Source of the DNA: a virus
Reading direction: 5' to 3' (one strand)
Virus record (IMG/VR): IMGVR_UViG_3300045988_027758
DNA: 45,074 bases
Shown here: one piece after another, positions 1-45,074 of the stretch
Layout of the letters: every line of letters starts with the position of its first letter
How positions within the stretch are numbered: the first letter of the stretch is position 1
The notes under the pieces: model-generated
What the model saw: the letters and a program-made list of their open reading frames with translations, nothing else
What the model was told of the DNA's origin: nothing
The model's database searches: none
Position numbers and translations under genes: made by a program

Positions 1-425
1 GGAACAGCGGCAATCGGAACAGCGGCGATTGGAACAGCGGCAATCGGAACAGCGGCGATTGGAACAATACCAACTTTTCCAACGGTTGTTTTAATACTGT
101 TGAACCTACCATTCACCTGTTCAATAAGCCGTCAAGCTGGACATATCGTGATTGGCTGAATAGTGAAGCCCGTTACCTGATGAATCAGATTCAGGGGGAT
201 ATTCTTGAATGGGTTTACCTGTCGGATATGACCGATGAAGAAAAGGCAGCACACCCGGAAACTGAAACAACGGGTGGTTATCTGAAAGAACTGGACAATT
301 CCGAATGCGCCGTTATTTGGTGGCGTTCACTGGATCAGCGTCAGAAAAATGTAATCATGGCAATTCCGAACTTTGACAAGGCAATCTTCAAGGCGATCAC
401 CGGGATTGATGTTGATGCAGATTAA
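1..425 (+). CDS. C-terminal part of the pentapeptide-repeat protein that starts at 44435 (gene spans the linearisation point)
   Basis: Frame 3 is open from nt 3. It continues the NSGNR/NSGDW repeats seen at the window end, then a unique C-terminal domain ending at TAA 423-425. Track ORF 180..425 is only the tail of this gene. Confidence 0.8.
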   Translation, partial: NSGNRNSGDWNSGNRNSGDWNNTNFSNGCFNTVEPTIHLFNKPSSWTYRDWLNSEARYLMNQIQGDILEWVYLSDMTDEEKAAHPETETTGGYLKELDNSECAVIWWRSLDQRQKNVIMAIPNFDKAIFKAITGIDVDAD

Positions 426-437
426 GGGGGTGCGCTT

Positions 438-1703
438 ATGCAGCTATATCCCCACCAACAGACCGCCTTAGAGAAAACCGCCCATTTCAACAGGGTTGCT
501 TATTACCTTGATATGGGTTTAGGGAAAACTTTCGTTGGAAGCGAAAAAGCAAATTCCTACCCTGAAAAAATCGTGCTGGTTTGTCAAAAGTCGAAAATTG
601 ACGATTGGGTGAACCATTTTCGTGAACATTATTCCTTCACCGTGTTTGACCTGACGAACAAAAAGCAGCTTGAAGAATTCACGGGAACAATCGGGAAATG
701 CGTTGGAGTTATCAACTATGATTTGGTTTTCAGGCGTTCATATTTCGCTTATATAAGCGGATTTACTTTGATGCTTGACGAGAGTTCCAACATTCAGAAT
801 GAAACGGCGAAACGGTCAAAATTCATTCTGAAAATGAAGCCGGAAAATGTAATTCTTCTTTCCGGCACACCAACAGCCGGGAAATATGAAAAGCTATGGT
901 CGCAGCTTCGTTTGCTTGGCTGGAATATCAGCAAAGACCTGTTCTATAAGCAGTATGTTGAAATGGAATGGATTGAGGATCACAGCAGCGGGTTCAAAAT
1001 CCCCCACATTGTAGGTTACAAGAATGTTGACCGACTGAAAATGAAACTTGCTGAACATGGTGCAATTTTTATGAAGTCGGAAGAAGTTTTTGATTTGCCT
1101 GAACAGATTGTGATTCCCGTTCATTCCAAACCAACAAAGGAATACCGCAAATTTATGCGGGATGCCGTTATCACCATTGACGGGCGGGAATTCATCGGTG
1201 ACACCATTCTTTCAAAACGAATTTACGCCCGGATGATGTGCAGCTACTTGAATAAAGAACGGGTTGCAGCCTTCAAAGATTTGGTTCAGTCCACGGAAGA
1301 TAGATTGATTGTGTTCTATAACTTCAATGAAGAATTGAACACTATGCAATCAGCTATTGAAGAACTGGAACGCCCCGTTTCAATCGTAAATGGCAGCTTT
1401 AAGGACTTGACCGCCTATGAAGAAGCGGACGATTCAATCACATTTCTGCAATATCAAGCGGGTGCAATGGGCTTGAATTTGCAGAAAGCGAACAAAATTA
1501 TTTACTTTTCAATGACGGACAGAAGCGAATTGTTTGAACAGTCCAAAAAGCGAATTCACAGGATCGGGCAGACACAGCCTTGCTTTTACTATCAAATGAT
1601 TTGCCCCGGTACGGTGGAAGAAGATATTCTTCACACCTTGGAAATGAGAAAGGACTACACGGATGAACTATTCAAAAAGTATCAAGAAGCGTTCGATTGC
1701 TAA
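438..1703 (+). CDS. SNF2/RAD54-family helicase
   Basis: Motif I LDMGLGKT, DExx box MLDESS, LLSGTP, C-terminal helicase motif RIHRIGQTQP; 421 aa. Confidence 0.9.
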   Translation: MQLYPHQQTALEKTAHFNRVAYYLDMGLGKTFVGSEKANSYPEKIVLVCQKSKIDDWVNHFREHYSFTVFDLTNKKQLEEFTGTIGKCVGVINYDLVFRRSYFAYISGFTLMLDESSNIQNETAKRSKFILKMKPENVILLSGTPTAGKYEKLWSQLRLLGWNISKDLFYKQYVEMEWIEDHSSGFKIPHIVGYKNVDRLKMKLAEHGAIFMKSEEVFDLPEQIVIPVHSKPTKEYRKFMRDAVITIDGREFIGDTILSKRIYARMMCSYLNKERVAAFKDLVQSTEDRLIVFYNFNEELNTMQSAIEELERPVSIVNGSFKDLTAYEEADDSITFLQYQAGAMGLNLQKANKIIYFSMTDRSELFEQSKKRIHRIGQTQPCFYYQMICPGTVEEDILHTLEMRKDYTDELFKKYQEAFDC

Positions 1704-2325
1704 CAGAATTATCATTTCATGGTTGGTTGTGGCGGTGTTCTTTTCCCTTGTCGGGTTCATTATCGGTTCAATCACTTCAAAGCACAGTGAACCCGACAAA
1801 GCAGAAACCACCATTTACGGGCAGACCGTTGACGGACGGGTTTTTGAAGGCGAAATGTCTATGGATTGGGGTGAAGGTGATTTGAATTTCATTCCCCTTG
1901 ATGTTCCGCTGGACAAAGGCTTGCAGGAATTTATTTTCTACCTGTCCGCTGGCTACAACATGGATTTCACTTTCGTTATGGCGGTTATTCAGCAGGAAAG
2001 CCAATACAACCCCGATGCGGTGAGCAAATCCAATGATTACGGCTTGATGCAGATCAACGAGGTAAACCACCCGTACATAACAGAAACGCTTGGTATAACG
2101 AATTTTCTTGACCCTTACGAAAATGTGCGGGCTGGAATGTTCATCTTGCGTAAGCTGTTTGAAAAATATGAAACCCCTGAAAAGGTGCTTATGGCGTACA
2201 ACATGGGGGAAACAGGCGCAGGAATTCTTTGGGAACAGGGAATTTTTGAAACTAACTATTCAAAATCAGTATTGCAAATTCAGCAGGAAATGAACGCTGA
2301 ATTGGGAAGGAGTTCAAATGATTAA
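1663..2325 (+). CDS. Membrane-anchored lytic transglycosylase (SLT domain)
   Basis: N-terminal TM helix IIISWLVVAVFFSLVGFIIGSI. SLT catalytic block QQESQYNPDAVSKSNDYGLMQIN and AYNMG. Overlaps the SNF2 3' end by 41 nt. Confidence 0.85.
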   Translation: MNYSKSIKKRSIANRIIISWLVVAVFFSLVGFIIGSITSKHSEPDKAETTIYGQTVDGRVFEGEMSMDWGEGDLNFIPLDVPLDKGLQEFIFYLSAGYNMDFTFVMAVIQQESQYNPDAVSKSNDYGLMQINEVNHPYITETLGITNFLDPYENVRAGMFILRKLFEKYETPEKVLMAYNMGETGAGILWEQGIFETNYSKSVLQIQQEMNAELGRSSND

Positions 2326-2755
2326 GTGTAAACAGGCAATGGAAAATTCCGCTTGCGGAAAAGACTGCTGCTGTTTGGAGTGCGAGGAAAAGGAAACCTG
2401 TAAGGATGTTTGTTCCGATTTATCCCCGGATTGTGGGGATGCGGTGACAGAGGAAACCGCCCTTGCCACGATGAAGCAGGAAGCGGCGGCTGTTATCAAG
2501 GTTATTGCAGACCTGACCTTGCAGAAGAAGCAGATTGAGGATCAGGAAAAGGCAATGCGTGAAAAGTTGCGTGAAGCAATGGAGAAATACGGGGTGAAAT
2601 CCTTTGAAACCCCGGAAATCAAATTCACCTATGTTGCACCTACTACCCGCACAAGCATTGACAGCACGAAACTGAAAAAGGATTTGCCGGATGTAGCTGC
2701 AAAGTATTCCAAAATTTCCAAAGTTTCCGCTTCCGTCAAAATCACGGTGAAGTAA
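2318..2755 (+). CDS. Hypothetical protein: Cys-rich N-terminus plus a coiled-coil, Gp157-like C-terminal part
   Basis: ATG preceded by GGAAGGAG. 9 Cys in the first 40 aa. The remainder resembles the Siphovirus Gp157 family (from memory, not verified). Confidence 0.6.
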   Translation: MIKCKQAMENSACGKDCCCLECEEKETCKDVCSDLSPDCGDAVTEETALATMKQEAAAVIKVIADLTLQKKQIEDQEKAMREKLREAMEKYGVKSFETPEIKFTYVAPTTRTSIDSTKLKKDLPDVAAKYSKISKVSASVKITVK

Positions 2756-2759
2756 ATGG

Positions 2760-2876
2760 GTGGGTACTTTGACACAAAAGGAACTTCTGAACATGGTGAA
2801 GTGGTTTGTTCGCAGTCACGCAGAAAACACCAACCGTGCAGGAAAGTATCTTGCAAACACCATGTTTGCCATGTAA
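2760..2876 (+). CDS. Possible small ORF (38 aa)
   Basis: GTG start 9 nt after GGTGAAG. The peptide VGTLTQKELLNMVKWFVRSHAENTNRAGKYLANTMFAM looks more protein-like than the overlapping Arg/Cys/His-rich track ORF 2756..2962. Confidence 0.3.
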   Translation: MGTLTQKELLNMVKWFVRSHAENTNRAGKYLANTMFAM

Positions 2877-2936
2877 AGAGTTCCCAAAGTGGAACGGAAT
2901 ATTGGGTTAGAAATATGAAGAAAGAAGGTGGATGTT

Positions 2937-3236
2937 ATGACGAGAGTAGAAAGGGAAGCTGATCCGGGTGAATCCTTTGACGGGGGCTATCACCTTTATG
3001 CAAAGGAAAAGCATAAGGAACGAGTTGCAAAAAATTCTGAACGGATTGACTACGCAATCAAGCAATTTGAGTTGAACAACATTGAATTCACCTTGAAAAA
3101 TGAGCAAAGCGGGCATTTCCATTGTAGAAGAAAGTCAGATGATAAGCTGTTTCAGTTTTGGGCTGGAACGGGGAAAATCCTTGGATATGACCGTTTGCGG
3201 GGAATTCATTCACTTATCAAATTATTGTTGGGGTGA
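2937..3236 (+). CDS. Hypothetical protein (99 aa)
   Basis: ATG 2937 lies 8 nt after AAGAAGGTGG. In frame with track ORF 2928..3236. Confidence 0.65.
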   Translation: MTRVEREADPGESFDGGYHLYAKEKHKERVAKNSERIDYAIKQFELNNIEFTLKNEQSGHFHCRRKSDDKLFQFWAGTGKILGYDRLRGIHSLIKLLLG

Positions 3237-3240
3237 TGCA

Positions 3241-3654
3241 ATGGCAGAAGAAAAACTTTTTGAAGGGCAAATCAAGAAATACTTTCATTCTGTCGGTATC
3301 TACCCGGCGGGCTATCCAACGGACAGAATGAACGCCCCTATGGTGGGGTGGTACACCAAAATTTGGGGCGGCGGTTTTCAGAAGTCCGGCATTCCTGACA
3401 TTATCTGTTGTGTGAACGGGGTAATGCTGGCGGTGGAAGTCAAGGCTTCCAATGGTAGACCTTCCGAACTGCAAAAGTTAAATATCAGCCGTATCAACAA
3501 ATCAGGCGGCGTTGCAGTTTTCCTTTACCCGGAAGGGTTTGAACAGTTCAAAGAACTTTTGAAAGGGGTGATAAATTGCGGTATTCACATTCCAGCGTTG
3601 ATTGCTTTGAAAAGTGCAAACACAAGTACGAAATGCGTTACATACACGGGATAA
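3241..3654 (+). CDS. VRR-NUC / PD-(D/E)xK nuclease (Holliday-junction-resolvase-like)
   Basis: Core GIPDIICCVNGVMLAVEVKASNGRPSELQ (D...EVK). ATG 3241 after GGGGTGA. The upstream part of track ORF 3100..3654 overlaps the previous gene. Confidence 0.8.
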   Translation: MAEEKLFEGQIKKYFHSVGIYPAGYPTDRMNAPMVGWYTKIWGGGFQKSGIPDIICCVNGVMLAVEVKASNGRPSELQKLNISRINKSGGVAVFLYPEGFEQFKELLKGVINCGIHIPALIALKSANTSTKCVTYTG

Positions 3655-5339
3655 CCACCATTCCCCCGGCTGAACCTGATAATGCCCTGATTATGGGGCA
3701 GACGGTTCACACGGGCATTGAAAAAAGCCTTGAAGAAGCAATCAAAGAATACAGTTTCAGCTATCCGATTATTACCGATGAACATATCAACGAAATAATC
3801 AAGTTTGAAACAGTGATCCCGCTTGCAAGGGCGGCAATCCCGCTCGGTGGGGCATTTGAAGTTGAAATTGCAGACAGCGATTTCCACGGGTTCATTGATT
3901 ACCTTGTTCCCGTGGGTGATGGGTACTTTGATTTGTACGATTTTAAGTATTCAAACAATGTATCAGGCTATAAGCAGTCAAATCAGCTTCACCTTTACAA
4001 ATACTTTTGGGAACGGAACAACCCCGGAAAGAAAATCCGAAATATGTATTTCCTGTTTATCCCAAAGGTATCAATTCGGCAGAAGAAAACCGAAACTTTG
4101 CTTGACTTCCGGCAGCGTTTGAAAGAAGAACTTGCCGGGGCAGAGGTCAAAACCGTTCAAATTGGGTTCAATCCTGAAAAGGTCATTGAATTCCTGTTTG
4201 GAATAAAAGCTATCAAAGAAGAAAAGGATTTCCCGCAAAACAAAAGCTATTTGTGCCGTTTTTGCGAGTATCAAGAAAATTGTGAGAAAGGATGGAACTA
4301 TTTTATGAAGTTACCTGAAAACAAGAGAAGAAACATTGAAGCCGTTGAAAAGCGTGTGCTTTGGATTTATGGTGTTCCGTTTTGCGGAAAGACCACCTTT
4401 GCAAATAGCTTCCCTGATCCGCTGATGCTGAACACGGATGGCAATATCAAGTTCGTTGATGCCCCGTATATCCGCATTAAGGACGAAATCAAGGTTGAGG
4501 GGCGCATGACGAAAAGAACCCTTGCGTGGGATGTGTTCAAGGATACCATTTCCGAACTGGAAAAGAAGGACAACACCTTCAAGACGATTGTTGTTGACCT
4601 GTTGGAAGATTTGTATGAGCATTGCCGCCTGTATATGTATCAGCAGATGGGTATTACCCATGAATCCGATGATTCCTTCCGTGCGTGGGATAAGGTTAGG
4701 GGCGAATTTTTGAACACCCTGAAACGCCTTATGAACCTTGACTATGAAAACATTATCCTGATTTCCCATGAGGACACAAGCAAGGACATTACCAAAAAGG
4801 GCGGCGATAAGATCACGGCGATCAAGCCTAACTTGCAGGATAAGGTTGCAAACAAGGTTGCCGGAATGGTGGATGTGGTTGCCCGTATCGTGGCAGACGG
4901 TGACACCCGCACATTCAGCTTCAAGAGCAATGAAGTTATTTTCGGCGGCGGGCGTTTGAAGGTAAACGCAAAGGATATTCCGCTTGATGTGAACGCCCTG
5001 TTTGCGGTTTACGATGAAGCCAACAAGAACGCTGCTTCCGGCGTTGTGACAGCAGCCGCTTCCACAGGAAAGACCGGGCGCAGCACCCGCAAGAAAGCAG
5101 AAGAAGCACCCGCCACAACCGCAGATAAGCCGCAGGACAAGCCCGCAGAGGAACAGGCGGTAAACAATACCCCTGAGCAGGAAACCCCGCAGGAAGCCGC
5201 AGATAAGGCAGAGGAAAAGCAGCCTGAACAGGCAGCAGAGCAGCAGGACACAGCAGCCCCGGTTGATGGCGTTATGAATCCCCCGGAAGCCCCGGCAGAG
5301 GAAGAAAAGCCCCGCCGTAAGCGTAAAGCAAGAGATTAA
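3576..5339 (+). CDS. Fusion protein: Cas4/RecB-like PD-(D/E)xK exonuclease (4-Cys) + Sak4-like AAA_24 ATPase + acidic Pro/Glu/Ala-rich tail
   Basis: N-terminal half: Cys in VDCFEKC, IDYL...LYDFKYS, QLHLYKYF, CRFCEYQENC. C-terminal half: Walker A YGVPFCGKTT, VVDLLED, ILISHED. The last ~110 aa are low complexity. TTG start 6 nt after AAAGGGGTG. Confidence 0.8.
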   Translation: MRYSHSSVDCFEKCKHKYEMRYIHGITTIPPAEPDNALIMGQTVHTGIEKSLEEAIKEYSFSYPIITDEHINEIIKFETVIPLARAAIPLGGAFEVEIADSDFHGFIDYLVPVGDGYFDLYDFKYSNNVSGYKQSNQLHLYKYFWERNNPGKKIRNMYFLFIPKVSIRQKKTETLLDFRQRLKEELAGAEVKTVQIGFNPEKVIEFLFGIKAIKEEKDFPQNKSYLCRFCEYQENCEKGWNYFMKLPENKRRNIEAVEKRVLWIYGVPFCGKTTFANSFPDPLMLNTDGNIKFVDAPYIRIKDEIKVEGRMTKRTLAWDVFKDTISELEKKDNTFKTIVVDLLEDLYEHCRLYMYQQMGITHESDDSFRAWDKVRGEFLNTLKRLMNLDYENIILISHEDTSKDITKKGGDKITAIKPNLQDKVANKVAGMVDVVARIVADGDTRTFSFKSNEVIFGGGRLKVNAKDIPLDVNALFAVYDEANKNAASGVVTAAASTGKTGRSTRKKAEEAPATTADKPQDKPAEEQAVNNTPEQETPQEAADKAEEKQPEQAAEQQDTAAPVDGVMNPPEAPAEEEKPRRKRKARD

Positions 5340-5357
5340 GAAAGGTAGGTACATAGT

Positions 5358-5621
5358 ATGAACAATCCGTTTGGTATTCCTGATGATGTATTTGAAGGGA
5401 TGGTTGCTTCCATTTTGAAGGCACAGGGTAAGACCCGCCCCGGTAACAATGCCAACATTCAGAACCCTTTCATTCAGAAGGTGGAATTCAATGTTGCAGA
5501 GGAAGCAAAGAAATCTGCTTCCGTGTCTATGGCTTTGTATAAGGCGTATCAGGAAGTGGGCTTCACGCAGGAACAGGCTTTTGAACTGGTTAAGGGTATC
5601 TTGACCGCAAAGAAAAACTAA
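5358..5621 (+). CDS. Hypothetical protein (87 aa)
   Basis: Intact ORF in the operon with an RBS (AAGGTAGG). Confidence 0.6.
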   Translation: MNNPFGIPDDVFEGMVASILKAQGKTRPGNNANIQNPFIQKVEFNVAEEAKKSASVSMALYKAYQEVGFTQEQAFELVKGILTAKKN

Positions 5622-5650
5622 TTACAGAAAGGTTAAACAGGTGAAAAATT

Positions 5651-6112
5651 ATGGCTAACATTTGGGAAGAATTCGATAAGAGCATTGACACGGAAGGTTT
5701 GGCAAAGGATGTTGAGGAAGCAGCAGAAAACGGCGGTCGCCGTGAAGTTCCGCATGATACCTATGAGGTGGCAATCAACAAGCTGGAGCTGACAAAGAGC
5801 AAGAAGGGTGATCCGATGGTCACTTGCTGGATGAAGATTGTTGAGGGCGAGTACAAGGGCAGCTTGATTTTTATGAATCAGGTGGTAACGCAGGGATTTC
5901 AGATTCACATTGCAAACGAGTTCATGCGTGCGTTGGTTCAGGAGATGGAAACCCCTGTTGAAGTCCAGTTCAAGACCTATTCGCAGTATGGCAACATGAT
6001 TATGGACATTATGGAAGCCATTGATAACAACTTTGAATACAAGGTTCGTTACTACGAGAACAAGGGTTATAACGCATTTGAGATTCAGGAAGTTTATGTT
6101 CTTGAAGATTAA
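5651..6112 (+). CDS. DUF669-family protein (putative ssDNA-binding partner of Sak4)
   Basis: Size, acidic N-terminus and the block YEVAINKLELTKSKKGDPMVTCWMKIVEGEYKG. Canonical position after a Sak4-like ATPase. Confidence 0.7.
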   Translation: MANIWEEFDKSIDTEGLAKDVEEAAENGGRREVPHDTYEVAINKLELTKSKKGDPMVTCWMKIVEGEYKGSLIFMNQVVTQGFQIHIANEFMRALVQEMETPVEVQFKTYSQYGNMIMDIMEAIDNNFEYKVRYYENKGYNAFEIQEVYVLED

Positions 6113-6154
6113 GTGATACAACTTGTGACCTGACAAGTCAAACAGGCGGGTGGG

Positions 6155-7897
6155 TTGGTGGGAAAACAGCAGAAAGGGGTGAATGGATTGCTGTTTTATG
6201 ATTTTGAGGTTTTCAAGTATGATTGGTTGGTTGTGGTAATGGATATGACCGCAAAGAAAACCCATGTGATAATCAATTCCCCGGAAGAACTTGAAGCCTT
6301 ATATAAGGCAAATATAAAAGAAATTTGGGTTGGTTTTAACAGCCGCCACTACGATCAGTACATTTTGAAAGCTATACTTTGCGGGTTTGATCCTAAAAAG
6401 GTGAATGATTACATAATCACAAAGGGAAATCCCGGTTGGAAGTTCAGCAGCTTATTCCGGCAGTTCCCCCTTTGGAATTATGATGTGATGCTGAATACCG
6501 ATGTGGGTTTGAAGTCCTTTGAGGGGTTCATGGGAAATGACATAAAGGAAACTTCCGTTCCCTTCAATATTGACCGCAAACTTACGCCGGAAGAAATTGC
6601 CGAAACGGTGAAATACTGCAAGCACGATGTTGAACAGACGGTTCAGGTTTTTTTGAAACGAACGGAAGAATTCAATACCATGATGTATTTCATTAAGCAT
6701 TTCGGGCTTAGTATGGACTACATTTCCAAAACCAAAGCGCAGCTTGCAGCGGAGATTTTAGGCGGCAATCGCAAGGGGGCAGATTTTGACGATGAATTTC
6801 AGTTCCCTATTCTTGATTGCTTGCACCTGAACAAATATAAGCACATTGCGGAATGGTACGCAAATCCTGAGAACCACGATTACAGCAAGAAACAGGATAA
6901 ACAGATTGTGGCAGGGGTTGAACATACCTTTGCATGGGGTGGCGGTCACGGGGCAAGGGCAAAATATTCCGCTGATGGGGTATTCCTTATCATTGATGTT
7001 ACCGCCTATTACCCTTCATTACAAAAGAAATATCATTTTGGGTATCGTGTGATGAACCACCCTGAAAACTTTGAGTTTATCCACGATTCCAATATTGCCT
7101 ACAAGCGGAAGGGCGATAAGAAAGCAAGACAGCCCTTCAAAATTATGGATAATGCAATCAGCGGGCAGATGAAACAGAAATCTTCCGCTTTGTATGACCC
7201 AATGAGCAACAACAGCATTTGTATCAATGGACAGCTTTTATTGCTGGATTTGGTTGAACACATTGAACCGTATTGTGAACTTATACAGAACAACACGGAC
7301 GGTATCATTGTAAAGCTGAAAGACTATGAACATGATTTCGATGTGCTGGACGATGTTGTTTATGAATGGGAACAGCGAACAGGAATGAAAATGGATTTTG
7401 ATACCTATATCGGAACAATCTATCAGAAGGATGTGAATAATTACCTTCTGATTGACCGAAAAACAGGGGCAGTCAAGGCAAAGGGTGGCTATGTTATGAA
7501 GCTGAATGATTTAAGCTATGACTTGCCAATCATCAACAAAGCCTTGGTTGATTATATGATTCACGGAATTCCAGTGCGCCGAACTATCATGGAATGTCAG
7601 GACTTGCGGGAATTCCAGCTTGTTTCCCGTATCAGCAGCAAATACACACACATTCTTTACGGCGATAAGCCTATCAAAGAAAAGTGTATCAGGGTGTTTG
7701 CTTCCAACAATCCCGCTGATCCGGGTGTGAAGAAGGTTCATGCGGTAAGAAAAACCACCGCAAAGCTGACAAATTCCCCGGAACATTGCTTCATTTTCAA
7801 TGACGATGTGAAGAGTGTTCCCGTCCCTGATAAGCTGGATCGTCAATGGTACATTGATTTTGCAAATAAAAGATTATCAGATTTCGGGGTGGTGTGA
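6155..7897 (+). CDS. Small family-B-like DNA polymerase with 3'-5' exonuclease domain
   Basis: ExoI YDFEV, ExoII NSRHYD, ExoIII YCKHD. Pol motif A DVTAYYPSL, motif C-like NNTDGIIV. TTG/GTG start after GGCGGGTGGG. Confidence 0.75.
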   Translation: MVGKQQKGVNGLLFYDFEVFKYDWLVVVMDMTAKKTHVIINSPEELEALYKANIKEIWVGFNSRHYDQYILKAILCGFDPKKVNDYIITKGNPGWKFSSLFRQFPLWNYDVMLNTDVGLKSFEGFMGNDIKETSVPFNIDRKLTPEEIAETVKYCKHDVEQTVQVFLKRTEEFNTMMYFIKHFGLSMDYISKTKAQLAAEILGGNRKGADFDDEFQFPILDCLHLNKYKHIAEWYANPENHDYSKKQDKQIVAGVEHTFAWGGGHGARAKYSADGVFLIIDVTAYYPSLQKKYHFGYRVMNHPENFEFIHDSNIAYKRKGDKKARQPFKIMDNAISGQMKQKSSALYDPMSNNSICINGQLLLLDLVEHIEPYCELIQNNTDGIIVKLKDYEHDFDVLDDVVYEWEQRTGMKMDFDTYIGTIYQKDVNNYLLIDRKTGAVKAKGGYVMKLNDLSYDLPIINKALVDYMIHGIPVRRTIMECQDLREFQLVSRISSKYTHILYGDKPIKEKCIRVFASNNPADPGVKKVHAVRKTTAKLTNSPEHCFIFNDDVKSVPVPDKLDRQWYIDFANKRLSDFGVV

Positions 7898-8322
7898 TGG
7901 ACGATTTACATATTACTTACAACCACGGGAACGGAGAAATGCTTATTCATTTAGATTATTTCTTCCCGTGTTCACAGGTTCGTTTCAATAAGCTGCTGAA
8001 AATCATTGAACTTGATTGGCAGCATGAAGCGGAATTGAAAGAGAATTTGAAAGTTCACTTTCAAAAAAGAATTGCCGATTTAACAGCCTTGTGGAAAGAA
8101 AACAGTAAACTTTACTATGACAGCAAGGAAAAGGCGGCAAGTACCAAAGCAATTATTGACAGCCGAAAGCACCCGAACGGGTTGCCGCTTTCAAAGGATG
8201 AATTGAAAGAAGCAAGGGCTGATTTTAGAGCCTACACAGCAGCTTATAAACAGGCACTTTCGGATGCAAAGAGTAATAAACGGTTCAAAGAACGGTTTGA
8301 AAAATACTTAGAATCTATGTAA
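7894..8322 (+). CDS. Hypothetical protein (142 aa)
   Basis: ATGA overlap with the polymerase stop; helical, Lys-rich. Confidence 0.6.
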   Translation: MMDDLHITYNHGNGEMLIHLDYFFPCSQVRFNKLLKIIELDWQHEAELKENLKVHFQKRIADLTALWKENSKLYYDSKEKAASTKAIIDSRKHPNGLPLSKDELKEARADFRAYTAAYKQALSDAKSNKRFKERFEKYLESM

Positions 8323-8337
8323 AGGCGGTGAGTTGAA

Positions 8338-10224
8338 TTGTTCTTCAGGGGTTTTGTTGAAACCAAAAACAAGAAGTGCATAGAGAAATTCAAAGGAAGA
8401 ACAGACTTCAAGACCTTTGAACAGGTTCAGTCATTGCCGGAATACGCTGGAATTTTGGCAGCGGAAACAATTCTGATTGATGTGGATGATTTTGAAGCGT
8501 CCGAAATACTGTTCAAGGTTGTAAAAGAATATGCGTTGACCTGTCGAGTGTACCGCACAAGCAGGGGCAAGCATTTTCTGTTCAAGAACAGCGGAGTACC
8601 AACCAACAAGACAGGCTGCAAACTGGCAATAGGTTTGACCGCTGATATTAAAATCGGTACAAGAAATTCCTATGAAGTTCTGAAATATGACAATCAGAAC
8701 AGGGAAATTCTTTATGATACCGCTGAAAATGAGGAAGCCCAGCAGCTTCCCCGTTGGTTGTTCCCGGTGAAATCCAAAATGGAGTTTTTGAACATGGAAA
8801 CCGGGGATGGTAGAAATCAAGGGCTTTTCAATTACATTCTTACGCTGCAAAGCAATGATTTCAGCGTGGAAGAAGCACGGGAAACAATCAGGATCATCAA
8901 CAAGTTTGTTCTGAAAGTTCCACTTTCCGATGATGAAATTGAAACCGTCCTTCGGGATGATGCGTTCAAGAAGCCTGTTTTCTTCATGGGTTCGACTTTC
9001 CTTTTTGACAAGTTCGCAACCTTCTTGAAGAACAACAACCATATTATCAAAATTAACAATCAGCTACATATCTACAAGAACGGTATCTATATTTCCGGGC
9101 TGGCAGAGATTGAAGCGGAAATGATACAGCACATTCCGGGGCTGAACAGGGCGAAAAGAACGGAAGTTCTTGCTTACCTTGATATTCTGATCCGTGAGAA
9201 TTCCAAAGCGGAAGATGCAAACCTGATTGCGTTTGAAAATGGGCTTTACAATATCGTGGATGATTCCTTTGTGGAGTTTACCCCGGAACACATTATCACA
9301 AACAAAATCAGGTGGAAATATAACCCGGAAGCCTATTCCGAACTTGCGGACAAGACATTGAACAAGATTGCTTGCAATGATCCGCAAATCAGGGCGTTGC
9401 TTGAAGAAGCAATCGGGTATTGCTTCTATCGCAGGAATGAGCTTGGAAAAGCCTTCATTTTGACGGGTGACAAATCCAACGGTAAAAGTACCTTCCTTTC
9501 AATGGTTCAGTGCCTTTTAGGGGATGAAAATATCAGTTCCCTTGACTTGAAAGAATTGGGCGATAGGTTCAAGACCGCTGAAATGTTCGGAAAGTTGGCG
9601 AATATTGGTGATGATATTGGTGACGAATTCATAGCGAACCCGGCAATTTTCAAAAAGTTGGTTACAGGTGAAAGAGTTTCAGCCGAACGCAAGGGGCAGA
9701 ACCCGTTTGAATTCAATAACTATTCAAAGCTGCTTTTTTCCGCAAACAACATTCCCCGTATCAAAGATAAAACGGGTGCGGTGCAGCGGCGTTTGACAAT
9801 CATTCCGTTTGATGCAAGGTTTTCTGCTGATGATCCTGATTTCAACCCGTATATCAAGCACTTGTTGAAAACTGATGAAGTCATGGAATACCTGATAAAT
9901 TTGGGTATTGCCGGATTGAAGCGGGTTCTTCTAAACCGCAAGTTTACGGGTTCGACTAAAGTTCAAAAAGCAATGGACGAATACGAGGAAAACAACAATC
10001 CTATCATTGGGTTTTTCCGGGAATGTGAAGATGAAGAATTCCAAATCGAGAACGAACCAACCAATGTTGTTTATAAGCGTTATCAGGAATATTGCCTTGC
10101 AAACAGTTTGCAGCCTATGAGCAATATTGAATTTTCAAAGCAGGTCAACCGTATTTTGAATATGCGTGTTGAAAACAAATGGCTGAACGGTAAAAAACAC
10201 CGTATTTTCATTAAAAATGAGTAA
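8338..10224 (+). CDS. Primase-polymerase fused to D5/P4-type SF3 helicase
   Basis: N-terminal ILIDVDD and TSRGKHFLF (prim-pol). C-terminal Walker A GDKSNGKST and Walker B IGDDIGD. TTG start after AAAGGCGGTGAG. Confidence 0.85.
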   Translation: MFFRGFVETKNKKCIEKFKGRTDFKTFEQVQSLPEYAGILAAETILIDVDDFEASEILFKVVKEYALTCRVYRTSRGKHFLFKNSGVPTNKTGCKLAIGLTADIKIGTRNSYEVLKYDNQNREILYDTAENEEAQQLPRWLFPVKSKMEFLNMETGDGRNQGLFNYILTLQSNDFSVEEARETIRIINKFVLKVPLSDDEIETVLRDDAFKKPVFFMGSTFLFDKFATFLKNNNHIIKINNQLHIYKNGIYISGLAEIEAEMIQHIPGLNRAKRTEVLAYLDILIRENSKAEDANLIAFENGLYNIVDDSFVEFTPEHIITNKIRWKYNPEAYSELADKTLNKIACNDPQIRALLEEAIGYCFYRRNELGKAFILTGDKSNGKSTFLSMVQCLLGDENISSLDLKELGDRFKTAEMFGKLANIGDDIGDEFIANPAIFKKLVTGERVSAERKGQNPFEFNNYSKLLFSANNIPRIKDKTGAVQRRLTIIPFDARFSADDPDFNPYIKHLLKTDEVMEYLINLGIAGLKRVLLNRKFTGSTKVQKAMDEYEENNNPIIGFFRECEDEEFQIENEPTNVVYKRYQEYCLANSLQPMSNIEFSKQVNRILNMRVENKWLNGKKHRIFIKNE

Positions 10225-10243
10225 AGGAAGGTGTGCATTTTGA

Positions 10244-10867
10244 ATGAACAGAGAGAGAGAGAGAACAGAAAGTAAAGACTGGATAGGCAATCAAAACAGT
10301 ATTTACACCACCTTGGGGGCTTCCAATCATACCGACAAGGAACGGCAGCAGCATGATTATTATGCAACCGAACCGAAAGCAATGGAACTTCTGCTTGCAG
10401 AAGAACAGTTTTCCCCGGTCATTTGGGAATGTGCTTGCGGTGAAGGGCATTTGTCAAAAGTGCTTGAACAGCACGGATTTGAGGTTATCAGCACGGATTT
10501 AATTTACCGGGGATTCGGTGATCCTGAACCGCTGGACTTCCTGAAAGAATCCCTTGAAGATTTTGAAGGGGATATTATCACAAATCCGCCGTACAAATAC
10601 GCCCTTGAATTTGTCGAACAGGCGTTGAACAGTGTGCAGCCGGGAAGAAAAGTTGCAATGTTCCTGAAACTGCAATTCCTTGAAGGGAAAAGCAGGAAAC
10701 AGTTTTTCTTACATAACCCGCCGAAAGTGGTTTATGTAAGTTCTTCCCGCCTGATATGTGCAATGAACGGGGAATTTTCAAAGTACCCTTCAAGTGCTGT
10801 TGCCTATGCGTGGTTTGTGTGGGAAAAGGGCTTTCAAGGTGATCCAATCATCAAATGGATAAATTGA
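10244..10867 (+). CDS. Orphan SAM-dependent DNA N6-adenine methyltransferase
   Basis: Motif I ECACGEGHL, motif IV NPPY (IITNPPYKY). No restriction partner nearby. Confidence 0.8.
   Translation: MNRERERTESKDWIGNQNSIYTTLGASNHTDKERQQHDYYATEPKAMELLLAEEQFSPVIWECACGEGHLSKVLEQHGFEVISTDLIYRGFGDPEPLDFLKESLEDFEGDIITNPPYKYALEFVEQALNSVQPGRKVAMFLKLQFLEGKSRKQFFLHNPPKVVYVSSSRLICAMNGEFSKYPSSAVAYAWFVWEKGFQGDPIIKWIN
10250..10264 (+). repeat. (AG/GA)7 dinucleotide tract inside codons 3-7 of the methyltransferase
   Basis: Read directly: cAGAGAGAGAGAGAGAa, encoding RERER. Confidence 0.95.
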
Positions 10868-10879
10868 AAGGGGCGCAAG

Positions 10880-11092
10880 ATGAACAAAAATAATCCTTAT
10901 TATAACAATGAAGGGTACGCTGACCCTACTGCATTTTACGGAACAAAGCAGATTGTGAAGGAAGAAGCAGAAACAGAACGGCGGGCAAATGAATTGATAA
11001 AAGTTTTGAAGTTCATTATTCGTTCATGCGGTTTTGAACTAATTGAACGGGTGAAAATCAAGGACACAAAGACTGGAAAGGAGTTCAAATAA
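10880..11092 (+). CDS. Hypothetical protein (70 aa)
   Basis: Intact ORF with an RBS (AAAGGGG). Confidence 0.55.
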   Translation: MNKNNPYYNNEGYADPTAFYGTKQIVKEEAETERRANELIKVLKFIIRSCGFELIERVKIKDTKTGKEFK

Positions 11093-11316
11093 TGGAACAG
11101 ATTCAGAATGCAGTATTGGCAGCGTTTGAAGAATTCAAGAAAGAATTCGGAGAAAATGCGAAACTTGAAGAAGGTGATGAATTTGTCACCGTATTCAATA
11201 ATTGTACGCTGATTATCAGTATTGAAGATGGAACACTTAGAGAACGGTTTATTGGTGGCAAGCCTTACCGGGTTGATATGTCACTTGCAATTTATGAGGG
11301 TGGGGCAAATGAATAA
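11092..11316 (+). CDS. Hypothetical protein (74 aa)
   Basis: TAATG stop/start coupling with the previous ORF. Confidence 0.55.
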   Translation: MEQIQNAVLAAFEEFKKEFGENAKLEEGDEFVTVFNNCTLIISIEDGTLRERFIGGKPYRVDMSLAIYEGGANE

Positions 11317-11869
11317 TTTTACTACGGATGAACGCATTGAACAGTTTTCAAACCTGATGAACCCTTATGTTTCGGAAGAATTCAAGGAATGGTTGATTGA
11401 AAGCGGCTTCTTCACAGCCCCGGCTTCCATTCACCACCACGGGGCTTATTCCGGGGCGTTGTTCGATCATAGCTTTGCAGTAACCAAAGCCCTTCTTTCC
11501 TTTACGGAACGTCTTGAACTGAAATGGCAGCTTGAACGCAGCCCCTACATTGTGGGTATGTTTCACGATCTTTGCAAGGTGGACAACTACACTTGCACGA
11601 AAAAGCCCGCCCTTTCCCCGTTGCTGGAAGGTGACAGTTGGGAATATAACAATGCAACCCTTCTTCCGGGGCATAGTGATAAATCCGTTATGATGTTGCA
11701 GCAGCACATTCAACTTACGGATGAAGAACTTTATTGTATCAGGTGGCACATGGGGGCGTTCGATGATAAAGAGAATTGGAACAGCTACGGGCGGGCGGTA
11801 ACCAACTTCCCGAATGTGCTTTACACCCACACCGCCGATATGGTAGCCGCCCGGATTTTGGGGGTATGA
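11309..11869 (+). CDS. HD-domain phosphohydrolase
   Basis: HHHGAYSGALFDHS ... MFHDLCK ... RWHMG. ATG 11309 after GAGGGTGGGG. Confidence 0.8.
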   Translation: MNNFTTDERIEQFSNLMNPYVSEEFKEWLIESGFFTAPASIHHHGAYSGALFDHSFAVTKALLSFTERLELKWQLERSPYIVGMFHDLCKVDNYTCTKKPALSPLLEGDSWEYNNATLLPGHSDKSVMMLQQHIQLTDEELYCIRWHMGAFDDKENWNSYGRAVTNFPNVLYTHTADMVAARILGV

Positions 11870-12030
11870 GCATGAACAACGATGATAAGGAACAGCTTGA
11901 ATACATAAGAGCATGGGTGCAGCAGAAGAAACAGCGTGAAGCCCATAAGCAGATTGCGAAACGGAAAATCAAATATCATTTCCGAATGGCGTTTCATTGG
12001 CTGATTGAACTTTTCAAGAAAGGACGGTAA
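11866..12030 (+). CDS. Hypothetical small basic protein (54 aa)
   Basis: ATGA overlap with the HD gene stop. In frame with track ORF 11776..12030. Confidence 0.5.
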   Translation: MSMNNDDKEQLEYIRAWVQQKKQREAHKQIAKRKIKYHFRMAFHWLIELFKKGR

Positions 12031-12036
12031 ACAGGT

Positions 12037-12945
12037 ATGAATAAAATCTATAATGGAATTATGGGGCTTGTTGTCGGGGATGCGTTGGGTGTTCCCGTGG
12101 AATTCAAAGAACGGGATTCCTATGAAGTAACTGATATGATGGGCTTTGGAACTTACAATCAGAAGCCCGGTACATGGTCGGACGATAGTTCAATGACCCT
12201 TGCAACCCTTGAAAGTATGGGGCGCATTGGTTCGTTTGATGCCGCCGATATTATGAACAATTTCTATCAGTGGTTGCAGAATGATAAATTTACCCCGTGG
12301 GGCAAGGTGTTTGATGTGGGTGGTGCTACAAGGCGGGCAATCGTGCGATATGCGAACGGAACTGACCCGGTGAAATGCGGCGGTAAAACCCGCATGGACA
12401 ACGGGAACGGTGCGTTGATGCGTATTCTTCCCGTGGCTATGCTTGCGGAAACTGATCCACATGACAAAATGGTGACGGTGAAAAGCATTGCAGGGCTTAC
12501 CCACAACCACCCAATTTCACATATCGCTTGCTTCATTTATGCGTTCATGGTTGAAAATCTGATGAACAATGTTGATAAGCGTTCAGCCCTTTCCAATGCA
12601 ATTCAGGTTGTGGGCGGGGTTTATGGTGAAACTGAAATGTGGCAGGAATTCCGTTTCCTTGCTGAAATTGATAAGTTTGACCGTGACGAAATCAAAAGTT
12701 CCGGCTATGTGGTGGACACGCTGGAAGCTGCTGTTTGGTGTTTCCTGAATTCATGCAGCTATCGGGAATGTGTTTTGCTGGCGGTGAACTTAGGCAGCGA
12801 CACCGACACAGTAGCGGCGGTTGCCGGTGGGCTTGCCGGGATTTATTACGGTTGCGGTGGTGAAAGCGGCATTCCTGATGAATGGATTGCACAGATTCCC
12901 CGGAAAGACTGGATCAAGGAGTTATGTGATAAATTTGAAAGTTAA
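12037..12945 (+). CDS. ADP-ribosylglycohydrolase (ARH/DraG family)
   Basis: GDALGVPVEF, WSDDSSM, GNGALMRILP, GSDTDTVAAVAGGLAGIYYG. Confidence 0.9.
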   Translation: MNKIYNGIMGLVVGDALGVPVEFKERDSYEVTDMMGFGTYNQKPGTWSDDSSMTLATLESMGRIGSFDAADIMNNFYQWLQNDKFTPWGKVFDVGGATRRAIVRYANGTDPVKCGGKTRMDNGNGALMRILPVAMLAETDPHDKMVTVKSIAGLTHNHPISHIACFIYAFMVENLMNNVDKRSALSNAIQVVGGVYGETEMWQEFRFLAEIDKFDRDEIKSSGYVVDTLEAAVWCFLNSCSYRECVLLAVNLGSDTDTVAAVAGGLAGIYYGCGGESGIPDEWIAQIPRKDWIKELCDKFES

Positions 12946-13260
12946 TTTTCAAAACTGAAAAACATTCAAGTTTTCATTCCAGTTACATTCAAGTTGTAGT
13001 TGTGGGAACTGGAATGAAGGGAAACGCTTGCTATACGGGGATTTTCATTCAATTCATTCAACTTCTTCAACTTGTTTTTGAGTTCTTTATAAATTAGAAA
13101 AAATCAATATCATTTTTTACAGTGTTTTTCTAAAAATAGAGTAATAAGAAACAACAAGTTGAAGTTGAATGAATTCCCCGGTGCTGATTTGAAAATCCGC
13201 ATGAATACAGAATTTTTCTTCATTCCACTTTCACATTCAAGTTAGAAAGGCGGTGCTTCC
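12946..13260. promoter_or_regulatory. Repeat-rich AT-rich intergenic region between the early and late modules (candidate late-control region or origin)
   Basis: ACATTCAAGTT x3 (12962, 12985, 13233). TTCATTCCA(G/C)TT at 12973 and 13219, with an inverted copy at 13007-13018. A 23-26-nt inverted repeat (13051-13076 / 13153-13175) flanks a 76-nt AT-rich spacer. Confidence 0.6.
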
Positions 13261-13704
13261 ATGAAAGCGAAAGAATATTTGCAGCAGTTGCAGCGATTAG
13301 ATACGATGATAAATCAGAAAATCAAAGAATTAGGTGATTTACGCCTGATGTCGCAGAGTGTCGGCGGCATTGATTATTCAAAAGAGCGTGTGCAGTCCAG
13401 CCCTTCCGGGGATGCCCCATTTGTGAAGCCTGTTTTGCGTATGATTGAGCTTGAACAGGAAATCAATACAGAGATTGACCGCTTTGTTGATGAAAAGCAT
13501 GAAATCATCAATCAGATTCAGGCTTTGCAGAACCCGAAACACATTGATATTCTGTATAAGCACTATGTTGAATTCAAACGGCTTGAAATCGTTGCCGTTG
13601 AAATGAACTTTACATATCAATACATTGTCGAATTGCACGGTACAGCGTTGAAGGAATTCCAGCTTACCCATGAAAACCTATTGAATTCCAATGACGAACC
13701 CTGA
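13261..13704 (+). CDS. DUF1492-type late transcriptional regulator (sigma-70 region-4-like HTH)
   Basis: N-terminal MKAKEYLQQLQRLDTMINQKIKEL. C-terminal block YKHYVEFKRLEIVAVEMNFTYQYIVELHGTALKEF. Position immediately upstream of terS. Confidence 0.75.
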   Translation: MKAKEYLQQLQRLDTMINQKIKELGDLRLMSQSVGGIDYSKERVQSSPSGDAPFVKPVLRMIELEQEINTEIDRFVDEKHEIINQIQALQNPKHIDILYKHYVEFKRLEIVAVEMNFTYQYIVELHGTALKEFQLTHENLLNSNDEP

Positions 13705-13720
13705 TATAATGATAAAGTGA

Positions 13721-13756
13721 AAAATCAGCGGGAACATAGTTCCTTGCTGATTTTTT
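13721..13756 (+). terminator. Rho-independent terminator after the late-regulator gene
   Basis: AATCAGC-GGAAC-ata-GTTCC-GCTGATT followed by T6. Confidence 0.75.
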
Positions 13757-13761
13757 CGTTT

Positions 13762-13832
13762 TCCCGGTGGGGTACTCATAGCCGAATGAAAGACAGGTCG
13801 GTGAACTCCTACCCACCGGGAAAATCTTTTTT
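13762..13832 (+). terminator. Second long stem-loop with U-tract directly upstream of terS
   Basis: TTCCCGGTGGGGTA ... TACCCACCGGGAA (about 13 bp, one bulge). It encloses a nested GCCGA/TCGGT hairpin and is followed by aatcTTTTTT. Confidence 0.6.
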
Positions 13833-13870
13833 ATTGCCAAAATCACACAGAAAGGAAGTGAACTTTCAAT

Positions 13871-14368
13871 ATGGCAAAAGGAAAATATGAACACTGGTTG
13901 ACAGAAGAAGGTTTGCTTCAACTGGAAGCGTGGGCAAGGAACGGCTTGACGGATGAACAGATTGCTTCCAATATGGGAATTGGATATTCCACATTGCAGA
14001 CTTGGAAATCAAAGTATCAAGACATTCAAGACACCCTAAAAAGGGGGAAGGCAGTTGTTGACATTCAGGTTGAAAATGCTTTGTTGAAAAGGGCATTGGG
14101 TTATTCCTATGTTGAAACAACCCGTGAACAGGTCATTGATTATGACAAAACAACGGGCGTTCCAATCGGTTCACACATGGAAGTTACAAAAGAGGTCACA
14201 AAGGAAGTTGTTCCTGATACCACAGCACAAATCTTTTGGTTGAAGAACAGGAAGCCGGAAGATTGGCGTGATAAAAGGGATGTTGCTGTTGAAGGTACTT
14301 TGAATACAAACAACCCGTTTGAAGGTTTGACAACGGAAGAATTAAGAAAGATTATTGACAATGAATGA
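13871..14368 (+). CDS. terS: Terminase small subunit
   Basis: HTH LTDEQIASNMGIGYSTLQTW. KNRKPEDWRDK tail. Overlaps the terL start. Confidence 0.85.
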   Translation: MAKGKYEHWLTEEGLLQLEAWARNGLTDEQIASNMGIGYSTLQTWKSKYQDIQDTLKRGKAVVDIQVENALLKRALGYSYVETTREQVIDYDKTTGVPIGSHMEVTKEVTKEVVPDTTAQIFWLKNRKPEDWRDKRDVAVEGTLNTNNPFEGLTTEELRKIIDNE

Positions 14369-15752
14369 TCTTCAAAAATTCGCCCGCATTGAACTTTCTA
14401 AACGGGATTTTTTTGTATATTGCAACACAAAAGCACCTGACTTTTACAAGAAAGACAGAACCTTCCTTGTTGAGTTTTGCACAGACCTTCAAACCTTCCT
14501 TCAAAGTGATGAACATGAAATCTTGGTTGTGAATATGCCGCCCCGTCATGGCAAATCACGAACCATAGGAAACTTTGTTGAATGGGTGCTTGGTAACGAT
14601 CAAACCCAAAAGATTATGACGGGTTCATATAACGAAATTCTTTCAACCAACTTTTCAAAGGGTGTGCGAAACACCATTCAGGAAGTAAAGGCTGATAAGG
14701 ATAAAATCATATATTCAGACATTTTCCCCGGTGTAAAAATCAAATGGGGCGATGGTGCTATGAATATGTGGTCGTTGGAAAATGGCTATAATAACTATTT
14801 GGCTACTTCTCCAACAGGTACAGCAACAGGTTTTGGCGCAACCCTGATGATTATTGATGATTTAATCAAATCTTCCCTTGAAGCGAACAACGCTGATACC
14901 CTTGAAAAACATTGGTCATGGTTTACTGATACAATGCTTTCAAGATTGGAAGAAGGCGGCAAAATCATAATCGTTATGACCCGGTGGCACAGCTTAGACT
15001 TAGCCGGACGGATCATTGACGAATACGGCGATAAGGTCAAGGTTGTTCAATACAAAGCGGTTCAGGATGATGGTTCAATGCTTTGCCCGGAAATTCTTTC
15101 CCGGAAGTCTTACGAAACCAAAAGAAAAGCTATGGGCGTTGAGATTGCAGAAGCGAACTACCAACAGAACCCGATTGACATTAAGGGCAGACTGTACGGA
15201 AGGTTCAAAACTTACACTGAACTTCCGAAAGACAGTTCCGGGCATTTGCTTTGTTCTGCTGTTAAGAACTACACTGATACAGCAGATACAGGTGACGATT
15301 TTCTTTGTAGTATCAATTATGTTGAGTACAACAAGGAAGCCTATGTTATCAATGTCATTTACACAAAGGACGGTATGGAAATCACCGAACCCGCCGTTGC
15401 AAAAATGCTGTATGACGATAAGGTGAATGTTGCTGATATAGAATCGAATAACGGCGGGCGTGGTTTTGCCCGGAATGTTGGTTCTATTCTTCAAAGCAAG
15501 TATCACAGCAACAGAACGGTTATACACCCGTTCTTCCAGTCAAAAAACAAACAATCCCGCATACTGTCCAACAGTACATGGGTTATGGAACACATATATT
15601 TTCCGCAAAATTGGGCTGACCGCTTCCCTGACTACTACACAGCTATGAGCCGATACCAAAAAGAGGGAAAGAACGCACATGACGATGCCCCCGATGCAAC
15701 AACGGGCATAGCTGAAAAGGTTGGTTGCGGTGAAGCGTTCAGTTTCGACTAA
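14361..15752 (+). CDS. terL: Terminase large subunit
   Basis: Walker A-like MPPRHGKS, Walker B LMIIDD, C-terminal nuclease acidic residues (HDDAPDA). ATG 14361; a TTG at 14355 is also possible. Confidence 0.9.
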   Translation: MNDLQKFARIELSKRDFFVYCNTKAPDFYKKDRTFLVEFCTDLQTFLQSDEHEILVVNMPPRHGKSRTIGNFVEWVLGNDQTQKIMTGSYNEILSTNFSKGVRNTIQEVKADKDKIIYSDIFPGVKIKWGDGAMNMWSLENGYNNYLATSPTGTATGFGATLMIIDDLIKSSLEANNADTLEKHWSWFTDTMLSRLEEGGKIIIVMTRWHSLDLAGRIIDEYGDKVKVVQYKAVQDDGSMLCPEILSRKSYETKRKAMGVEIAEANYQQNPIDIKGRLYGRFKTYTELPKDSSGHLLCSAVKNYTDTADTGDDFLCSINYVEYNKEAYVINVIYTKDGMEITEPAVAKMLYDDKVNVADIESNNGGRGFARNVGSILQSKYHSNRTVIHPFFQSKNKQSRILSNSTWVMEHIYFPQNWADRFPDYYTAMSRYQKEGKNAHDDAPDATTGIAEKVGCGEAFSFD

Positions 15753-15839
15753 AAATAACACATTAGTAACAAAAAGCCTTGAAATCATAGTATTTCGGGG
15801 CTTTTGTCTTTATTATGCGATAGAAAGAAGGTGAAAAGG

Positions 15840-17357
15840 GTGAGCCTGATTGACACATTGGCGGTCAAAGTATCGAACCTGATTTTGCAGGGTGCAGATA
15901 TGAGCGATAAGCAGTTCTTTGAACGGGAAATTCAGAAGTGGAAGAACAGCCCGCAGCGTATCATGCAAATCAAAGGGCATTTGTACTATGACAATGAACA
16001 CGATATTTTGCACCGAAAGCGAATGATGATCGGTGAGGGCGGCAAGCTGGAAGAAGTGGATAACCTACCCAACAACCGCCTGATTGATAATCAGTATGCA
16101 AAGCTGGTGAACCAAAAAGCAAACTACCTTTTAGGTCAACCCTTTGCCATTGAGGGCGAAAATCAGCAGTATGTTGAACTTTTGAAAAAGGTGTTCAACA
16201 AGCGTTTTATGAAAACCCTGAAAGCAGCAGGAAAGGCAATGCTGAACAACGGTATCTGTTGGTTGTACCCTTATTACACCGAAACGGGCGAATTTTCCTT
16301 CCGAATGTTCCCCGGCTATGAAGTGCTTCCTTTTTGGAAGGACACGGAACACACCATTCTTGAAGCGGCTGTCCGCTTGTATTTGGTGGTTGGGTATCAG
16401 GGTACAACGCCCGTGCTGATTGAAAAGGTTGAAATCTACGATTTGAACGGTGTTCACCGCTTCATTTTGGACGGTTCAACCCTTATTCCTGATTTACAGG
16501 GTGTTGATGATAACACTTCCCCATACACCACAACCACGGGTGAGGACGGGAACGCCCTTTCCCTGAATTGGGCGAAAGTTCCCCTGATCCCGCTGAAATA
16601 CAATGAATGCGAAATTCCGCTTTTGAAGAAGGTGAAAACCCTTCAAGACGGTATCAATGTTATGCTGTCCGACTTTGAAAACAATATGCAAGAGGACGCA
16701 CGAAACACCATTCTTGTATTGAAGAACTATGACGGAACGAATTTAGGGGAATTCCGAAAGAACCTTGCAACATACGGTGCGGTAAAGGTTCGCTATGATG
16801 GGGAAACCAAAGGCGGCGTTGAAACCCTTGAAATCAAAGTCAATGCTGAAAACTATAAGGCTATCATTGAAATCTTCAAGAAAGCCATTATTGAGAACGG
16901 CATGGGCTACGATGCAAAGGATGATAGGCTTTCCGGCAACCCCAACCAAATGAATATTCAATCCATGTATTCAGACATTGATTTGGATGCTAATGACATG
17001 GAAACAGAGCTACAAGCAGCTTTTGAAGAAATTCTTTGGTTTGTGAACGCCCACCTTGCCAATACCGGGCAGGGCAACTTTGACGGTGAGGAAGTCAACA
17101 TTATCTTCAACCGGGACATTCTTATCAACGAGAGTGAAGCAATAGATAATTGTCAGAAGTCCGTTGGTATTCTTTCCGATGAAACTATTGTTGGTATGCA
17201 CCCGTGGGTTGATGATCCGCAGCTTGAACTTGACCGCTTGAAGAAGCAGAAAGAGGAACAGCAGGCAGAATTTGAAGCCCAGCAGTTCAACCCGTTTGCA
17301 CCACAGCAGCAGAAGGGCAACGCCCCGCCTGATGAAGGGGGTACGGTGAATGAATAA
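15840..17357 (+). CDS. Portal protein (SPP1 gp6-like)
   Basis: About 505 aa directly after terL. Start uncertain: GTG 15840 after GAAGGTG, TTG 15804, or ATG 15900. Confidence 0.8.
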   Translation: MSLIDTLAVKVSNLILQGADMSDKQFFEREIQKWKNSPQRIMQIKGHLYYDNEHDILHRKRMMIGEGGKLEEVDNLPNNRLIDNQYAKLVNQKANYLLGQPFAIEGENQQYVELLKKVFNKRFMKTLKAAGKAMLNNGICWLYPYYTETGEFSFRMFPGYEVLPFWKDTEHTILEAAVRLYLVVGYQGTTPVLIEKVEIYDLNGVHRFILDGSTLIPDLQGVDDNTSPYTTTTGEDGNALSLNWAKVPLIPLKYNECEIPLLKKVKTLQDGINVMLSDFENNMQEDARNTILVLKNYDGTNLGEFRKNLATYGAVKVRYDGETKGGVETLEIKVNAENYKAIIEIFKKAIIENGMGYDAKDDRLSGNPNQMNIQSMYSDIDLDANDMETELQAAFEEILWFVNAHLANTGQGNFDGEEVNIIFNRDILINESEAIDNCQKSVGILSDETIVGMHPWVDDPQLELDRLKKQKEEQQAEFEAQQFNPFAPQQQKGNAPPDEGGTVNE

Positions 17358-19842
17358 CGCTGAATACTGGAAGTTGCGGTTTGAACAGCTTGAACAGGCG
17401 CAGAACCAAAAGGGCGTGAAAGCCTATGCTGATATTGAACGGCAGTATAAGGAAGCCCAAAAGCAACTTGAAGGGCAGATTGCCCGCTGGTATCAGCGTT
17501 TTGCAACCAACAACGGAATTTCCCTTGCGGAAGCACGGCAGTATTTGAAGGGTGCAGACCTGAAAGAATTTAAGTGGGATGTGCAGGAATATATCAAGTA
17601 CGGACAGGACAACGCCTTAAACAGCGGTTGGATGAAAGAACTTGAAAATGCTTCTGCAAAGTATCACATTTCAAAGCTGGAAGCCCTGAAAGTACAGACA
17701 CAGCACAGCCTTGAAGTCATGTATGCAAAGCAGTTCGGCACTATGCACGGGGCTTTGTCGGATGCCTTTGAAAGCGGGTACTATCACACAGCGTATGAAC
17801 TTCAACACGGGTTCAATGTTGGTTGGGATATTGCCGGACTGGATCAGGCACAGATTGAAAAGGTGCTTGCTAAACCGTGGGCGGCTGATGGGTACAATTT
17901 TTCTGAAAGAATTTGGGGAAACAAGAACAAGCTGATTTCGGAAGTCCACAACGAACTTTCCCGGAATATCATGTTGGGTGCTGACCCGCAAAAGACTATT
18001 GATTCCCTTGCAAAGAAAATGAACACTTCCAAAAACAACGCCGGAAGGCTTGTAATGACGGAAGAAGCCTATTTCAGTTCAGCCGCACAGAAGGATTGCT
18101 TTGAGAGTTTGGGCGTTGAACAGTATGAAATTGTTGCAACGCTGGATTCCCATACTTCCGACATTTGCAGAAGCCTTGACGGGAAGCATTTTCCCATGAA
18201 GGACTATCAGCCGGGAGTGACCGCCCCGCCGTTTCATGTTTATTGCCGTTCAACGACCGTTCCATATTTCGATGAACAGTTTGACATTGGGGAACGGGCG
18301 GCAAGGGATGAAGCAACCGGGAAAACCTACTATATTCCCGATGATATGAATTATCAGGAATGGAAGGAAACCTTTGTTGATGGCGGTGACAAGTCCGGGT
18401 TTGATGTGCTGGACGATGGTTCAGCCCTTCACTACACCCACCATGAAGAACCTGAACCGCCGAAACCAAAGAAGGAATATCTGACAAAGAAAAAGCTGCA
18501 AGCGAAAATTGCTGATGCGGATGTTCAGCTTGAAGATTTGGAAGCCCAATTCAAGGGCGTTTCCGGGGGTTGGACATTCGATGAAGTTTTGAAGGACTTT
18601 GGAAGCCTTGAAGATTTCACGGATGGGGATGATCTTGCAAAGCTGAAAGACCTTCATTCACAGGTAGAAGCCATTGAAACCCAAAAAGCAGAGTGGCAGC
18701 AGAAGTTGAATGAAAAGCTGATTGCAGAGCAGAAGAAAGCCCTTGCGAAACAGCAGGTGGAACTTGAAGCACAGAAAGCCGCTGTTCAGCAACAGCTTGA
18801 TGATTTCGAGGTCAAGACCTATTCCGGCATTTGGTACAACAAGGATGTGACAACCGCTGATTGGGCGGGGCTGAATATCGAGGGTAAGAAGAAGTATTAT
18901 GAAGGGAAGTTTATTACCGAAACTGACCCCGATTTGATGCAGAAGTATCAGGATTTATACAAGCAGTTGGAAGAACTTGATACAGAGGGCAAAGCCTACG
19001 CTGACATTCAGAAAGAGTTGAAACAAATTCAAAGCCAAATCACCAAAGTTCAAACGGATTTGAAAAAACTTGAACAAGGTGGTATAATTGATTCGGTGGA
19101 CGATGCCTTTTCGCAGGAACGCAAGGATGCCGCTATTTGGGCGAAAACAACCAAAGAAGCGGACGATGTTTTGCGTGATACTTGCGGTGAGGTTTGGCGC
19201 ACTTCCTCACCGATTCAGAAAAATGCAATCTATGACTACACCCAAAGTTACCACAAGTTCAACGAACCGTTGCGTGGTATCGAATACGGCAGCGAAAAGT
19301 TCTTAGGTGTTGGAAATGTGGATTTAGACCAAATCGGCGTTTCCTATCAGGGCTGGAAGCCCGGTCAGATGCGGAAAGAAATAAACGCTATGACCGACAT
19401 TATTTCCAAATCGACATACAAGGAAGATTTTTGGTTGCAGCGTGGTTGTAGATTTAAGGGCATGGACAAATTCTTCAATGTTCCTATGGATCGCTTGCAG
19501 AGTGCAACACAGGCAGAGTTGGAACAGTTGCTTTTGAATACAACACCGACTGAATACGGCTTTTGTTCTTGTGGTGTTGCCAAAGGCAAAGGATTCAGCG
19601 GTGATATTATCCTGAATATTTACGCCCCTTCCGGCACACAAATGATGTATGTTGAACCGTTTTCGGCTTTCGGAAATGGCGGGGGTAAGAATTGGGATGG
19701 TATTGCAAAGCAAGGTTCTTTCGGTCAAGAATCGGAAATCATATTGCAGCAGGGAACAAAGTTCCGTGTAACAAAGGTTGAAAAAACACCCGGTATGATT
19801 TACATTGACCTTGAAGTGATTGAACAGACCCCGCAACGATAA
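17350..19842 (+). CDS. Head morphogenesis protein (SPP1 gp7 / Mu F-like) with long coiled coil and C-terminal ADP-ribosyltransferase domain
   Basis: gp7 block LDSHTSDICRSLDGKHF ... PPFHVYCRS. C-terminal R-S-E triad: LQRG (R codon 19441-19443), FCSCG (19561-19575), QESE (19726-19737). Confidence 0.85.
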   Translation: MNNAEYWKLRFEQLEQAQNQKGVKAYADIERQYKEAQKQLEGQIARWYQRFATNNGISLAEARQYLKGADLKEFKWDVQEYIKYGQDNALNSGWMKELENASAKYHISKLEALKVQTQHSLEVMYAKQFGTMHGALSDAFESGYYHTAYELQHGFNVGWDIAGLDQAQIEKVLAKPWAADGYNFSERIWGNKNKLISEVHNELSRNIMLGADPQKTIDSLAKKMNTSKNNAGRLVMTEEAYFSSAAQKDCFESLGVEQYEIVATLDSHTSDICRSLDGKHFPMKDYQPGVTAPPFHVYCRSTTVPYFDEQFDIGERAARDEATGKTYYIPDDMNYQEWKETFVDGGDKSGFDVLDDGSALHYTHHEEPEPPKPKKEYLTKKKLQAKIADADVQLEDLEAQFKGVSGGWTFDEVLKDFGSLEDFTDGDDLAKLKDLHSQVEAIETQKAEWQQKLNEKLIAEQKKALAKQQVELEAQKAAVQQQLDDFEVKTYSGIWYNKDVTTADWAGLNIEGKKKYYEGKFITETDPDLMQKYQDLYKQLEELDTEGKAYADIQKELKQIQSQITKVQTDLKKLEQGGIIDSVDDAFSQERKDAAIWAKTTKEADDVLRDTCGEVWRTSSPIQKNAIYDYTQSYHKFNEPLRGIEYGSEKFLGVGNVDLDQIGVSYQGWKPGQMRKEINAMTDIISKSTYKEDFWLQRGCRFKGMDKFFNVPMDRLQSATQAELEQLLLNTTPTEYGFCSCGVAKGKGFSGDIILNIYAPSGTQMMYVEPFSAFGNGGGKNWDGIAKQGSFGQESEIILQQGTKFRVTKVEKTPGMIYIDLEVIEQTPQR

Positions 19843-19860
19843 CAGAAAGAAGGTGGTTAC

Positions 19861-20166
19861 ATGGAAAAGAAAACATTATCTGAACGCTATGCGGATGAAG
19901 TCCTTACCGACAACACCGCCTTGAACCACTATTCACAGTGTAAGGGATGTGTTTTCCGTGACAAAACCACCGTAAGCGGTGAAGAATGTGGATGGCAAAA
20001 AGCCGTGTGCCACATTTACGGAAGAAGTACCGCTTCCCGGTTGAAATATTCAAGCGGTGAACTGGTATTTCCATACACCCCGGTTGAACCCGGTGATAAA
20101 CCGAATGAGGTTTACAACAACACCGCAAATTGTGAGTATTACGAACAGGAAAAGCGGAAGAAATAA
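19861..20166 (+). CDS. Hypothetical Cys-containing protein (101 aa)
   Basis: CKGC ... CGW ... C pattern suggests a zinc-binding site. RBS GAAGGTGG. Confidence 0.6.
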   Translation: MEKKTLSERYADEVLTDNTALNHYSQCKGCVFRDKTTVSGEECGWQKAVCHIYGRSTASRLKYSSGELVFPYTPVEPGDKPNEVYNNTANCEYYEQEKRKK

Positions 20167-20202
20167 GCACTTTTGAAAGTTTATTTTCAAAGGTGCTTTT
20201 TT
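20167..20202 (+). terminator. Rho-independent terminator
   Basis: GCACTTTTGAAA-gtttat-TTTCAAAGGTGC followed by T6. Confidence 0.8.
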
Positions 20203-20299
20203 CATGCCATTTTTCAGGTAACAGCTATATCAAAGACCTTGAAAACAACGGTATATGCTGATTATATGAGGTCGATTTTTCAGAAAGGGGGTAACAGAT

Positions 20300-20587
20300 A
20301 TGATTGATTTGACAACCGTTGCACAGGCGGCACTTGTCCTTTTTGGTGCGGTGATTACAACCGTAATCGTTCCGTGCGTGAAGAAGAACACCACCGTTCA
20401 GCAGCAGAAGGAAATCATGGGTTGGGTGAAAATCGCTGTTGCGGCAGCAGAACAGCTTTACAAGGGTTCTGACCGTGGCGAGGAAAAGAAAGCCTATGTT
20501 TTGGACTGGCTGAACAAGCAAGGTATCACGATTGATGCCGATAAGCTGGATGCCATGATTGAAGCAGCAGTTCACGAAATCCAGTAA
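20300..20587 (+). CDS. LL-H-type holin-like membrane protein
   Basis: N-terminal TM AALVLFGAVITTVIVPCV, then VAAAEQLYKGSDRGEEKKAYVLDWL ... MIEAAV, typical of the Holin_LLH family. Confidence 0.65.
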   Translation: MIDLTTVAQAALVLFGAVITTVIVPCVKKNTTVQQQKEIMGWVKIAVAAAEQLYKGSDRGEEKKAYVLDWLNKQGITIDADKLDAMIEAAVHEIQ

Positions 20588-20692
20588 CCCCCGCAAATCG
20601 TCTTTTTCGTATTGCAGACGGTAAAGAACAAGGTTCATTGCGTGGTTCGTCACCCACGGTAAACAACGGAAATGAAAGGATGGTACAAAACT

Positions 20693-21283
20693 ATGAAAAA
20701 AGAAGATTTGATTGCAATGGGGCTGACAGAGGAACAGGCAAAGAAGGTTATGGATTCCCTTGACGGGAATTTTGTTACCAAAGCCCGTTTTAATGAGGTC
20801 AACGAGGAAAACAAGACCCTGAAACAGTCTGTTGCTGATAGAGATAAGCAGCTTGAGGATTTGAAGAAGTCCAGCGGTGACAATGCCGAACTGAAAAAGC
20901 AGATTGAAACCTTGCAGCAGCAGAACGCCGATCAGAAGAAAGCCCACGATGCGGAAATGGCACAGTTGAAGCTGGATAACGCCATTGATGCCGCCCTGAC
21001 CGCAGCCGGAGCAAAGAACGCAAAGGCAGTTAAGGCGTTGCTTGACACTTCCAAAGTCAAACTTGGTGAAGATGGCAAGCTGACCGGGTGGGATGAACAG
21101 GTTACCGCCGTTCAGAAGTCGGATTCTTACCTGTTTGAAGCAAAGCAGCAGGGCAAGCAGACCTTCAAGGGATTTCAGCCGGGTGCTTCCGGTGGAGTAA
21201 AGCCGGGAACGAAAGTCGATATGTCCAAAATGACCTATGAGGAACTGGCGAACTATATCGAAAACAACCCTGATGCTGAATAA
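20693..21283 (+). CDS. Scaffolding protein (GP20/DUF4355-like)
   Basis: MKKEDLIAMGLTEEQAKKVMD start and coiled coil, immediately upstream of the capsid gene. ATG 20693 after GAAAGGATGG. Confidence 0.8.
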   Translation: MKKEDLIAMGLTEEQAKKVMDSLDGNFVTKARFNEVNEENKTLKQSVADRDKQLEDLKKSSGDNAELKKQIETLQQQNADQKKAHDAEMAQLKLDNAIDAALTAAGAKNAKAVKALLDTSKVKLGEDGKLTGWDEQVTAVQKSDSYLFEAKQQGKQTFKGFQPGASGGVKPGTKVDMSKMTYEELANYIENNPDAE

Positions 21284-21320
21284 CAAAATTCAAAAAAGTT
21301 CAAGAAAGGATTGAATAACG

Positions 21321-22415
21321 ATGGCAAAATTTGATGCGAAAAGTTTTAATGAAAGAGCTTTCGGGAAGTATATGTCTGCTATCCCGAATGTGAAGCTGAA
21401 TAAGCTGAAAGAGAGTAGGGCAATCGTTGCGGATCAGCGTTTGCGTGAAACCTTTGTCAACAACGGTCAGACGGGTACTGTTTACGCCGTTCTTCCCTAT
21501 TTTGGGCTGATTGGCGGCGATGCACAGAACTATGACGGTGTTTCCAACCTTACCCCGGAAAAGACTGATACCTTTGAACAGGGTGTTTTCACTTATGGTC
21601 GAATGATGGGTTGGACGGAAGCGGATTTCTCCTATGATGTGACGGGCGGCGTTGATTTTATGGCGAATGTCCGTAATCAGATTAACCGCTATTGGAATGA
21701 CAGAGATCAGGATACCATTCTTTCTATTCTGAAAGGTATCTTCGCTATGGCTTCCACTGGTACGGGCAATGTAAAGACCGCAAACGCCGCCTTTGTTTCT
21801 GCCCATACTTACGATATTTCCGCACCTTCTACGGATGCGGTCACTACGGACGCTATGAAGGTAAGTGCAACCACGCTGAACAGTGCAATTCAGCAGGCTT
21901 GCGGCGATAACAAGCAGAAGTTCAGCCTTGTTATTTGTCATTCCACTGTTGCAACCAACCTTGAAAACATGAAGCTGATTGCATACCTGAAATACACGGA
22001 TGCAGAAGGCGTTGAGCGTGATCTTGGTATGGCAACTTGGAACGGCAGACTGGTTCTGATTGATGATTCTATGCCTGTTGAGGTCAAGAATGTGGGTTCT
22101 ACGGGCGGTGATGTTTCCCTTTACACCACCTATATTCTTGGTGAAGGTGCAATCGGCTTTGAGCCTGTCGGCGCAAAAGTGCCTTACGAAATGGTTCGTG
22201 ATGCAAAGACCCGTGGCGGTGAAGATACCCTTATTTCCCGTAAGCGTAACGCCGTTTCCGTGGCTGGTATTTCCTACCTGAAAGCAAGTCAGGCAACCAA
22301 CAGCCCGACTAATGCCGAACTGGAAAACGGAAAGAACTGGTCGCTGGTAAGCAACGGCACGGATTGTATTGCACACAAGGCAATTCCGATTGCCCGCATT
22401 ATTTCCCGTGGTTAA
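21321..22415 (+). CDS. Major capsid protein
   Basis: 364 aa, follows the scaffold, strongly biased codon usage. Confidence 0.8.
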   Translation: MAKFDAKSFNERAFGKYMSAIPNVKLNKLKESRAIVADQRLRETFVNNGQTGTVYAVLPYFGLIGGDAQNYDGVSNLTPEKTDTFEQGVFTYGRMMGWTEADFSYDVTGGVDFMANVRNQINRYWNDRDQDTILSILKGIFAMASTGTGNVKTANAAFVSAHTYDISAPSTDAVTTDAMKVSATTLNSAIQQACGDNKQKFSLVICHSTVATNLENMKLIAYLKYTDAEGVERDLGMATWNGRLVLIDDSMPVEVKNVGSTGGDVSLYTTYILGEGAIGFEPVGAKVPYEMVRDAKTRGGEDTLISRKRNAVSVAGISYLKASQATNSPTNAELENGKNWSLVSNGTDCIAHKAIPIARIISRG

Positions 22416-22433
22416 GTAAGGCGGTGATTCCCA

Positions 22434-22823
22434 ATGGTGGATATGGTAAAGGAACGCTTGCAGTCTTTCGGATATGAAATTCAGGATGGTGATGAAATCA
22501 TCCTGAATTTTTCTATACAGAAAGTGGAAAACACTATCAAGAATGATTGCAATGTATCTTCTATACCTGACGGATTGGTGAATATCGCTGTTGATATGGC
22601 GGTAGGTGAATTTTTAACGGCAAAGAAAACCTTTTCGCCGGATAGCATTGCAGGGCTTGATTTGGATTTTGCGGTAAAGCAGATACAGACGGGTGACACC
22701 AACACAGTATTTGCAACCGGGGAAGGAAGTTTGACCGCTGAACAGCGATTGAACAATTTCCTGAATTATCTTCTGATTTACGGCAGGGATCAGTTTTCTT
22801 GTTATAGGAAAATCAAATGGTGA
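22434..22823 (+). CDS. Head-tail connector protein (gp6-like)
   Basis: Size and position after the capsid gene. Confidence 0.6.
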   Translation: MVDMVKERLQSFGYEIQDGDEIILNFSIQKVENTIKNDCNVSSIPDGLVNIAVDMAVGEFLTAKKTFSPDSIAGLDLDFAVKQIQTGDTNTVFATGEGSLTAEQRLNNFLNYLLIYGRDQFSCYRKIKW

Positions 22824-23200
22824 AAACAGTTGCAGCCGCCCGAAAAGCGGCACGGAAAGCGATTGAAAGCACCTATGAAGGTGTTTGCACCATTGTTGAA
22901 CGCCGTGATATGCGGGATGAAGTAACCAAAATCACCCGCAAATCAGAAGTAACCGTGATTGAAAATCAGCCTTGCAAATTATCCTTTGAAAAGTTGAACG
23001 CCGTTGTTCAAACAGATGCAGCGGCGGCAATTTCCCAAAGTACAAAGTTATTCATATCGCCGGAAATCGTGGTAAATGGGGGTTCAAAAATCATAGTGGA
23101 ACAGGACGGAAGAAAAGCCGAATATTCCGCAAGTGGTGAACCCGCCGTTTATTCCAGTCATCAAGAAATCACGCTTGAACTGTTTAAGGGGTGGGCTTGA
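22817..23200 (+). CDS. Head closure / head-tail adaptor protein
   Basis: Size and position; translationally coupled. Confidence 0.55.
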   Translation: MVKTVAAARKAARKAIESTYEGVCTIVERRDMRDEVTKITRKSEVTVIENQPCKLSFEKLNAVVQTDAAAAISQSTKLFISPEIVVNGGSKIIVEQDGRKAEYSASGEPAVYSSHQEITLELFKGWA

Positions 23201-23695
23201 TTGGGTAAGATGGGCGGTTTTACGGCGGCAGATTTGAAAAAACTTCAAAAGCAGTTGAACAAAATTCAGCAGGGCAATGTTGAAGCGTTCATTGATGCTT
23301 GTGCAAAGGAACTTGCCGCCCGCCTACTTGCCAAAGTTATCAAGCGAACACCTGTCGGGCAGTACCCGAAAAGTTCAGGTAAAAAAGGCGGTACACTTCG
23401 CCGGGGCTGGACTTCCGCAACCCATGAAGAAGCCGCAAGCGGCAGCGGAAAAGGCAATGCGAAAGCATACGCTGATTCCCTGAAAATAAATCACTTTGGA
23501 AATACCGTTGTGATTGAGATTGTCAACCCTGTTGAGTATGCAAGTTATGTGGAATACGGACACAGGACAGCCAATCATCAAGGGTGGGTTCAAGGTCGGT
23601 TCATGCTTACGATTTCGGAACAGGAAATTCAGAACATAGCCCCGAAAGTGCTTGAAAGCAAAATCAAGAAGTTTTTAGGGGAGTGCATGAAATGA
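23201..23695 (+). CDS. HK97 gp10-family neck/tail component
   Basis: KRTPVGQYP...GGTLRRGW and YASYVEYGHRT blocks. TTG 23201 after AAGGGGTGGG. Confidence 0.65.
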   Translation: MGKMGGFTAADLKKLQKQLNKIQQGNVEAFIDACAKELAARLLAKVIKRTPVGQYPKSSGKKGGTLRRGWTSATHEEAASGSGKGNAKAYADSLKINHFGNTVVIEIVNPVEYASYVEYGHRTANHQGWVQGRFMLTISEQEIQNIAPKVLESKIKKFLGECMK

Positions 23696-24117
23696 TAAAT
23701 TCTATAATTGAAGGTATCAGCATTTCCTTAAATGCTGAATTTGGTGATAACTACACCACATATACAGAAAGCGTTGAACAAGGTTTGAAAGAGCCTTGTT
23801 TTTTTGTGTTCTGTATCAACCCGACAAACCGTGTTTTCCTTAGGAAGCGGTATTTCAAGACCAATCAAATGTGCATTCAGTATTTCCCGGTTGACAAAGA
23901 CCGCAAGAAAGAGGAATGCAACGCCGTTTCGGAACGGCTGTTTGATTGTCTTGAATATATCACCGTTTCCGGGGATTTGGCACGGGGAACAAAAATGAAT
24001 GCTGAAATGGTGGACGGAGTTTTGAACTTCTTTGTGAACTATGATTTCTTTGTTTACAAGAAGGAAGATACCGTTCCTATGGAAGAACTTTCGGAAAGCG
24101 TTTCCGTGAAAGGATAG
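23683..24117 (+). CDS. Tail completion / sheath-terminator-like protein
   Basis: Position just upstream of the sheath gene. Confidence 0.5.
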   Translation: MHEMINSIIEGISISLNAEFGDNYTTYTESVEQGLKEPCFFVFCINPTNRVFLRKRYFKTNQMCIQYFPVDKDRKKEECNAVSERLFDCLEYITVSGDLARGTKMNAEMVDGVLNFFVNYDFFVYKKEDTVPMEELSESVSVKG

Positions 24118-24125
24118 GTGAAATA

Positions 24126-24338
24126 ATGGCAGCACGAAAAAGCGCAAAACCCGCTGACGGTGAAGCGGCTGTTGTTGAAAGTAAATTTTCAAAAGAACAG
24201 TTGCTTTCCGCAAAGCGTTTTCAGGGCAGAAAGGACATTGTGAACGCCCTTCTGATGAAATACCCTGACACAGCCACTTTCACGGTGAATGCCGTGGAAG
24301 AAATGATTGAAAACTACATGAAAGGACAGGTGAAATAA
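24126..24338 (+). CDS. Hypothetical protein (70 aa)
   Basis: Intact ORF between the tail completion and sheath genes. Confidence 0.5.
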   Translation: MAARKSAKPADGEAAVVESKFSKEQLLSAKRFQGRKDIVNALLMKYPDTATFTVNAVEEMIENYMKGQVK

Positions 24339-24339
24339 T

Positions 24340-25650
24340 ATGGCTTTAGGCGGTGGAACTTTCGTGGTTCAGAACAAAAAGTTGCCGGGTGCATATATCA
24401 ACTTTGTTTCGGCAGCTTCCGCTTCTGCAACCCTTTCTGAAAGAGGTATCGCAACGATGCCCCTTGAACTTGATTGGGGTGTGGATGGTGAAATTTTTGA
24501 AGTAACCAACGGCGATTTTCAGAAGAACACCCTGAAAATTTTTGGTTACGGCTATACACATGAGAAGATGAAGGGGCTTCGTGATCTGTTTCAGAACACC
24601 AAAACCCTTTATGCGTACAAGCTGACTTCCGGGGGTACAAAGGCAAGCAATACTTTCGCAGAAGCCCTTTATTCCGGCGTTCGTGGCAATGATGTGAAAA
24701 TCGTTATTCAGAAGAACGCTGACAATGAAAAGATGTTTGATGTGAAAACGGTGCTTGACGGTGACATTGTGGACGAACAGACCGTTGAAAAGGCGGCTGA
24801 ACTTGTCGCAAATGATTTCGTGAAGTTCAAGACTTCCGCAACGCTGGCGGTTACGGCAGCAACCCCGCTTGCGGGCGGTACGAACGGCACGGTGAACGGC
24901 ACGGCTTATCAGAAGTATCTTGATAAGATTGAATCCTACACCTACAACACTATGGGCGTTGTGGTTATGGACGATACCACAAGGGGGCTGTTCAATTCCT
25001 TTGTGAAGCGTTTGCGTGATGAAATGGGTATCAAGTTTCAGCTTGTGCTTTATCAGTACGCTTCCGCTGACTATTACGGCACAATCAGCGTTAAGAACAA
25101 GGTTCTTGATGATGGTTGGAGTGAAGCAGCCCTTGTTTATTGGGTGACTGGCGTTTCCGCTGGTTGCGAGGTGAACAAGTCCAATCAGAACAAGAAGTAT
25201 AACGGCGAATTTACCGTTGATACTGACTATACGCAGACTGACTTGCAGAAAGCGATTGATGCGGGTGAGTTCATGCTTCACAAGGTCGGTTCTGATGTGC
25301 GTGTGCTTGAAGATATTAACACTATGGTTACTACTTCCGACACGCAGGGCGATGTATTCAAGGACAATCAGACCGTGCGTGTGATCGATCAGATTGCAAA
25401 TGATATTGCGGTTCTGTTCAACACCAAATATTTGGGCGTTGTTCCCAACGATGCGGCGGGCAGAACTTCCCTTTGGTCGGATATTGTCCAGCACCATGAA
25501 CAGCTTGAAGAAATCAGAGCGATTGAAGATTTCGCTGATTCTGATGTTGTTGTGGAACAGGGCAACACAAAGAAATCTGTTGTTGTGACGGATGCAGTTA
25601 CCGTTGTGAATGCAATGTCTAAACTGTATATGACCGTCACCGTTGCGTAA
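24340..25650 (+). CDS. Tail sheath protein (XkdK-like)
   Basis: N-terminus GGGTFVVQNKKLPGAYINFVS; 436 aa; followed by the tube gene. Confidence 0.9.
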   Translation: MALGGGTFVVQNKKLPGAYINFVSAASASATLSERGIATMPLELDWGVDGEIFEVTNGDFQKNTLKIFGYGYTHEKMKGLRDLFQNTKTLYAYKLTSGGTKASNTFAEALYSGVRGNDVKIVIQKNADNEKMFDVKTVLDGDIVDEQTVEKAAELVANDFVKFKTSATLAVTAATPLAGGTNGTVNGTAYQKYLDKIESYTYNTMGVVVMDDTTRGLFNSFVKRLRDEMGIKFQLVLYQYASADYYGTISVKNKVLDDGWSEAALVYWVTGVSAGCEVNKSNQNKKYNGEFTVDTDYTQTDLQKAIDAGEFMLHKVGSDVRVLEDINTMVTTSDTQGDVFKDNQTVRVIDQIANDIAVLFNTKYLGVVPNDAAGRTSLWSDIVQHHEQLEEIRAIEDFADSDVVVEQGNTKKSVVVTDAVTVVNAMSKLYMTVTVA

Positions 25651-25668
25651 GGAAAGGGGTGAAAAGGC

Positions 25669-26151
25669 ATGATTCAGAATGTGACTATGAAAGCGAAAGA
25701 TACCGTCTTTGCGGCTTTGGCTGAATGCTTTGTTACTATCGGCACACGCCGTTATAACTTTATGCAGGCAATCAATTTGGAAGCAAAGTTTGAAAAGACG
25801 AAAACGGAAGTTCCCATTCTTGGCAAGACTGGCAAGGGTAACAAGGCTTCCGGCTGGAAGGGTACGGGTTCGGCAACCTTCCACTATAACACTTCTATCT
25901 TCCGTCAGATGATGATTCAGTACAAGGACACGGGCGAGGATATTTATTTTGAAATTCAGATTTCCAATGAAGATCCTACTTCCGGGGCTGGCAGACAGAC
26001 CATGATCCTGATTGACTGCAACATTGACGGCGGCATTCTTGCAAAGTTTGATGCAGATGGTGAATATCTTGATGAAGATATGGATTTCACCTTTGAGGAC
26101 TTCAAGATGCCGGAAGCGTTCAAGGACTTGGACGGTTTTCTTACTAACTAA
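25669..26151 (+). CDS. Tail tube protein (XkdM-like)
   Basis: 160 aa, directly after the sheath gene. Confidence 0.85.
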   Translation: MIQNVTMKAKDTVFAALAECFVTIGTRRYNFMQAINLEAKFEKTKTEVPILGKTGKGNKASGWKGTGSATFHYNTSIFRQMMIQYKDTGEDIYFEIQISNEDPTSGAGRQTMILIDCNIDGGILAKFDADGEYLDEDMDFTFEDFKMPEAFKDLDGFLTN

Positions 26152-26171
26152 TCACTGACACGGCGGGTAAT

Positions 26172-26214
26172 AACCCCTTATGTGGGCTTTATATAGGCTC
26201 ATATAAGGGGTTTT
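26172..26214 (+). terminator. Stem-loop / partial terminator after the tube gene
   Basis: AACCCCTTAT ... ATAAGGGGTT followed by TTTT. Confidence 0.55.
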
Positions 26215-26251
26215 ATATTGCCCTTGATAAATAAGAAAGGAAGAATATAAA

Positions 26252-26683
26252 ATGTCTAAATTTAGCAAATTTATGAAAGCCAATAAGAAGGTAAAGGCTA
26301 ACGAAATGCACCCTGTCACCAAATCCCTTTGTGATGAACAGGGCAACCCCCTTAATTGGGAATTCAAGCATATCACTTCCAAAGAAAACGAGGAAATCAG
26401 GGAGAGTTGCACCATTGAAATTCCCGTTACTGGCAAGCCGGGTATGTACCGTCAGAAGATGAAGTCCAGCCTTTACATTCAGCGCATGATTGCGGCTTCC
26501 GTTGTTACCCCTGATCTGTACGATGCAGAGCTTCAGGACAGCTACGGCGTAAAGACCCCGGAGGAACTTCTGCTTGCTATGGTTGATGATCCGGGTGAAT
26601 ACAATGACCTTGCCGCCTATGTGCAGAAGTTTCAGGGCTTCAATGTTTCCTTTGAGGATAAGGTTGAAGAAGCAAAAAACTAA
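26252..26683 (+). CDS. Tail assembly chaperone (XkdN-like), zero-frame product
   Basis: Position between the tube and tape measure genes. Ends GAA GCA AAA AAC TAA. Confidence 0.8.
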   Translation: MSKFSKFMKANKKVKANEMHPVTKSLCDEQGNPLNWEFKHITSKENEEIRESCTIEIPVTGKPGMYRQKMKSSLYIQRMIAASVVTPDLYDAELQDSYGVKTPEELLLAMVDDPGEYNDLAAYVQKFQGFNVSFEDKVEEAKN

Positions 26684-26874
26684 TAGAAGAAGGGGATTGG
26701 GAAGCGAATTATGCTTACTATGCCCTTCTGAAATTGCACATTCTACCTTCCGTTTTCCTTGCTATGGATGAACAGGAAAAAGCCTTTGTTGTAGCGGCGG
26801 TAAAGGTCAAAATCAAAAATGACAAGGAAAAAGAAAAGGAAGCAAAGCGAAAATCTAAAAAGAAAGGTAGGTGA
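26252..26874 (+). CDS. Tail assembly chaperone, -1 frameshifted extended product (G/GT-like)
   Basis: Slippery heptamer A_AAA_AAC at 26674-26680, just before the stop. The -1 frame is open for 65 further codons (LIEEGDWEANYAYYALLK...KKKGR) to TGA 26872-26874. Confidence 0.7.
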
Positions 26875-26879
26875 TCCAC

Positions 26880-29510
26880 ATGGCTACAATCAGAACCGCT
26901 ATTGAATTGCAGGACAATTTCACAAGTGTTCTGTATCAGGTTATCAATTCCGTAAATCTTGGGCTTTCCGCTATGGAAGATTTACACCAAAGCATGAACG
27001 CACAGGTTGACACTTCTTCCATTGAAGCCGCACGGGATTCTATCAATCAGGCTACGATTGCAGTTCAGGAATTGGATGCAGCTATGCAGGGTGTAGAAGC
27101 CCCCACGATTCCAACACCTACCGCCCCCGTGGACATTCCAACGCCGCCTGTTGAAATCCCTGTTGTTTGGAAAACGGACAGTTTGGAAGTTTTTACTTCT
27201 ACGGGTGTAGATAGATTTCAACAGGAAGTTCAAAGTGCAAATAATATGTTGAACACTTTGAACGCCACACAGGAACGCATTGTAAGCACAGCAGCACAAA
27301 CCAACCTGTTCCCGGAAAATGCTGTTGCTGATATGGGGAGAATGGGAAGCCGTTTACAGGCTATCCAGCAGCGTATTCAGCAAATAGAAAACAATCCCCT
27401 GAATATTGGAACGGAAACCGCAAATGCGGAACTGGAACGGTTGAGGGGGCAGTTGGATCAGGCGGTTCAGGAACAGGAGAATTTGAACCGTGCTGTTGCT
27501 GATATGGATGTTCAGGCGGCGAATGAAGCCTATTTGCGGTTGTCGCAAACAATCGGCAACACTGAACACTATATCCGTGACAATGTGGACGAACAGGGGC
27601 GTTTCAATCAGGAAATCAATGAAGGTGTTGTGAACGCCGACAACCTGATGAACACAATTAAAGGTGCTGTTGCGGCTTACGCTACGGTTCAGACCGTGGG
27701 AAAAGCCCTTGACCTGTCTGACACGCTGACTTCAACAACCGCCCGTTTGAACCTGATGAATGATGGATTGCAGACCACACAGGACTTGCAGAACATGATT
27801 TATTTGTCCGCTGAACGGGCAAGGGGTTCTTATCAGGCAACGGCTGATGCTGTTTCCAAACTTGGACTTATGGCGGGCGATGCTTTCGGCAGTTCGGAAG
27901 AAATCGTTGCGTTCATGGAACAAATCAACAAGCAGTTCACCATTGCCGGAACGGAAGCGGCGGGCATTGATGCCGCTATGTTGCAGCTTACACAGGCTAT
28001 GGGTTCGGGTGTTCTTCGTGGTGAAGAATACAATTCCATTTTGGAGCAAGCCCCGAATATTATTCAGGCTATCGCTGATTATATGGAAGTTCCCAAAGGT
28101 CAGTTGAAAGATATGGCGGCAGACGGTGCAATCACGGCTGACATTGTGAAAGCGGCTATGTTTGCGGCGGCTGACGAAACTAATGAAAAATTTGCGAGTA
28201 TGCCGAAAACATTTTCACAGATTTGGACTTCGTTTCAGAACACTGCTTTGATGGCGTTTCAGCCTGTTTTGAACAGATTGAACGAAATTGCAAACAGTAA
28301 TGCTTTCCAGCAGTTTGTGAACAATGCTATTGATGGGCTTTCCGTTGTGGCAGGTATTACCCTTGAAATCTTTGATTTGCTGGTAAGCGTTGCGGGTGCT
28401 GTTGCTGATAATTGGTCGTGGCTATCCCCTATCATTTACGGTGTAGCCGCCGCACTTGCCGTATATTACGGTTGGCAGCTTGCGGTGAACATGATAAATG
28501 CTATCAGCAAGGGAATTCATGTTGCAATGGCAGTTGCACAAATGATTCATGCGGCAGCAACAGGAGCATTGACCGCAGCTACGGCAGCGGAAATTGCAGC
28601 GCAGAACGGTTTGAATGCCGCCCTGTACGCTTGCCCTATCGTGTGGATCATCGTTCTAATTATCGCCCTTATTGCGTTGTTCTATGCGGCAGTTGCGGCG
28701 GTGAACAAATTTGCGGGAACTTCCGTTTCTGCAACGGGTATCATTTGCGGAGTGTTTGCGGTAGCGGGTGCGTTCATTGGAAACCTGTTCGTTACCCTGA
28801 TTAACTTTGTGATTGATATTTTCGTTGTTCTTTGGAACTTCATTGCGGCATTTGCGAACTTCTTTGCAAATGTGTTCAATGACCCCGTGGGAGCAATCGC
28901 CCGGTTGTTCTTTGATTTGGTTGACATAATCCTTTCCCTGTTGCAGTCTTTGGCAAGTGCGATTGATACAATTTTCGGTTCAAATCTTGCGGGTGCTGTT
29001 TCCGGGTGGCGGGATTCCCTTGGTGGTTGGGTGGATTCCACCTTTGGCAAGGGAACGGAAGTCATGGCGAAAGTCAACGCTTCTGATTATCACCTTGACC
29101 GCTTTGAATATTCCGGGGCGTGGGATGCCGGGTATAGTTTCGGTGAAGGTATTGAAGATACCATTTCCAACTTTGACCCGTCCAGCCTGTTCAACACAAA
29201 TATTCCTTCCGCAAGCGATTATGCCGATTTGAGCAATTACACGGGTTCTATCGGTGACGGTGTGGGCGATATTGCCGACAACACGGGTTCTATCAAGGAT
29301 TCGCTGGACATTACGGAAGAAGATTTGAAATATCTTCGTGATATTGCTGAACAGGAAGCAATCAACAGATTTACAACGGCTGAAATCACCATTGAACAGA
29401 CCAATAACAACAATGTTTCGGGTTCTATGGACTTGGACGGTGTTGTTTCCGGGCTGACCGATGCGGTGAATGAAGCGGTTGATATTATCACGGAAGGGGT
29501 GCATGAATAA
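26880..29510 (+). CDS. Tape measure protein
   Basis: About 876 aa. Coiled-coil N-terminal half, several hydrophobic Ala/Gly-rich segments. ATG 26880 after AAAGGTAGGTGA. Confidence 0.9.
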   Translation: MATIRTAIELQDNFTSVLYQVINSVNLGLSAMEDLHQSMNAQVDTSSIEAARDSINQATIAVQELDAAMQGVEAPTIPTPTAPVDIPTPPVEIPVVWKTDSLEVFTSTGVDRFQQEVQSANNMLNTLNATQERIVSTAAQTNLFPENAVADMGRMGSRLQAIQQRIQQIENNPLNIGTETANAELERLRGQLDQAVQEQENLNRAVADMDVQAANEAYLRLSQTIGNTEHYIRDNVDEQGRFNQEINEGVVNADNLMNTIKGAVAAYATVQTVGKALDLSDTLTSTTARLNLMNDGLQTTQDLQNMIYLSAERARGSYQATADAVSKLGLMAGDAFGSSEEIVAFMEQINKQFTIAGTEAAGIDAAMLQLTQAMGSGVLRGEEYNSILEQAPNIIQAIADYMEVPKGQLKDMAADGAITADIVKAAMFAAADETNEKFASMPKTFSQIWTSFQNTALMAFQPVLNRLNEIANSNAFQQFVNNAIDGLSVVAGITLEIFDLLVSVAGAVADNWSWLSPIIYGVAAALAVYYGWQLAVNMINAISKGIHVAMAVAQMIHAAATGALTAATAAEIAAQNGLNAALYACPIVWIIVLIIALIALFYAAVAAVNKFAGTSVSATGIICGVFAVAGAFIGNLFVTLINFVIDIFVVLWNFIAAFANFFANVFNDPVGAIARLFFDLVDIILSLLQSLASAIDTIFGSNLAGAVSGWRDSLGGWVDSTFGKGTEVMAKVNASDYHLDRFEYSGAWDAGYSFGEGIEDTISNFDPSSLFNTNIPSASDYADLSNYTGSIGDGVGDIADNTGSIKDSLDITEEDLKYLRDIAEQEAINRFTTAEITIEQTNNNNVSGSMDLDGVVSGLTDAVNEAVDIITEGVHE

Positions 29511-30235
29511 TGAGTAAAAACGGATATGACTTTTATCTTGGATTGTGCTTGTTACCAATCACCCCCGACAAGTTGACCGTGAAAATCAACAATGCCAATT
29601 CAACCCTTACCCTGATTGATGAAGGGCAGATTAACATTCTGAAAAAGGCTGAATTGACGGATGTTGAATTTGAATGCAGGATTCCACAAACCAAATATCC
29701 GTTTGCAAAATATAAAGCTGGATTTTTAGGGGCTTCTTTCTTCCTTTCTTATTTTGAAAATTTGAAAACGAGTAAGAAGCCCTTCCAGTTTATTGTTTCA
29801 AGAATGAAGCCCAGCGGTGGAATTCTTTTTGCAACGAATTTGAAGGTATCAATGGAAGATTACAAAATCACGGAACAGGCAAAGGAAGGTTTTGATTTGA
29901 TTGTGAAAATCAAGTTGAAGCAGTACCGGGAATACAGTACAAAAACGGTGAATATCAAAATCGCCGCTTCCAAACCGAAAGCCGTTGTGCAGCCCACAAG
30001 GTCAACAGAATCAAAGCCGGAAAGTAAAAGCTATAAGGTGGGTGACATTGTGAATTTCCACGGTGGAACACACTATTACAGTTCTTATCCGGGGGCGAAA
30101 GGTTATTCAGCAAGAGCCGGAAAAGCAAGAATTACCATTGCGAACGGTTCAGGCAAAGCCCACCCGTGGCACTTGATACACACGGATTCAAGTTCAAATG
30201 TCTATGGTTGGGTGGATGAAGGAACATTTGATTAA
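29510..30235 (+). CDS. Distal tail protein (XkdP position) with C-terminal SH3-like domain
   Basis: Synteny. C-terminus YKVGDIVNFHGGTHYYSS ... HPWHLIH ... YGWVDEG. Confidence 0.6.
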   Translation: MSKNGYDFYLGLCLLPITPDKLTVKINNANSTLTLIDEGQINILKKAELTDVEFECRIPQTKYPFAKYKAGFLGASFFLSYFENLKTSKKPFQFIVSRMKPSGGILFATNLKVSMEDYKITEQAKEGFDLIVKIKLKQYREYSTKTVNIKIAASKPKAVVQPTRSTESKPESKSYKVGDIVNFHGGTHYYSSYPGAKGYSARAGKARITIANGSGKAHPWHLIHTDSSSNVYGWVDEGTFD

Positions 30236-30247
30236 GGGGGTGCTGAT

Positions 30248-31228
30248 TTGGATGTAGAACTTTTAATTGCTGACCCTTCCGGCGAAAAGGCGTATTTGCC
30301 AATCACGGAAGAAGGAATTGAATGGAGTACGGAAAGAAGAAGCACACCCGGCAAGCTAACCTTCAAAATCGTAAAAGACAGCATAATCAATTTTCAAGAG
30401 GGTGCAGCCGTTCGCCTAAAGGTGGACGGTAAGCCCGTTTTTTTCGGGTTCGTATTCAGTAAGAAGCGGGATAAAGACCAAATTATCACTGTCACCGCTT
30501 ACGATCAGTTGCGATACCTTCAAAACAAAGATACCTATGTTTATGAGAACAAGACCGCTTCCGAATTCATTCAGATGGTGGCAGCGGACTTTTCTTTGAA
30601 TGTTGGTACGCTGGAAGATACCGGGTTCAAAATCGCTTCACGAGTGGAAGATAACACTTCCCTGTTTGATATGATTGAAAACGCCCTTGACCTGACTTTG
30701 CAGAACACCAAAGAAATGTTTGTCCTGTATGACGATTTCGGCAAGCTGATATTGAAGAACCTTGGTTCAATGTATGTTGGCGAACCGGGGGCATACCTGA
30801 TGATTGATGAAGAAACCGGGGAAAATTTTGAATACACTTCCAGCATTGACAGCGACACATACAACAAAATCAAGCTGACCTATGACAATGAAAGCACGGG
30901 AAAGCGTGAAGTTTATATCGCACAGGACGGAATCCATATAAACGAATGGGGCGTTTTGCAGTATTTCGATACCCTTTCCAAAGGTGAGAACGGACAGGCA
31001 AAAGCGGATGCCCTGTTGCAGCTTTACAACAAGAAAACCCGTAACCTGAAAATTGTGAATGCTTTGGGTGATACACGGGTTAGAGCCGGAAGCATGGTTG
31101 TTATCAATCTTGCTTTGGGCGATATGAATTTGAAAAATTTCATGTTGGTTGAGAAAGTGAAGCACACCTTCAAACTGGATCAACACTTCATGGATTTAAC
31201 ACTTAGAGGGGGTGAATTTGTTGCCTGA
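30248..31228 (+). CDS. Baseplate hub / late-control-D-like protein (XkdQ-like)
   Basis: Synteny and size (326 aa). Confidence 0.7.
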   Translation: MDVELLIADPSGEKAYLPITEEGIEWSTERRSTPGKLTFKIVKDSIINFQEGAAVRLKVDGKPVFFGFVFSKKRDKDQIITVTAYDQLRYLQNKDTYVYENKTASEFIQMVAADFSLNVGTLEDTGFKIASRVEDNTSLFDMIENALDLTLQNTKEMFVLYDDFGKLILKNLGSMYVGEPGAYLMIDEETGENFEYTSSIDSDTYNKIKLTYDNESTGKREVYIAQDGIHINEWGVLQYFDTLSKGENGQAKADALLQLYNKKTRNLKIVNALGDTRVRAGSMVVINLALGDMNLKNFMLVEKVKHTFKLDQHFMDLTLRGGEFVA

Positions 31229-31652
31229 TGCAGTTGAACTTTTGAAAACTTTGAAAAAAGCAGCGGTGGAAGCTGTTGAAGCAACAAAGCCTGTTCAAGT
31301 TTGTTACGGCAAGGTGACAGGCACTTCCCCACTGAAAATCCTTGTGGATCAGAAACTTACTTTGGGTGAAGGGCAGCTTGTTCTTACCCGAAATGTGATT
31401 GATTACGAAATGGATATTTCCGTTAGTCATTGGACGGTAGCGGAAACAAAACACACCCACCCCGTAACAAGTGGCGGCACGGCAACCGCTACTTCCCATA
31501 GACACCAATATAAGGGCAAGAAGAAAATCACGGTTCACAATGCTTTGCAGAACGGCGATGCTGTTGTCCTTATCCGGGAACAGGGCGGGCAAAAATATAT
31601 TGTGATTGACCGTATCAAGCCAATCCCGAAAACGGAAGGAGAGTGGGTATAA
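31212..31652 (+). CDS. Baseplate spike-region protein (XkdR / DUF2577-like)
   Basis: Synteny; block GKVTGTSPLKILVDQKLTL. Confidence 0.65.
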   Translation: MNLLPDAVELLKTLKKAAVEAVEATKPVQVCYGKVTGTSPLKILVDQKLTLGEGQLVLTRNVIDYEMDISVSHWTVAETKHTHPVTSGGTATATSHRHQYKGKKKITVHNALQNGDAVVLIREQGGQKYIVIDRIKPIPKTEGEWV

Positions 31653-32057
31653 ATGATTCCTTCTGTTACAGGATTTCTTGAACAGGACTTTGAAATTGAA
31701 ACACAGCCAACCAACACCTATAAAATGGAGTTGGAAAGCAACCTGATCCGTGGATATACGGACGGACAGGAAGCGATGAAACAGGCTATTTTCAAAATCC
31801 TTTCCACGGAACGATACCAATATGTTATGTATTCTTGGAACTATGGGATTGAACTGATTGACCTGTACGGCGAACCCGTTTCCTATGTTTGCCCGGAATT
31901 GGAACGCCGTATCACAGAAGCCCTTACATGGGATGAACGAATTGAAAGCGTTGATAACTTTGAATTCGACACTTCAAAAAAGGGTGAAGTTTTGGTTACA
32001 TTCACCGCACATACAATTTTCGGTGATGTAGCCGCTGAAAAGGTGGTGAATTTTTAA
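31653..32057 (+). CDS. Baseplate wedge protein (XkdS / DUF2634, gpW/gp25-like)
   Basis: Synteny; block GQEAMKQAIFKILSTERYQY. Confidence 0.7.
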   Translation: MIPSVTGFLEQDFEIETQPTNTYKMELESNLIRGYTDGQEAMKQAIFKILSTERYQYVMYSWNYGIELIDLYGEPVSYVCPELERRITEALTWDERIESVDNFEFDTSKKGEVLVTFTAHTIFGDVAAEKVVNF

Positions 32058-33253
32058 TGTATGATGTGACCTATGAAGAAATTCTTGAACGAATGCTTGC
32101 AAGGGTATCTGACAAGTTCGACAAGCGGGAAGGTTCGGTTATTTTTGACACCCATTCCCCAACAGCGATTGAACTTCAACTTCTGTATGTGGAGCTGAAC
32201 ACCCTGATTGCGGAAGCCTACGGCGATAGTGCTTCAAGGGAATTTCTTATCAGGCGTTGCAAGGAACGAGGTATCACCCCGTATGAAGCAACAAAGGCAA
32301 TTCTGAAAGGCGAATTCACACCGAAAAACATTGATGTTACAGGACAGCGGTTCAATATTAGTTCATTGAATTTCATTGTGCTTGAAAAAATCGCTGATGG
32401 TGAATATCAGGTACAGTGTGAAACCCCCGGCATTGTCGGAAATCAGCAGTTGGGAACAATGATCCCGATTGAATATATTGAAGGGTTGGAAACAGCGGAA
32501 CTTACGGGCGTTCTGATTCCGGGTGAGGATGAAGAAGATACGGAAGATTTGCGAAAGCGTTATTTCGATTCCTTCAATGAAAAGGCGTTCGGCGGCAATG
32601 TTCAGGATTATCTTGAAAAAACGAACGCTATTCCGGGTGTTGGAAGCACCAAAGTAACAAGGGTTTGGAATGGTGACATTCGCCCCGCTGACATGATACC
32701 AACGGCAAAGGTGAAAACATGGTATGAAGGTATCATTGGAACGCTGGATCAGGAAGTTGCCCTTTGGCTTTCAAATGTCTATATGGCGGCAGCAGAAAAG
32801 AAGCTGACAACTGGGGGAACGGTGCTGCTTACAATCCTGAATTCTGATTATGGCGTTGCTTCTGATACCCTGATTCAGACCGTGCAGAACACCATTGACC
32901 CCGCCGAAAATGCGGGTGAAGGTTATGGGCTTGCCCCTATCGGTCATGTGGTATCGGTCAAGAGTGCAAAGAAAGTCACCGTTACCCTGAAAACCAAAAT
33001 CACTTTTGATACAGGTTACAGTTGGTCGAATTTGCAGAATTCGATTGATACAGCCGTTCAGGACTATCTTTTAGAATTGCGTAAGGGGTGGGCTGACACC
33101 GCTTATTTGGTGGTTCGTATCAGCCAAATTGAAACAAGGCTTCTTTCAATCAAGGGCATTGTGGATATTGAAAACACCAAAATCAACGGTTCTACTGACA
33201 ACCTGACATTGGGGAAATATGAAGTTCCCGTGTTTGGGGGTGCAAGCGCATGA
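32057..33253 (+). CDS. Baseplate J-like protein (XkdT-like)
   Basis: 398 aa; synteny; N-terminus YEEILERMLARV typical of the family. Confidence 0.8.
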   Translation: MYDVTYEEILERMLARVSDKFDKREGSVIFDTHSPTAIELQLLYVELNTLIAEAYGDSASREFLIRRCKERGITPYEATKAILKGEFTPKNIDVTGQRFNISSLNFIVLEKIADGEYQVQCETPGIVGNQQLGTMIPIEYIEGLETAELTGVLIPGEDEEDTEDLRKRYFDSFNEKAFGGNVQDYLEKTNAIPGVGSTKVTRVWNGDIRPADMIPTAKVKTWYEGIIGTLDQEVALWLSNVYMAAAEKKLTTGGTVLLTILNSDYGVASDTLIQTVQNTIDPAENAGEGYGLAPIGHVVSVKSAKKVTVTLKTKITFDTGYSWSNLQNSIDTAVQDYLLELRKGWADTAYLVVRISQIETRLLSIKGIVDIENTKINGSTDNLTLGKYEVPVFGGASA

Positions 33254-34047
33254 TAAGAGTTGCAAGAGAAGTTGACCTTCTTTCCTACTTACCCCCATTC
33301 ATGGCAGAATTCAAGGAAATTGCCGTTACGCTGGATGCAGAAAACCCGGAATTTGTGCTTGTTTGGAAAGCTGCTGACAGGGTTTTGCAAAATGAATTCA
33401 TTGAAACGGCTGACGAATACGGAATTTCAAGGTTTGAAAAAATCTTGAACATTCTTCCTTCAAAGGAAGATACCCTTGAAAGCCGCCGTTCAAGAGTATT
33501 TGCACGGTGGTTCAATACAATTCCGTACACCTTGAAAGCCCTGATTGCGAAATTGGAAGCCCTTTGCGGTGATAACGATTTCACAATCATCAAGGAATAT
33601 GACAACTACACCATTACAATCATTGTTGACCTTGAAATGTTCGGACAGGTGGACGAACTGGACTATATCATTGAAAGCATGATCCCGTGCAACATGATTG
33701 TTATTTCCCGGAATGAAATTCCGTGCAAGGCAAGCGGTTTTGCCCTGTTCAGTGGTGGAATTTGCTTTGTGCAGGATTTCTTTATCACCAACGATTTCCG
33801 GGAAAGCTACACGGTCAACAGCAAGGCGGCGTTTGGTGGTGGCATGGTGGAAGAAGCCCACTATTTCATTACCAATGACAGCAAAGAAAACATTGCTGTA
33901 AATGGTGCGGCGGTTCATGGTGGCGGGGCAGTCAATACCGCAACCGTGGTTATCACCAATGATTTCAATGAACAGTTCAACATAAACGGCGAAAACAACG
34001 CTGGTTCAGGTGTGGTTGTGTCCGAATTCATTGGAACAAATCAGTAA
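33250..34047 (+). CDS. Baseplate/tail protein (XkdU / DUF2313, gpI-like)
   Basis: Synteny; N-terminus LLSYLPPFMAEFKEI. Confidence 0.7.
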   Translation: MIRVAREVDLLSYLPPFMAEFKEIAVTLDAENPEFVLVWKAADRVLQNEFIETADEYGISRFEKILNILPSKEDTLESRRSRVFARWFNTIPYTLKALIAKLEALCGDNDFTIIKEYDNYTITIIVDLEMFGQVDELDYIIESMIPCNMIVISRNEIPCKASGFALFSGGICFVQDFFITNDFRESYTVNSKAAFGGGMVEEAHYFITNDSKENIAVNGAAVHGGGAVNTATVVITNDFNEQFNINGENNAGSGVVVSEFIGTNQ

Positions 34048-34066
34048 AAGAAAGGATTGAAACACT

Positions 34067-35866
34067 ATGGCAGAATTTTCAAAGTTGGTTATCACCAACA
34101 AAGGACAGGCTTTGATTGCAAAGATGATTGCCGGAAAGGGTAACATTGACTTCACAAAGATTTGCGCTTCCAGTACCACCTACACGCTGGCGCAGCTTGA
34201 AGCCCTGACTTCCCTTTCCAATATCAAGCAGACAAGCCTTATTTCCAAAGTAACCCGCACAAACGAGGTTGCAATCAAGGTTGAAACGGCGTTCACGAAC
34301 AATGACCTGACAGCCGGGTATTATATGCGTACCCTTGGACTGTATGCGATTGATCCCGATGAGGGTGAAATCCTGTACGCCGTGACAATCGAAAATTCCG
34401 GGAACTGCTATATGCCCCCTTACAATGGTGTTACCGTTTCGGGTGCTTATGTGCAGCTTGTCACCACGGTAGGCAATGCGGACAATGTTTCCCTTGAAGT
34501 GGATGCAGCCGCCGTTGCAACTATCGGTGATATTCAGGAATTGCAGAAGGAAATTGCAGACCTTGAAGCCTATGTCGGTTATACTGCTTCCGATATTTAC
34601 GGCGTGGAAGTTGACTTCGTGAACAAGAAGTTCACCCGTCTTGCGGGTGCGGTGAACCGTTCCGCTGGTGCTGGTTTTGATAACATTGCACCTTTCGGCG
34701 GCAGAAAGCGTTGCAACCTGACAAATGACGGTAAGGTTGTAGCCTATTACGGTGAAGCCGGATTTACCACCACGGGCAAGCTGACACAGGCAATCACTAT
34801 TGCAGAGGGTGAAAACGCTGGTACTTATGCGGCGGGAACGATTGTTCAGACAATGGTTGAACAGCCGAAATTTTATTACAAGGTTGTTCCGCTGCTTGTG
34901 GAACATAACGCTTTAGGTTCTAAAATCCGCAAAGCCCGTTACTATGTTTCCGCAACACCCAAAGCAGGGTTCAAACTTCACCCGGCGTTCATTGAGAACG
35001 GCAACGAGAATGAAAAGATTTACCTTGCAGCCTTTGAAGGTTCGCTTTGGGATGCTTCCGCAAGTGCTTACATTTTGGATGGTGCACAGGTGGCAGATTT
35101 CGCAAATGATATGCTTTGCAGTATCGCAAACGCAAAACCCGCTTCCGGCTTAAATCAGAACCTTACCCGTTCTAATACCCGAAAGCTGGCACAGAAGCGT
35201 GGTTTAGGTTGGGAACAGGGCTATGCAGCTACGGCAGCAGCTTCCCAGCTTCTTATGCTGGTTGAATATGCAACCTTCAATGTTCAATCGGTGATTGGCA
35301 ACGGTGCAGTAAGCAAAACCGATGATGGTACAACTTCCATGACGGAAAACAGCGGTGCAACCGTTTCTTTGGGTAACGCTTCCGGCGCAGTCACTAATGC
35401 AAACGGTATTCAGATTGTTTCCTATCGAGGTGAAGAAAACTTTTGGGGAAACATTTGGTGGTGGGTTGACGGCATGAACGAACAGAACCCTTCCACTTTC
35501 GCAGAAGGTGATTTCGGAACGCTGTTCGTTGCGGATCATGGCTTTGCTGATGATTCTTCCGCAAGCCCTTATAAGAACACTGGAATTCACCCGTGCTACG
35601 GTGGCGGTTATGTTTCCGCTTTCGGTTGGTCGGATGAATTTGATTGGCTGTTCATTCCAGCCGAAAAGAACGGCAACAGCAGCCTTCCCGTTGGTGATTA
35701 CTATTGGAACGCTAATCCCGGCTGGCGGGTTGCTATATTGGGCGGTAAGTGGACTTACGGTGCTAGTGCGGGTGCTTTCTATTGGACTCTGGATAGTGCT
35801 GCTTCTTCTCGTGATCGGAGTATCGGCGGGCGGTTGGTGTATGTACCTTCCAAAAAGGCAGCGTAA
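34067..35866 (+). CDS. Tail fibre protein: N-terminal tail-collar fibre domain, C-terminal C-type-lectin/FGE-like domain carrying the DGR variable repeat
   Basis: N-terminus MAEFSKLVITNKGQALIAK. C-terminus GGKWTYGASAGAFYWTLDSAASSRDRSIGGRLVYV. The last ~120 nt pair with the TR downstream. Confidence 0.9.
   Translation: MAEFSKLVITNKGQALIAKMIAGKGNIDFTKICASSTTYTLAQLEALTSLSNIKQTSLISKVTRTNEVAIKVETAFTNNDLTAGYYMRTLGLYAIDPDEGEILYAVTIENSGNCYMPPYNGVTVSGAYVQLVTTVGNADNVSLEVDAAAVATIGDIQELQKEIADLEAYVGYTASDIYGVEVDFVNKKFTRLAGAVNRSAGAGFDNIAPFGGRKRCNLTNDGKVVAYYGEAGFTTTGKLTQAITIAEGENAGTYAAGTIVQTMVEQPKFYYKVVPLLVEHNALGSKIRKARYYVSATPKAGFKLHPAFIENGNENEKIYLAAFEGSLWDASASAYILDGAQVADFANDMLCSIANAKPASGLNQNLTRSNTRKLAQKRGLGWEQGYAATAAASQLLMLVEYATFNVQSVIGNGAVSKTDDGTTSMTENSGATVSLGNASGAVTNANGIQIVSYRGEENFWGNIWWWVDGMNEQNPSTFAEGDFGTLFVADHGFADDSSASPYKNTGIHPCYGGGYVSAFGWSDEFDWLFIPAEKNGNSSLPVGDYYWNANPGWRVAILGGKWTYGASAGAFYWTLDSAASSRDRSIGGRLVYVPSKKAA
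35723..35843 (+). repeat. DGR variable repeat (VR)
   Basis: 121-nt ungapped alignment to 35947-36067. It has 30 differences, every one opposite an adenine of the TR. Confidence 0.9.
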
Positions 35867-35946
35867 GCACTGAAATATATTGGGTAGTTCAGGGAGTATT
35901 GTTGTTTACAAACCCGATTAAACACAAGAGCAAAAATAGAAACCAT

Positions 35947-36067
35947 AAAAAGGTTACTAAATTAGGCAGTAAATGGAATAACAGTGCTAATGCAGGTACT
36001 TTCTATTGGAATCTGAATAATGCTACTTCTAATCGTAATCGGAATATCAGCAGGCAGTTAGTAAATG
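35947..36067 (+). repeat. DGR template repeat (TR)
   Basis: Non-coding copy of the VR, rich in AAY codons in the VR frame (KKVTKLGSKWNNSANAGTFYWNLNNATSNRNRNISRQLVN). The 5' boundary is uncertain by about 4 nt. Confidence 0.9.
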
Positions 36068-36072
36068 CACGC

Positions 36073-36105
36073 AACAGGCGGGGAAAATCCAAATCCCCGC
36101 CTGTT
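36073..36105 (+). other. 12-bp GC-rich hairpin immediately 3' of the TR
   Basis: AACAGGCGGGGA-aaatccaaa-TCCCCGCCTGTT. Confidence 0.8.
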
Positions 36106-36269
36106 CAATATATTCTCTGTATTCCTGAATTACCCCGCCGCTTGGCGAAAAAGACAGCCCCCACAAGGGGGAAGTTAAAAATAAAATTGGGCTGTATTAG
36201 TAAATTTGAAAGTTTATTTTCAAAAGTTGAAAGTTCGGCTTAATGTGCATACAAAAAGGACATTCAGCA

Positions 36270-37382
36270 ATGAAGCGTTACGGTAATCTATACGAACAAA
36301 TTTATTCTATGGATAACCTACGAAAAGCACACAAGAACGCACGGAAGGGAAAAGGCTGGTATGAAGAAGTAAAGGAAGTTGATGCAAACATTGAAGTGTA
36401 CTTGAAACAGCTTCAAGAAATGCTTATCAATCATACTTACCACACTTCCAATTATGAAAAATTCATCAAGAAGGAAAACGGAAAGGAACGAGAAATTTTC
36501 AAACTTCCATATTTCCCGGATCGTATTTGCCAATGGGCTATTCTGCAAGTGATTGAGCCGTATTTAATGCGACACATGACAAAGAACACCTATTCAGCAT
36601 TACCGAAAAGAGGAATTCACAAGGCATTGCACGATGTTCAAGAAGCAATGTGGAAGGATGTTCCGAATTGCCAACACTGTTTGAAACTTGATGTAAGGCA
36701 TTATTACCCGTCCATAAATCACGACATTTTGAAGGCAAAGTTCAGAAGATTGTTCAAAGATGCTGAATTGCTTTGGTTGTTGGATGAAATCATAGACAGC
36801 ATTTGCACCGCAAACATTGAAGATTTGCGTAATATTTGGCTACTGGATGAAGATGTTGACCCGGAAACGGGAATACCAATCGGAAATTATCTTTCCCAAT
36901 ATTGCGGAAACTTCTATCTTTCTTCATTCGATCACTGGTTGAAAGAAGAAAAGCGAGTGAAGCACACATTCCGATACATGGATGATGTTGTAATTTTCGG
37001 AAGCAGCAAGGAAGAACTTCACAAGTTGCGGAAGGAAATTGCTTTGTATTTCAAAACGGAATTACGGTTGACTATAAAAGGAAATTGGCAAATCTTTCCG
37101 TCTTATGTGCGGGGCGTTGACTTTGTGGGTTATCGAACATTTTTGAATTACACCCTTCTTCGCAAGAGCAGTTGCAAGAACTTCAAGGCGAAAATGGTTA
37201 AAATCCGAAAGAAAACCGCAAACGGACAGATGATGAACTATTCCGAATGGTGCAGCGTGAATTCCTATAAAGGTTGGTTGAAGCATTGCGATAGTTACCG
37301 TTTGCAGAAGAAATATATAGAACCTATCCAGTCGGACACCGATAGATATTATCGGGAAGTAGTAAAAAGAAAGGTGGCGTAA
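36270..37382 (+). CDS. DGR-type reverse transcriptase
   Basis: N-terminus MKRYGNLYEQI; LDVRHYYPSI; DGR-diagnostic IGNYLSQ; YMDDVVIFG. ATG 36270 after AAAGGA. Confidence 0.9.
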   Translation: MKRYGNLYEQIYSMDNLRKAHKNARKGKGWYEEVKEVDANIEVYLKQLQEMLINHTYHTSNYEKFIKKENGKEREIFKLPYFPDRICQWAILQVIEPYLMRHMTKNTYSALPKRGIHKALHDVQEAMWKDVPNCQHCLKLDVRHYYPSINHDILKAKFRRLFKDAELLWLLDEIIDSICTANIEDLRNIWLLDEDVDPETGIPIGNYLSQYCGNFYLSSFDHWLKEEKRVKHTFRYMDDVVIFGSSKEELHKLRKEIALYFKTELRLTIKGNWQIFPSYVRGVDFVGYRTFLNYTLLRKSSCKNFKAKMVKIRKKTANGQMMNYSEWCSVNSYKGWLKHCDSYRLQKKYIEPIQSDTDRYYREVVKRKVA

Positions 37383-37384
37383 AC

Positions 37385-37648
37385 ATGGTTGATTACGGAA
37401 AGGTTAGAAGCACCGTCAAACCTGATGAAATTGTGATTGATGAATTCAGCGTTTGGCAGCACACCAACATTCAGGAAGTTTCCGAAAATGTGGGTGAAGA
37501 AAATGAATTCGTGGGCTATGAGTTCAACATGGTTCAGTATGACAAGAACGAATTCATTTTGAAACAGGCAAAGGAAAATGCGGAACTGTCCGAACAGATC
37601 ACGCAGACACAGATTGCCTTGACGGAAGTTTATGAAATGATGGCGTAA
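37385..37648 (+). CDS. Hypothetical acidic protein (87 aa), XkdW position
   Basis: Intact ORF with RBS AAGGTGG; C-terminal helical segment. Confidence 0.55.
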   Translation: MVDYGKVRSTVKPDEIVIDEFSVWQHTNIQEVSENVGEENEFVGYEFNMVQYDKNEFILKQAKENAELSEQITQTQIALTEVYEMMA

Positions 37649-37667
37649 GGAAAGGCGGTGAATCAGT

Positions 37668-37778
37668 ATGGCGGCTATTTATGCGGCACTTATCAAGAAG
37701 GGGTTGAAAACCCTTGAAGATGTTCCTGACAAGCTGAAAGAAGCTGTTCAGAAGATTTTGGACGGTGATACAGATTGA
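37668..37778 (+). CDS. Small protein (36 aa), XkdX/CD1375-like
   Basis: MAAIYAALIKKGLKTLEDVPDKLKEAVQKILDGDTD. RBS AAAGGCGGTG. Below the ORF-track length cutoff. Confidence 0.6.
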   Translation: MAAIYAALIKKGLKTLEDVPDKLKEAVQKILDGDTD

Positions 37779-37825
37779 TTTTCAATCTTATCATAAAAAT
37801 ACTTTTCAGAAAGGAGATTGAAGAA

Positions 37826-37951
37826 ATGGCTGTTATCTATGCAACCCTGATTATCAAGGGCAAGAAAACTTTCGCTGATGTTCCTGTCAAAATTCAGGAC
37901 AAAGTGAAGGAAGTACTGATTGACCTTGATTGCCCTGAACTGGCTGAATAA
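37826..37951 (+). CDS. Small protein (41 aa), paralogue of 37668..37778
   Basis: MAVIYATLIIKGKKTFADVPVKIQDKVKEVLIDLDCPELAE. RBS AAAGGAG. Confidence 0.6.
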   Translation: MAVIYATLIIKGKKTFADVPVKIQDKVKEVLIDLDCPELAE

Positions 37952-37983
37952 GTCGAGGGCAAGGAAACTATCACGGACAAGGT

Positions 37984-38034
37984 AAAAACCGCTATATGGG
38001 GCGTATATGAAGCCCTGTATAGCGGTTTTCTTGT
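37984..38034 (+). terminator. Long hairpin terminator before the lysis cassette
   Basis: AAAACCGCTATA ... TATAGCGGTTTT followed by cTTgTT. Confidence 0.65.
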
Positions 38035-38064
38035 TCAGTTCACACAGAAAGGAAGAATCCGAAA

Positions 38065-38496
38065 GTGAAAGAAGGTTTTTGCGCTGGAATTGGCGTTGTG
38101 GGTGGCTTCATTGCTTCCCTTTTTGGCGGGTGGGATGCCGCCCTGATTACCCTTGTGATTTTTATGGGTATCGACTACTTCACCGGGCTTATCGTTGCCG
38201 GGGTGTTCCATAATTCCAACAAGACAGAAAACGGCAGTCTTGAAAGCCTTGCCGGGTGGAAGGGGCTTTGCAGAAAGGGCGTTACCCTTCTGATTGTACT
38301 TGTTGGTTGCCGCCTTGATTTGGTAATGGGTTCAAATTTCATTCGTGATGCGGTGGTTATCGCTTTCATTGCGAACGAAACAATCAGCATTGTTGAAAAT
38401 GCGGGGCTTATGGGTATGCCTATCCCGTCCGTTATTGTCAAGGCGATTGAAGTTTTGAAGAAAAAGGCAGAAAGTGAGGATAAAGAAAATGAGTAA
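38065..38496 (+). CDS. Holin (Holin_4_1 / TcdE-like)
   Basis: Three hydrophobic segments, FTGLIVAG and ANETISIVENAG blocks, charged C-terminus. GTG start after AAAGGAAG. Confidence 0.85.
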   Translation: MKEGFCAGIGVVGGFIASLFGGWDAALITLVIFMGIDYFTGLIVAGVFHNSNKTENGSLESLAGWKGLCRKGVTLLIVLVGCRLDLVMGSNFIRDAVVIAFIANETISIVENAGLMGMPIPSVIVKAIEVLKKKAESEDKENE

Positions 38497-39415
38497 TTCA
38501 AGTTTGATTTCGTACACGAAACTTAGCCCGAACCACAGCGGGCAGCGTACACACAGCGTTGACCGTATCACGCCCCATTGCGTTGTAGGTCAGCTTTCTT
38601 GTGAAACTATTTGTGACTGCTTCCCAGCAGGAAGGGGCGCAAGCTGCAATTATGGCATTGGCAAGGATGGGCGTATTGCCCTTTGCGTTGACGAGGACAA
38701 CCGTTCTTGGTGTTCTTCCAGCAATGCCAACGATCAGCGGGCAATCACGATTGAATGCGCTTCTGATAAAACTGAACCGTATGCAATGACGGATGCGGTA
38801 TATGCAAGCCTGATTGACCTTTGCACTGATATTTGCAAGCGTTACGGGAAAACTAAACTGCTTTGGTTTGCCGATAAGGAAAAAACCCTTGCATACAACC
38901 CGGCAGCGGATGAAATGATTATCACCGTGCATAGATGGTTTGCAAACAAGAGTTGTCCGGGCGATTGGCTGTATAACCGTTTGGGCGATCTTGCCGCAAA
39001 GGTAACGGCAAAGTTAGGCGGTACGGCTTCCAATCCTTCCGGCACTCTGTACCGTGTGCAGACCGGGGCATATACAAAGAAAGCAAACGCTGATGCACAG
39101 CTTGAAAAGGTAAAGGCGGCGGGCTTTGATACCTACATGGTTCAGGCGGGCGGCTATTACAAAATTCAGGTTGGTGCATACAGTAAGAAGGAAAATGCGG
39201 TTGCTATGGCAGCAAAGCTGAAAGCAGCCGGGTTTGATACCTTCATTACCACGGAACAGGGAACAGCGGTCACGGTGAAGAAATCCGTTCAGGAAATCGC
39301 CCGTGAAGTGGTTGCCGGGAAGTGGGGCAACGGTGAGGAACGCAAGAAAAAGCTGATTGCGGCGGGGTATGATTACAGCGCAGTTCAGGCAGCAGTAAAC
39401 GCCCTGATGGGCTAA
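38489..39415 (+). CDS. Endolysin: N-acetylmuramoyl-L-alanine amidase + 2 SPOR-like repeats + CW_7-like motif
   Basis: Amidase_2-like N-terminal domain. YRVQTGAYTKKANADAQLEKVKAAGFD / YKIQVGAYSKKENAVAMAAKLKAAGFD. GKWGNGEERKKKLIAAGYDYSAVQAAVN. Confidence 0.85.
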   Translation: MSNSSLISYTKLSPNHSGQRTHSVDRITPHCVVGQLSCETICDCFPAGRGASCNYGIGKDGRIALCVDEDNRSWCSSSNANDQRAITIECASDKTEPYAMTDAVYASLIDLCTDICKRYGKTKLLWFADKEKTLAYNPAADEMIITVHRWFANKSCPGDWLYNRLGDLAAKVTAKLGGTASNPSGTLYRVQTGAYTKKANADAQLEKVKAAGFDTYMVQAGGYYKIQVGAYSKKENAVAMAAKLKAAGFDTFITTEQGTAVTVKKSVQEIAREVVAGKWGNGEERKKKLIAAGYDYSAVQAAVNALMG

Positions 39416-39599
39416 TTTTTGTGTTACTTATTTGTTACTAATTGCCCCGTATTTTCGAGGTTTTGCATAGCATTATATATTGAACAACCTTGAAAATATA
39501 GGCGTTTCGGGGGATAGCAAACACCCCTGATTTATGGTATAATAAACACAAAAACGGCGGCAACCCTTGATTTTTCAGGGGTTGCCGCTTTTCTTGTTA
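39416..39599. other. Candidate attP region
   Basis: Non-coding stretch between the endolysin and int. TTGTTACTAA at 39432-39441 and 39593-39602, with a partial copy at 39421-39430. Confidence 0.4.
39554..39593. terminator. Terminator between the convergent endolysin and integrase genes
   Basis: GGCGGCAACCCTTGA-ttt-TTCAGGGGTTGCCGC, then TTTT on the + strand and an A-run upstream. Confidence 0.75.
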
Positions 39600-40607
39600 C
39601 TAACTCGTTATTAGTTCAATGTTCAATCGCAGTTCTTCTATATTTTTATGAGTGTAGACCCTTTCACCTGTTCCCTTCGATTTGTGACCCATGAGCCTAT
39701 CAATACACACCTTGTTTGCACCCGCTGAATCCAACCGTGAACGGAAGGTGTGGCGGCATTCGTGCGGGGTGTGTTCCATTTGCAGTTTGTCCATAATGTC
39801 AGCCCAAAATTCCCGGTACTGACTTTGATTTAGCTTCTTTCCGTTGTACTCAAACAGATAGCCGCTTTTGGACTGTTCAAAGTGTTTCTGAACTATGCTT
39901 TGAATTTTTGAATGAATTGGAACAATACGATTTTTACCCGCCGCCGTTTTCGTTCCCCCGGTTATTGTCAGTTCTTTCAAGTCAACATTGGAAGTTTTCA
40001 AGGCTATCATTTCCGAAATTCTAAACCCGGTGTAAAGGAAAAACAGAACTGAATCAACCCATTCCAAATTTTGATTTTCCCAAAGGCGGGAAACTTCTTC
40101 ATCCGTGAAGATTTCCTTCGTTGTTTCCGGGATTGGATCAGAGGTCAACAGACTTGAACACTGTTTTGAAATTATATCAAGTTCCATTGCGAAACGGTCA
40201 AGATGCCCCCAAAGGTTTTTAATCGCCCCTTGGGTGGAATACCCCTTCCCGCATTCGTCAATGCAATCTTGCATTTGGTATGATTTGATTTGGTTATACC
40301 GAACCTTTCCCAATTTGGAACAATGCTTGTATGCAGATTTCAGGGAACTTTGATTTGATGAACCCAATTTCACAGCCCGCTTTTCAAGCCACAAATCATA
40401 GAGTTCTTGCAAGGTGATTTTGTCCGTTTCAATATCCCACGGATCATTGTTGTACTTTGCAAGCATAATCAAACCTTCTTCCCGTGTTGTGGTGTAGCCT
40501 ATGGGTTTTTGCTTCCCGGACTTACCTTCTTTAACAACCCACGGTTTTCTTCTATTCCCTGACAGCTTCGTTACTGTTCCGTAACCATTCGGATTTTTCA
40601 ATAACAT
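39600..40607 (-). CDS. int: Tyrosine recombinase / phage integrase
   Basis: HECRHTFRSRL, LMGH, ERVYTH catalytic region. N-terminal SAM-like arm domain. Confidence 0.9.
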   Translation of the reverse strand: MLLKNPNGYGTVTKLSGNRRKPWVVKEGKSGKQKPIGYTTTREEGLIMLAKYNNDPWDIETDKITLQELYDLWLEKRAVKLGSSNQSSLKSAYKHCSKLGKVRYNQIKSYQMQDCIDECGKGYSTQGAIKNLWGHLDRFAMELDIISKQCSSLLTSDPIPETTKEIFTDEEVSRLWENQNLEWVDSVLFFLYTGFRISEMIALKTSNVDLKELTITGGTKTAAGKNRIVPIHSKIQSIVQKHFEQSKSGYLFEYNGKKLNQSQYREFWADIMDKLQMEHTPHECRHTFRSRLDSAGANKVCIDRLMGHKSKGTGERVYTHKNIEELRLNIELITS

Positions 40608-40621
40608 TCACCGCCTTATTC

Positions 40622-40650
40622 TTGAAAATTGCACATTCAGGCGGTATAAT
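40622..40650 (+). promoter_or_regulatory. Near-consensus sigma-A promoter pointing away from int
   Basis: TTGAAA (40622-40627), 17-nt spacer, TATAAT (40645-40650). Confidence 0.6.
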
Positions 40651-40656
40651 AATATA

Positions 40657-40740
40657 GACCGCCTGAAAAATCACTTCATCCTGATTTTCGGTCACTTCCC
40701 CCGTTGGTGTTGCAGCACTGACGGGGGATTTTTTGTTTTT
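40657..40740 (+). ncRNA. Candidate small RNA of about 80 nt, antisense to the int leader / 89-aa gene 3' end
   Basis: Bounded by the promoter above and a 13-bp terminator (40697-40709 / 40716-40728) with TTTTTTGTTTTT. It has an internal AAAATCA/TGATTTT hairpin and no ORF. Confidence 0.45.
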
Positions 40741-41008
40741 AGAAGCAAGCCTGAACAATAGCCTTATACAACTTATCATCTACTTCCAAAAGGCTTTTCT
40801 TTCCATCTTTGAACAGGATTTTTACTTGATAGCCATTCTTGGACATTGCCCCGGCAGTACCACCTAAAACTTCATAACTTTCAACGGTGGTACTATTCAA
40901 ACGCAACTGCTTCAAAAATCCTAAAGAAATCCCAGCGTTAGAAGAACCACCGCCAACAACTAAACTTCCCGCATAGTCACCATTTATAACACGATTTTTT
41001 GCACCCAT
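40739..41008 (-). CDS. Hypothetical 89-aa protein in the int-repressor moron slot
   Basis: Intact ORF with RBS (AAGAAAGGGTGA). Gly/Ser-rich N-terminus, beta-rich C-terminus. Confidence 0.6.
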   Translation of the reverse strand: MGAKNRVINGDYAGSLVVGGGSSNAGISLGFLKQLRLNSTTVESYEVLGGTAGAMSKNGYQVKILFKDGKKSLLEVDDKLYKAIVQACF

Positions 41009-41253
41009 AAAATCACCCTTTCTTGAAATAAACTTTTCAATTCTTCAAGATATTCAACTTCAACATAATGTTTTATATACTTTCATATTTTCAGCAACAC
41101 TATAAATTTACGATGAAATAAAAATCTTCTTATATAAGAACGGAAGAAACAACTTGAATAAGTTGAAGAACACAGTGATTGCAATGAAAATCAAGTTGAA
41201 TGAAAAGTTGAATGTATTTTGAATTTACCTTGAAGATTGGAAGTCAACAAAAA
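41009..41253. promoter_or_regulatory. AT-rich intergenic region with AAGTTGAATG-family repeats
   Basis: AAGTTGAATGAA at 41192-41203; AAGTTGAATG at 41205-41214; CAACTTGAATAAGTTGAAG at 41149-41167. GTTGAAGTTGAAT lies on the minus strand at 41051-41063. The 12-mer and 13-mer recur at 13158-13173. Confidence 0.55.
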
Positions 41254-41727
41254 TTACATTGCCTGTTCGCTTGATGATCCTTCTTTTGCAGAATACTTTT
41301 CATCTTCAAGCATGAGTTCCATTTTTCCAATCACTTTTCCCTGATCCAAAGTATCAAGCTGGACAAACAGTTTTACAGCTTCAAAGGTTTCTTTACCATA
41401 GCACTTTTCAAATAGTTCACAGGCAGTAACTTCACTTTGAAGCTGCTGTTCTAATTTTTCCAGCTCTTTTCTTCCCGCTGGAACATTGTAGCCCATAAGC
41501 CAAACTTCATTTACATTGAGAGCCATTCCTAAAATAGAGAGTTTGTCCTGTTTTGGTTCTACCTTACCTGAAACATATTGGCTTAAATCGTTTTTCTTTA
41601 ATTGAACACCATATCTTTCACAGTAAGGCTTGCAGGCTTCTAATATATCAACCTGTTTCAAACCACGCTCTGACATTATTTGTTTTAATCTGTCAGCGGT
41701 AGTCAGTTCCTTCATTTTGTTGTTCAC
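41254..41727 (-). CDS. XRE-family HTH repressor (CI-like, no S24 peptidase domain)
   Basis: HTH LKQVDILEACKPYCERYGVQLKKNDLSQYVSG. Divergent from the early operon. The start is GTG 41727 or, more likely, ATG 41715. Confidence 0.85.
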   Translation of the reverse strand: MNNKMKELTTADRLKQIMSERGLKQVDILEACKPYCERYGVQLKKNDLSQYVSGKVEPKQDKLSILGMALNVNEVWLMGYNVPAGRKELEKLEQQLQSEVTACELFEKCYGKETFEAVKLFVQLDTLDQGKVIGKMELMLEDEKYSAKEGSSSEQAM

Positions 41728-41753
41728 CCCTTTCCTTTAAGGACTGTAACCTT

Positions 41754-41782
41754 ATTATATACGCCCTTGAAGAAAAGTTCAA
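41754..41782 (-). promoter_or_regulatory. Repressor-maintenance-type promoter
   Basis: On the minus strand: TTGAAC (41782-41777), 17-nt spacer, TATAAT (41759-41754). Confidence 0.65.
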
Positions 41783-41877
41783 GAGGGACATGAAAAAAAG
41801 TTCAATATTTTTGAAAAAACCTATTGACAAAGGGAAACGCCCTTGCTATAATGAATACAAGTTCAAAGGAATTGAAC
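41767..41877. promoter_or_regulatory. Operator set built on GTTCAA / TTGAAC half-sites
   Basis: TTGAAgaaaaGTTCAA at 41767-41782 (overlaps the minus-strand -35). GTTCAAtatttTTGAAA at 41800-41816. GTTCAAaggaaTTGAAC at 41861-41877 (just downstream of the PR -10). Confidence 0.6.
41824..41852 (+). promoter_or_regulatory. Early rightward promoter (PR-like)
   Basis: TTGACA (41824-41829), 17-nt spacer, TATAAT (41847-41852): perfect consensus. Confidence 0.75.
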
Positions 41878-41912
41878 AAAGCCGCTGCAACGGTAGGAAG
41901 GATGAAGTGATT

Positions 41913-42197
41913 ATGAATGTAACGATGAAAGCGATGCTTGAAAAACTGGTTAAAGATTTTAACGACTATTCTGAACTGGTTGCTTTGAATTACGCACAGA
42001 AGAAAGAAGGAAAGTGTGATGAAGGAACGCTTCAATGGAACAGGGGGAACATGAACCGCATTGAAGAATACATGAAGGGGCTTGCGGATGTGATGGGCGT
42101 AAAGCTTGAATATGAATGCGGTGTTCATTCGTTTGGGTTCGATGATTGGAAACGCAACCTTGAATACAGAACGGTACAGATTGTGAAAGCGTGGTAA
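41913..42197 (+). CDS. Hypothetical early protein (94 aa)
   Basis: ATG 41913 after AGGAAGGATGAAG. The upstream part of track ORF 41790..42197 covers the promoter. Confidence 0.6.
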   Translation: MNVTMKAMLEKLVKDFNDYSELVALNYAQKKEGKCDEGTLQWNRGNMNRIEEYMKGLADVMGVKLEYECGVHSFGFDDWKRNLEYRTVQIVKAW

Positions 42198-42202
42198 GCA
42201 AT

Positions 42203-42394
42203 ATGAATTGGGAACAGGAAAAAGCCTATTGCAAGAAACGGGCAAAGAAACTGAAAACCGAAATGGAAGCGGCAGTTGCCGCTTCCGATGAGGAAAGATT
42301 TATTAAAGCTTACCAAACAGCAATGCGGTACATGACAAAGAAAGAATTGAAGCCCTTGTATATGGCTTTCATCAGAAAGGCGGCGAAAGTATGA
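42203..42394 (+). CDS. Hypothetical early protein (63 aa)
   Basis: ATG 42203 (GTG 42191 is an alternative); helical, Lys-rich. Confidence 0.5.
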   Translation: MNWEQEKAYCKKRAKKLKTEMEAAVAASDEERFIKAYQTAMRYMTKKELKPLYMAFIRKAAKV

Positions 42395-43071
42395 GCGAAA
42401 CGAGTTTGAAACCTGTAATTGAAAAACTTGAAAATTTATTTTCAAAGTTCAATGAGAAGTTCTATAACGGTGAACTTCAAACCCCGATTATTACGGTAAG
42501 CCCCGACACAACAAAGGGTGCTTATGGTTGGTGTACTGCTTGGAAAGCGTGGAGCAACAAGCAGCCGGAACAGAAAAAGACGACTGACCTTGCGGCAATG
42601 AGCAAGGAAGATTTGGAAAATCTGAAAAAGGATGAAGGGTTCTACGAAATCAATATTTGCGCTGAACACCTTGCAAGACCTTTTGAACAGGTTGCGGAAA
42701 CGCTGCTTCACGAAATGGTTCACCTTTACAATTTACAGATTGGGGTTCAGGACACAAGCCGGGGTGGTACTTATCACAATAAGAAATACAAAGAAGCCGC
42801 CGAACAGCACGGTTTGACCGTTGGCAAAGATGCAAAATACGGCTGGACAGTAACCACCCTGAACGATGAAGCGAAAGCCTTTGTTGCAAGTTTTCAGGAT
42901 AAGAAGTTTGAGTTACACCGCAAGAATTTTCCGAAAATCCCCGGTGCAGCCAAAACAAAGCAGTCCACCCGCAAATATGTTTGCCCGATGTGCGGAACGA
43001 TTATCAGAGCAACGAAAGAAGTTCATGTTGTTTGCGGTGATTGTGAAGTCGAATTTGAGGAAGAAAGCTAA
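42391..43071 (+). CDS. SprT-like zinc metalloprotease with C-terminal zinc ribbon
   Basis: HEMVH (HExxH) in the context LLHEMVHLYN. C-terminus CPMCG...VVCGDCE. Confidence 0.75.
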   Translation: MSETSLKPVIEKLENLFSKFNEKFYNGELQTPIITVSPDTTKGAYGWCTAWKAWSNKQPEQKKTTDLAAMSKEDLENLKKDEGFYEINICAEHLARPFEQVAETLLHEMVHLYNLQIGVQDTSRGGTYHNKKYKEAAEQHGLTVGKDAKYGWTVTTLNDEAKAFVASFQDKKFELHRKNFPKIPGAAKTKQSTRKYVCPMCGTIIRATKEVHVVCGDCEVEFEEES

Positions 43072-43108
43072 ACAGCTTCTTCCAGTTTGAGAAGAAAGGA
43101 AGGACAGT

Positions 43109-43519
43109 ATGAGTTATAAATATTACAGTACGGAACGCCCGGTAATGCCGGGTTCGTTCCCGAAGCCGCAGGGAAACACGGTGCTGAACATTGAAAATTT
43201 CAACGACCGTTCCTATGTTGCAAAAATCGGGCGTGAAGCGTGGGGATTTATCGAATATGAAAAGCCGATTTCCCCGGTTCTGCTGGATGATTATGAACTG
43301 GTTGCCGCTTCTGATGAAGAAGATAAGGATAAAATTTGTAAGCTGCTTTGTAAGGTGTTGCAGCTTACCCGTGGGGCTTCCGATTTGAAAAGCCTTGATT
43401 TCAACCCCGATTCTGAAATTGTAACAGCGGTTTTTGAGGGTGGAAGCAGAACAATCAATGTTGCTTGTGATTCGGGAACGGCAATGATCCGTGACATTAT
43501 GAATCATTTGGAGTGCTAA
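43109..43519 (+). CDS. Hypothetical early protein (136 aa)
   Basis: N-terminal block YYSTERPVMPGSFPKP...IGREAWGFIEYEKPIS, reminiscent of domains seen in polyvalent proteins of mobile elements (unverified). Confidence 0.55.
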   Translation: MSYKYYSTERPVMPGSFPKPQGNTVLNIENFNDRSYVAKIGREAWGFIEYEKPISPVLLDDYELVAASDEEDKDKICKLLCKVLQLTRGASDLKSLDFNPDSEIVTAVFEGGSRTINVACDSGTAMIRDIMNHLEC

Positions 43520-43538
43520 AGGAAGAAGGTGAAAACTA

Positions 43539-43763
43539 ATGGCATACGATTATGCAAAGCTGAATGGTAAAATCGTTGAAAAGTGCGGTACACAGGCGGT
43601 ATTTGCTGAAAGAATGGGGCTTTCTGAAAGAACCATTTCGTTGAAGCTGAATAACAAGGTTGCATTTAAGCAGCCCGAAATTCAGAAAGCACTTCCGATT
43701 CTTGGACTTACTGAATCGGACATTCAGGCATATTTTTTTACTTTGAAAGTTCAAGATAATTGA
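43539..43763 (+). CDS. Small HTH DNA-binding protein (DUF739/Cro-like)
   Basis: AVFAERMGLSERTISLKLNNKVAFKQPE. Confidence 0.7.
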   Translation: MAYDYAKLNGKIVEKCGTQAVFAERMGLSERTISLKLNNKVAFKQPEIQKALPILGLTESDIQAYFFTLKVQDN

Positions 43764-43767
43764 ACTT
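43747..43767. promoter_or_regulatory. Distal operator-like palindrome
   Basis: AAGTTCAAgataaTTGAACTT, the same GTTCAA-N5-TTGAAC architecture as 41861-41877. Confidence 0.6.
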
Positions 43768-43790
43768 GATATAGAAAGGCGGTGAACAGG

Positions 43791-43982
43791 ATGAAGAAAA
43801 TTATTGAAGCCTGTATTGATCGAATTCTTGAATTCGACACACAGGAAGAAGCGGCTGAATACCTTGAAGCCTTACGGAACAAGAAAACCGCATTCCGCAT
43901 TGTGAACCGGGAAGCCGTGAACGGCAAGTACCGTATCAGGGTTCAGGAGCAGTACAACAAAAGCCCGATGATTTCCGGGTAA
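43791..43982 (+). CDS. Hypothetical protein (63 aa)
   Basis: ATG 43791, 6 nt after AAAGGCGGTG. Confidence 0.55.
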   Translation: MKKIIEACIDRILEFDTQEEAAEYLEALRNKKTAFRIVNREAVNGKYRIRVQEQYNKSPMISG

Positions 43983-44007
43983 TACAGCAAAGAAAGGATG
44001 AAGTGAA

Positions 44008-44430
44008 ATGACATTTTCAGAGAAATTGAAAAATCTTATGTCTGAATTGGGTTTGTCGCAGTCCAAACTTTCAGACCTGACCGGGATTGGTAAATCTTCT
44101 ATCAGTCAGTATCTTTCCGGGAAGAACGAACCTTCCAAAGACCGCAAGAAGGAAATTGCCCGTACCTTGGGCGTTCAGGACGATTACTTTGAACAGTTTG
44201 AACCCGCTGCAACGGTTCAGCATGGTTCGGCAATCAATGTTCCCGTTCCCCTTATTGCCCGCCTGATGGGGAAATCAAAGGAATTTGTAATGCAGGGGTT
44301 GCGTGATGGGGTTTTCCCGTGGGGCTATGCGGTAAAAATGAAGAATTGGAGTTACTTCATTTCTTCCGTGAAATTCACTGAATATACCGGGATTGAAATT
44401 CCCGTGAATGACTTAGGAAAGGCGGTTTAA
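44008..44430 (+). CDS. XRE-family HTH protein (140 aa)
   Basis: LGLSQSKLSDLTGIGKSSISQYLSGKNEPS. Confidence 0.75.
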   Translation: MTFSEKLKNLMSELGLSQSKLSDLTGIGKSSISQYLSGKNEPSKDRKKEIARTLGVQDDYFEQFEPAATVQHGSAINVPVPLIARLMGKSKEFVMQGLRDGVFPWGYAVKMKNWSYFISSVKFTEYTGIEIPVNDLGKAV

Positions 44431-44434
44431 GAGT

Positions 44435-45074
44435 ATGAACGAAATTATCAAAGGGTTCAAGGTGTTCAATCCTGATTGGACTTGCAGCCCTAACAGGAAC
44501 ACGAAACAGTACACTTGCCCCGGCAAATTTGAAGAAGATGTTACCCCGGTTCGGTGCGGACAGGGAATGCACTTCTGCAAAGCGGCGGCTGACTGCTTCA
44601 ATTATTACGATTTCAACCCGGATAACCATGTTGCGGAAGTAGCAGCATACGGAACGGTTGTTGAAGAAGGCGATAAGTGCGCCACTAATAAGCTGGAAAT
44701 CATCCGTGAAATTCCGTGGGCTGAACTGCTTGAAATGGTGAATACCGGGAAAGGTTGCGCCGGACTTTGCAACAGCGGCAATCGGAACAGCGGCGATTGG
44801 AACAGCGGCAATCGGAACAGCGGCGATTGCAACAGCGGCGATTGGAACAGCGGCAATCGGAACAGCGGCAATCGGAACAGCGGCGATTGGAACAGCGGCA
44901 ATCGGAACAGCGGCGATTGGAACAGCGGCAATCGGAACAGCGGCGATTGGAACAGCGGCAATCGGAACAGCGGCGATTGCAACAGCGGCGATTGGAACAG
45001 CGGCAATCGGAACAGCGGCAATCGGAACAGCGGCGATTGGAACAGCGGCAATCGGAACAGCGGCGATTGGAACA
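44435..45074 (+). CDS. Pentapeptide-repeat protein, N-terminal part (continues at nt 67 after removal of the 66-nt overlap; 332 aa in total)
   Basis: ATG 44435. N-terminal domain of about 110 aa (MNEIIKGFKVFNPDWTC...), then 20 pentapeptides NSGNR/NSGDW/NSGDC. Open to the window end and in frame with 3..425. Confidence 0.8.
   Translation, partial: MNEIIKGFKVFNPDWTCSPNRNTKQYTCPGKFEEDVTPVRCGQGMHFCKAAADCFNYYDFNPDNHVAEVAAYGTVVEEGDKCATNKLEIIREIPWAELLEMVNTGKGCAGLCNSGNRNSGDWNSGNRNSGDCNSGDWNSGNRNSGNRNSGDWNSGNRNSGDWNSGNRNSGDWNSGNRNSGDCNSGDWNSGNRNSGNRNSGDWNSGNRNSGDWN
44771..45070 (+). repeat. Perfect tandem coding repeat: 15-nt units organised as 2 x 150 nt
   Basis: Units N=aacagcggcaatcgg, W=aacagcggcgattgg, C=aacagcggcgattgc. 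The order NWNCWNNWNW occurs twice with no mismatch. Confidence 0.95.

Follow-up and report, generated by a model that had tools for sequence, protein, structure and literature searches.

Why should a phage that encodes an ADP-ribosylating toxin on a head protein also encode a stand-alone enzyme expected to take ADP-ribose off again? We address this question for a viral stretch of 45,074 nucleotides (IMG/VR record IMGVR_UViG_3300045988_027758), referred to here as the window, and in particular for its gene for an ADP-ribosylhydrolase (ARH). Among temperate phages that infect gut and oral bacteria, toxins fused to MuF are widespread, and so far an immunity that combines eraser and binder against such an ADP-ribosyltransferase (ART) has been worked out only for the Bacteroides Bxa system. 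Bxa is a Bacteroides prophage MuF-ART with antibacterial activity (Alexei et al., J Biol Chem 2024, PMC11699363). Its modification is reversed enzymatically by BAH, an ARH that is inactive as the E15A mutant, and it is blocked through binding by Bsi, a small protein (PMC11699363).

A preliminary description of the window, which missed this experimental precedent, had proposed the ARH as an eraser partner of the head-borne ART and had raised two alternatives: reversal of DarT-type DNA modification, and hydrolysis of immune signals derived from ADP-ribose. Here, we describe the enzyme, its genomic setting, its distribution across related phages and a third component of the locus, and we weigh the possible roles against this evidence. 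The ARH is most likely a back-up antidote to the head-packed ADP-ribosylating toxin. The core concept is already published (Bxa/BAH/Bsi), and the locus extends known biology. What we add here is a universal four-Cys partner family, a division between cassette and backbone, and the remote, adjacent and fused arrangements of the ARH. The features of the window are collected in Table 1.

Table 1. Positions and main characteristics of the window features discussed in the text
Feature	Position	Strand	Description
Replication/recombination module	438-12945		SNF2 helicase, PD-(D/E)XK plus AAA_24 protein, D5-type primase; also methyltransferase-like and HD-like genes
Methyltransferase-like gene	10244-10867		Four genes upstream of the ARH; PHROG match only
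54-aa ORF	11866-12030		Between the HD gene and the ARH
ARH	12037-12945	+	Stand-alone DraG/ARH-fold ADP-ribosylhydrolase, 302 aa, ATG start; PF03747, phrog_6572
Structured intergenic region	12946-13260	none	315 bp; module boundary between the ARH and the late-regulator gene
MuF-ART	17350-19842	+	MuF/gp7 minor head protein with C-terminal ART via a coiled-coil linker, 830 aa
ART domain of MuF-ART	roughly 19099-19827
CysS	19861-20166	+	Four-Cys protein, 101 aa, directly after the MuF-ART gene
Integrase	39600-40607

Identity and catalytic residues of the ARH

The gene had been described as encoding a complete ARH/DraG enzyme with all of its acidic blocks, and profile searches bear this out. The protein matches PF03747 (ADP_ribosyl_GH) from end to end, with residues 7-281 covering profile positions 2-286 of 287 at 257.7 bits (cutoff 26.2; E=2.2e-76). 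PF03747, which has the all-alpha DraG fold, was the only family matched in the Pfam search, and no macrodomain or NADAR fold was found there. In the PHROG search, the protein matched phrog_6572 with E=7.5e-87. The best NCBIfam model was Tri1 (NF041672, ADP-ribosylarginine hydrolase), followed by DraG, and both scores lie below the respective equivalog cutoffs (210.5 bits with a cutoff of 490 for NF041672; 152.6 bits with a cutoff of 337 for the DraG equivalog TIGR02662). The alignment to NF041672 covers model positions 72-354 only: the window protein begins at the ARH core, and in this alignment the occluding N-terminal extension of the Tri1 type is missing. The closest solved relatives are Listeria Lmo0067 (8za7, E=3e-76), Tri1 (6dre), a Thermus ARH (2cwc) and DraG (2woc).

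Residues were mapped by profile alignment to DraG (2woc) and to its D97N mutant (2woe). E22 of the ARH corresponds to DraG E28, S48/D49/D50 to T59/D60/D61, D93 to D97 (the same column as D97 in 2woc and D97N in 2woe), T155-H156-x-H158 to the TH motif and D255/D257/T258 to the C-terminal metal ligands (D-x-D-T). Both hallmarks of the DraG/ARH fold, the E-D-D motif and the C-terminal metal ligands, are present, and none of the mapped residues varies across 22 homologues of 57-84% identity. Additionally, E22 aligns to BAH E15, which is essential by experiment. By its motifs, the enzyme looks intact.

The E-D-D residues of DraG (E28, D60, D97) have been defined in the literature, and Tri1 and DraG are both Protein-R-ADPr hydrolases with this motif (PMC8120803). 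Since these two are the best functionally known relatives of the window protein, we infer that the ARH belongs to the Arg-specific branch, and it is predicted to be a generic eraser of Arg-ADP-ribose.

Genomic setting

By gene order, the ARH is the last gene of the replication module. It had previously been called the last gene of an early operon; its place at the end of the module stands, but the early timing is something that we infer from gene order only, because a promoter and terminator scan of positions 10000-14500 gave it no support. Promoter-like sites in this region were no commoner than in shuffles, and terminator-like sites were modestly enriched (10, with a shuffle mean of 4.5 and sd of 2.2), with no site falling within the gap between the ARH and the late regulator. 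The ARH had also been placed next to an HD phosphohydrolase and an orphan methyltransferase. Both genes do lie upstream, but neither is an immediate neighbor: a 54-aa ORF intervenes before the HD gene, and the methyltransferase is more distant (Table 1). Their labels come from PHROG, and a Pfam search returned no significant match for either. We considered whether HD, methyltransferase and ARH might form a conserved functional module and rejected this, as both partners are missing beside the ARH in L056 and L124.

The intergenic region that follows the ARH contains nested inverted repeats and three copies of ACATTCAAGTT, and it has an RNA fold z-score of -5.5 relative to shuffles; an Rfam search of the region matched no family. 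Relatives keep a gap of comparable length between ARH and late regulator, and even in divergent relatives the ARH keeps its place immediately before the late-regulator gene. On the 3' side of the gap lie the phrog_36 regulator, the terminase genes (small and large subunits), an SPP1-type portal and then the MuF-ART gene. The ARH and the ART thus sit 4.4 kb apart in different modules.

The integrase gene and an endolysin of amidase/CW_7/SPOR composition point to a temperate phage with a Gram-positive host; the latter is probably a Clostridia-type bacterium. A search for a near-identical phage record gave a 5% partial match as its best result, and a genome scan for the host found no close prophage copy.

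The predicted head-borne writer and a third component

The claim that the phage encodes a head-borne ART writer as well as an ARH eraser is confirmed at the level of domain families, both of which were recovered by profile search. In the 830-aa protein, Phage_Mu_F was found at residues 198-303 and ADPrib_exo_Tox at 618-812, together with TIGR01641 (SPP1 gp7). Its PHROG matches are phrog_115 (minor head protein) and phrog_16625 ('Bxa ADP-ribosyl transferase'), and a custom ART HMM matches residues 584-826. S180 and the ExE motif E234-x-E236 of the ART domain are unchanged across 18 homologues; in R-S-E ARTs, ExE is the mark of arginine-specific enzymes. The protein is presumably carried in the head and enters the cell together with the DNA. 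A six-frame HMM scan of the window found a single copy each of the ARH, the ART and a small Cys ORF.

This small ORF, which we call CysS, was missed by the preliminary description, where only the ART and the ARH were named. Homologous ORFs of 72-101 aa lie directly 3' of the ART in about 50 loci, and a scan of 160 viral loci with a CysS HMM gave 52 positives. The family was found in all evaluable ART-anchored loci and was not found in the ART-negative loci inspected (L002, L101, L124, L132, L035 and L040). Its invariant positions are C27, C30, C50, C91, K80-P81 and E92/Y94/E95, which form part of a C-terminal C-E-x-Y-E motif. CysS matches no Pfam or PHROG family and has no name in any source searched, and its predicted structure, made with 23 homologues, had a mean pLDDT of 48.9, which is too low for a fold search. 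It is an uncharacterized family with a predicted function: by analogy with Bsi, CysS is a candidate cognate immunity protein of the binding type. Homology to Bsi itself was considered and rejected at the sequence level, as CysS is not similar to the Bsi-like phrog_19606 protein, and the two would fill the same role from different families.

Co-occurrence of ARH and ART across relatives

Three HMMs, one each for ARH, ART domain and MuF N-domain (MuF-N), were built and run on the six-frame ORFs of IMG/VR loci, and these three domains also served as independent anchors for fetching the loci. The MuF-N anchor is blind to both ART and ARH, and only loci with enough flank were counted. This anchor gave the co-occurrence check that had been suggested for ARH and MuF-ART: the ARH is present in 13 of 14 ART-positive siblings and in none of 26 ART-negative ones (Fisher p=1e-9; across the co-occurrence statistics, shared ancestry is corrected for only in part). 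When loci were reduced to 90% MuF-N lineages, five had both domains, one had the ART without the ARH, none had the ARH without the ART and 12 had neither. The MuF proteins of all ART-negative siblings bear other C-terminal extensions. The two kinds of phage interleave, with 86% MuF-N identity in the closest pair of an ART-positive and an ART-negative phage, and MuF-N identity among ART-positive pairs goes down to 53%.

The other two anchors point the same way. Within the close clade fetched with the ARH, an ART lies 4-8 kb downstream in 31 of 37 evaluable loci. Starting from the ART domain, the ARH was found in 34 of 42 evaluable loci; after dereplication at 90%, 12 of 20 lineages had a full ARH, one had a truncated copy only and seven had none. 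Co-occurrence with the toxin across relatives, a property of BAH-type erasers, is thus seen here too, although these seven lineages lack the ARH. The association between ARH and ART is strong, not obligatory.

These distributions bear on the two alternatives raised previously. If the ARH were an anti-defense eraser of DarT-type DNA or CmdT-type RNA ADP-ribosylation, its location in the early module would be a frequent one for counter-defense genes, and orphan antitoxin-like erasers directed against DarT1 do occur in phages (PMC11825919). However, such an enzyme would be expected to spread across siblings, whereas the ARH follows the phage's own ART. The documented DarT erasers are all macrodomain (DarG) or NADAR (DarG1/AdfN) enzymes and do not have the DraG/ARH fold (PMC11825919), so the idea finds no support at the family level. 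The closest characterized ARH relatives act on protein arginine (PMC8120803), and no PADLOC defense-system model meaningfully matches the ARH, the HD protein or the ART. We regard this role as improbable.

Hydrolysis of ADP-ribose-derived immune signals (Thoeris gcADPR, His-ADPR) seems to us very improbable. It is favored only by general chemistry, namely the cleavage of 1''-linked ADP-ribose conjugates, and no result obtained here supports it. It would leave the correlation of the ARH with the phage's own ART unexplained, and to our knowledge the known anti-Thoeris proteins are sponges, which also counts against it. Iyer et al. argue that ARG domains favor macromolecular conjugates over small-molecule derivatives (PMC9503650).

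Linkage to the toxin cassette and covariation

In some relatives, the ARH is found within the cassette itself. Seven loci (L277-L283, L303) have MuF-ART, CysS and ARH in this order, adjacent and co-oriented, and in L139 and L143 the distance from the ARH to an ART gene upstream of it is about 240 bp. In L160, a single ORF follows the MuF-ART, and it is an in-frame fusion in which the first ~75 residues are CysS (HMM E=4.9e-11) and the remainder is ARH. Adjacency to the toxin, as seen for BAH, is therefore absent from the window but present, as neighboring or fused genes, in L277-L283, L303 and L160. Such arrangements link the ARH in function to the ART cassette without recourse to the co-occurrence statistics. 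The ARH inside the cassette, the CysS-ARH fusion and the co-occurrence all favor the original main proposal, in which the ARH acts as eraser partner to the head-borne ART.

The way in which the three components vary together was assessed from pairwise identities over 26 non-identical loci. CysS identity correlates with that of the ART domain (Spearman 0.67): it never drops below 57% for ART pairs of at least 90% identity, and it has a median of 33% for ART pairs below 60%. ARH identity correlates most closely with that of MuF-N (0.76), then with the ART (0.42) and with CysS (0.14). Individual pairs illustrate this. The ARH is 93% identical between phages whose ART variants share only 58% identity, and only 62% identical between phages with ARTs that are 91% identical. 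CysS thus goes with the ART, and the ARH goes with the phage backbone. This is explained most simply if ART and CysS form a recombining toxin/inhibitor cassette, with the ARH as a putative generic eraser for which no match to the ART variant would be needed.

Losses, orphans and cellular homologues

That the ARH is dispensable was not recognized in the preliminary description. It is missing from about a third of MuF-ART lineages (7 of 20 after dereplication), and natural truncations lead to the same conclusion. In L032, ART and CysS are present and the ARH is missing. L013/L018 carry an in-frame deletion that takes out the HD gene and ARH residues 1-98 and leaves the ART cassette intact, and in L273 the ARH is reduced to a C-terminal remnant beside an intact ART and CysS.

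The reverse situation also occurs. A full ARH is found without any ART in six phage loci (L002, L101, L124, L132, L123 and L155), and in L002 and L101 the MuF protein bears a PBECR2 nuclease in place of the ART. These orphans fit leftover immunity after cassette replacement, but they would also fit a broader role. The nearest cellular ARHs, at 56-60% identity, come from Stomatobaculum, Lachnospiraceae and other Clostridia, in non-phage contexts. Their surroundings consist of cobalamin, citrate-lyase, rRNA-methylase and cyclophilin genes, without an ART in the vicinity, and the MuF-ART cassette was present in only 2 of 80 genomic loci. Because its nearest cellular homologues are found among housekeeping genes without an ART, the ARH subfamily is not intrinsically an ART partner.

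Such observations invite the view that the ARH serves cross-protection or competition against foreign ARTs, such as those of superinfecting MuF-ART phages or the toxins of T6SS/T7SS, and that it may also reset an endogenous Arg-ADP-ribosylation switch of the host. In favor of this view, ARH and ART variant are uncoupled, the ARH going with the phage backbone; orphans persist in phages with a MuF-nuclease or other domain; close cellular homologues stand alone; and Iyer et al. predicted that stand-alone host ARGs counter foreign ARTs (PMC9503650). Nevertheless, we consider a primary role of this kind unlikely. ART-less siblings should meet the same foreign ARTs, yet 0 of 26 have the ARH, and in relatives the gene is adjacent or fused to the phage's own ART cassette. 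The orphans are explained equally well as leftovers after replacement of the toxin cassette, a usual event at polymorphic toxin loci (PMC11699363).

A proposed three-part system

We think it probable that the ARH acts as a generic enzymatic antidote to the phage's own head-packaged MuF-ART within a system of three parts. The writer, MuF-ART, would be a late product that is packaged together with the portal and presumably enters the host alongside the DNA, after which its ExE-type ART domain would ADP-ribosylate arginines of host proteins. The specific inhibitor would be CysS, a candidate cognate and stoichiometric partner that may travel together with the ART domain in an exchangeable cassette. 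The eraser, the ARH, would hydrolyze Arg-ADP-ribose regardless of which ART variant had written it. Its gene closes the replication module, and the enzyme is therefore probably made before the late genes. It could then clear the marks left by the injected ART, as well as those of newly made ART that escapes CysS, and the cell would stay productive until lysis.

A different emphasis is possible, in which the split layout is itself functional. Here, a few injected MuF-ART molecules would deliver a brief pulse of arginine ADP-ribosylation to host proteins as infection begins, and the early ARH would erase it on schedule. Such a timed and self-contained cycle of writing and erasing would serve host takeover or a lysis-lysogeny switch, with CysS, as a new and uncatalogued immunity family, silencing new ART only late in infection. 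We give this version a minor but appreciable chance. The system is an opportunity to ask whether phages time a reversible host modification.

Returning to the antidote reading, the locus suggests that phages of the Clostridia type use the three-part logic of the Bxa system with other protein families. It would also imply a division of labor: a small, toxin-specific inhibitor that is mobile with the ART, and a generic ARH that stays with the backbone, whether remote, adjacent or fused. If this is true, the ARH should rescue cells from several ART variants, and CysS only from its own.

Comparison with characterized systems

The closest parallel is the Bxa/BAH/Bsi system, whose layout is also found in Bacteroides phage Versailles (ON453897). 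Like Bxa, the window protein belongs to a temperate phage and is a MuF protein with a homologous C-terminal ART, 37% identical to that of Versailles. Both systems have an ARH, and next to the small non-enzymatic inhibitor of the Bacteroides system stands the candidate inhibitor CysS. The BAH orthologue of Versailles and the window ARH both fall in phrog_6572. The differences are nonetheless considerable. These two ARHs share only 23% identity, and the window protein is of the Tri1/Lmo0067-like branch. In Versailles, the ARH is adjacent and convergent to the toxin, whereas in the window it lies upstream in the replication module. The host of Bxa is a Bacteroides, in contrast to the predicted Clostridia-type host of the window phage, and unlike in the Bacteroides system, the ARH is missing from about a third of the MuF-ART lineages examined here.

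A second precedent for a MuF-fused toxin is MuF-Apk2, a group of (p)ppApp synthetase toxins with the hydrolase Aph1 and the binder Tis1 (PMC10083569, as presented in PMC11699363). As presented there, it shares with our proposal a product-reversing enzyme and a small binder that counter the toxin, although its chemistry is the synthesis and hydrolysis of an alarmone and its proteins are unrelated to those of the window. Earlier surveys touch on parts of this picture. In their description of MuF toxins, Jamet et al. predicted small immunity genes downstream, with glycohydrolases unmentioned, and Iyer et al. found ARGs to be rare in viruses, with an ART-ARG pair only in some Aeromonas phages (PMC9503650).

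The likening of the locus to Tre1/Tri1 and DraT/DraG in the preliminary description was apt, as these provide the best NCBIfam and PDB relatives of known function. With DraT/DraG, the nitrogenase switch, the window ARH shares the fold, the E-D-D motif and the metal ligands and, judging from its sequence, the Arg-ADP-ribose chemistry; unlike that switch, the window phage lacks DraT, a nif context and any regulatory link to PII. Listeria monocytogenes Lmo0067 (8za7) is roughly 50% identical by eye in a full-length alignment and shares all motifs, but it is a chromosomal gene and not a phage gene.

Tre1/Tri1 is a Serratia T6SS ART effector with its immunity protein (6dre), and Tri1 is the best NCBIfam match and second-best solved relative of the window ARH. 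It consists of an occluding N-terminal extension and an ARH domain, the latter giving Arg-specific enzymatic protection through its E-D-D motif (PMC8120803). Unlike Tri1, which is encoded next to its effector, the window ARH lies apart from the ART and has no T6SS context, and the candidate binding and erasing functions of the window phage are on separate genes in separate modules. The binder-plus-ARH design of Tri1 does have a parallel among the relatives, in the CysS-ARH fusion of L160.

ARH and ART in related phages

Natural truncations of the DraG/ARH-fold ADP-ribosylhydrolase (ARH) are found in two related viral contigs, and in both of them the MuF minor head protein with its C-terminal ADP-ribosyltransferase (MuF-ART) and the small four-Cys ORF remain intact despite the loss. 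In one contig (loci L013 and L018), an in-frame deletion has joined residues 1-36 of an upstream 70-aa ORF to ARH residues 99-302, and the HD gene has been lost through the same event. The remnant in L273 covers only profile positions 150-299.

In two sibling phages, L002 and L101, ARH is retained with 98% and 68% identity, respectively. Here, a PBECR2 nuclease domain replaces ART on the MuF protein, and their ARH is therefore an orphan, probably a remnant of toxin-cassette replacement. In the viral locus L160, the small four-Cys module (matched by its HMM at E=4.9e-11) and an ARH domain are combined in a single ORF that follows MuF-ART. This fusion is reminiscent of Tri1, the Serratia T6SS immunity protein, and may represent a similar two-in-one immunity design. 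Cellular homologues with 46-47% identity form a tandem pair in cyanobacterial chromosomes of Nostoc (L200, L214, L217 and L240; about 10001-11950), and no ART was detected near the tandem copies at these four loci.

Coordinates of features in the window and in related loci
Feature	Location	Details
Truncated ARH	L013 9902-10615	L018 on same contig
Truncated ARH	L273 3476-3943	
MuF protein with PBECR2, without ART	L002 11529-13355	also L101
MuF-ART gene, then fused four-Cys/ARH ORF	L160 7832-10927	IMGVR_UViG_2901948472_000007
Methyltransferase-like gene	window 10244-10867	L013 counterpart 9233-9889
54-aa ORF	window 11866-12030	between HD-like gene and ARH
ARH/late-regulator intergenic gap	window 12946-13260	repeats, RNA fold
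RT-17 RNA	window 36153-36254	Rfam RF03020
Reverse-transcriptase ORF	window 36243-37382	RVT_1

Sequences flanking ARH

Upstream of ARH, the 54-aa ORF lies in a gap of ~170 nt, which close relatives also keep; Pfam and PHROG searches returned no match for the ORF. The methyltransferase-like protein carries an N-terminal Arg-Glu dipeptide repeat, encoded by a short tandem repeat in the DNA, which is longer in L013 ('RERERERERER') than in the window ('RERERTE').

In the gap between ARH and the late-regulator gene, ACATTCAAGTT occurs as three identical copies, and a set of nested inverted repeats extends over about 13007-13230. Its predicted RNA fold is far more stable than those of shuffled sequences (MFE -84.9 kcal/mol, z=-5.5), and an Rfam search of the gap matched no family. 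The region could control the late operon, encode a non-coding RNA, or act as a signal for replication or packaging.

Reverse transcriptase and RT-17 RNA

The window also encodes an RT-17 RNA (43.4 bits; gathering score 40.4), directly followed by a reverse-transcriptase ORF. Since both lie near tail genes, they probably constitute a diversity-generating retroelement.

What the first reader, a model, noticed from the sequence alone, without database searches (positions are those of the whole stretch)
19150..19842. ADP-ribosyltransferase toxin-type domain fused to the virion head-morphogenesis protein
The 830-aa gp7/MuF-like protein ends in a domain of about 230 aa with the R-S-E triad of C3/VIP2-type ADP-ribosyltransferases. 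The triad elements are LQRG (Arg codon 19441-19443), FCSCG in the S-T-S position (19561-19575) and QESE, an ExE motif (19726-19737). A coiled coil of about 250 aa separates it from the gp7 core. gp7-type proteins are packaged in capsids, so the enzyme is probably delivered with the DNA, analogous to T4 Alt.
Basis: partly seen in the sequence, partly recalled or inferred. Interest (0 to 1): 0.65.

Follow-up and report, generated by a model that had tools for sequence, protein, structure and literature searches.

The report
Phage head protein carrying ADP-ribosyltransferase toxin
A gut-Clostridia prophage fuses a C3/VIP2-type ADP-ribosylating toxin domain to its portal-binding minor head protein; this is real, but it is a new member of the already described "MuF polymorphic toxin" class (Bxa, EFV), and it comes with an ADP-ribose-removing enzyme and a small conserved cysteine-rich partner gene.

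Summary
ORF 17350..19842 (+) encodes 830 aa with Phage_Mu_F (aa 198-303) and ADPrib_exo_Tox (aa 618-812; 58 bits against a cut-off of 23.4). R698, S740 and E794-x-E796 align with the catalytic Arg, STS serine and ExE/QxE of C3 toxins, Vis and Lmo0066. They are invariant or nearly so in 150 diverse relatives. An AlphaFold model (ART region pLDDT 92-98) matches C3stau2, Lmo0066, C3bot and VIP2 (target TM 0.7-0.84).

The architecture is not new. It is the ART class of MuF polymorphic toxins (Jamet 2017; Iyer 2022; Bxa, EFV), and delivery "like T4 Alt" is a published, still untested hypothesis.

- A DraG/Tri1/Lmo0067-type ADP-ribosylglycohydrolase at 12037..12945.
- An unannotated 101-aa four-cysteine ORF at 19861..20166.

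Both are present in 6 of 6 ART-bearing relatives and absent from 6 of 6 relatives with other C-termini. orf101 divergence tracks the ART domain (r = 0.80), not the MuF core.

Most likely this is an arginine-specific toxin packaged through portal binding, with an eraser and an inhibitor for self-protection. It is a new member of a known kind, of modest interest.

The parts
17350..19842 (+). MuF-ART fusion gene, 830 aa: minor head protein (SPP1 gp7/Mu F type) with a C-terminal ADP-ribosyltransferase
   Evidence: ORF; Pfam Phage_Mu_F + ADPrib_exo_Tox; phrog_115 'minor head protein' over the full length and phrog_16625 'Bxa ADP-ribosyl transferase' at 1.7e-34; AF2 mean pLDDT 84.8
17350..18384 (+). 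MuF/gp7 core (aa 1-345), the presumed portal-binding and capsid-targeting module
   Evidence: 53-54% identical to the ~346-aa short minor head proteins of C. difficile phages CDMH1, phiC2 and phiMMP03, which end here; Pfam domain at aa 198-303; shared at 61-74% identity with relatives that carry other C-termini
18385..19104 (+). Spacer (aa 346-585): disordered hinge 358-371, long helices 380-405, 426-485 and 527-575, and a conserved beta-module 490-501 (YSGIWYNKDVT)
   Evidence: AF2 secondary structure and pLDDT; heptad signal only in 527-575; W495 and K513 at least 90% conserved across diverse fusions
19105..19839 (+). ADP-ribosyltransferase domain (aa 586-830), C3/VIP2 class, ExE type. Key codons: R642 19273-19275, R698 19441-19443, S740 19567-19569, E794 19729-19731, E796 19735-19737
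   Evidence: Pfam; PDB sequence and profile alignments; Foldseek matches to C3stau2, Lmo0066, C3bot and VIP2 with target TM 0.7-0.84; S740, E794 and E796 invariant and R698 at least 90% conserved in 150 representatives; 37% identical to the Bxa-like protein of Bacteroides phage Versailles, with E796 aligned to its E820
19861..20166 (+). orf101: small protein with four conserved Cys (C27-x2-C30 ... C50 ... C91), a candidate cognate inhibitor/immunity protein or chaperone of the ART domain
   Evidence: 18-nt gap with an AAGGTGG ribosome-binding site 7 nt upstream of the ATG; homologue immediately downstream in 6 of 6 ART-bearing relatives and in none of 6 relatives with other C-termini; 4 of 4 divergent family members lie 0-15 nt after a Mu_F+ART gene; conserved Cys; divergence tracks the ART domain, Mantel r = 0.80, p = 0.0006; no Pfam, PHROG, NCBIfam or PADLOC match
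12037..12945 (+). ADP-ribosylglycohydrolase (302 aa), DraG/Tri1/Lmo0067 type: candidate eraser of the ART's modification
   Evidence: Pfam ADP_ribosyl_GH 2.2e-76; PDB 8za7_A Lmo0067 3.3e-76, Tri1 6dre 2.2e-44, DraG 2woc 1.1e-34, with the GDALG...E, SDDS and DTDT metal-site motifs aligned; phrog_6572; present about 5 kb upstream of the MuF gene in all ART-bearing relatives and absent from the others; present in 10 of 10 contigs with the identical toxin but truncated in L014
15804..17357 (+). SPP1-type portal protein gene, immediately upstream and overlapping the MuF-ART start by 8 nt; the presumed docking partner
   Evidence: Pfam SPP1_portal 9.6e-89; phrog_64; gp6-gp7 interaction as the capsid-targeting route is taken from PMC6316719

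Best explanation
The gene encodes a MuF polymorphic toxin of the ADP-ribosyltransferase class in a temperate myovirus of gut Clostridia.

Shown here:
- An SPP1-gp7/Mu-F minor-head core (aa 1-345) is joined by a ~240-aa, mostly helical spacer to a C3/VIP2-fold ART domain.
- That domain has a complete and conserved NAD-site and catalytic set: R642, R698, S740 and E794-x-E796.
- The C-terminal domain is swapped for unrelated domains in otherwise similar phages.
- The ART version always travels with a four-Cys small ORF directly downstream and a DraG/Tri1/Lmo0067-type ADP-ribosylglycohydrolase about 4.4 kb upstream.

Inferred:
- The enzyme is an arginine-specific protein mono-ADP-ribosyltransferase. 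It has an ExE motif like Vis, iota and Bxa, and its partner hydrolase belongs to the arginine-ADP-ribose-reversing DraG/Tri1 branch.
- The MuF core docks on the portal during procapsid assembly, so a few copies are enclosed in each head.
- From the head, the ART domain reaches target cells either with the ejected DNA or on lysis.
- The hydrolase reverses modification. It sits in the early/middle gene block, just before a transcriptional regulator and the packaging genes.
- orf101 blocks or chaperones the toxin domain, protecting the producing or lysogenic cell.

Targets and biological pay-off (host takeover, influence on the lysis-lysogeny decision, killing of non-lysogens, or an effect on the mammalian host as for Bxa) are unknown.
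For: Domains and fold: Pfam, NCBIfam, PHROGs, AF2 model, Foldseek against PDB and BFVD.

Catalytic residues: aligned to C3lim, Lmo0066, Vis and C3stau2. S740, E794 and E796 are invariant and R698 is at least 90% conserved in 150 representatives drawn from 927 clusters. E796 aligns with E820 of the 869-aa Bxa-like protein of phage Versailles; E820A abolishes Bxa toxicity (PMC11699363).

Arginine specificity by analogy: Bxa modifies Arg, and the hydrolase's best relatives are Lmo0067, Tri1 and DraG.

Polymorphic behaviour: L008-L013 share only aa 1-~350 and carry other C-termini and other small downstream ORFs.

Linkage: hydrolase and orf101 are present in 6 of 6 ART loci and 0 of 6 non-ART loci (Fisher two-sided p = 0.002 by my own arithmetic; the loci are not phylogenetically independent). 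Also 4 of 4 distant orf101 relatives sit next to Mu_F+ART genes, and orf101 divergence follows the ART domain, not the MuF core.

Dominant architecture: 41 of 68 diverse members of this ART clade carry Phage_Mu_F and 4 carry Phage_min_cap2, with the ART at the extreme C-terminus (median 5-aa tail).

Head-module position between portal and scaffold.

Temperate lifestyle: integrase at 39600..40607, and a relative integrated in the Enterocloster asparagiformis chromosome.

Packaging logic: PMC6316719, PMC5576092, PMC9503650.
Against: - No enzymology, virion proteomics or target identification exists for this protein; everything past the fold is inference.
- The STS motif is reduced to S-C-G, although it is conserved in that form.
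- Delivery by ejection is unproven for any MuF toxin. From my memory of Vinga et al. 2006 (not verified with the tools), no gp7 was detected co-ejected with SPP1 DNA in vitro. Bxa's documented effects are in eukaryotic cells after release and in the producer's cytoplasm.
- The hydrolase is not indispensable: L014 has a 99%-identical toxin and an intact orf101 but keeps only the last 43 codons of the hydrolase.
- orf101 has no detectable homology to any known immunity protein, including the Bsi-like ORF of the Bxa-type locus (hhalign probability 0.4%).
- The orf101 AF2 model is uninformative (pLDDT 55), and a linked ART-orf101 model could not be run.
- Adjacency alone could explain why orf101 co-varies with the ART domain.
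Confidence: 0.8

Rival explanations
1. The toxin is not injected. It is liberated when the lysogen lyses, either free or still in capsids, and acts outside the phage infection cycle on neighbouring bacteria or on mammalian epithelial cells, as reported for Bxa. The MuF fusion then serves mainly for co-expression and stability, or as a release vehicle.
For: Bxa, 37% identical in the ART domain, ADP-ribosylates epithelial cytoskeletal proteins and promotes gut colonisation (abstract of PMC11699363; discussion). The window phage is very common in gut-type metagenomes: the identical protein is indexed in 216 blocks of the collection and on 131 contigs. From my memory of Vinga 2006, SPP1 gp7 was not seen to leave with the DNA.
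Against: There is no signal peptide or known cell-entry module; the only N-terminal domain is a capsid-interior targeting domain. Most ART-clade members keep the MuF or minor-capsid fusion, which suggests the capsid location matters. How a free 94-kDa protein would enter target cells is unexplained.
Confidence: 0.25
2. The ART acts only inside the producing cell late in infection, for example by modifying host or phage proteins during assembly or shutting down host functions. The portion enclosed in capsids is then incidental.
For: It is expressed from the late head operon. Bxa promiscuously modifies many proteins in the cytoplasm of expressing bacteria. The phage itself encodes an eraser and a tightly coupled small ORF, showing that intracellular activity must be managed.
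Against: If intracellular action were the purpose, carrying both an eraser and an inhibitor would be counter-productive. Fusion to a capsid-interior protein at a few copies per head is an odd design for a cytoplasmic enzyme. The polymorphic swapping of C-terminal domains, each with its own small ORF, is the signature of delivered toxin-immunity cassettes.
Confidence: 0.12
3. The domain has the ART fold but is an NAD+ glycohydrolase, or modifies nucleic acid, rather than being a protein-arginine transferase.
For: Some ART-fold polymorphic toxins are NADases (Tne5: PMC13285283, listed). T4 ModB can attach NAD-capped RNA to proteins (PMC9503650).
Against: All the nearest structural and sequence relatives are protein mono-ARTs. 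The ExE motif and ARTT-type loop are conserved. The strictly co-occurring DraG/Tri1-type hydrolase only makes sense if a protein-ADP-ribose adduct is produced. Bxa makes Arg-ADP-ribose.
Confidence: 0.05
4. The domain is an inactive relic that serves a structural role in the head.
For: The STS motif is degenerate (S-C-G).
Against: S740, E794 and E796 are invariant, and R698 and many NAD-pocket residues are at least 90% conserved across 150 representatives that are only 23-73% identical. S-C-G is the family's consensus form. The dedicated hydrolase and orf101 are maintained.
Confidence: 0.03

Closest known systems
Bxa of Bacteroides stercoris prophage, with its immunity proteins BAH and Bsi (Brown 2021 as cited in, and Alexei 2024 = PMC11699363)
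   Same: MuF-type N-terminus, long middle region and C-terminal ART of the same clade: phrog_16625 at 1.7e-34; 37% identity to the 869-aa orthologue in phage Versailles, with E-x-E aligned to E818/E820. It sits in the head module after the portal gene, and the same phage encodes an ADP-ribosylglycohydrolase.
   Different: The host phylum differs (Bacillota, not Bacteroidota). The hydrolase is a different branch: Lmo0067/Tri1/DraG-like and only 23% identical to the BAH-like protein. It lies 4.4 kb upstream on the same strand in the early/middle block, not adjacent and divergent. The small partner ORF is unrelated to Bsi and carries four conserved Cys.
MuF polymorphic toxin family (Jamet et al. 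2017, PMC5576092), including the EFV toxin of E. faecalis V583 and the Apk2 (p)ppApp synthetases
   Same: All of the family's descriptive features are present: a MuF domain, a variable C-terminal toxin, a small ORF downstream, a temperate phage, and enrichment in Firmicutes. The paper reports that 14% of its 191 MuF toxins are ARTs.
   Different: This specific protein, its clade-specific spacer and beta-module, and the orf101 family are not described there. I could not compare with EFV directly because I did not retrieve its sequence.
Lmo0066/Lmo0067 ART-ARH effector-immunity pair of Listeria monocytogenes (PDB 8za7)
   Same: Both partners have homologues here: ART to chain B (profile E = 1.4e-14, Foldseek target TM 0.84) and hydrolase to chain A (E = 3.3e-76).
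   Different: Lmo0066 in the crystal is a 180-aa stand-alone domain, not a phage head fusion. I found no paper in the library that describes its biology.
Tre1-Tri1 (Serratia proteamaculans T6SS ART toxin and its bifunctional immunity protein; PDB 6dre)
   Same: An arginine-directed antibacterial ART is neutralised by a DraG-family hydrolase; Tri1 matches the window hydrolase at 2.2e-44.
   Different: Delivery is by T6SS, not by phage. Tri1's additional direct-binding mode (from my own knowledge) may be taken over here by the separate orf101.
Phage T4 Alt
   Same: It is an ART-fold, arginine-directed enzyme carried in the phage head and injected with the DNA (PMC9503650).
   Different: tblastn of the ART domain against 50,697 phage records at E <= 1e-3 returned only three records, none of them T4-like. 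Alt is a free internal head protein, not a portal-bound MuF fusion; from my own knowledge it is loaded by a capsid-targeting sequence and cut by the prohead protease. T4 is virulent and, as far as I know, has no linked eraser.
C3 exoenzymes, VIP2, iota Ia, CDTa (Pfam ADPrib_exo_Tox)
   Same: They share the fold, the upstream NxPLR arginine, the catalytic Arg, the STS serine and the catalytic Glu.
   Different: Identity is only 12-22%. The motif is ExE (as in VIP2 and iota) rather than the QxE of C3. The STS motif is reduced to S-C-G. There is no secretion signal or binding component.

Membership tests
MuF polymorphic toxins (Jamet 2017) | N-terminal Phage_Mu_F / SPP1 gp7 domain | tested here: met
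   PF04233 at 55.6 bits (cut-off 29.6), aa 198-303; TIGR01641 at 79.1 bits (cut-off 39.65)
MuF polymorphic toxins (Jamet 2017) | C-terminal extension carrying a toxin domain that varies between otherwise related MuF proteins | tested here: met
   L008-L013 share aa 1-~350 at 61-74% identity but have unrelated 200-360-aa C-termini. L005-L007 keep 77% identity in the core but only 30% in the ART domain
MuF polymorphic toxins (Jamet 2017) | Small ORF (<150 aa) immediately downstream as an immunity candidate | tested here: met
   orf101 lies 18 nt downstream with its own ribosome-binding site and is conserved next to ART-type MuF genes. Its immunity function itself was not tested
MuF polymorphic toxins (Jamet 2017) | Encoded by a temperate phage or prophage, in the head-morphogenesis module | tested here: met
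   Gene order terminase - portal - MuF-ART - scaffold - major capsid; tyrosine integrase at 39600..40607; a relative sits inside the Enterocloster asparagiformis DSM 15981 chromosome
MuF polymorphic toxins (Jamet 2017) | Protein present in the virion and delivered to target cells | not testable with these tools
   Needs virion proteomics and infection assays. It is only a hypothesis in the literature too
C3/VIP2-type R-S-E mono-ADP-ribosyltransferases (Pfam ADPrib_exo_Tox) | Profile match above the curated threshold | tested here: met
   58.2 bits against 23.4 for the whole protein; 60.6 bits for the isolated domain
C3/VIP2-type R-S-E mono-ADP-ribosyltransferases (Pfam ADPrib_exo_Tox) | Catalytic Arg on beta-1, Ser of S-T-S on beta-2, (Q/E)-x-E before beta-5 | tested here: met
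   R698, S740 and E794/E796 align to these positions in C3lim, C3bot, C3stau2, Lmo0066 and Vis. They lie on predicted strands 694-700, 739-742 and 796-799. S740, E794 and E796 are invariant and R698 is at least 90% conserved. Only the first Ser of S-T-S is kept (S-C-G)
C3/VIP2-type R-S-E mono-ADP-ribosyltransferases (Pfam ADPrib_exo_Tox) | ART fold | tested here: met
   AF2 pLDDT is 92-98 over aa 590-830. Foldseek probability is 1.00 with target TM 0.71-0.84 to C3stau2, Lmo0066, C3bot and Plx2a; VIP2, CDTa and Ia match via their catalytic domains. A coordinate-level superposition of side chains was not available
C3/VIP2-type R-S-E mono-ADP-ribosyltransferases (Pfam ADPrib_exo_Tox) | NAD-dependent ADP-ribosyl transfer to protein | not testable with these tools
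   Biochemical assay required
Bxa-BAH-Bsi type module | Bxa-clade ART domain on a MuF-type protein | tested here: met
   phrog_16625 at 1.7e-34; 37% identity, E = 8e-45, to the Versailles orthologue
Bxa-BAH-Bsi type module | Co-encoded ADP-ribosylhydrolase | tested here: met
   PF03747 at 2.2e-76. However, it is a different subfamily (23% identical to the BAH-like protein), in a different position, and is lost in L014
Bxa-BAH-Bsi type module | Bsi-family structural immunity protein | tested here: not met
   The orf101 family profile against the Bsi-position ORF of phage Versailles gives hhalign probability 0.4%. No other Bsi-like ORF was seen near the toxin
T4 Alt-type injected internal head ARTs | Detectable sequence relationship to Alt and its free internal-protein packaging mode | tested here: not met
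   tblastn of the ART domain against the phage collection returned only Bacteroides, Microbacterium and Bacillus phage records. Here the packaging handle is a MuF fusion. The analogy is functional only

The most novel reading that the evidence does not exclude
The 75-101-aa, four-cysteine orf101 family (357 clusters, with no annotation anywhere) is a new, probably zinc-binding, cognate inhibitor specific to MuF-fused ARTs of Bacillota phages. Together with an early-module DraG-type hydrolase it forms a three-part writer/blocker/eraser system. The blocker keeps the toxin silent during assembly. Once the phage genome is expressed, the eraser ends a short pulse of arginine ADP-ribosylation started by virion-borne enzyme in the newly infected cell. 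That would be a self-limiting host-takeover or lysis-lysogeny signal, not a killing toxin.
Probability: 0.3. Interest if true: 0.5.

Novelty: new member of a known kind. Interest (0 to 1): 0.27.

Why it matters
The finding itself confirms a known design. Phages hang polymorphic toxin domains, often ADP-ribosyltransferases, on the portal-binding minor head protein. That design is already covered by Pfam and PHROG annotations, by several comparative papers, and by two experimentally studied examples (Bxa and EFV).

This example is useful for three practical reasons:
- It is a very abundant, nearly clonal gut-Clostridia myovirus, so it could serve as a tractable model from the phylum where MuF toxins are most common.
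- It links the toxin to a hydrolase and a toxin fold that both have counterparts in one solved complex (PDB 8za7), which allows structure-guided experiments.
- It exposes an unannotated four-Cys protein family that is strictly tied to these toxins and is the best candidate for their direct inhibitor.

The central open question for the whole class is whether the toxin is actually injected with the DNA. It remains open, and this phage could be used to test it.

Tried and rejected
Docking of orf101 on the active site therefore could not be examined.
2. AF2 of orf101 alone with 62 family members gave pLDDT 55. That is too poor for a fold search, so I did not use the third fold search.
3. orf101 was compared with the Bsi-position ORF of the Bxa-type phage Versailles: no relationship.
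4. Pfam, PHROGs, NCBIfam and PADLOC scans of orf101 were all empty. PADLOC was also empty for the ART domain, the hydrolase and neighbouring genes, so there is no support for a known anti-phage defence reading.
5. My own narrow MuF HMM, built from close relatives, found only 19 of 150 fusions. It was replaced by the Pfam scan, which found 41 + 4 of 68.
6. Pfam on the alternative C-termini of L008-L012 found nothing above threshold; L012 gave a sub-threshold anthrax-lethal-factor-like hit at 21.7 bits against 27.4.
7. The literature search for Lmo0066/Lmo0067 found no descriptive paper. The search for direct evidence that SPP1 gp7 is or is not co-ejected found only the review statement.
8. The MuF-ART stop codon and orf101 are in the same frame here and in 6 of 10 loci. 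With 1 in 3 expected by chance this is not significant, so I rejected read-through.
Full report
**1. Observation**

The window has an 830-codon ORF at 17350..19842 on the + strand.
- R698 of LQRG at 19441-19443
- FCSCG at 19561-19575
- QESE at 19726-19737
- base 19150 = codon 601

The protein scores above curated thresholds for both claimed domains:
- Phage_Mu_F: aa 198-303, 55.6 bits against 29.6
- TIGR01641 phageSPP1_gp7: 79 bits against 39.65
- ADPrib_exo_Tox: aa 618-812, 58.2 bits against 23.4

**2. Is it really an ART with a working active site?**

Sequence alignments:
- A single-sequence search of the last 260 aa against PDB finds C3lim (3bw8, E = 4.6e-5), Lmo0066 (8za7_B) and Vis (4xzj).
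- R698 aligns with the C3 'RG' arginine, S740 with the first serine of S-T-S, and E794-S-E796 with the ExE of Vis.
- A profile built from 79 diverse relatives strengthens this: Lmo0066 at 1.4e-14 and C3stau2 at 1.4e-8.
- The profile also aligns an upstream NePLR arginine (R642) with the C3 'N-x-P-L-R' motif.

Conservation:
- A search of 1.84 billion representative proteins finds 927 clusters at E <= 1e-3, of which 269 are at E <= 1e-30.
- Among the best 150 (23-73% identical to the window protein), S740, G762, E794 and E796 are invariant. R698, G699, F738 and many others are at least 90% conserved.
- The family form of 'S-T-S' is S-C-G.

Structure:
- An AlphaFold2 model of the full protein has mean pLDDT 84.8, and 92-98 over the ART region.
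- The triad residues sit on strands 694-700, 739-742 and 796-799.
- Foldseek's top PDB hits are all C3/VIP2-class toxins: C3stau2, Lmo0066 (target TM 0.84), C3bot1, C3lim, VIP2, Plx2a, Certhrax, CDTa and iota Ia, all at probability 1.00.

I could not superpose side-chain coordinates. The residue equivalences rest on sequence and profile alignments plus strand positions.

**3. The rest of the protein**

- aa 1-345 are 53-54% identical to the ~346-aa short minor head proteins of C. difficile phages CDMH1, phiC2 and phiMMP03, which stop at that point.
- A low-confidence hinge follows at aa 358-371.
- Then comes a helical spacer: helices 380-405, 426-485 and 527-575, interrupted by a small beta-module at 490-501. 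The sequence of that module (YSGIW..VT) is conserved across the whole fusion family.
- Only helix 527-575 shows heptad periodicity. Helix 426-485 is an E/K/Q/A-rich helix without it.

So 'a 250-aa coiled coil' is an approximation of a ~240-aa, mostly helical spacer.

**4. Surroundings**

The window is a temperate myovirus:
- small and large terminase (13871..15752)
- SPP1-type portal (15804..17357)
- MuF-ART
- scaffold (20672..21283)
- major capsid protein (21321..22415)
- sheath, tube and tape-measure genes
- holin and amidase (38065..39415)
- integrase (39600..40607, - strand)

Relatives are prophages of gut Clostridia, including one in the Enterocloster asparagiformis DSM 15981 chromosome, others in Lachnospiraceae and Oscillospiraceae MAGs, and one in Otoolea muris. 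The identical protein is on 131 contigs and is indexed in 216 blocks of the assembly collection.

**5.

*The hydrolase (12037..12945).* It encodes a 302-aa ADP-ribosylglycohydrolase (PF03747, 2.2e-76). Its best solved relatives are:
- Lmo0067 (8za7_A, 3.3e-76)
- Tri1, the immunity protein of the T6SS ART toxin Tre1 (6dre, 2.2e-44)
- DraG (2woc, 1.1e-34)

The metal-site motifs are aligned in these matches. PDB 8za7 is titled 'ART-ARH type toxin effector-immunity protein pair'. Its chain B is one of the closest structural matches of the window ART (highest target TM-score, 0.84), so both partners of a solved toxin-immunity complex have homologues in this phage.

*orf101 (19861..20166).* It starts 18 nt after the toxin's stop codon and has an AAGGTGG ribosome-binding site.
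- It has no match in Pfam, PHROGs, NCBIfam or PADLOC.
- It belongs to a family of 357 unannotated clusters.
- C27, C30 and C91 are invariant and C50 is at least 90% conserved, in a CxxC...C...C pattern.

**6. Co-variation**

- Six of twelve related loci from reference genomes (L002-L007) keep the ART C-terminus. All six have the hydrolase about 5 kb upstream and an orf101 homologue directly downstream.
- The other six (L008-L013) share only aa 1-~350 at 61-74% identity. They carry other C-termini, each followed by a different small ORF, and have neither the hydrolase nor orf101.
- A 6/6 against 0/6 split gives Fisher p = 0.002 by my own arithmetic. The loci are related phages, so this overstates independence.
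- L010 and L012 have only 5.7 and 4.9 kb of upstream sequence, and L013 is cut inside the MuF gene, so absence is less secure there.
- L005-L007 are informative: their MuF core is 77% identical to the window's but their ART domain only 30%, and they still carry a hydrolase (57%) and an orf101 homologue (38-42%).
- Four further, divergent orf101 relatives (35-39% identical) each lie 0-15 nt after a Phage_Mu_F + ADPrib_exo_Tox gene.
- Across 10 toxin/ORF pairs, orf101 identity correlates with ART-domain identity (Mantel r = 0.80, p = 0.0006) but not with MuF-core identity (r = 0.16, p = 0.12).

ART plus orf101 is therefore a cassette that recombines independently of the head-protein core. This is the pattern of polymorphic toxin-immunity modules, although adjacency alone would also produce it.

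**7. The hydrolase is not obligatory**

All 10 sampled contigs with the identical toxin keep the hydrolase. L014 has a 99%-identical toxin and a 100%-identical orf101, but window 10984-12805 is replaced there, leaving only the last 43 codons of the hydrolase. If that genome is functional, orf101 is the constant partner and the hydrolase an accessory one.

**8. Comparison with what is known**

This architecture is established:
- Jamet et al. 2017 defined 'MuF toxins' as polymorphic toxins of temperate phages. They reported 14% of their 191 MuF toxins as ARTs, a small ORF downstream in 89%, and the hypothesis of co-injection with DNA by analogy with the T4 ARTs.
- Iyer et al. 2022 state that many Alt/VIP2-family ARTs are fused to MuF and are probably head-packaged.
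- The SPP1 genome review gives the mechanism: gp6 portal binding targets gp7 to the procapsid interior, a route 'likely exploited' by gp7-toxin fusions.
- Bxa of a B. stercoris prophage is a MuF-ART that modifies arginine and is lethal in E. coli through its C-terminal domain. It is neutralised by an ADP-ribosylhydrolase (BAH) and a small binding protein (Bsi).
- Public phage records already carry the name 'ADP-ribosyltransferase domain and MuF-like fusion protein'.
- phrog_115, 'minor head protein', matches the window protein end to end.
- Within this ART clade the phage minor-capsid fusion is the majority architecture: 41 of 68 members have Phage_Mu_F and 4 have Phage_min_cap2, and several of the rest are fragments.

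The window protein's ART domain is 37% identical to the Bxa-like protein of Bacteroides phage Versailles. E796 aligns to that protein's E820, the number of the residue whose mutation inactivates the equally long Bxa.

Differences from the Bxa module:
- The hydrolase belongs to another branch and is only 23% identical to the BAH-like protein.
- It lies in the early/middle block, just before a transcriptional regulator and the terminase genes, not beside the toxin.
- orf101 is unrelated to Bsi.

**9. Mechanism**

Shown: the domain composition, the fold, a conserved catalytic set, cassette behaviour, and linkage to a hydrolase and to orf101.

Inferred:
- arginine specificity, from the ExE motif, Bxa's chemistry, and the DraG/Tri1-type eraser
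- capsid enclosure through portal binding
- protective roles for the hydrolase (reversal) and orf101 (direct block, possibly zinc-dependent)
- delivery to the next cell

Delivery is the weakest link. No MuF toxin has been shown to be injected. From my memory of Vinga et al. 2006, which I could not check with the tools, SPP1 gp7 was not detectably co-ejected in vitro. The effects reported for Bxa occur after release from cells or inside the producer. I therefore keep 'released at lysis' and 'acts in the producer' as live rivals.

**10. Verdict**

This is a real feature, correctly read by the first stage. It is a new member of a well-described kind and not a novelty. The modest added value is the writer/eraser/small-partner organisation in a Bacillota phage and the unannotated four-Cys family as a candidate new immunity protein.

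Scores: interest 0.27. The most novel reading still allowed is orf101 as a new inhibitor family together with an eraser-limited pulse of ADP-ribosylation. I give that reading about 0.3 probability and an interest of 0.5 if true.

Noticed in passing
window 20300..20587 (+): A 95-aa Holin_LLH-type gene (PF09682, 6.6e-15; phrog_6918) sits inside the head module between orf101 and the scaffold gene. A canonical holin (38065..38496, phrog_199) already lies next to the amidase endolysin (38474..39415). The extra gene is present in all near-identical contigs but gave no tblastn hit in any of the relatives L002-L013, so it looks like a moron-type insertion. Its role is unknown.
   Followed up: partly
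L014 4689..5469 compared with window 10873..12805: A 99%-identical phage in NCBI assembly GCA_009741695.1 has window 10984-12805 replaced. The replaced stretch covers the HD-phosphohydrolase-like ORF 11222..11869 and all but the last 43 codons of the ADP-ribosylglycohydrolase. The toxin and orf101 are intact. This is a natural 'eraser-less' variant.
   Followed up: partly
window 11222..11869 (+): The 215-aa ORF directly upstream of the hydrolase matches phrog_28876, 'metal-dependent phosphohydrolase' (3.9e-28), and phrog_5889, with no Pfam hit at E <= 0.01. It is lost together with the hydrolase in L014. It could belong to the same ADP-ribose/NAD-handling unit.
   Followed up: no
window 18811..18852 (aa 488-501) and flanking helices: A short beta-module (KTYSGIWYNKDVT) is embedded in the helical spacer. 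W495 and K513 are at least 90% conserved across MuF-ART fusions that are only 25-72% identical overall. It may be a 'pre-toxin' element of unknown function, possibly a processing or docking site.
   Followed up: no
window 19840..19863 and homologous junctions in L002-L028: orf101 is in the same reading frame as the toxin gene, separated by one TAA stop codon and 15 further in-frame nucleotides. The same-frame arrangement holds in 6 of 10 loci. That is not significantly more than the 1 in 3 expected, so stop-codon read-through is not supported.
   Followed up: yes
L019 6748..8403 compared with window 13871..15752: One contig with the identical toxin carries a different terminase pair (Terminase_2 with Terminase_3/3C) in place of the window's HTH-type small subunit and T7-like large subunit. 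The rest of the head module is unchanged. This is clean modular exchange of the packaging genes.
   Followed up: no
window 438..10867 (+): The early region encodes an SNF2-type helicase, an SLT transglycosylase, a PD-(D/E)XK nuclease fused to AAA_24, a D5-type primase-helicase and a DNA methyltransferase-like protein. An SLT lytic transglycosylase in the replication block, away from the tail and lysis genes, is unusual.
   Followed up: no

Follow-up and report, generated by a model that had tools for sequence, protein, structure and literature searches.

A probable accessory-free diversity-generating retroelement directed at the tail-fibre tip of a human-gut phage

Diversity-generating retroelements (DGRs) that act on tail fibres have been known since BPP-1; they are abundant in gut viromes and well documented in gut phages. 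In the Bordetella prototype, BPP-1, the parts of the element stand in the order mtd-VR, avd, TR and brt. To our knowledge, Avd is essential in the only DGR that has been dissected biochemically. DGRs without an accessory gene have also been described: accessory-free Architecture A accounted for 75 of 372 DGRs, stated as 29%, an Avd-independent variant of retrohoming was proposed for such elements, and an avd-lacking Lineage 3 was distinguished (Wu et al. 2018, PMC5758913).

The DNA studied here, referred to as the window, is a 45,074-nt stretch of the viral record IMGVR_UViG_3300045988_027758. With high confidence, the locus described below is a functional accessory-free "TR-RT" DGR, carried by a phage that is temperate, has a contractile tail and infects Lachnospiraceae of the human gut (relatives of Enterocloster/[Clostridium] asparagiformis). 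A DGR had already been proposed in a first-pass annotation of the same sequence, and this interpretation was supported by the anatomy of the repeats, the reverse transcriptase (RT), the fold of the target protein and the variation among related phages. The locus contains the following features:

34067-35866, + strand: target tail-fibre / receptor-binding protein, 599 aa (assigned from the ORF, Pfam, PHROG, neighbouring genes and an AF2 model)
35728-35822, + strand: hypervariable part of VR, codons 555-585, with 19 differences from TR, all at TR adenines
35823-35843, + strand: IMH-like 3' end of VR, TCGGCGGGCGGTTGGTGTATG, with a GC-rich start and six fixed differences from TR
35952-36046, + strand: mutagenic part of TR, non-coding and A-rich, with 33 A and nine AAY codons in the VR frame
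36047-36067, + strand: IMH*-like 3' end of TR, TCAGCAGGCAGTTAGTAAATG
36073-36105, + strand: perfect 12-bp GC-rich hairpin, AACAGGCGGGGA / TCCCCGCCTGTT, with a 9-nt loop, directly 3' of TR
36126-36254, + strand: structured RNA of Rfam family RT-17 (RF03020), between TR and RT
36270-37382, + strand: predicted DGR-type RT, 370 aa (Pfam RVT_1, E 1e-16; PHROG 1423, 450 bits)

The VR/TR repeat pair and its variation among related phages

VR (35723-35843) and TR (35947-36067) were aligned over 121 nt without gaps, at an offset of 224 and with 30 mismatches. The first-pass annotation had reported such an ungapped repeat, with every difference opposite a TR adenine, and the recount gave the same result: all 30 mismatches (21 A>G, 5 A>T and 4 A>C) fell on the 45 adenines among the 121 nt of TR (hypergeometric P = 1.5e-17). 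However, not all of the 30 could be taken as variation. Five of them are at the 5' edge (35723-35727, TGGCG versus AAAAA) and are uninformative, because any sequence fits an A-run under the A-to-N rule and because related VRs barely vary there (TGGCG or TGGAG) while the length of the A-run in TR varies. Six others, all A>G or A>T, are in the last 21 nt of VR (35823-35843), a segment that was identical in 45 of 45 related VRs. These six differences behave as IMH versus IMH* rather than as ongoing variation; the VR end fits the published definition of an IMH (Wu et al. 2018, PMC5758913) and, judged by its sequence, may function as one. In the hypervariable zone of 95 nt (35728-35822), 19 differences were left, again all at A (P = 1.8e-11).

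Two positional statements of the earlier annotation had to be corrected. VR and TR are 103 nt rather than 104 nt apart, and VR is not the last 121 nt of the fibre gene, which runs to 35866 and has 20 coding nt and the stop codon beyond VR. VR occupies codons 555-592 of the 599-codon gene, and 202 nt separate the end of TR from the start of RT further downstream. When the TR sequence with its adenines replaced by N was used as a search pattern, only VR and TR were matched in the window, and nothing was matched in 100 shuffles; a second, remote VR was not found in the window by this search. Translated in the VR frame, TR reads ...KWNNSANAGTFYWNLNNATSNRNRNISRQLVN, and the peptide encoded by VR is ...GGKWTYGASAGAFYWTLDSAASSRDRSIGGRLVY. 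The richness of TR in AAY codons, pointed out previously, was reproduced by the count of nine in the mutagenic part, where adenines occupy codon positions 1, 2 and 3 in the ratio 17/12/4 and are thus mostly at positions 1 and 2. A 114-aa ORF spans TR (35899-36243), and its matches arise solely from its likeness to VR.

It was demonstrated that information passed from TR to VR and that variation among near-identical phages was restricted to adenines. The population evidence was obtained from separate, related metagenomic contigs from the human gut rather than from reads of one population. Polymorphism at TR adenines, which had been suggested as a check of the DGR reading, was observed in 42 distinct VR/TR pairs on these contigs: 1096 of 1111 mismatches (98.6%) were at TR adenines and 15 were elsewhere. 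Of the 33 TR-adenine columns, 31 were variable in a set of 45 distinct related VRs. TR was identical in 27 of the 42 pairs (the window and 26 others), and in the variant TRs, the non-A changes reappeared in their own VRs. TR adenines located before G or C were nearly always G in the VRs, synonymous sites included. This natural collection of VRs amounts to a mutational scan in which the outcome at each adenine depends strongly on its 3' neighbour, and it complements recent bRT reconstitution data. For bRT, the cDNA copied from a synthetic TR has been sequenced (PMC12875486).

Between contig L011 and the window, 22 of 95 VR positions but only 6 of ~3,800 flanking positions differed. The same pattern of divergent VRs and near-identical flanks was found for contigs L008 and L003. 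Because VR differed at 22 of 95 positions between phages that were ~99.8% identical elsewhere, it may be concluded that the element has been active recently. Among 80 RT relatives (47-100% identity), 76 had the order VR, ~100-410 nt, TR, 106-374 nt, RT. A megablast search against deposited phages gave no nucleotide-level match, and relatives there were found at the protein level only.

The best surviving alternative is that the DGR was active in ancestors but is inert in the window genome, so that the VR differences were simply inherited. Loss of the DGR does occur in this phage group, since in L106 and L107 the RT gene is reduced to its last ~50 nt and VR is an orphan, and an RT remnant is left in L136. 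In addition, the stretches upstream of TR and of RT in the window yielded no promoter-like site. However, the RT ORF of the window is intact, with all catalytic motifs present, its RT-17 RNA is also intact, and its TR has remained identical to that of the 26 other pairs. In addition, the contrast between 22 of 95 differing VR positions and a background divergence of ~0.2% indicates that retrohoming took place within that time scale. An inert relic is consequently considered improbable, and a functional DGR is the preferred reading.

Target fibre and reverse transcriptase

The target gene is preceded by baseplate J and Mu gp48-like genes. The N-terminus of its product matched the Pfam Phage_tail_fib N-terminal domain (tail-collar fibre) with 28 bits, above the cutoff of 23, and the protein matched PHROG 5302 'tail protein' with 660 bits and also PHROG 7037 'tail fiber'. 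No Pfam family was found over the C-terminal domain, and 850 of 850 homologues were unnamed. The C-terminal 320 aa (residues 280-599) were modelled with AF2 (pLDDT 82, pTM 0.85). The best PDB matches of this model found by Foldseek were TaqVP (5vf4; E 4e-10, TM 0.52) and Mtd (1yu0-4; prob 0.96-0.99). The model therefore agrees with the C-type-lectin-like tip postulated in the first-pass annotation, and the fibre C-terminus bearing VR is predicted to have the C-type-lectin fold of DGR variable proteins.

The RT gene most likely starts at ATG 36270 rather than at 36243; the former is preceded by the RBS AAAGGA, and this start is conserved in relatives. Both motifs previously ascribed to the gene are present in the ORF, as PIGNYLSQ (motif 4) and RYMDDV (the catalytic YMDD). 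The signature of DGR RTs is [I/V/L]GxxxSQ, as opposed to QGxxxSP (PMC7826257), and the window RT carries the former. Residues equivalent to Arg74 and Ile181 of bRT, whose roles have been described (PMC7826257), are conserved as well. Among solved structures in the PDB, the best relative was BPP-1 bRT (8ub7_A; 114 bits, E 8e-32), whereas group II intron and retron-type RTs scored no more than 56 bits. By BLASTP, the window RT and bRT were 32% identical along almost the entire length (E 4e-39). On this basis of sequence similarity, the placement of the RT with the DGR type rather than with group II intron or retron-type enzymes is supported.

The RT could instead have come from another retroelement (a group II intron, a retron or an Abi/DRT defence RT), with VR and TR being an unrelated duplication. 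The NCBIfam matches point in this direction, because the top model was a group II intron RT/maturase, followed by Drt3a and retron RT. However, NCBIfam contains no DGR model, the top score of 119 bits is far under the curated cut-off of 300 bits, and prototype bRT yields the same sub-threshold list (99.7 bits); therefore, the group II match is non-discriminating. The PDB scores and the IGxxxSQ motif argue against such an origin, and neither intron RNA domains nor retron msr/msd were found, RT-17 being the only RNA match in Rfam. Moreover, plain duplication cannot yield adenine-specific mismatches. The probability of this origin is accordingly close to nil. Just as little can be said for ordinary point mutation with positive selection, or recombination of fibre alleles, beside a downstream copy that is a decaying pseudo-repeat: phage fibres often experience diversifying selection at their receptor-binding tips, but 98.6% of the 1111 VR/TR differences lie at TR adenines, TR is conserved while VR varies, non-A changes of TR are mirrored in its own VR, and the adenines are concentrated at positions 1 and 2 of AAY codons.

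The region between TR and RT and the search for accessory genes

In the DGR favoured here, TR and RT are separated by a structured RNA. The Rfam match to RT-17 spans 36153-36254 and, with 43.4 bits, exceeds the gathering score of 40.4. Alignment with relatives placed the canonical first hairpin at 36131-36146 and identified 36153-36177 as an inserted hairpin. The position of RT-17 was shared by 9 of 10 close relatives and by 13 of 20 distant ones, with scores of up to 64.8 bits. Covariation was detected for 4 of 11 pairs, and the long-range stem was supported. By analogy, RT-17 is likely to be the counterpart of the BPP-1 spacer (Sp / RT-10) RNA in priming and scaffolding cDNA synthesis; in BPP-1, the 2'-OH branch is at A56 of Sp. 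RT-17, hitherto an orphan 'RT-associated' Rfam RNA, is thus assignable to the TR-RT spacer of a large Avd-less clade of phage DGRs, and this assignment points to a specific RNA that may carry out priming independently of Avd.

Hairpins with a stem of 8 bp or more were found after TR in 30 of 57 distinct relatives versus 6 of 57 after VR. The stem sequence is wholly different between lineages, while the hairpin itself is retained. Its role could be structural, within the template RNA, or that of a leaky terminator. A classical terminator was considered and ruled out in the window, where the hairpin has no T-run; by a strict rule, a T-rich tail was present on only 2 of the 30 post-TR hairpins of the relatives. 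Downstream of the IMH-like sequence of VR, no inverted repeat, cruciform or hairpin was found in the window, and the folding of 35815-35950 was no better than that of shuffles (z = 0.26). Only 34% of DGRs have a GC-rich inverted repeat after the IMH (Wu et al. 2018, PMC5758913).

Searches of the window for an Avd homologue were negative, both with Pfam, including PF05635, among ~30 small ORFs and by phmmer with BPP-1 Avd among all six-frame ORFs (E > 2). The one ORF searched in phage Perkons was also negative for Avd. Because Avd sequences are poorly conserved, a very divergent Avd could escape such a search; as it stands, the cassette fits Architecture A1, in which the target precedes a TR-RT core that lacks an accessory gene (Wu et al. 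2018, PMC5758913).

The 87-aa ORF right after RT (37385-37648, phrog_18126) was evaluated as a new accessory protein and rejected. This ORF is syntenic in 62 of 80 RT relatives and has no match among deposited phages. Since it directly follows the fibre gene in RT-less relatives (L121, L123, L125, L133 and others), it is not an accessory gene of the DGR; it is a phage tail-module gene.

The missing Avd, the RT-17 RNA and hairpin between TR and RT, and the fixed differences of IMH/IMH* type are features that were absent from the first-pass annotation.

Proposed mechanism and comparison with known DGRs

According to the proposed mechanism, a transcript carrying TR (35952-36067), the hairpin and the RT-17 element would serve as the RNA intermediate. 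From this transcript, RT (36270-37382) would copy TR into cDNA, misincorporating opposite template adenines; RT-17 would prime this reaction, which would proceed independently of Avd. The cDNA would then take the place of VR (35728-35822) in the 3'-terminal part of the tail-fibre gene, and directionality would be provided by the IMH-like end of VR (35823-35843) as opposed to the IMH*-like end of TR. As a result, ~14 codons on the predicted ligand-binding face of the C-type-lectin-fold tip would be re-randomised, with the scaffold residues fixed. Because only these codons would change and the scaffold would not, it is proposed that the phage can change its receptor specificity, and receptor switching would be the benefit of the element. 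The tip would be re-randomisable at 31 variable adenine positions over these codons, a property relevant to host range in the human gut.

A further suggestion is made only tentatively and is more doubtful than the DGR itself. RTs of the Avd-less clade may follow a two-class adenine code, in which A before T or A, as in the AAY codons, is mutated stochastically in the manner of classical DGRs and A before G or C is changed to G near-deterministically, and RT-17, with or without the hairpin, may replace Avd and Sp RNA in scaffolding and priming. The near-deterministic A-to-G route may be context-dependent misincorporation of C, editing of the template RNA or biased repair. If the two-class code were true, divergence of TR from VR at scaffold positions could occur without harm to the protein. 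Because a close relative is a prophage of the cultivable type strain [Clostridium] asparagiforme DSM 15981, accession NZ_CP102272.1, the Avd-independent mechanism would be accessible to experiment. A literature search for 'asparagiforme' combined with DGR gave no match.

The locus resembles the BPP-1 DGR in having a target with a C-terminal VR followed by TR and then RT, adenine-specific mismatches, an AAY-rich TR, a GC-rich IMH-like VR 3' end and a structured RNA between TR and RT. Both elements act on the tip of a tail fibre, which has a C-type-lectin fold, a predicted one in the window, and the RTs share IGxxxSQ and YMDD in addition to the 32% identity given above. The two elements differ in several respects. 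In BPP-1, a 387-nt avd lies between VR and TR, whereas in the window there is only the 103-nt gap, without avd. The window has no inverted repeat after the IMH-like end but has a hairpin after TR instead, and its spacer RNA belongs to the RT-17 family, whereas that of BPP-1 belongs to RT-10. Finally, additional adenines in AG and AC contexts occur in the window TR, and VRs nearly always carry G at these sites; AG contexts are absent from the BPP-1 TR.

A compact layout was found in the DGRs of crAss-like phages (cr52_1 and LMMB), Psychrobacillus phage Perkons, Bacillus phage BalMu-1 and Methanomassiliicoccales virus vir215, whose RTs are 35-52% identical to that of the window. In these viruses, the target is followed by 58-444 nt, TR, 131-162 nt and RT, with no annotated avd, and vir215 shares both target PHROG 5302 and RT PHROG 1423 with the window. 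However, their backbones and hosts are different (Bacteroidota podophages, an archaeal virus and phages of soil Bacillota). TaqVP of Thermus aquaticus (PDB 5VF4) and Mtd (1YU0-1YU4), the best structural matches of the fibre tip, also have VR at the extreme C-terminus, but their sequence identity to the tip is only 10-17%, and TaqVP is a bacterial protein rather than a phage fibre.

Because the locus lacks Avd and matches accessory-free Architecture A, it is another member of an already known DGR type and brings little to the field that is new in kind. It differs from Architecture A and Lineage 3 as published (Wu et al. 2018, PMC5758913) in its association with RT-17, which was not described there.

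Target gene and repeat pair of the phage

The phage in the window is temperate and has a contractile tail. Its gene content is listed here together with the parts of the diversity-generating retroelement (DGR), namely the variable repeat (VR), the template repeat (TR) and the reverse transcriptase gene (RT).

Gene content of the phage and parts of the DGR
Structural genes: scaffold protein, head-tail adaptors, tail terminator, tail tube, XkdN-like chaperone, sheath initiator
Order from the baseplate: baseplate J and Mu gp48-like protein, then target gene, RT, two small conserved genes, holin, amidase
34067-35866: target gene, with the N-terminal domain of tail-collar fibre proteins; PHROG 5302 'tail protein'
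35723-35843: VR
35947-36067: TR
36270-37382: RT, from its most likely start
38065-38496: holin of the main lysis cassette
38474-39415: amidase of the main lysis cassette, with CW_7 and SPOR domains
Integrase: on the other strand

Well away from the main lysis cassette, a Holin_LLH-type holin gene lies beside that of the scaffold protein, and ORFs with DarA_C (defence against restriction) and SprT-like domains lie near the lysogeny region (the coordinates of these genes are 20300-20587, 43109-43519 and 42391-43071). Downstream of the RT, genes for an 87-aa acidic protein of unknown function (37385-37648, phrog_18126) and a 58-aa CD1375-like protein (37775-37951) show conserved synteny in most relatives. 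The 87-aa gene was rejected as a DGR accessory factor because it directly follows the fibre gene in relatives without an RT; it is part of the tail/lysis module and not of the DGR.

The VR and TR were realigned without gaps at an offset of 224 nt. Over 121 positions, 30 mismatches were found (21 A>G, 5 A>T and 4 A>C), and all of them fell opposite the 45 adenines of the downstream copy, the TR. The probability of this arrangement by chance was P = 1.5e-17. The gapless alignment with 30 adenine-restricted differences described in the first-pass annotation was confirmed, and the VR and TR translations quoted there were also correct. The TR pattern with A replaced by N matched only two sites in the 45-kb window, the VR and the TR, and had no matches in 100 shuffles. 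The VR had been taken as the last 121 nt of the fibre gene, but this gene stops at 35866, which leaves 23 nt after the VR, stop codon included.

The first five VR positions (35723-35727, TGGCG opposite AAAAA) were uninformative, since related VRs were nearly constant there (TGGCG or TGGAG) and the length of the TR A-run differed among relatives. The 21-nt VR 3' end (35823-35843, TCGGCGGGCGGTTGGTGTATG) contained six differences from the TR that were the same in 45 of 45 related VRs; this IMH-like end would act as the IMH of the element. Considering that the edge positions were uninformative and the 3' end was fixed, the true hypervariable zone is 35728-35822, in which all 19 differences from the TR were located at adenines (P = 1.8e-11). 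A 114-aa TTG-initiated ORF crossing the TR in the VR-like frame (35899-36243), which automatic annotation may call, is almost certainly not a gene, and its weak PHROG 5302 match was due to the resemblance of the TR to the VR alone.

The C-terminal 320 residues of the target protein had 850 homologues, all unnamed, and matched no Pfam family. An AlphaFold2 model of the C-terminus, for which 40 of the homologues were used, reached pLDDT 82.4 and pTM 0.85. Its best match among solved structures was the DGR variable protein TaqVP (5vf4, E 3.7e-10, TM 0.52), followed by five variants of Mtd, the target protein of Bordetella phage BPP-1 (probability 0.96-0.99). The fold of the model therefore agreed with the C-type-lectin-like tip proposed earlier. 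In the tip, a scaffold of G, W, A, F and R residues and the terminal IGGRLVY were constant, and approximately 14 positions varied freely, which may be of ecological benefit to the phage.

Reverse transcriptase and variation among relatives

Both IGNYLSQ and YMDD were present in the ORF after the fibre gene, as had been noted. Its start is most likely ATG 36270, since an AAAGGA ribosome-binding site was found and this start was kept in relatives. The RT matched Pfam RVT_1 and PHROG 1423. Among all solved structures, its best match was 8ub7_A (114 bits, E 7.8e-32), a chain with 100% identity over 149 residues to bRT, the RT of BPP-1, whereas RTs of the group II intron and retron types gave 56 bits or less. 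This comparison, proposed with the annotation, placed the RT in the DGR clade. Aligned with bRT by BLASTP, the RT was 32% identical along almost the entire length (E 4e-39). Residues matching bRT Arg74 and Ile181, two positions that promote adenine mutagenesis (PMC7826257), were conserved; Ile181 is the first residue of the DGR signature [I/V/L]GxxxSQ, to which QGxxxSP corresponds in RTs of group II introns and retroviruses (PMC7826257). NCBIfam returned only sub-threshold hits, with a group II model at the top (119 bits; cut-off 300). Because bRT returned the same list (99.7 bits), NCBIfam does not discriminate RT clades here. The nearest annotated RT was that of Psychrobacillus phage Perkons (52% identity), and no deposited phage was similar to the window at the nucleotide level.

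An exact 59-nt TR piece was present in 11 IMG/VR contigs, a relaxed TR pattern in one GTDB genome, [Clostridium] asparagiforme DSM 15981, and the VR 3' end in 33 human-gut metagenome contigs. In the pooled set, 45 VRs were distinct, as were 42 VR/TR pairs, among which the TR took 9 forms; in 27 of the 42 pairs, the TR was the same as that of the window. When each VR was compared with its own TR, 1096 mismatches were found at TR adenines and 15 at other bases, so that the predicted restriction of polymorphism to TR adenines was borne out by comparison of separate contigs. Non-adenine changes in variant TRs were matched in their own VRs. These mirrored changes demonstrate information flow from one repeat to the other; that it runs from TR to VR follows from the adenine asymmetry. 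The template would pass through an RNA intermediate.

One related contig (L011) differed from the window at 22 of 95 VR positions and at only 6 of approximately 3,800 flanking positions. Two others (L008 and L003), with flanks 98.6-99.2% identical to the window, had VR differences at 18 and 10 positions, respectively. Near-identical flanks combined with divergent VRs indicate very recent retrohoming in this phage lineage.

The rare non-adenine VR/TR differences were T>G in 13 of 15 cases, usually at a T just 5' of a mutable adenine, and seven of these changes hit the TAT codon of Tyr572 (window VR 35780, TR 36004 and equivalent sites). This suggests a second error as the RT extends from a misincorporation. 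In two related contigs (L106, 2749-3000, and L107), the DGR was lost: the TR, RT-17 RNA and RT were deleted at a junction with a short ACCGAT-like repeat, and all that is left is an orphan VR that still ends in the IMH-like sequence and ~50 nt from the 3' end of the RT gene. Another (L136, 2753-2992) retained an RT remnant of ~80 aa.

The DSM 15981 sequence (NZ_CP102272.1; L012/L035) was the sole GTDB representative genome with this TR/VR family. Its prophage carried an intact RT (87% identical), RT-17 and a TR the same as that of the window over the 116-nt core. With such a prophage in a type strain that can be cultivated, DSM 15981 provides an experimental system.

Spacer RNA elements and two classes of template adenine

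An Rfam RT-17 match was found between the TR and RT (36153-36254, 43.4 bits; gathering score 40.4). Alignment of relatives located the canonical first RT-17 hairpin at 36131-36146; cmscan had taken for it an extra GC hairpin (36153-36177) present in the window and three related contigs (L017, L024 and L028). The element therefore spans approximately 36126-36254. Among close relatives, 9 of 10 had RT-17 at the equivalent position, and among distant ones, 13 of 20; the long-range stem of RT-17 showed compensatory changes. In the paper describing RT-1 to RT-19, RT-10 lies in the TR-brt spacer of BPP-1, and other RT motifs were speculated to serve other DGRs. On these data, RT-17 is assigned to the TR-RT spacer of this Avd-less clade. 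By analogy with the BPP-1 spacer RNA, it might prime or scaffold cDNA synthesis, priming being the role that it would have in the present element. In one distant relative (L074), a RAGATH-18 RNA motif (RF03064, 54.8 bits) was found at 1365-1426; it precedes the RT by ~2 kb and lies on the side of the VR where the target gene is.

Directly after the TR, there is a perfect 12-bp GC-rich hairpin (36073-36105). No comparable hairpin was found after the VR, where folding was no better than that of shuffled sequence. Among 57 distinct relatives, a hairpin of at least 8 bp followed the TR in 30 and the VR in 6. The stem sequences were unrelated between lineages. The hairpin was terminator-like in some relatives, but the window copy had no T-run. 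It might restrain RT expression as a leaky terminator, or it might belong to the structure of the template RNA.

TR adenines fell into two classes. Those before T or A (AAY codons) were retained in 35-65% of VRs and were otherwise G, T or C, whereas those before G or C were nearly always G in the VR. In 67 TR/VR pairs of the RT clade (L015-L094, L164-L196, and window TR 35952-36067 versus VR 35728-35843), G was found at CAG in 299/305 cases, TAG in 109/115, CAC in 78/82 and TAC in 123/138. At four-fold degenerate third positions before G, 73 of 75 VR bases were G, with one A and one T. At synonymous sites of the window family, G was found in 45/45 VRs for GCA>GCG (35768-35770) and in 43/45 for TTA>TTG. 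The second position of AAC was almost only A or G, and that of AAT was also T and C, yet the amino-acid outcomes are identical. Since the pattern is present at synonymous sites, protein-level selection does not explain it.

The change of AG to GG was also seen in Perkons and in the crAss-like phages cr52_1 and LMMB. The TRs of BPP-1 and of the archaeal virus vir215 have no AG contexts, unlike the window TR. In a 2026 reconstitution of bRT, the 3' neighbour was the main determinant of the error profile, misincorporation averaged ~31%, and at NAC, misincorporation of G, not C, was elevated (PMC12875486). The A>G changes at AG and AC could reflect C misincorporation that is near-deterministic in this RT clade, template RNA editing, repair bias at G.T heteroduplexes or DNA-level selection. 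Because the sites are not fully independent and belong to one family of TRs, the two-class pattern is a lead and not a firm result.

Cassette layout and comparison with known systems

The VR and TR are separated by 103 nt. No Pfam family of Avd, the helper protein of BPP-1, was found in ~30 small ORFs of the window, and a phmmer search of all its six-frame ORFs with BPP-1 Avd found nothing. The compact layout (VR, ~100-410 nt, TR, 106-374 nt, RT) was shared by 76 of 80 RT relatives (47-100% identity); at least three of the other four were interrupted by contig ends. Deposited crAss-like phages, Perkons and one archaeal virus had the same layout. This virus, Caudoviricetes sp. vir215 (NC_092586.1, 1895-5029), infects Methanomassiliicoccales, a gut archaeon, and its cassette combines a phrog_5302 target and a phrog_1423 RT as in the window, the RT being 37% identical. 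Therefore, this cassette type crosses the boundary between bacteria and archaea.

The window layout fits Architecture A in the survey of Wu et al. 2018, which accounts for 29% of DGRs; the survey also described a lineage entirely without avd and put forward an Avd-independent mechanism (PMC5758913). Classical mutagenic retrohoming without Avd is the best-supported reading, and the reaction would run independently of any host-encoded Avd-like protein.

Every testable defining feature of a DGR was found in the window element, and the earlier annotation was correct in its interpretation as well as in its observation. The features of the BPP-1 subtype that the element lacks are Avd and the inverted repeat after the IMH. 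BPP-1 has this inverted repeat after the IMH of its VR and none after the TR, whereas in the window, the reverse is seen, with a hairpin after the TR only; neither feature is universal among DGRs (PMC5758913). The window DGR belongs to a well-known type of system, and its value, which is moderate, lies in the RT-17 assignment, the hairpin placement and the two-class adenine pattern.
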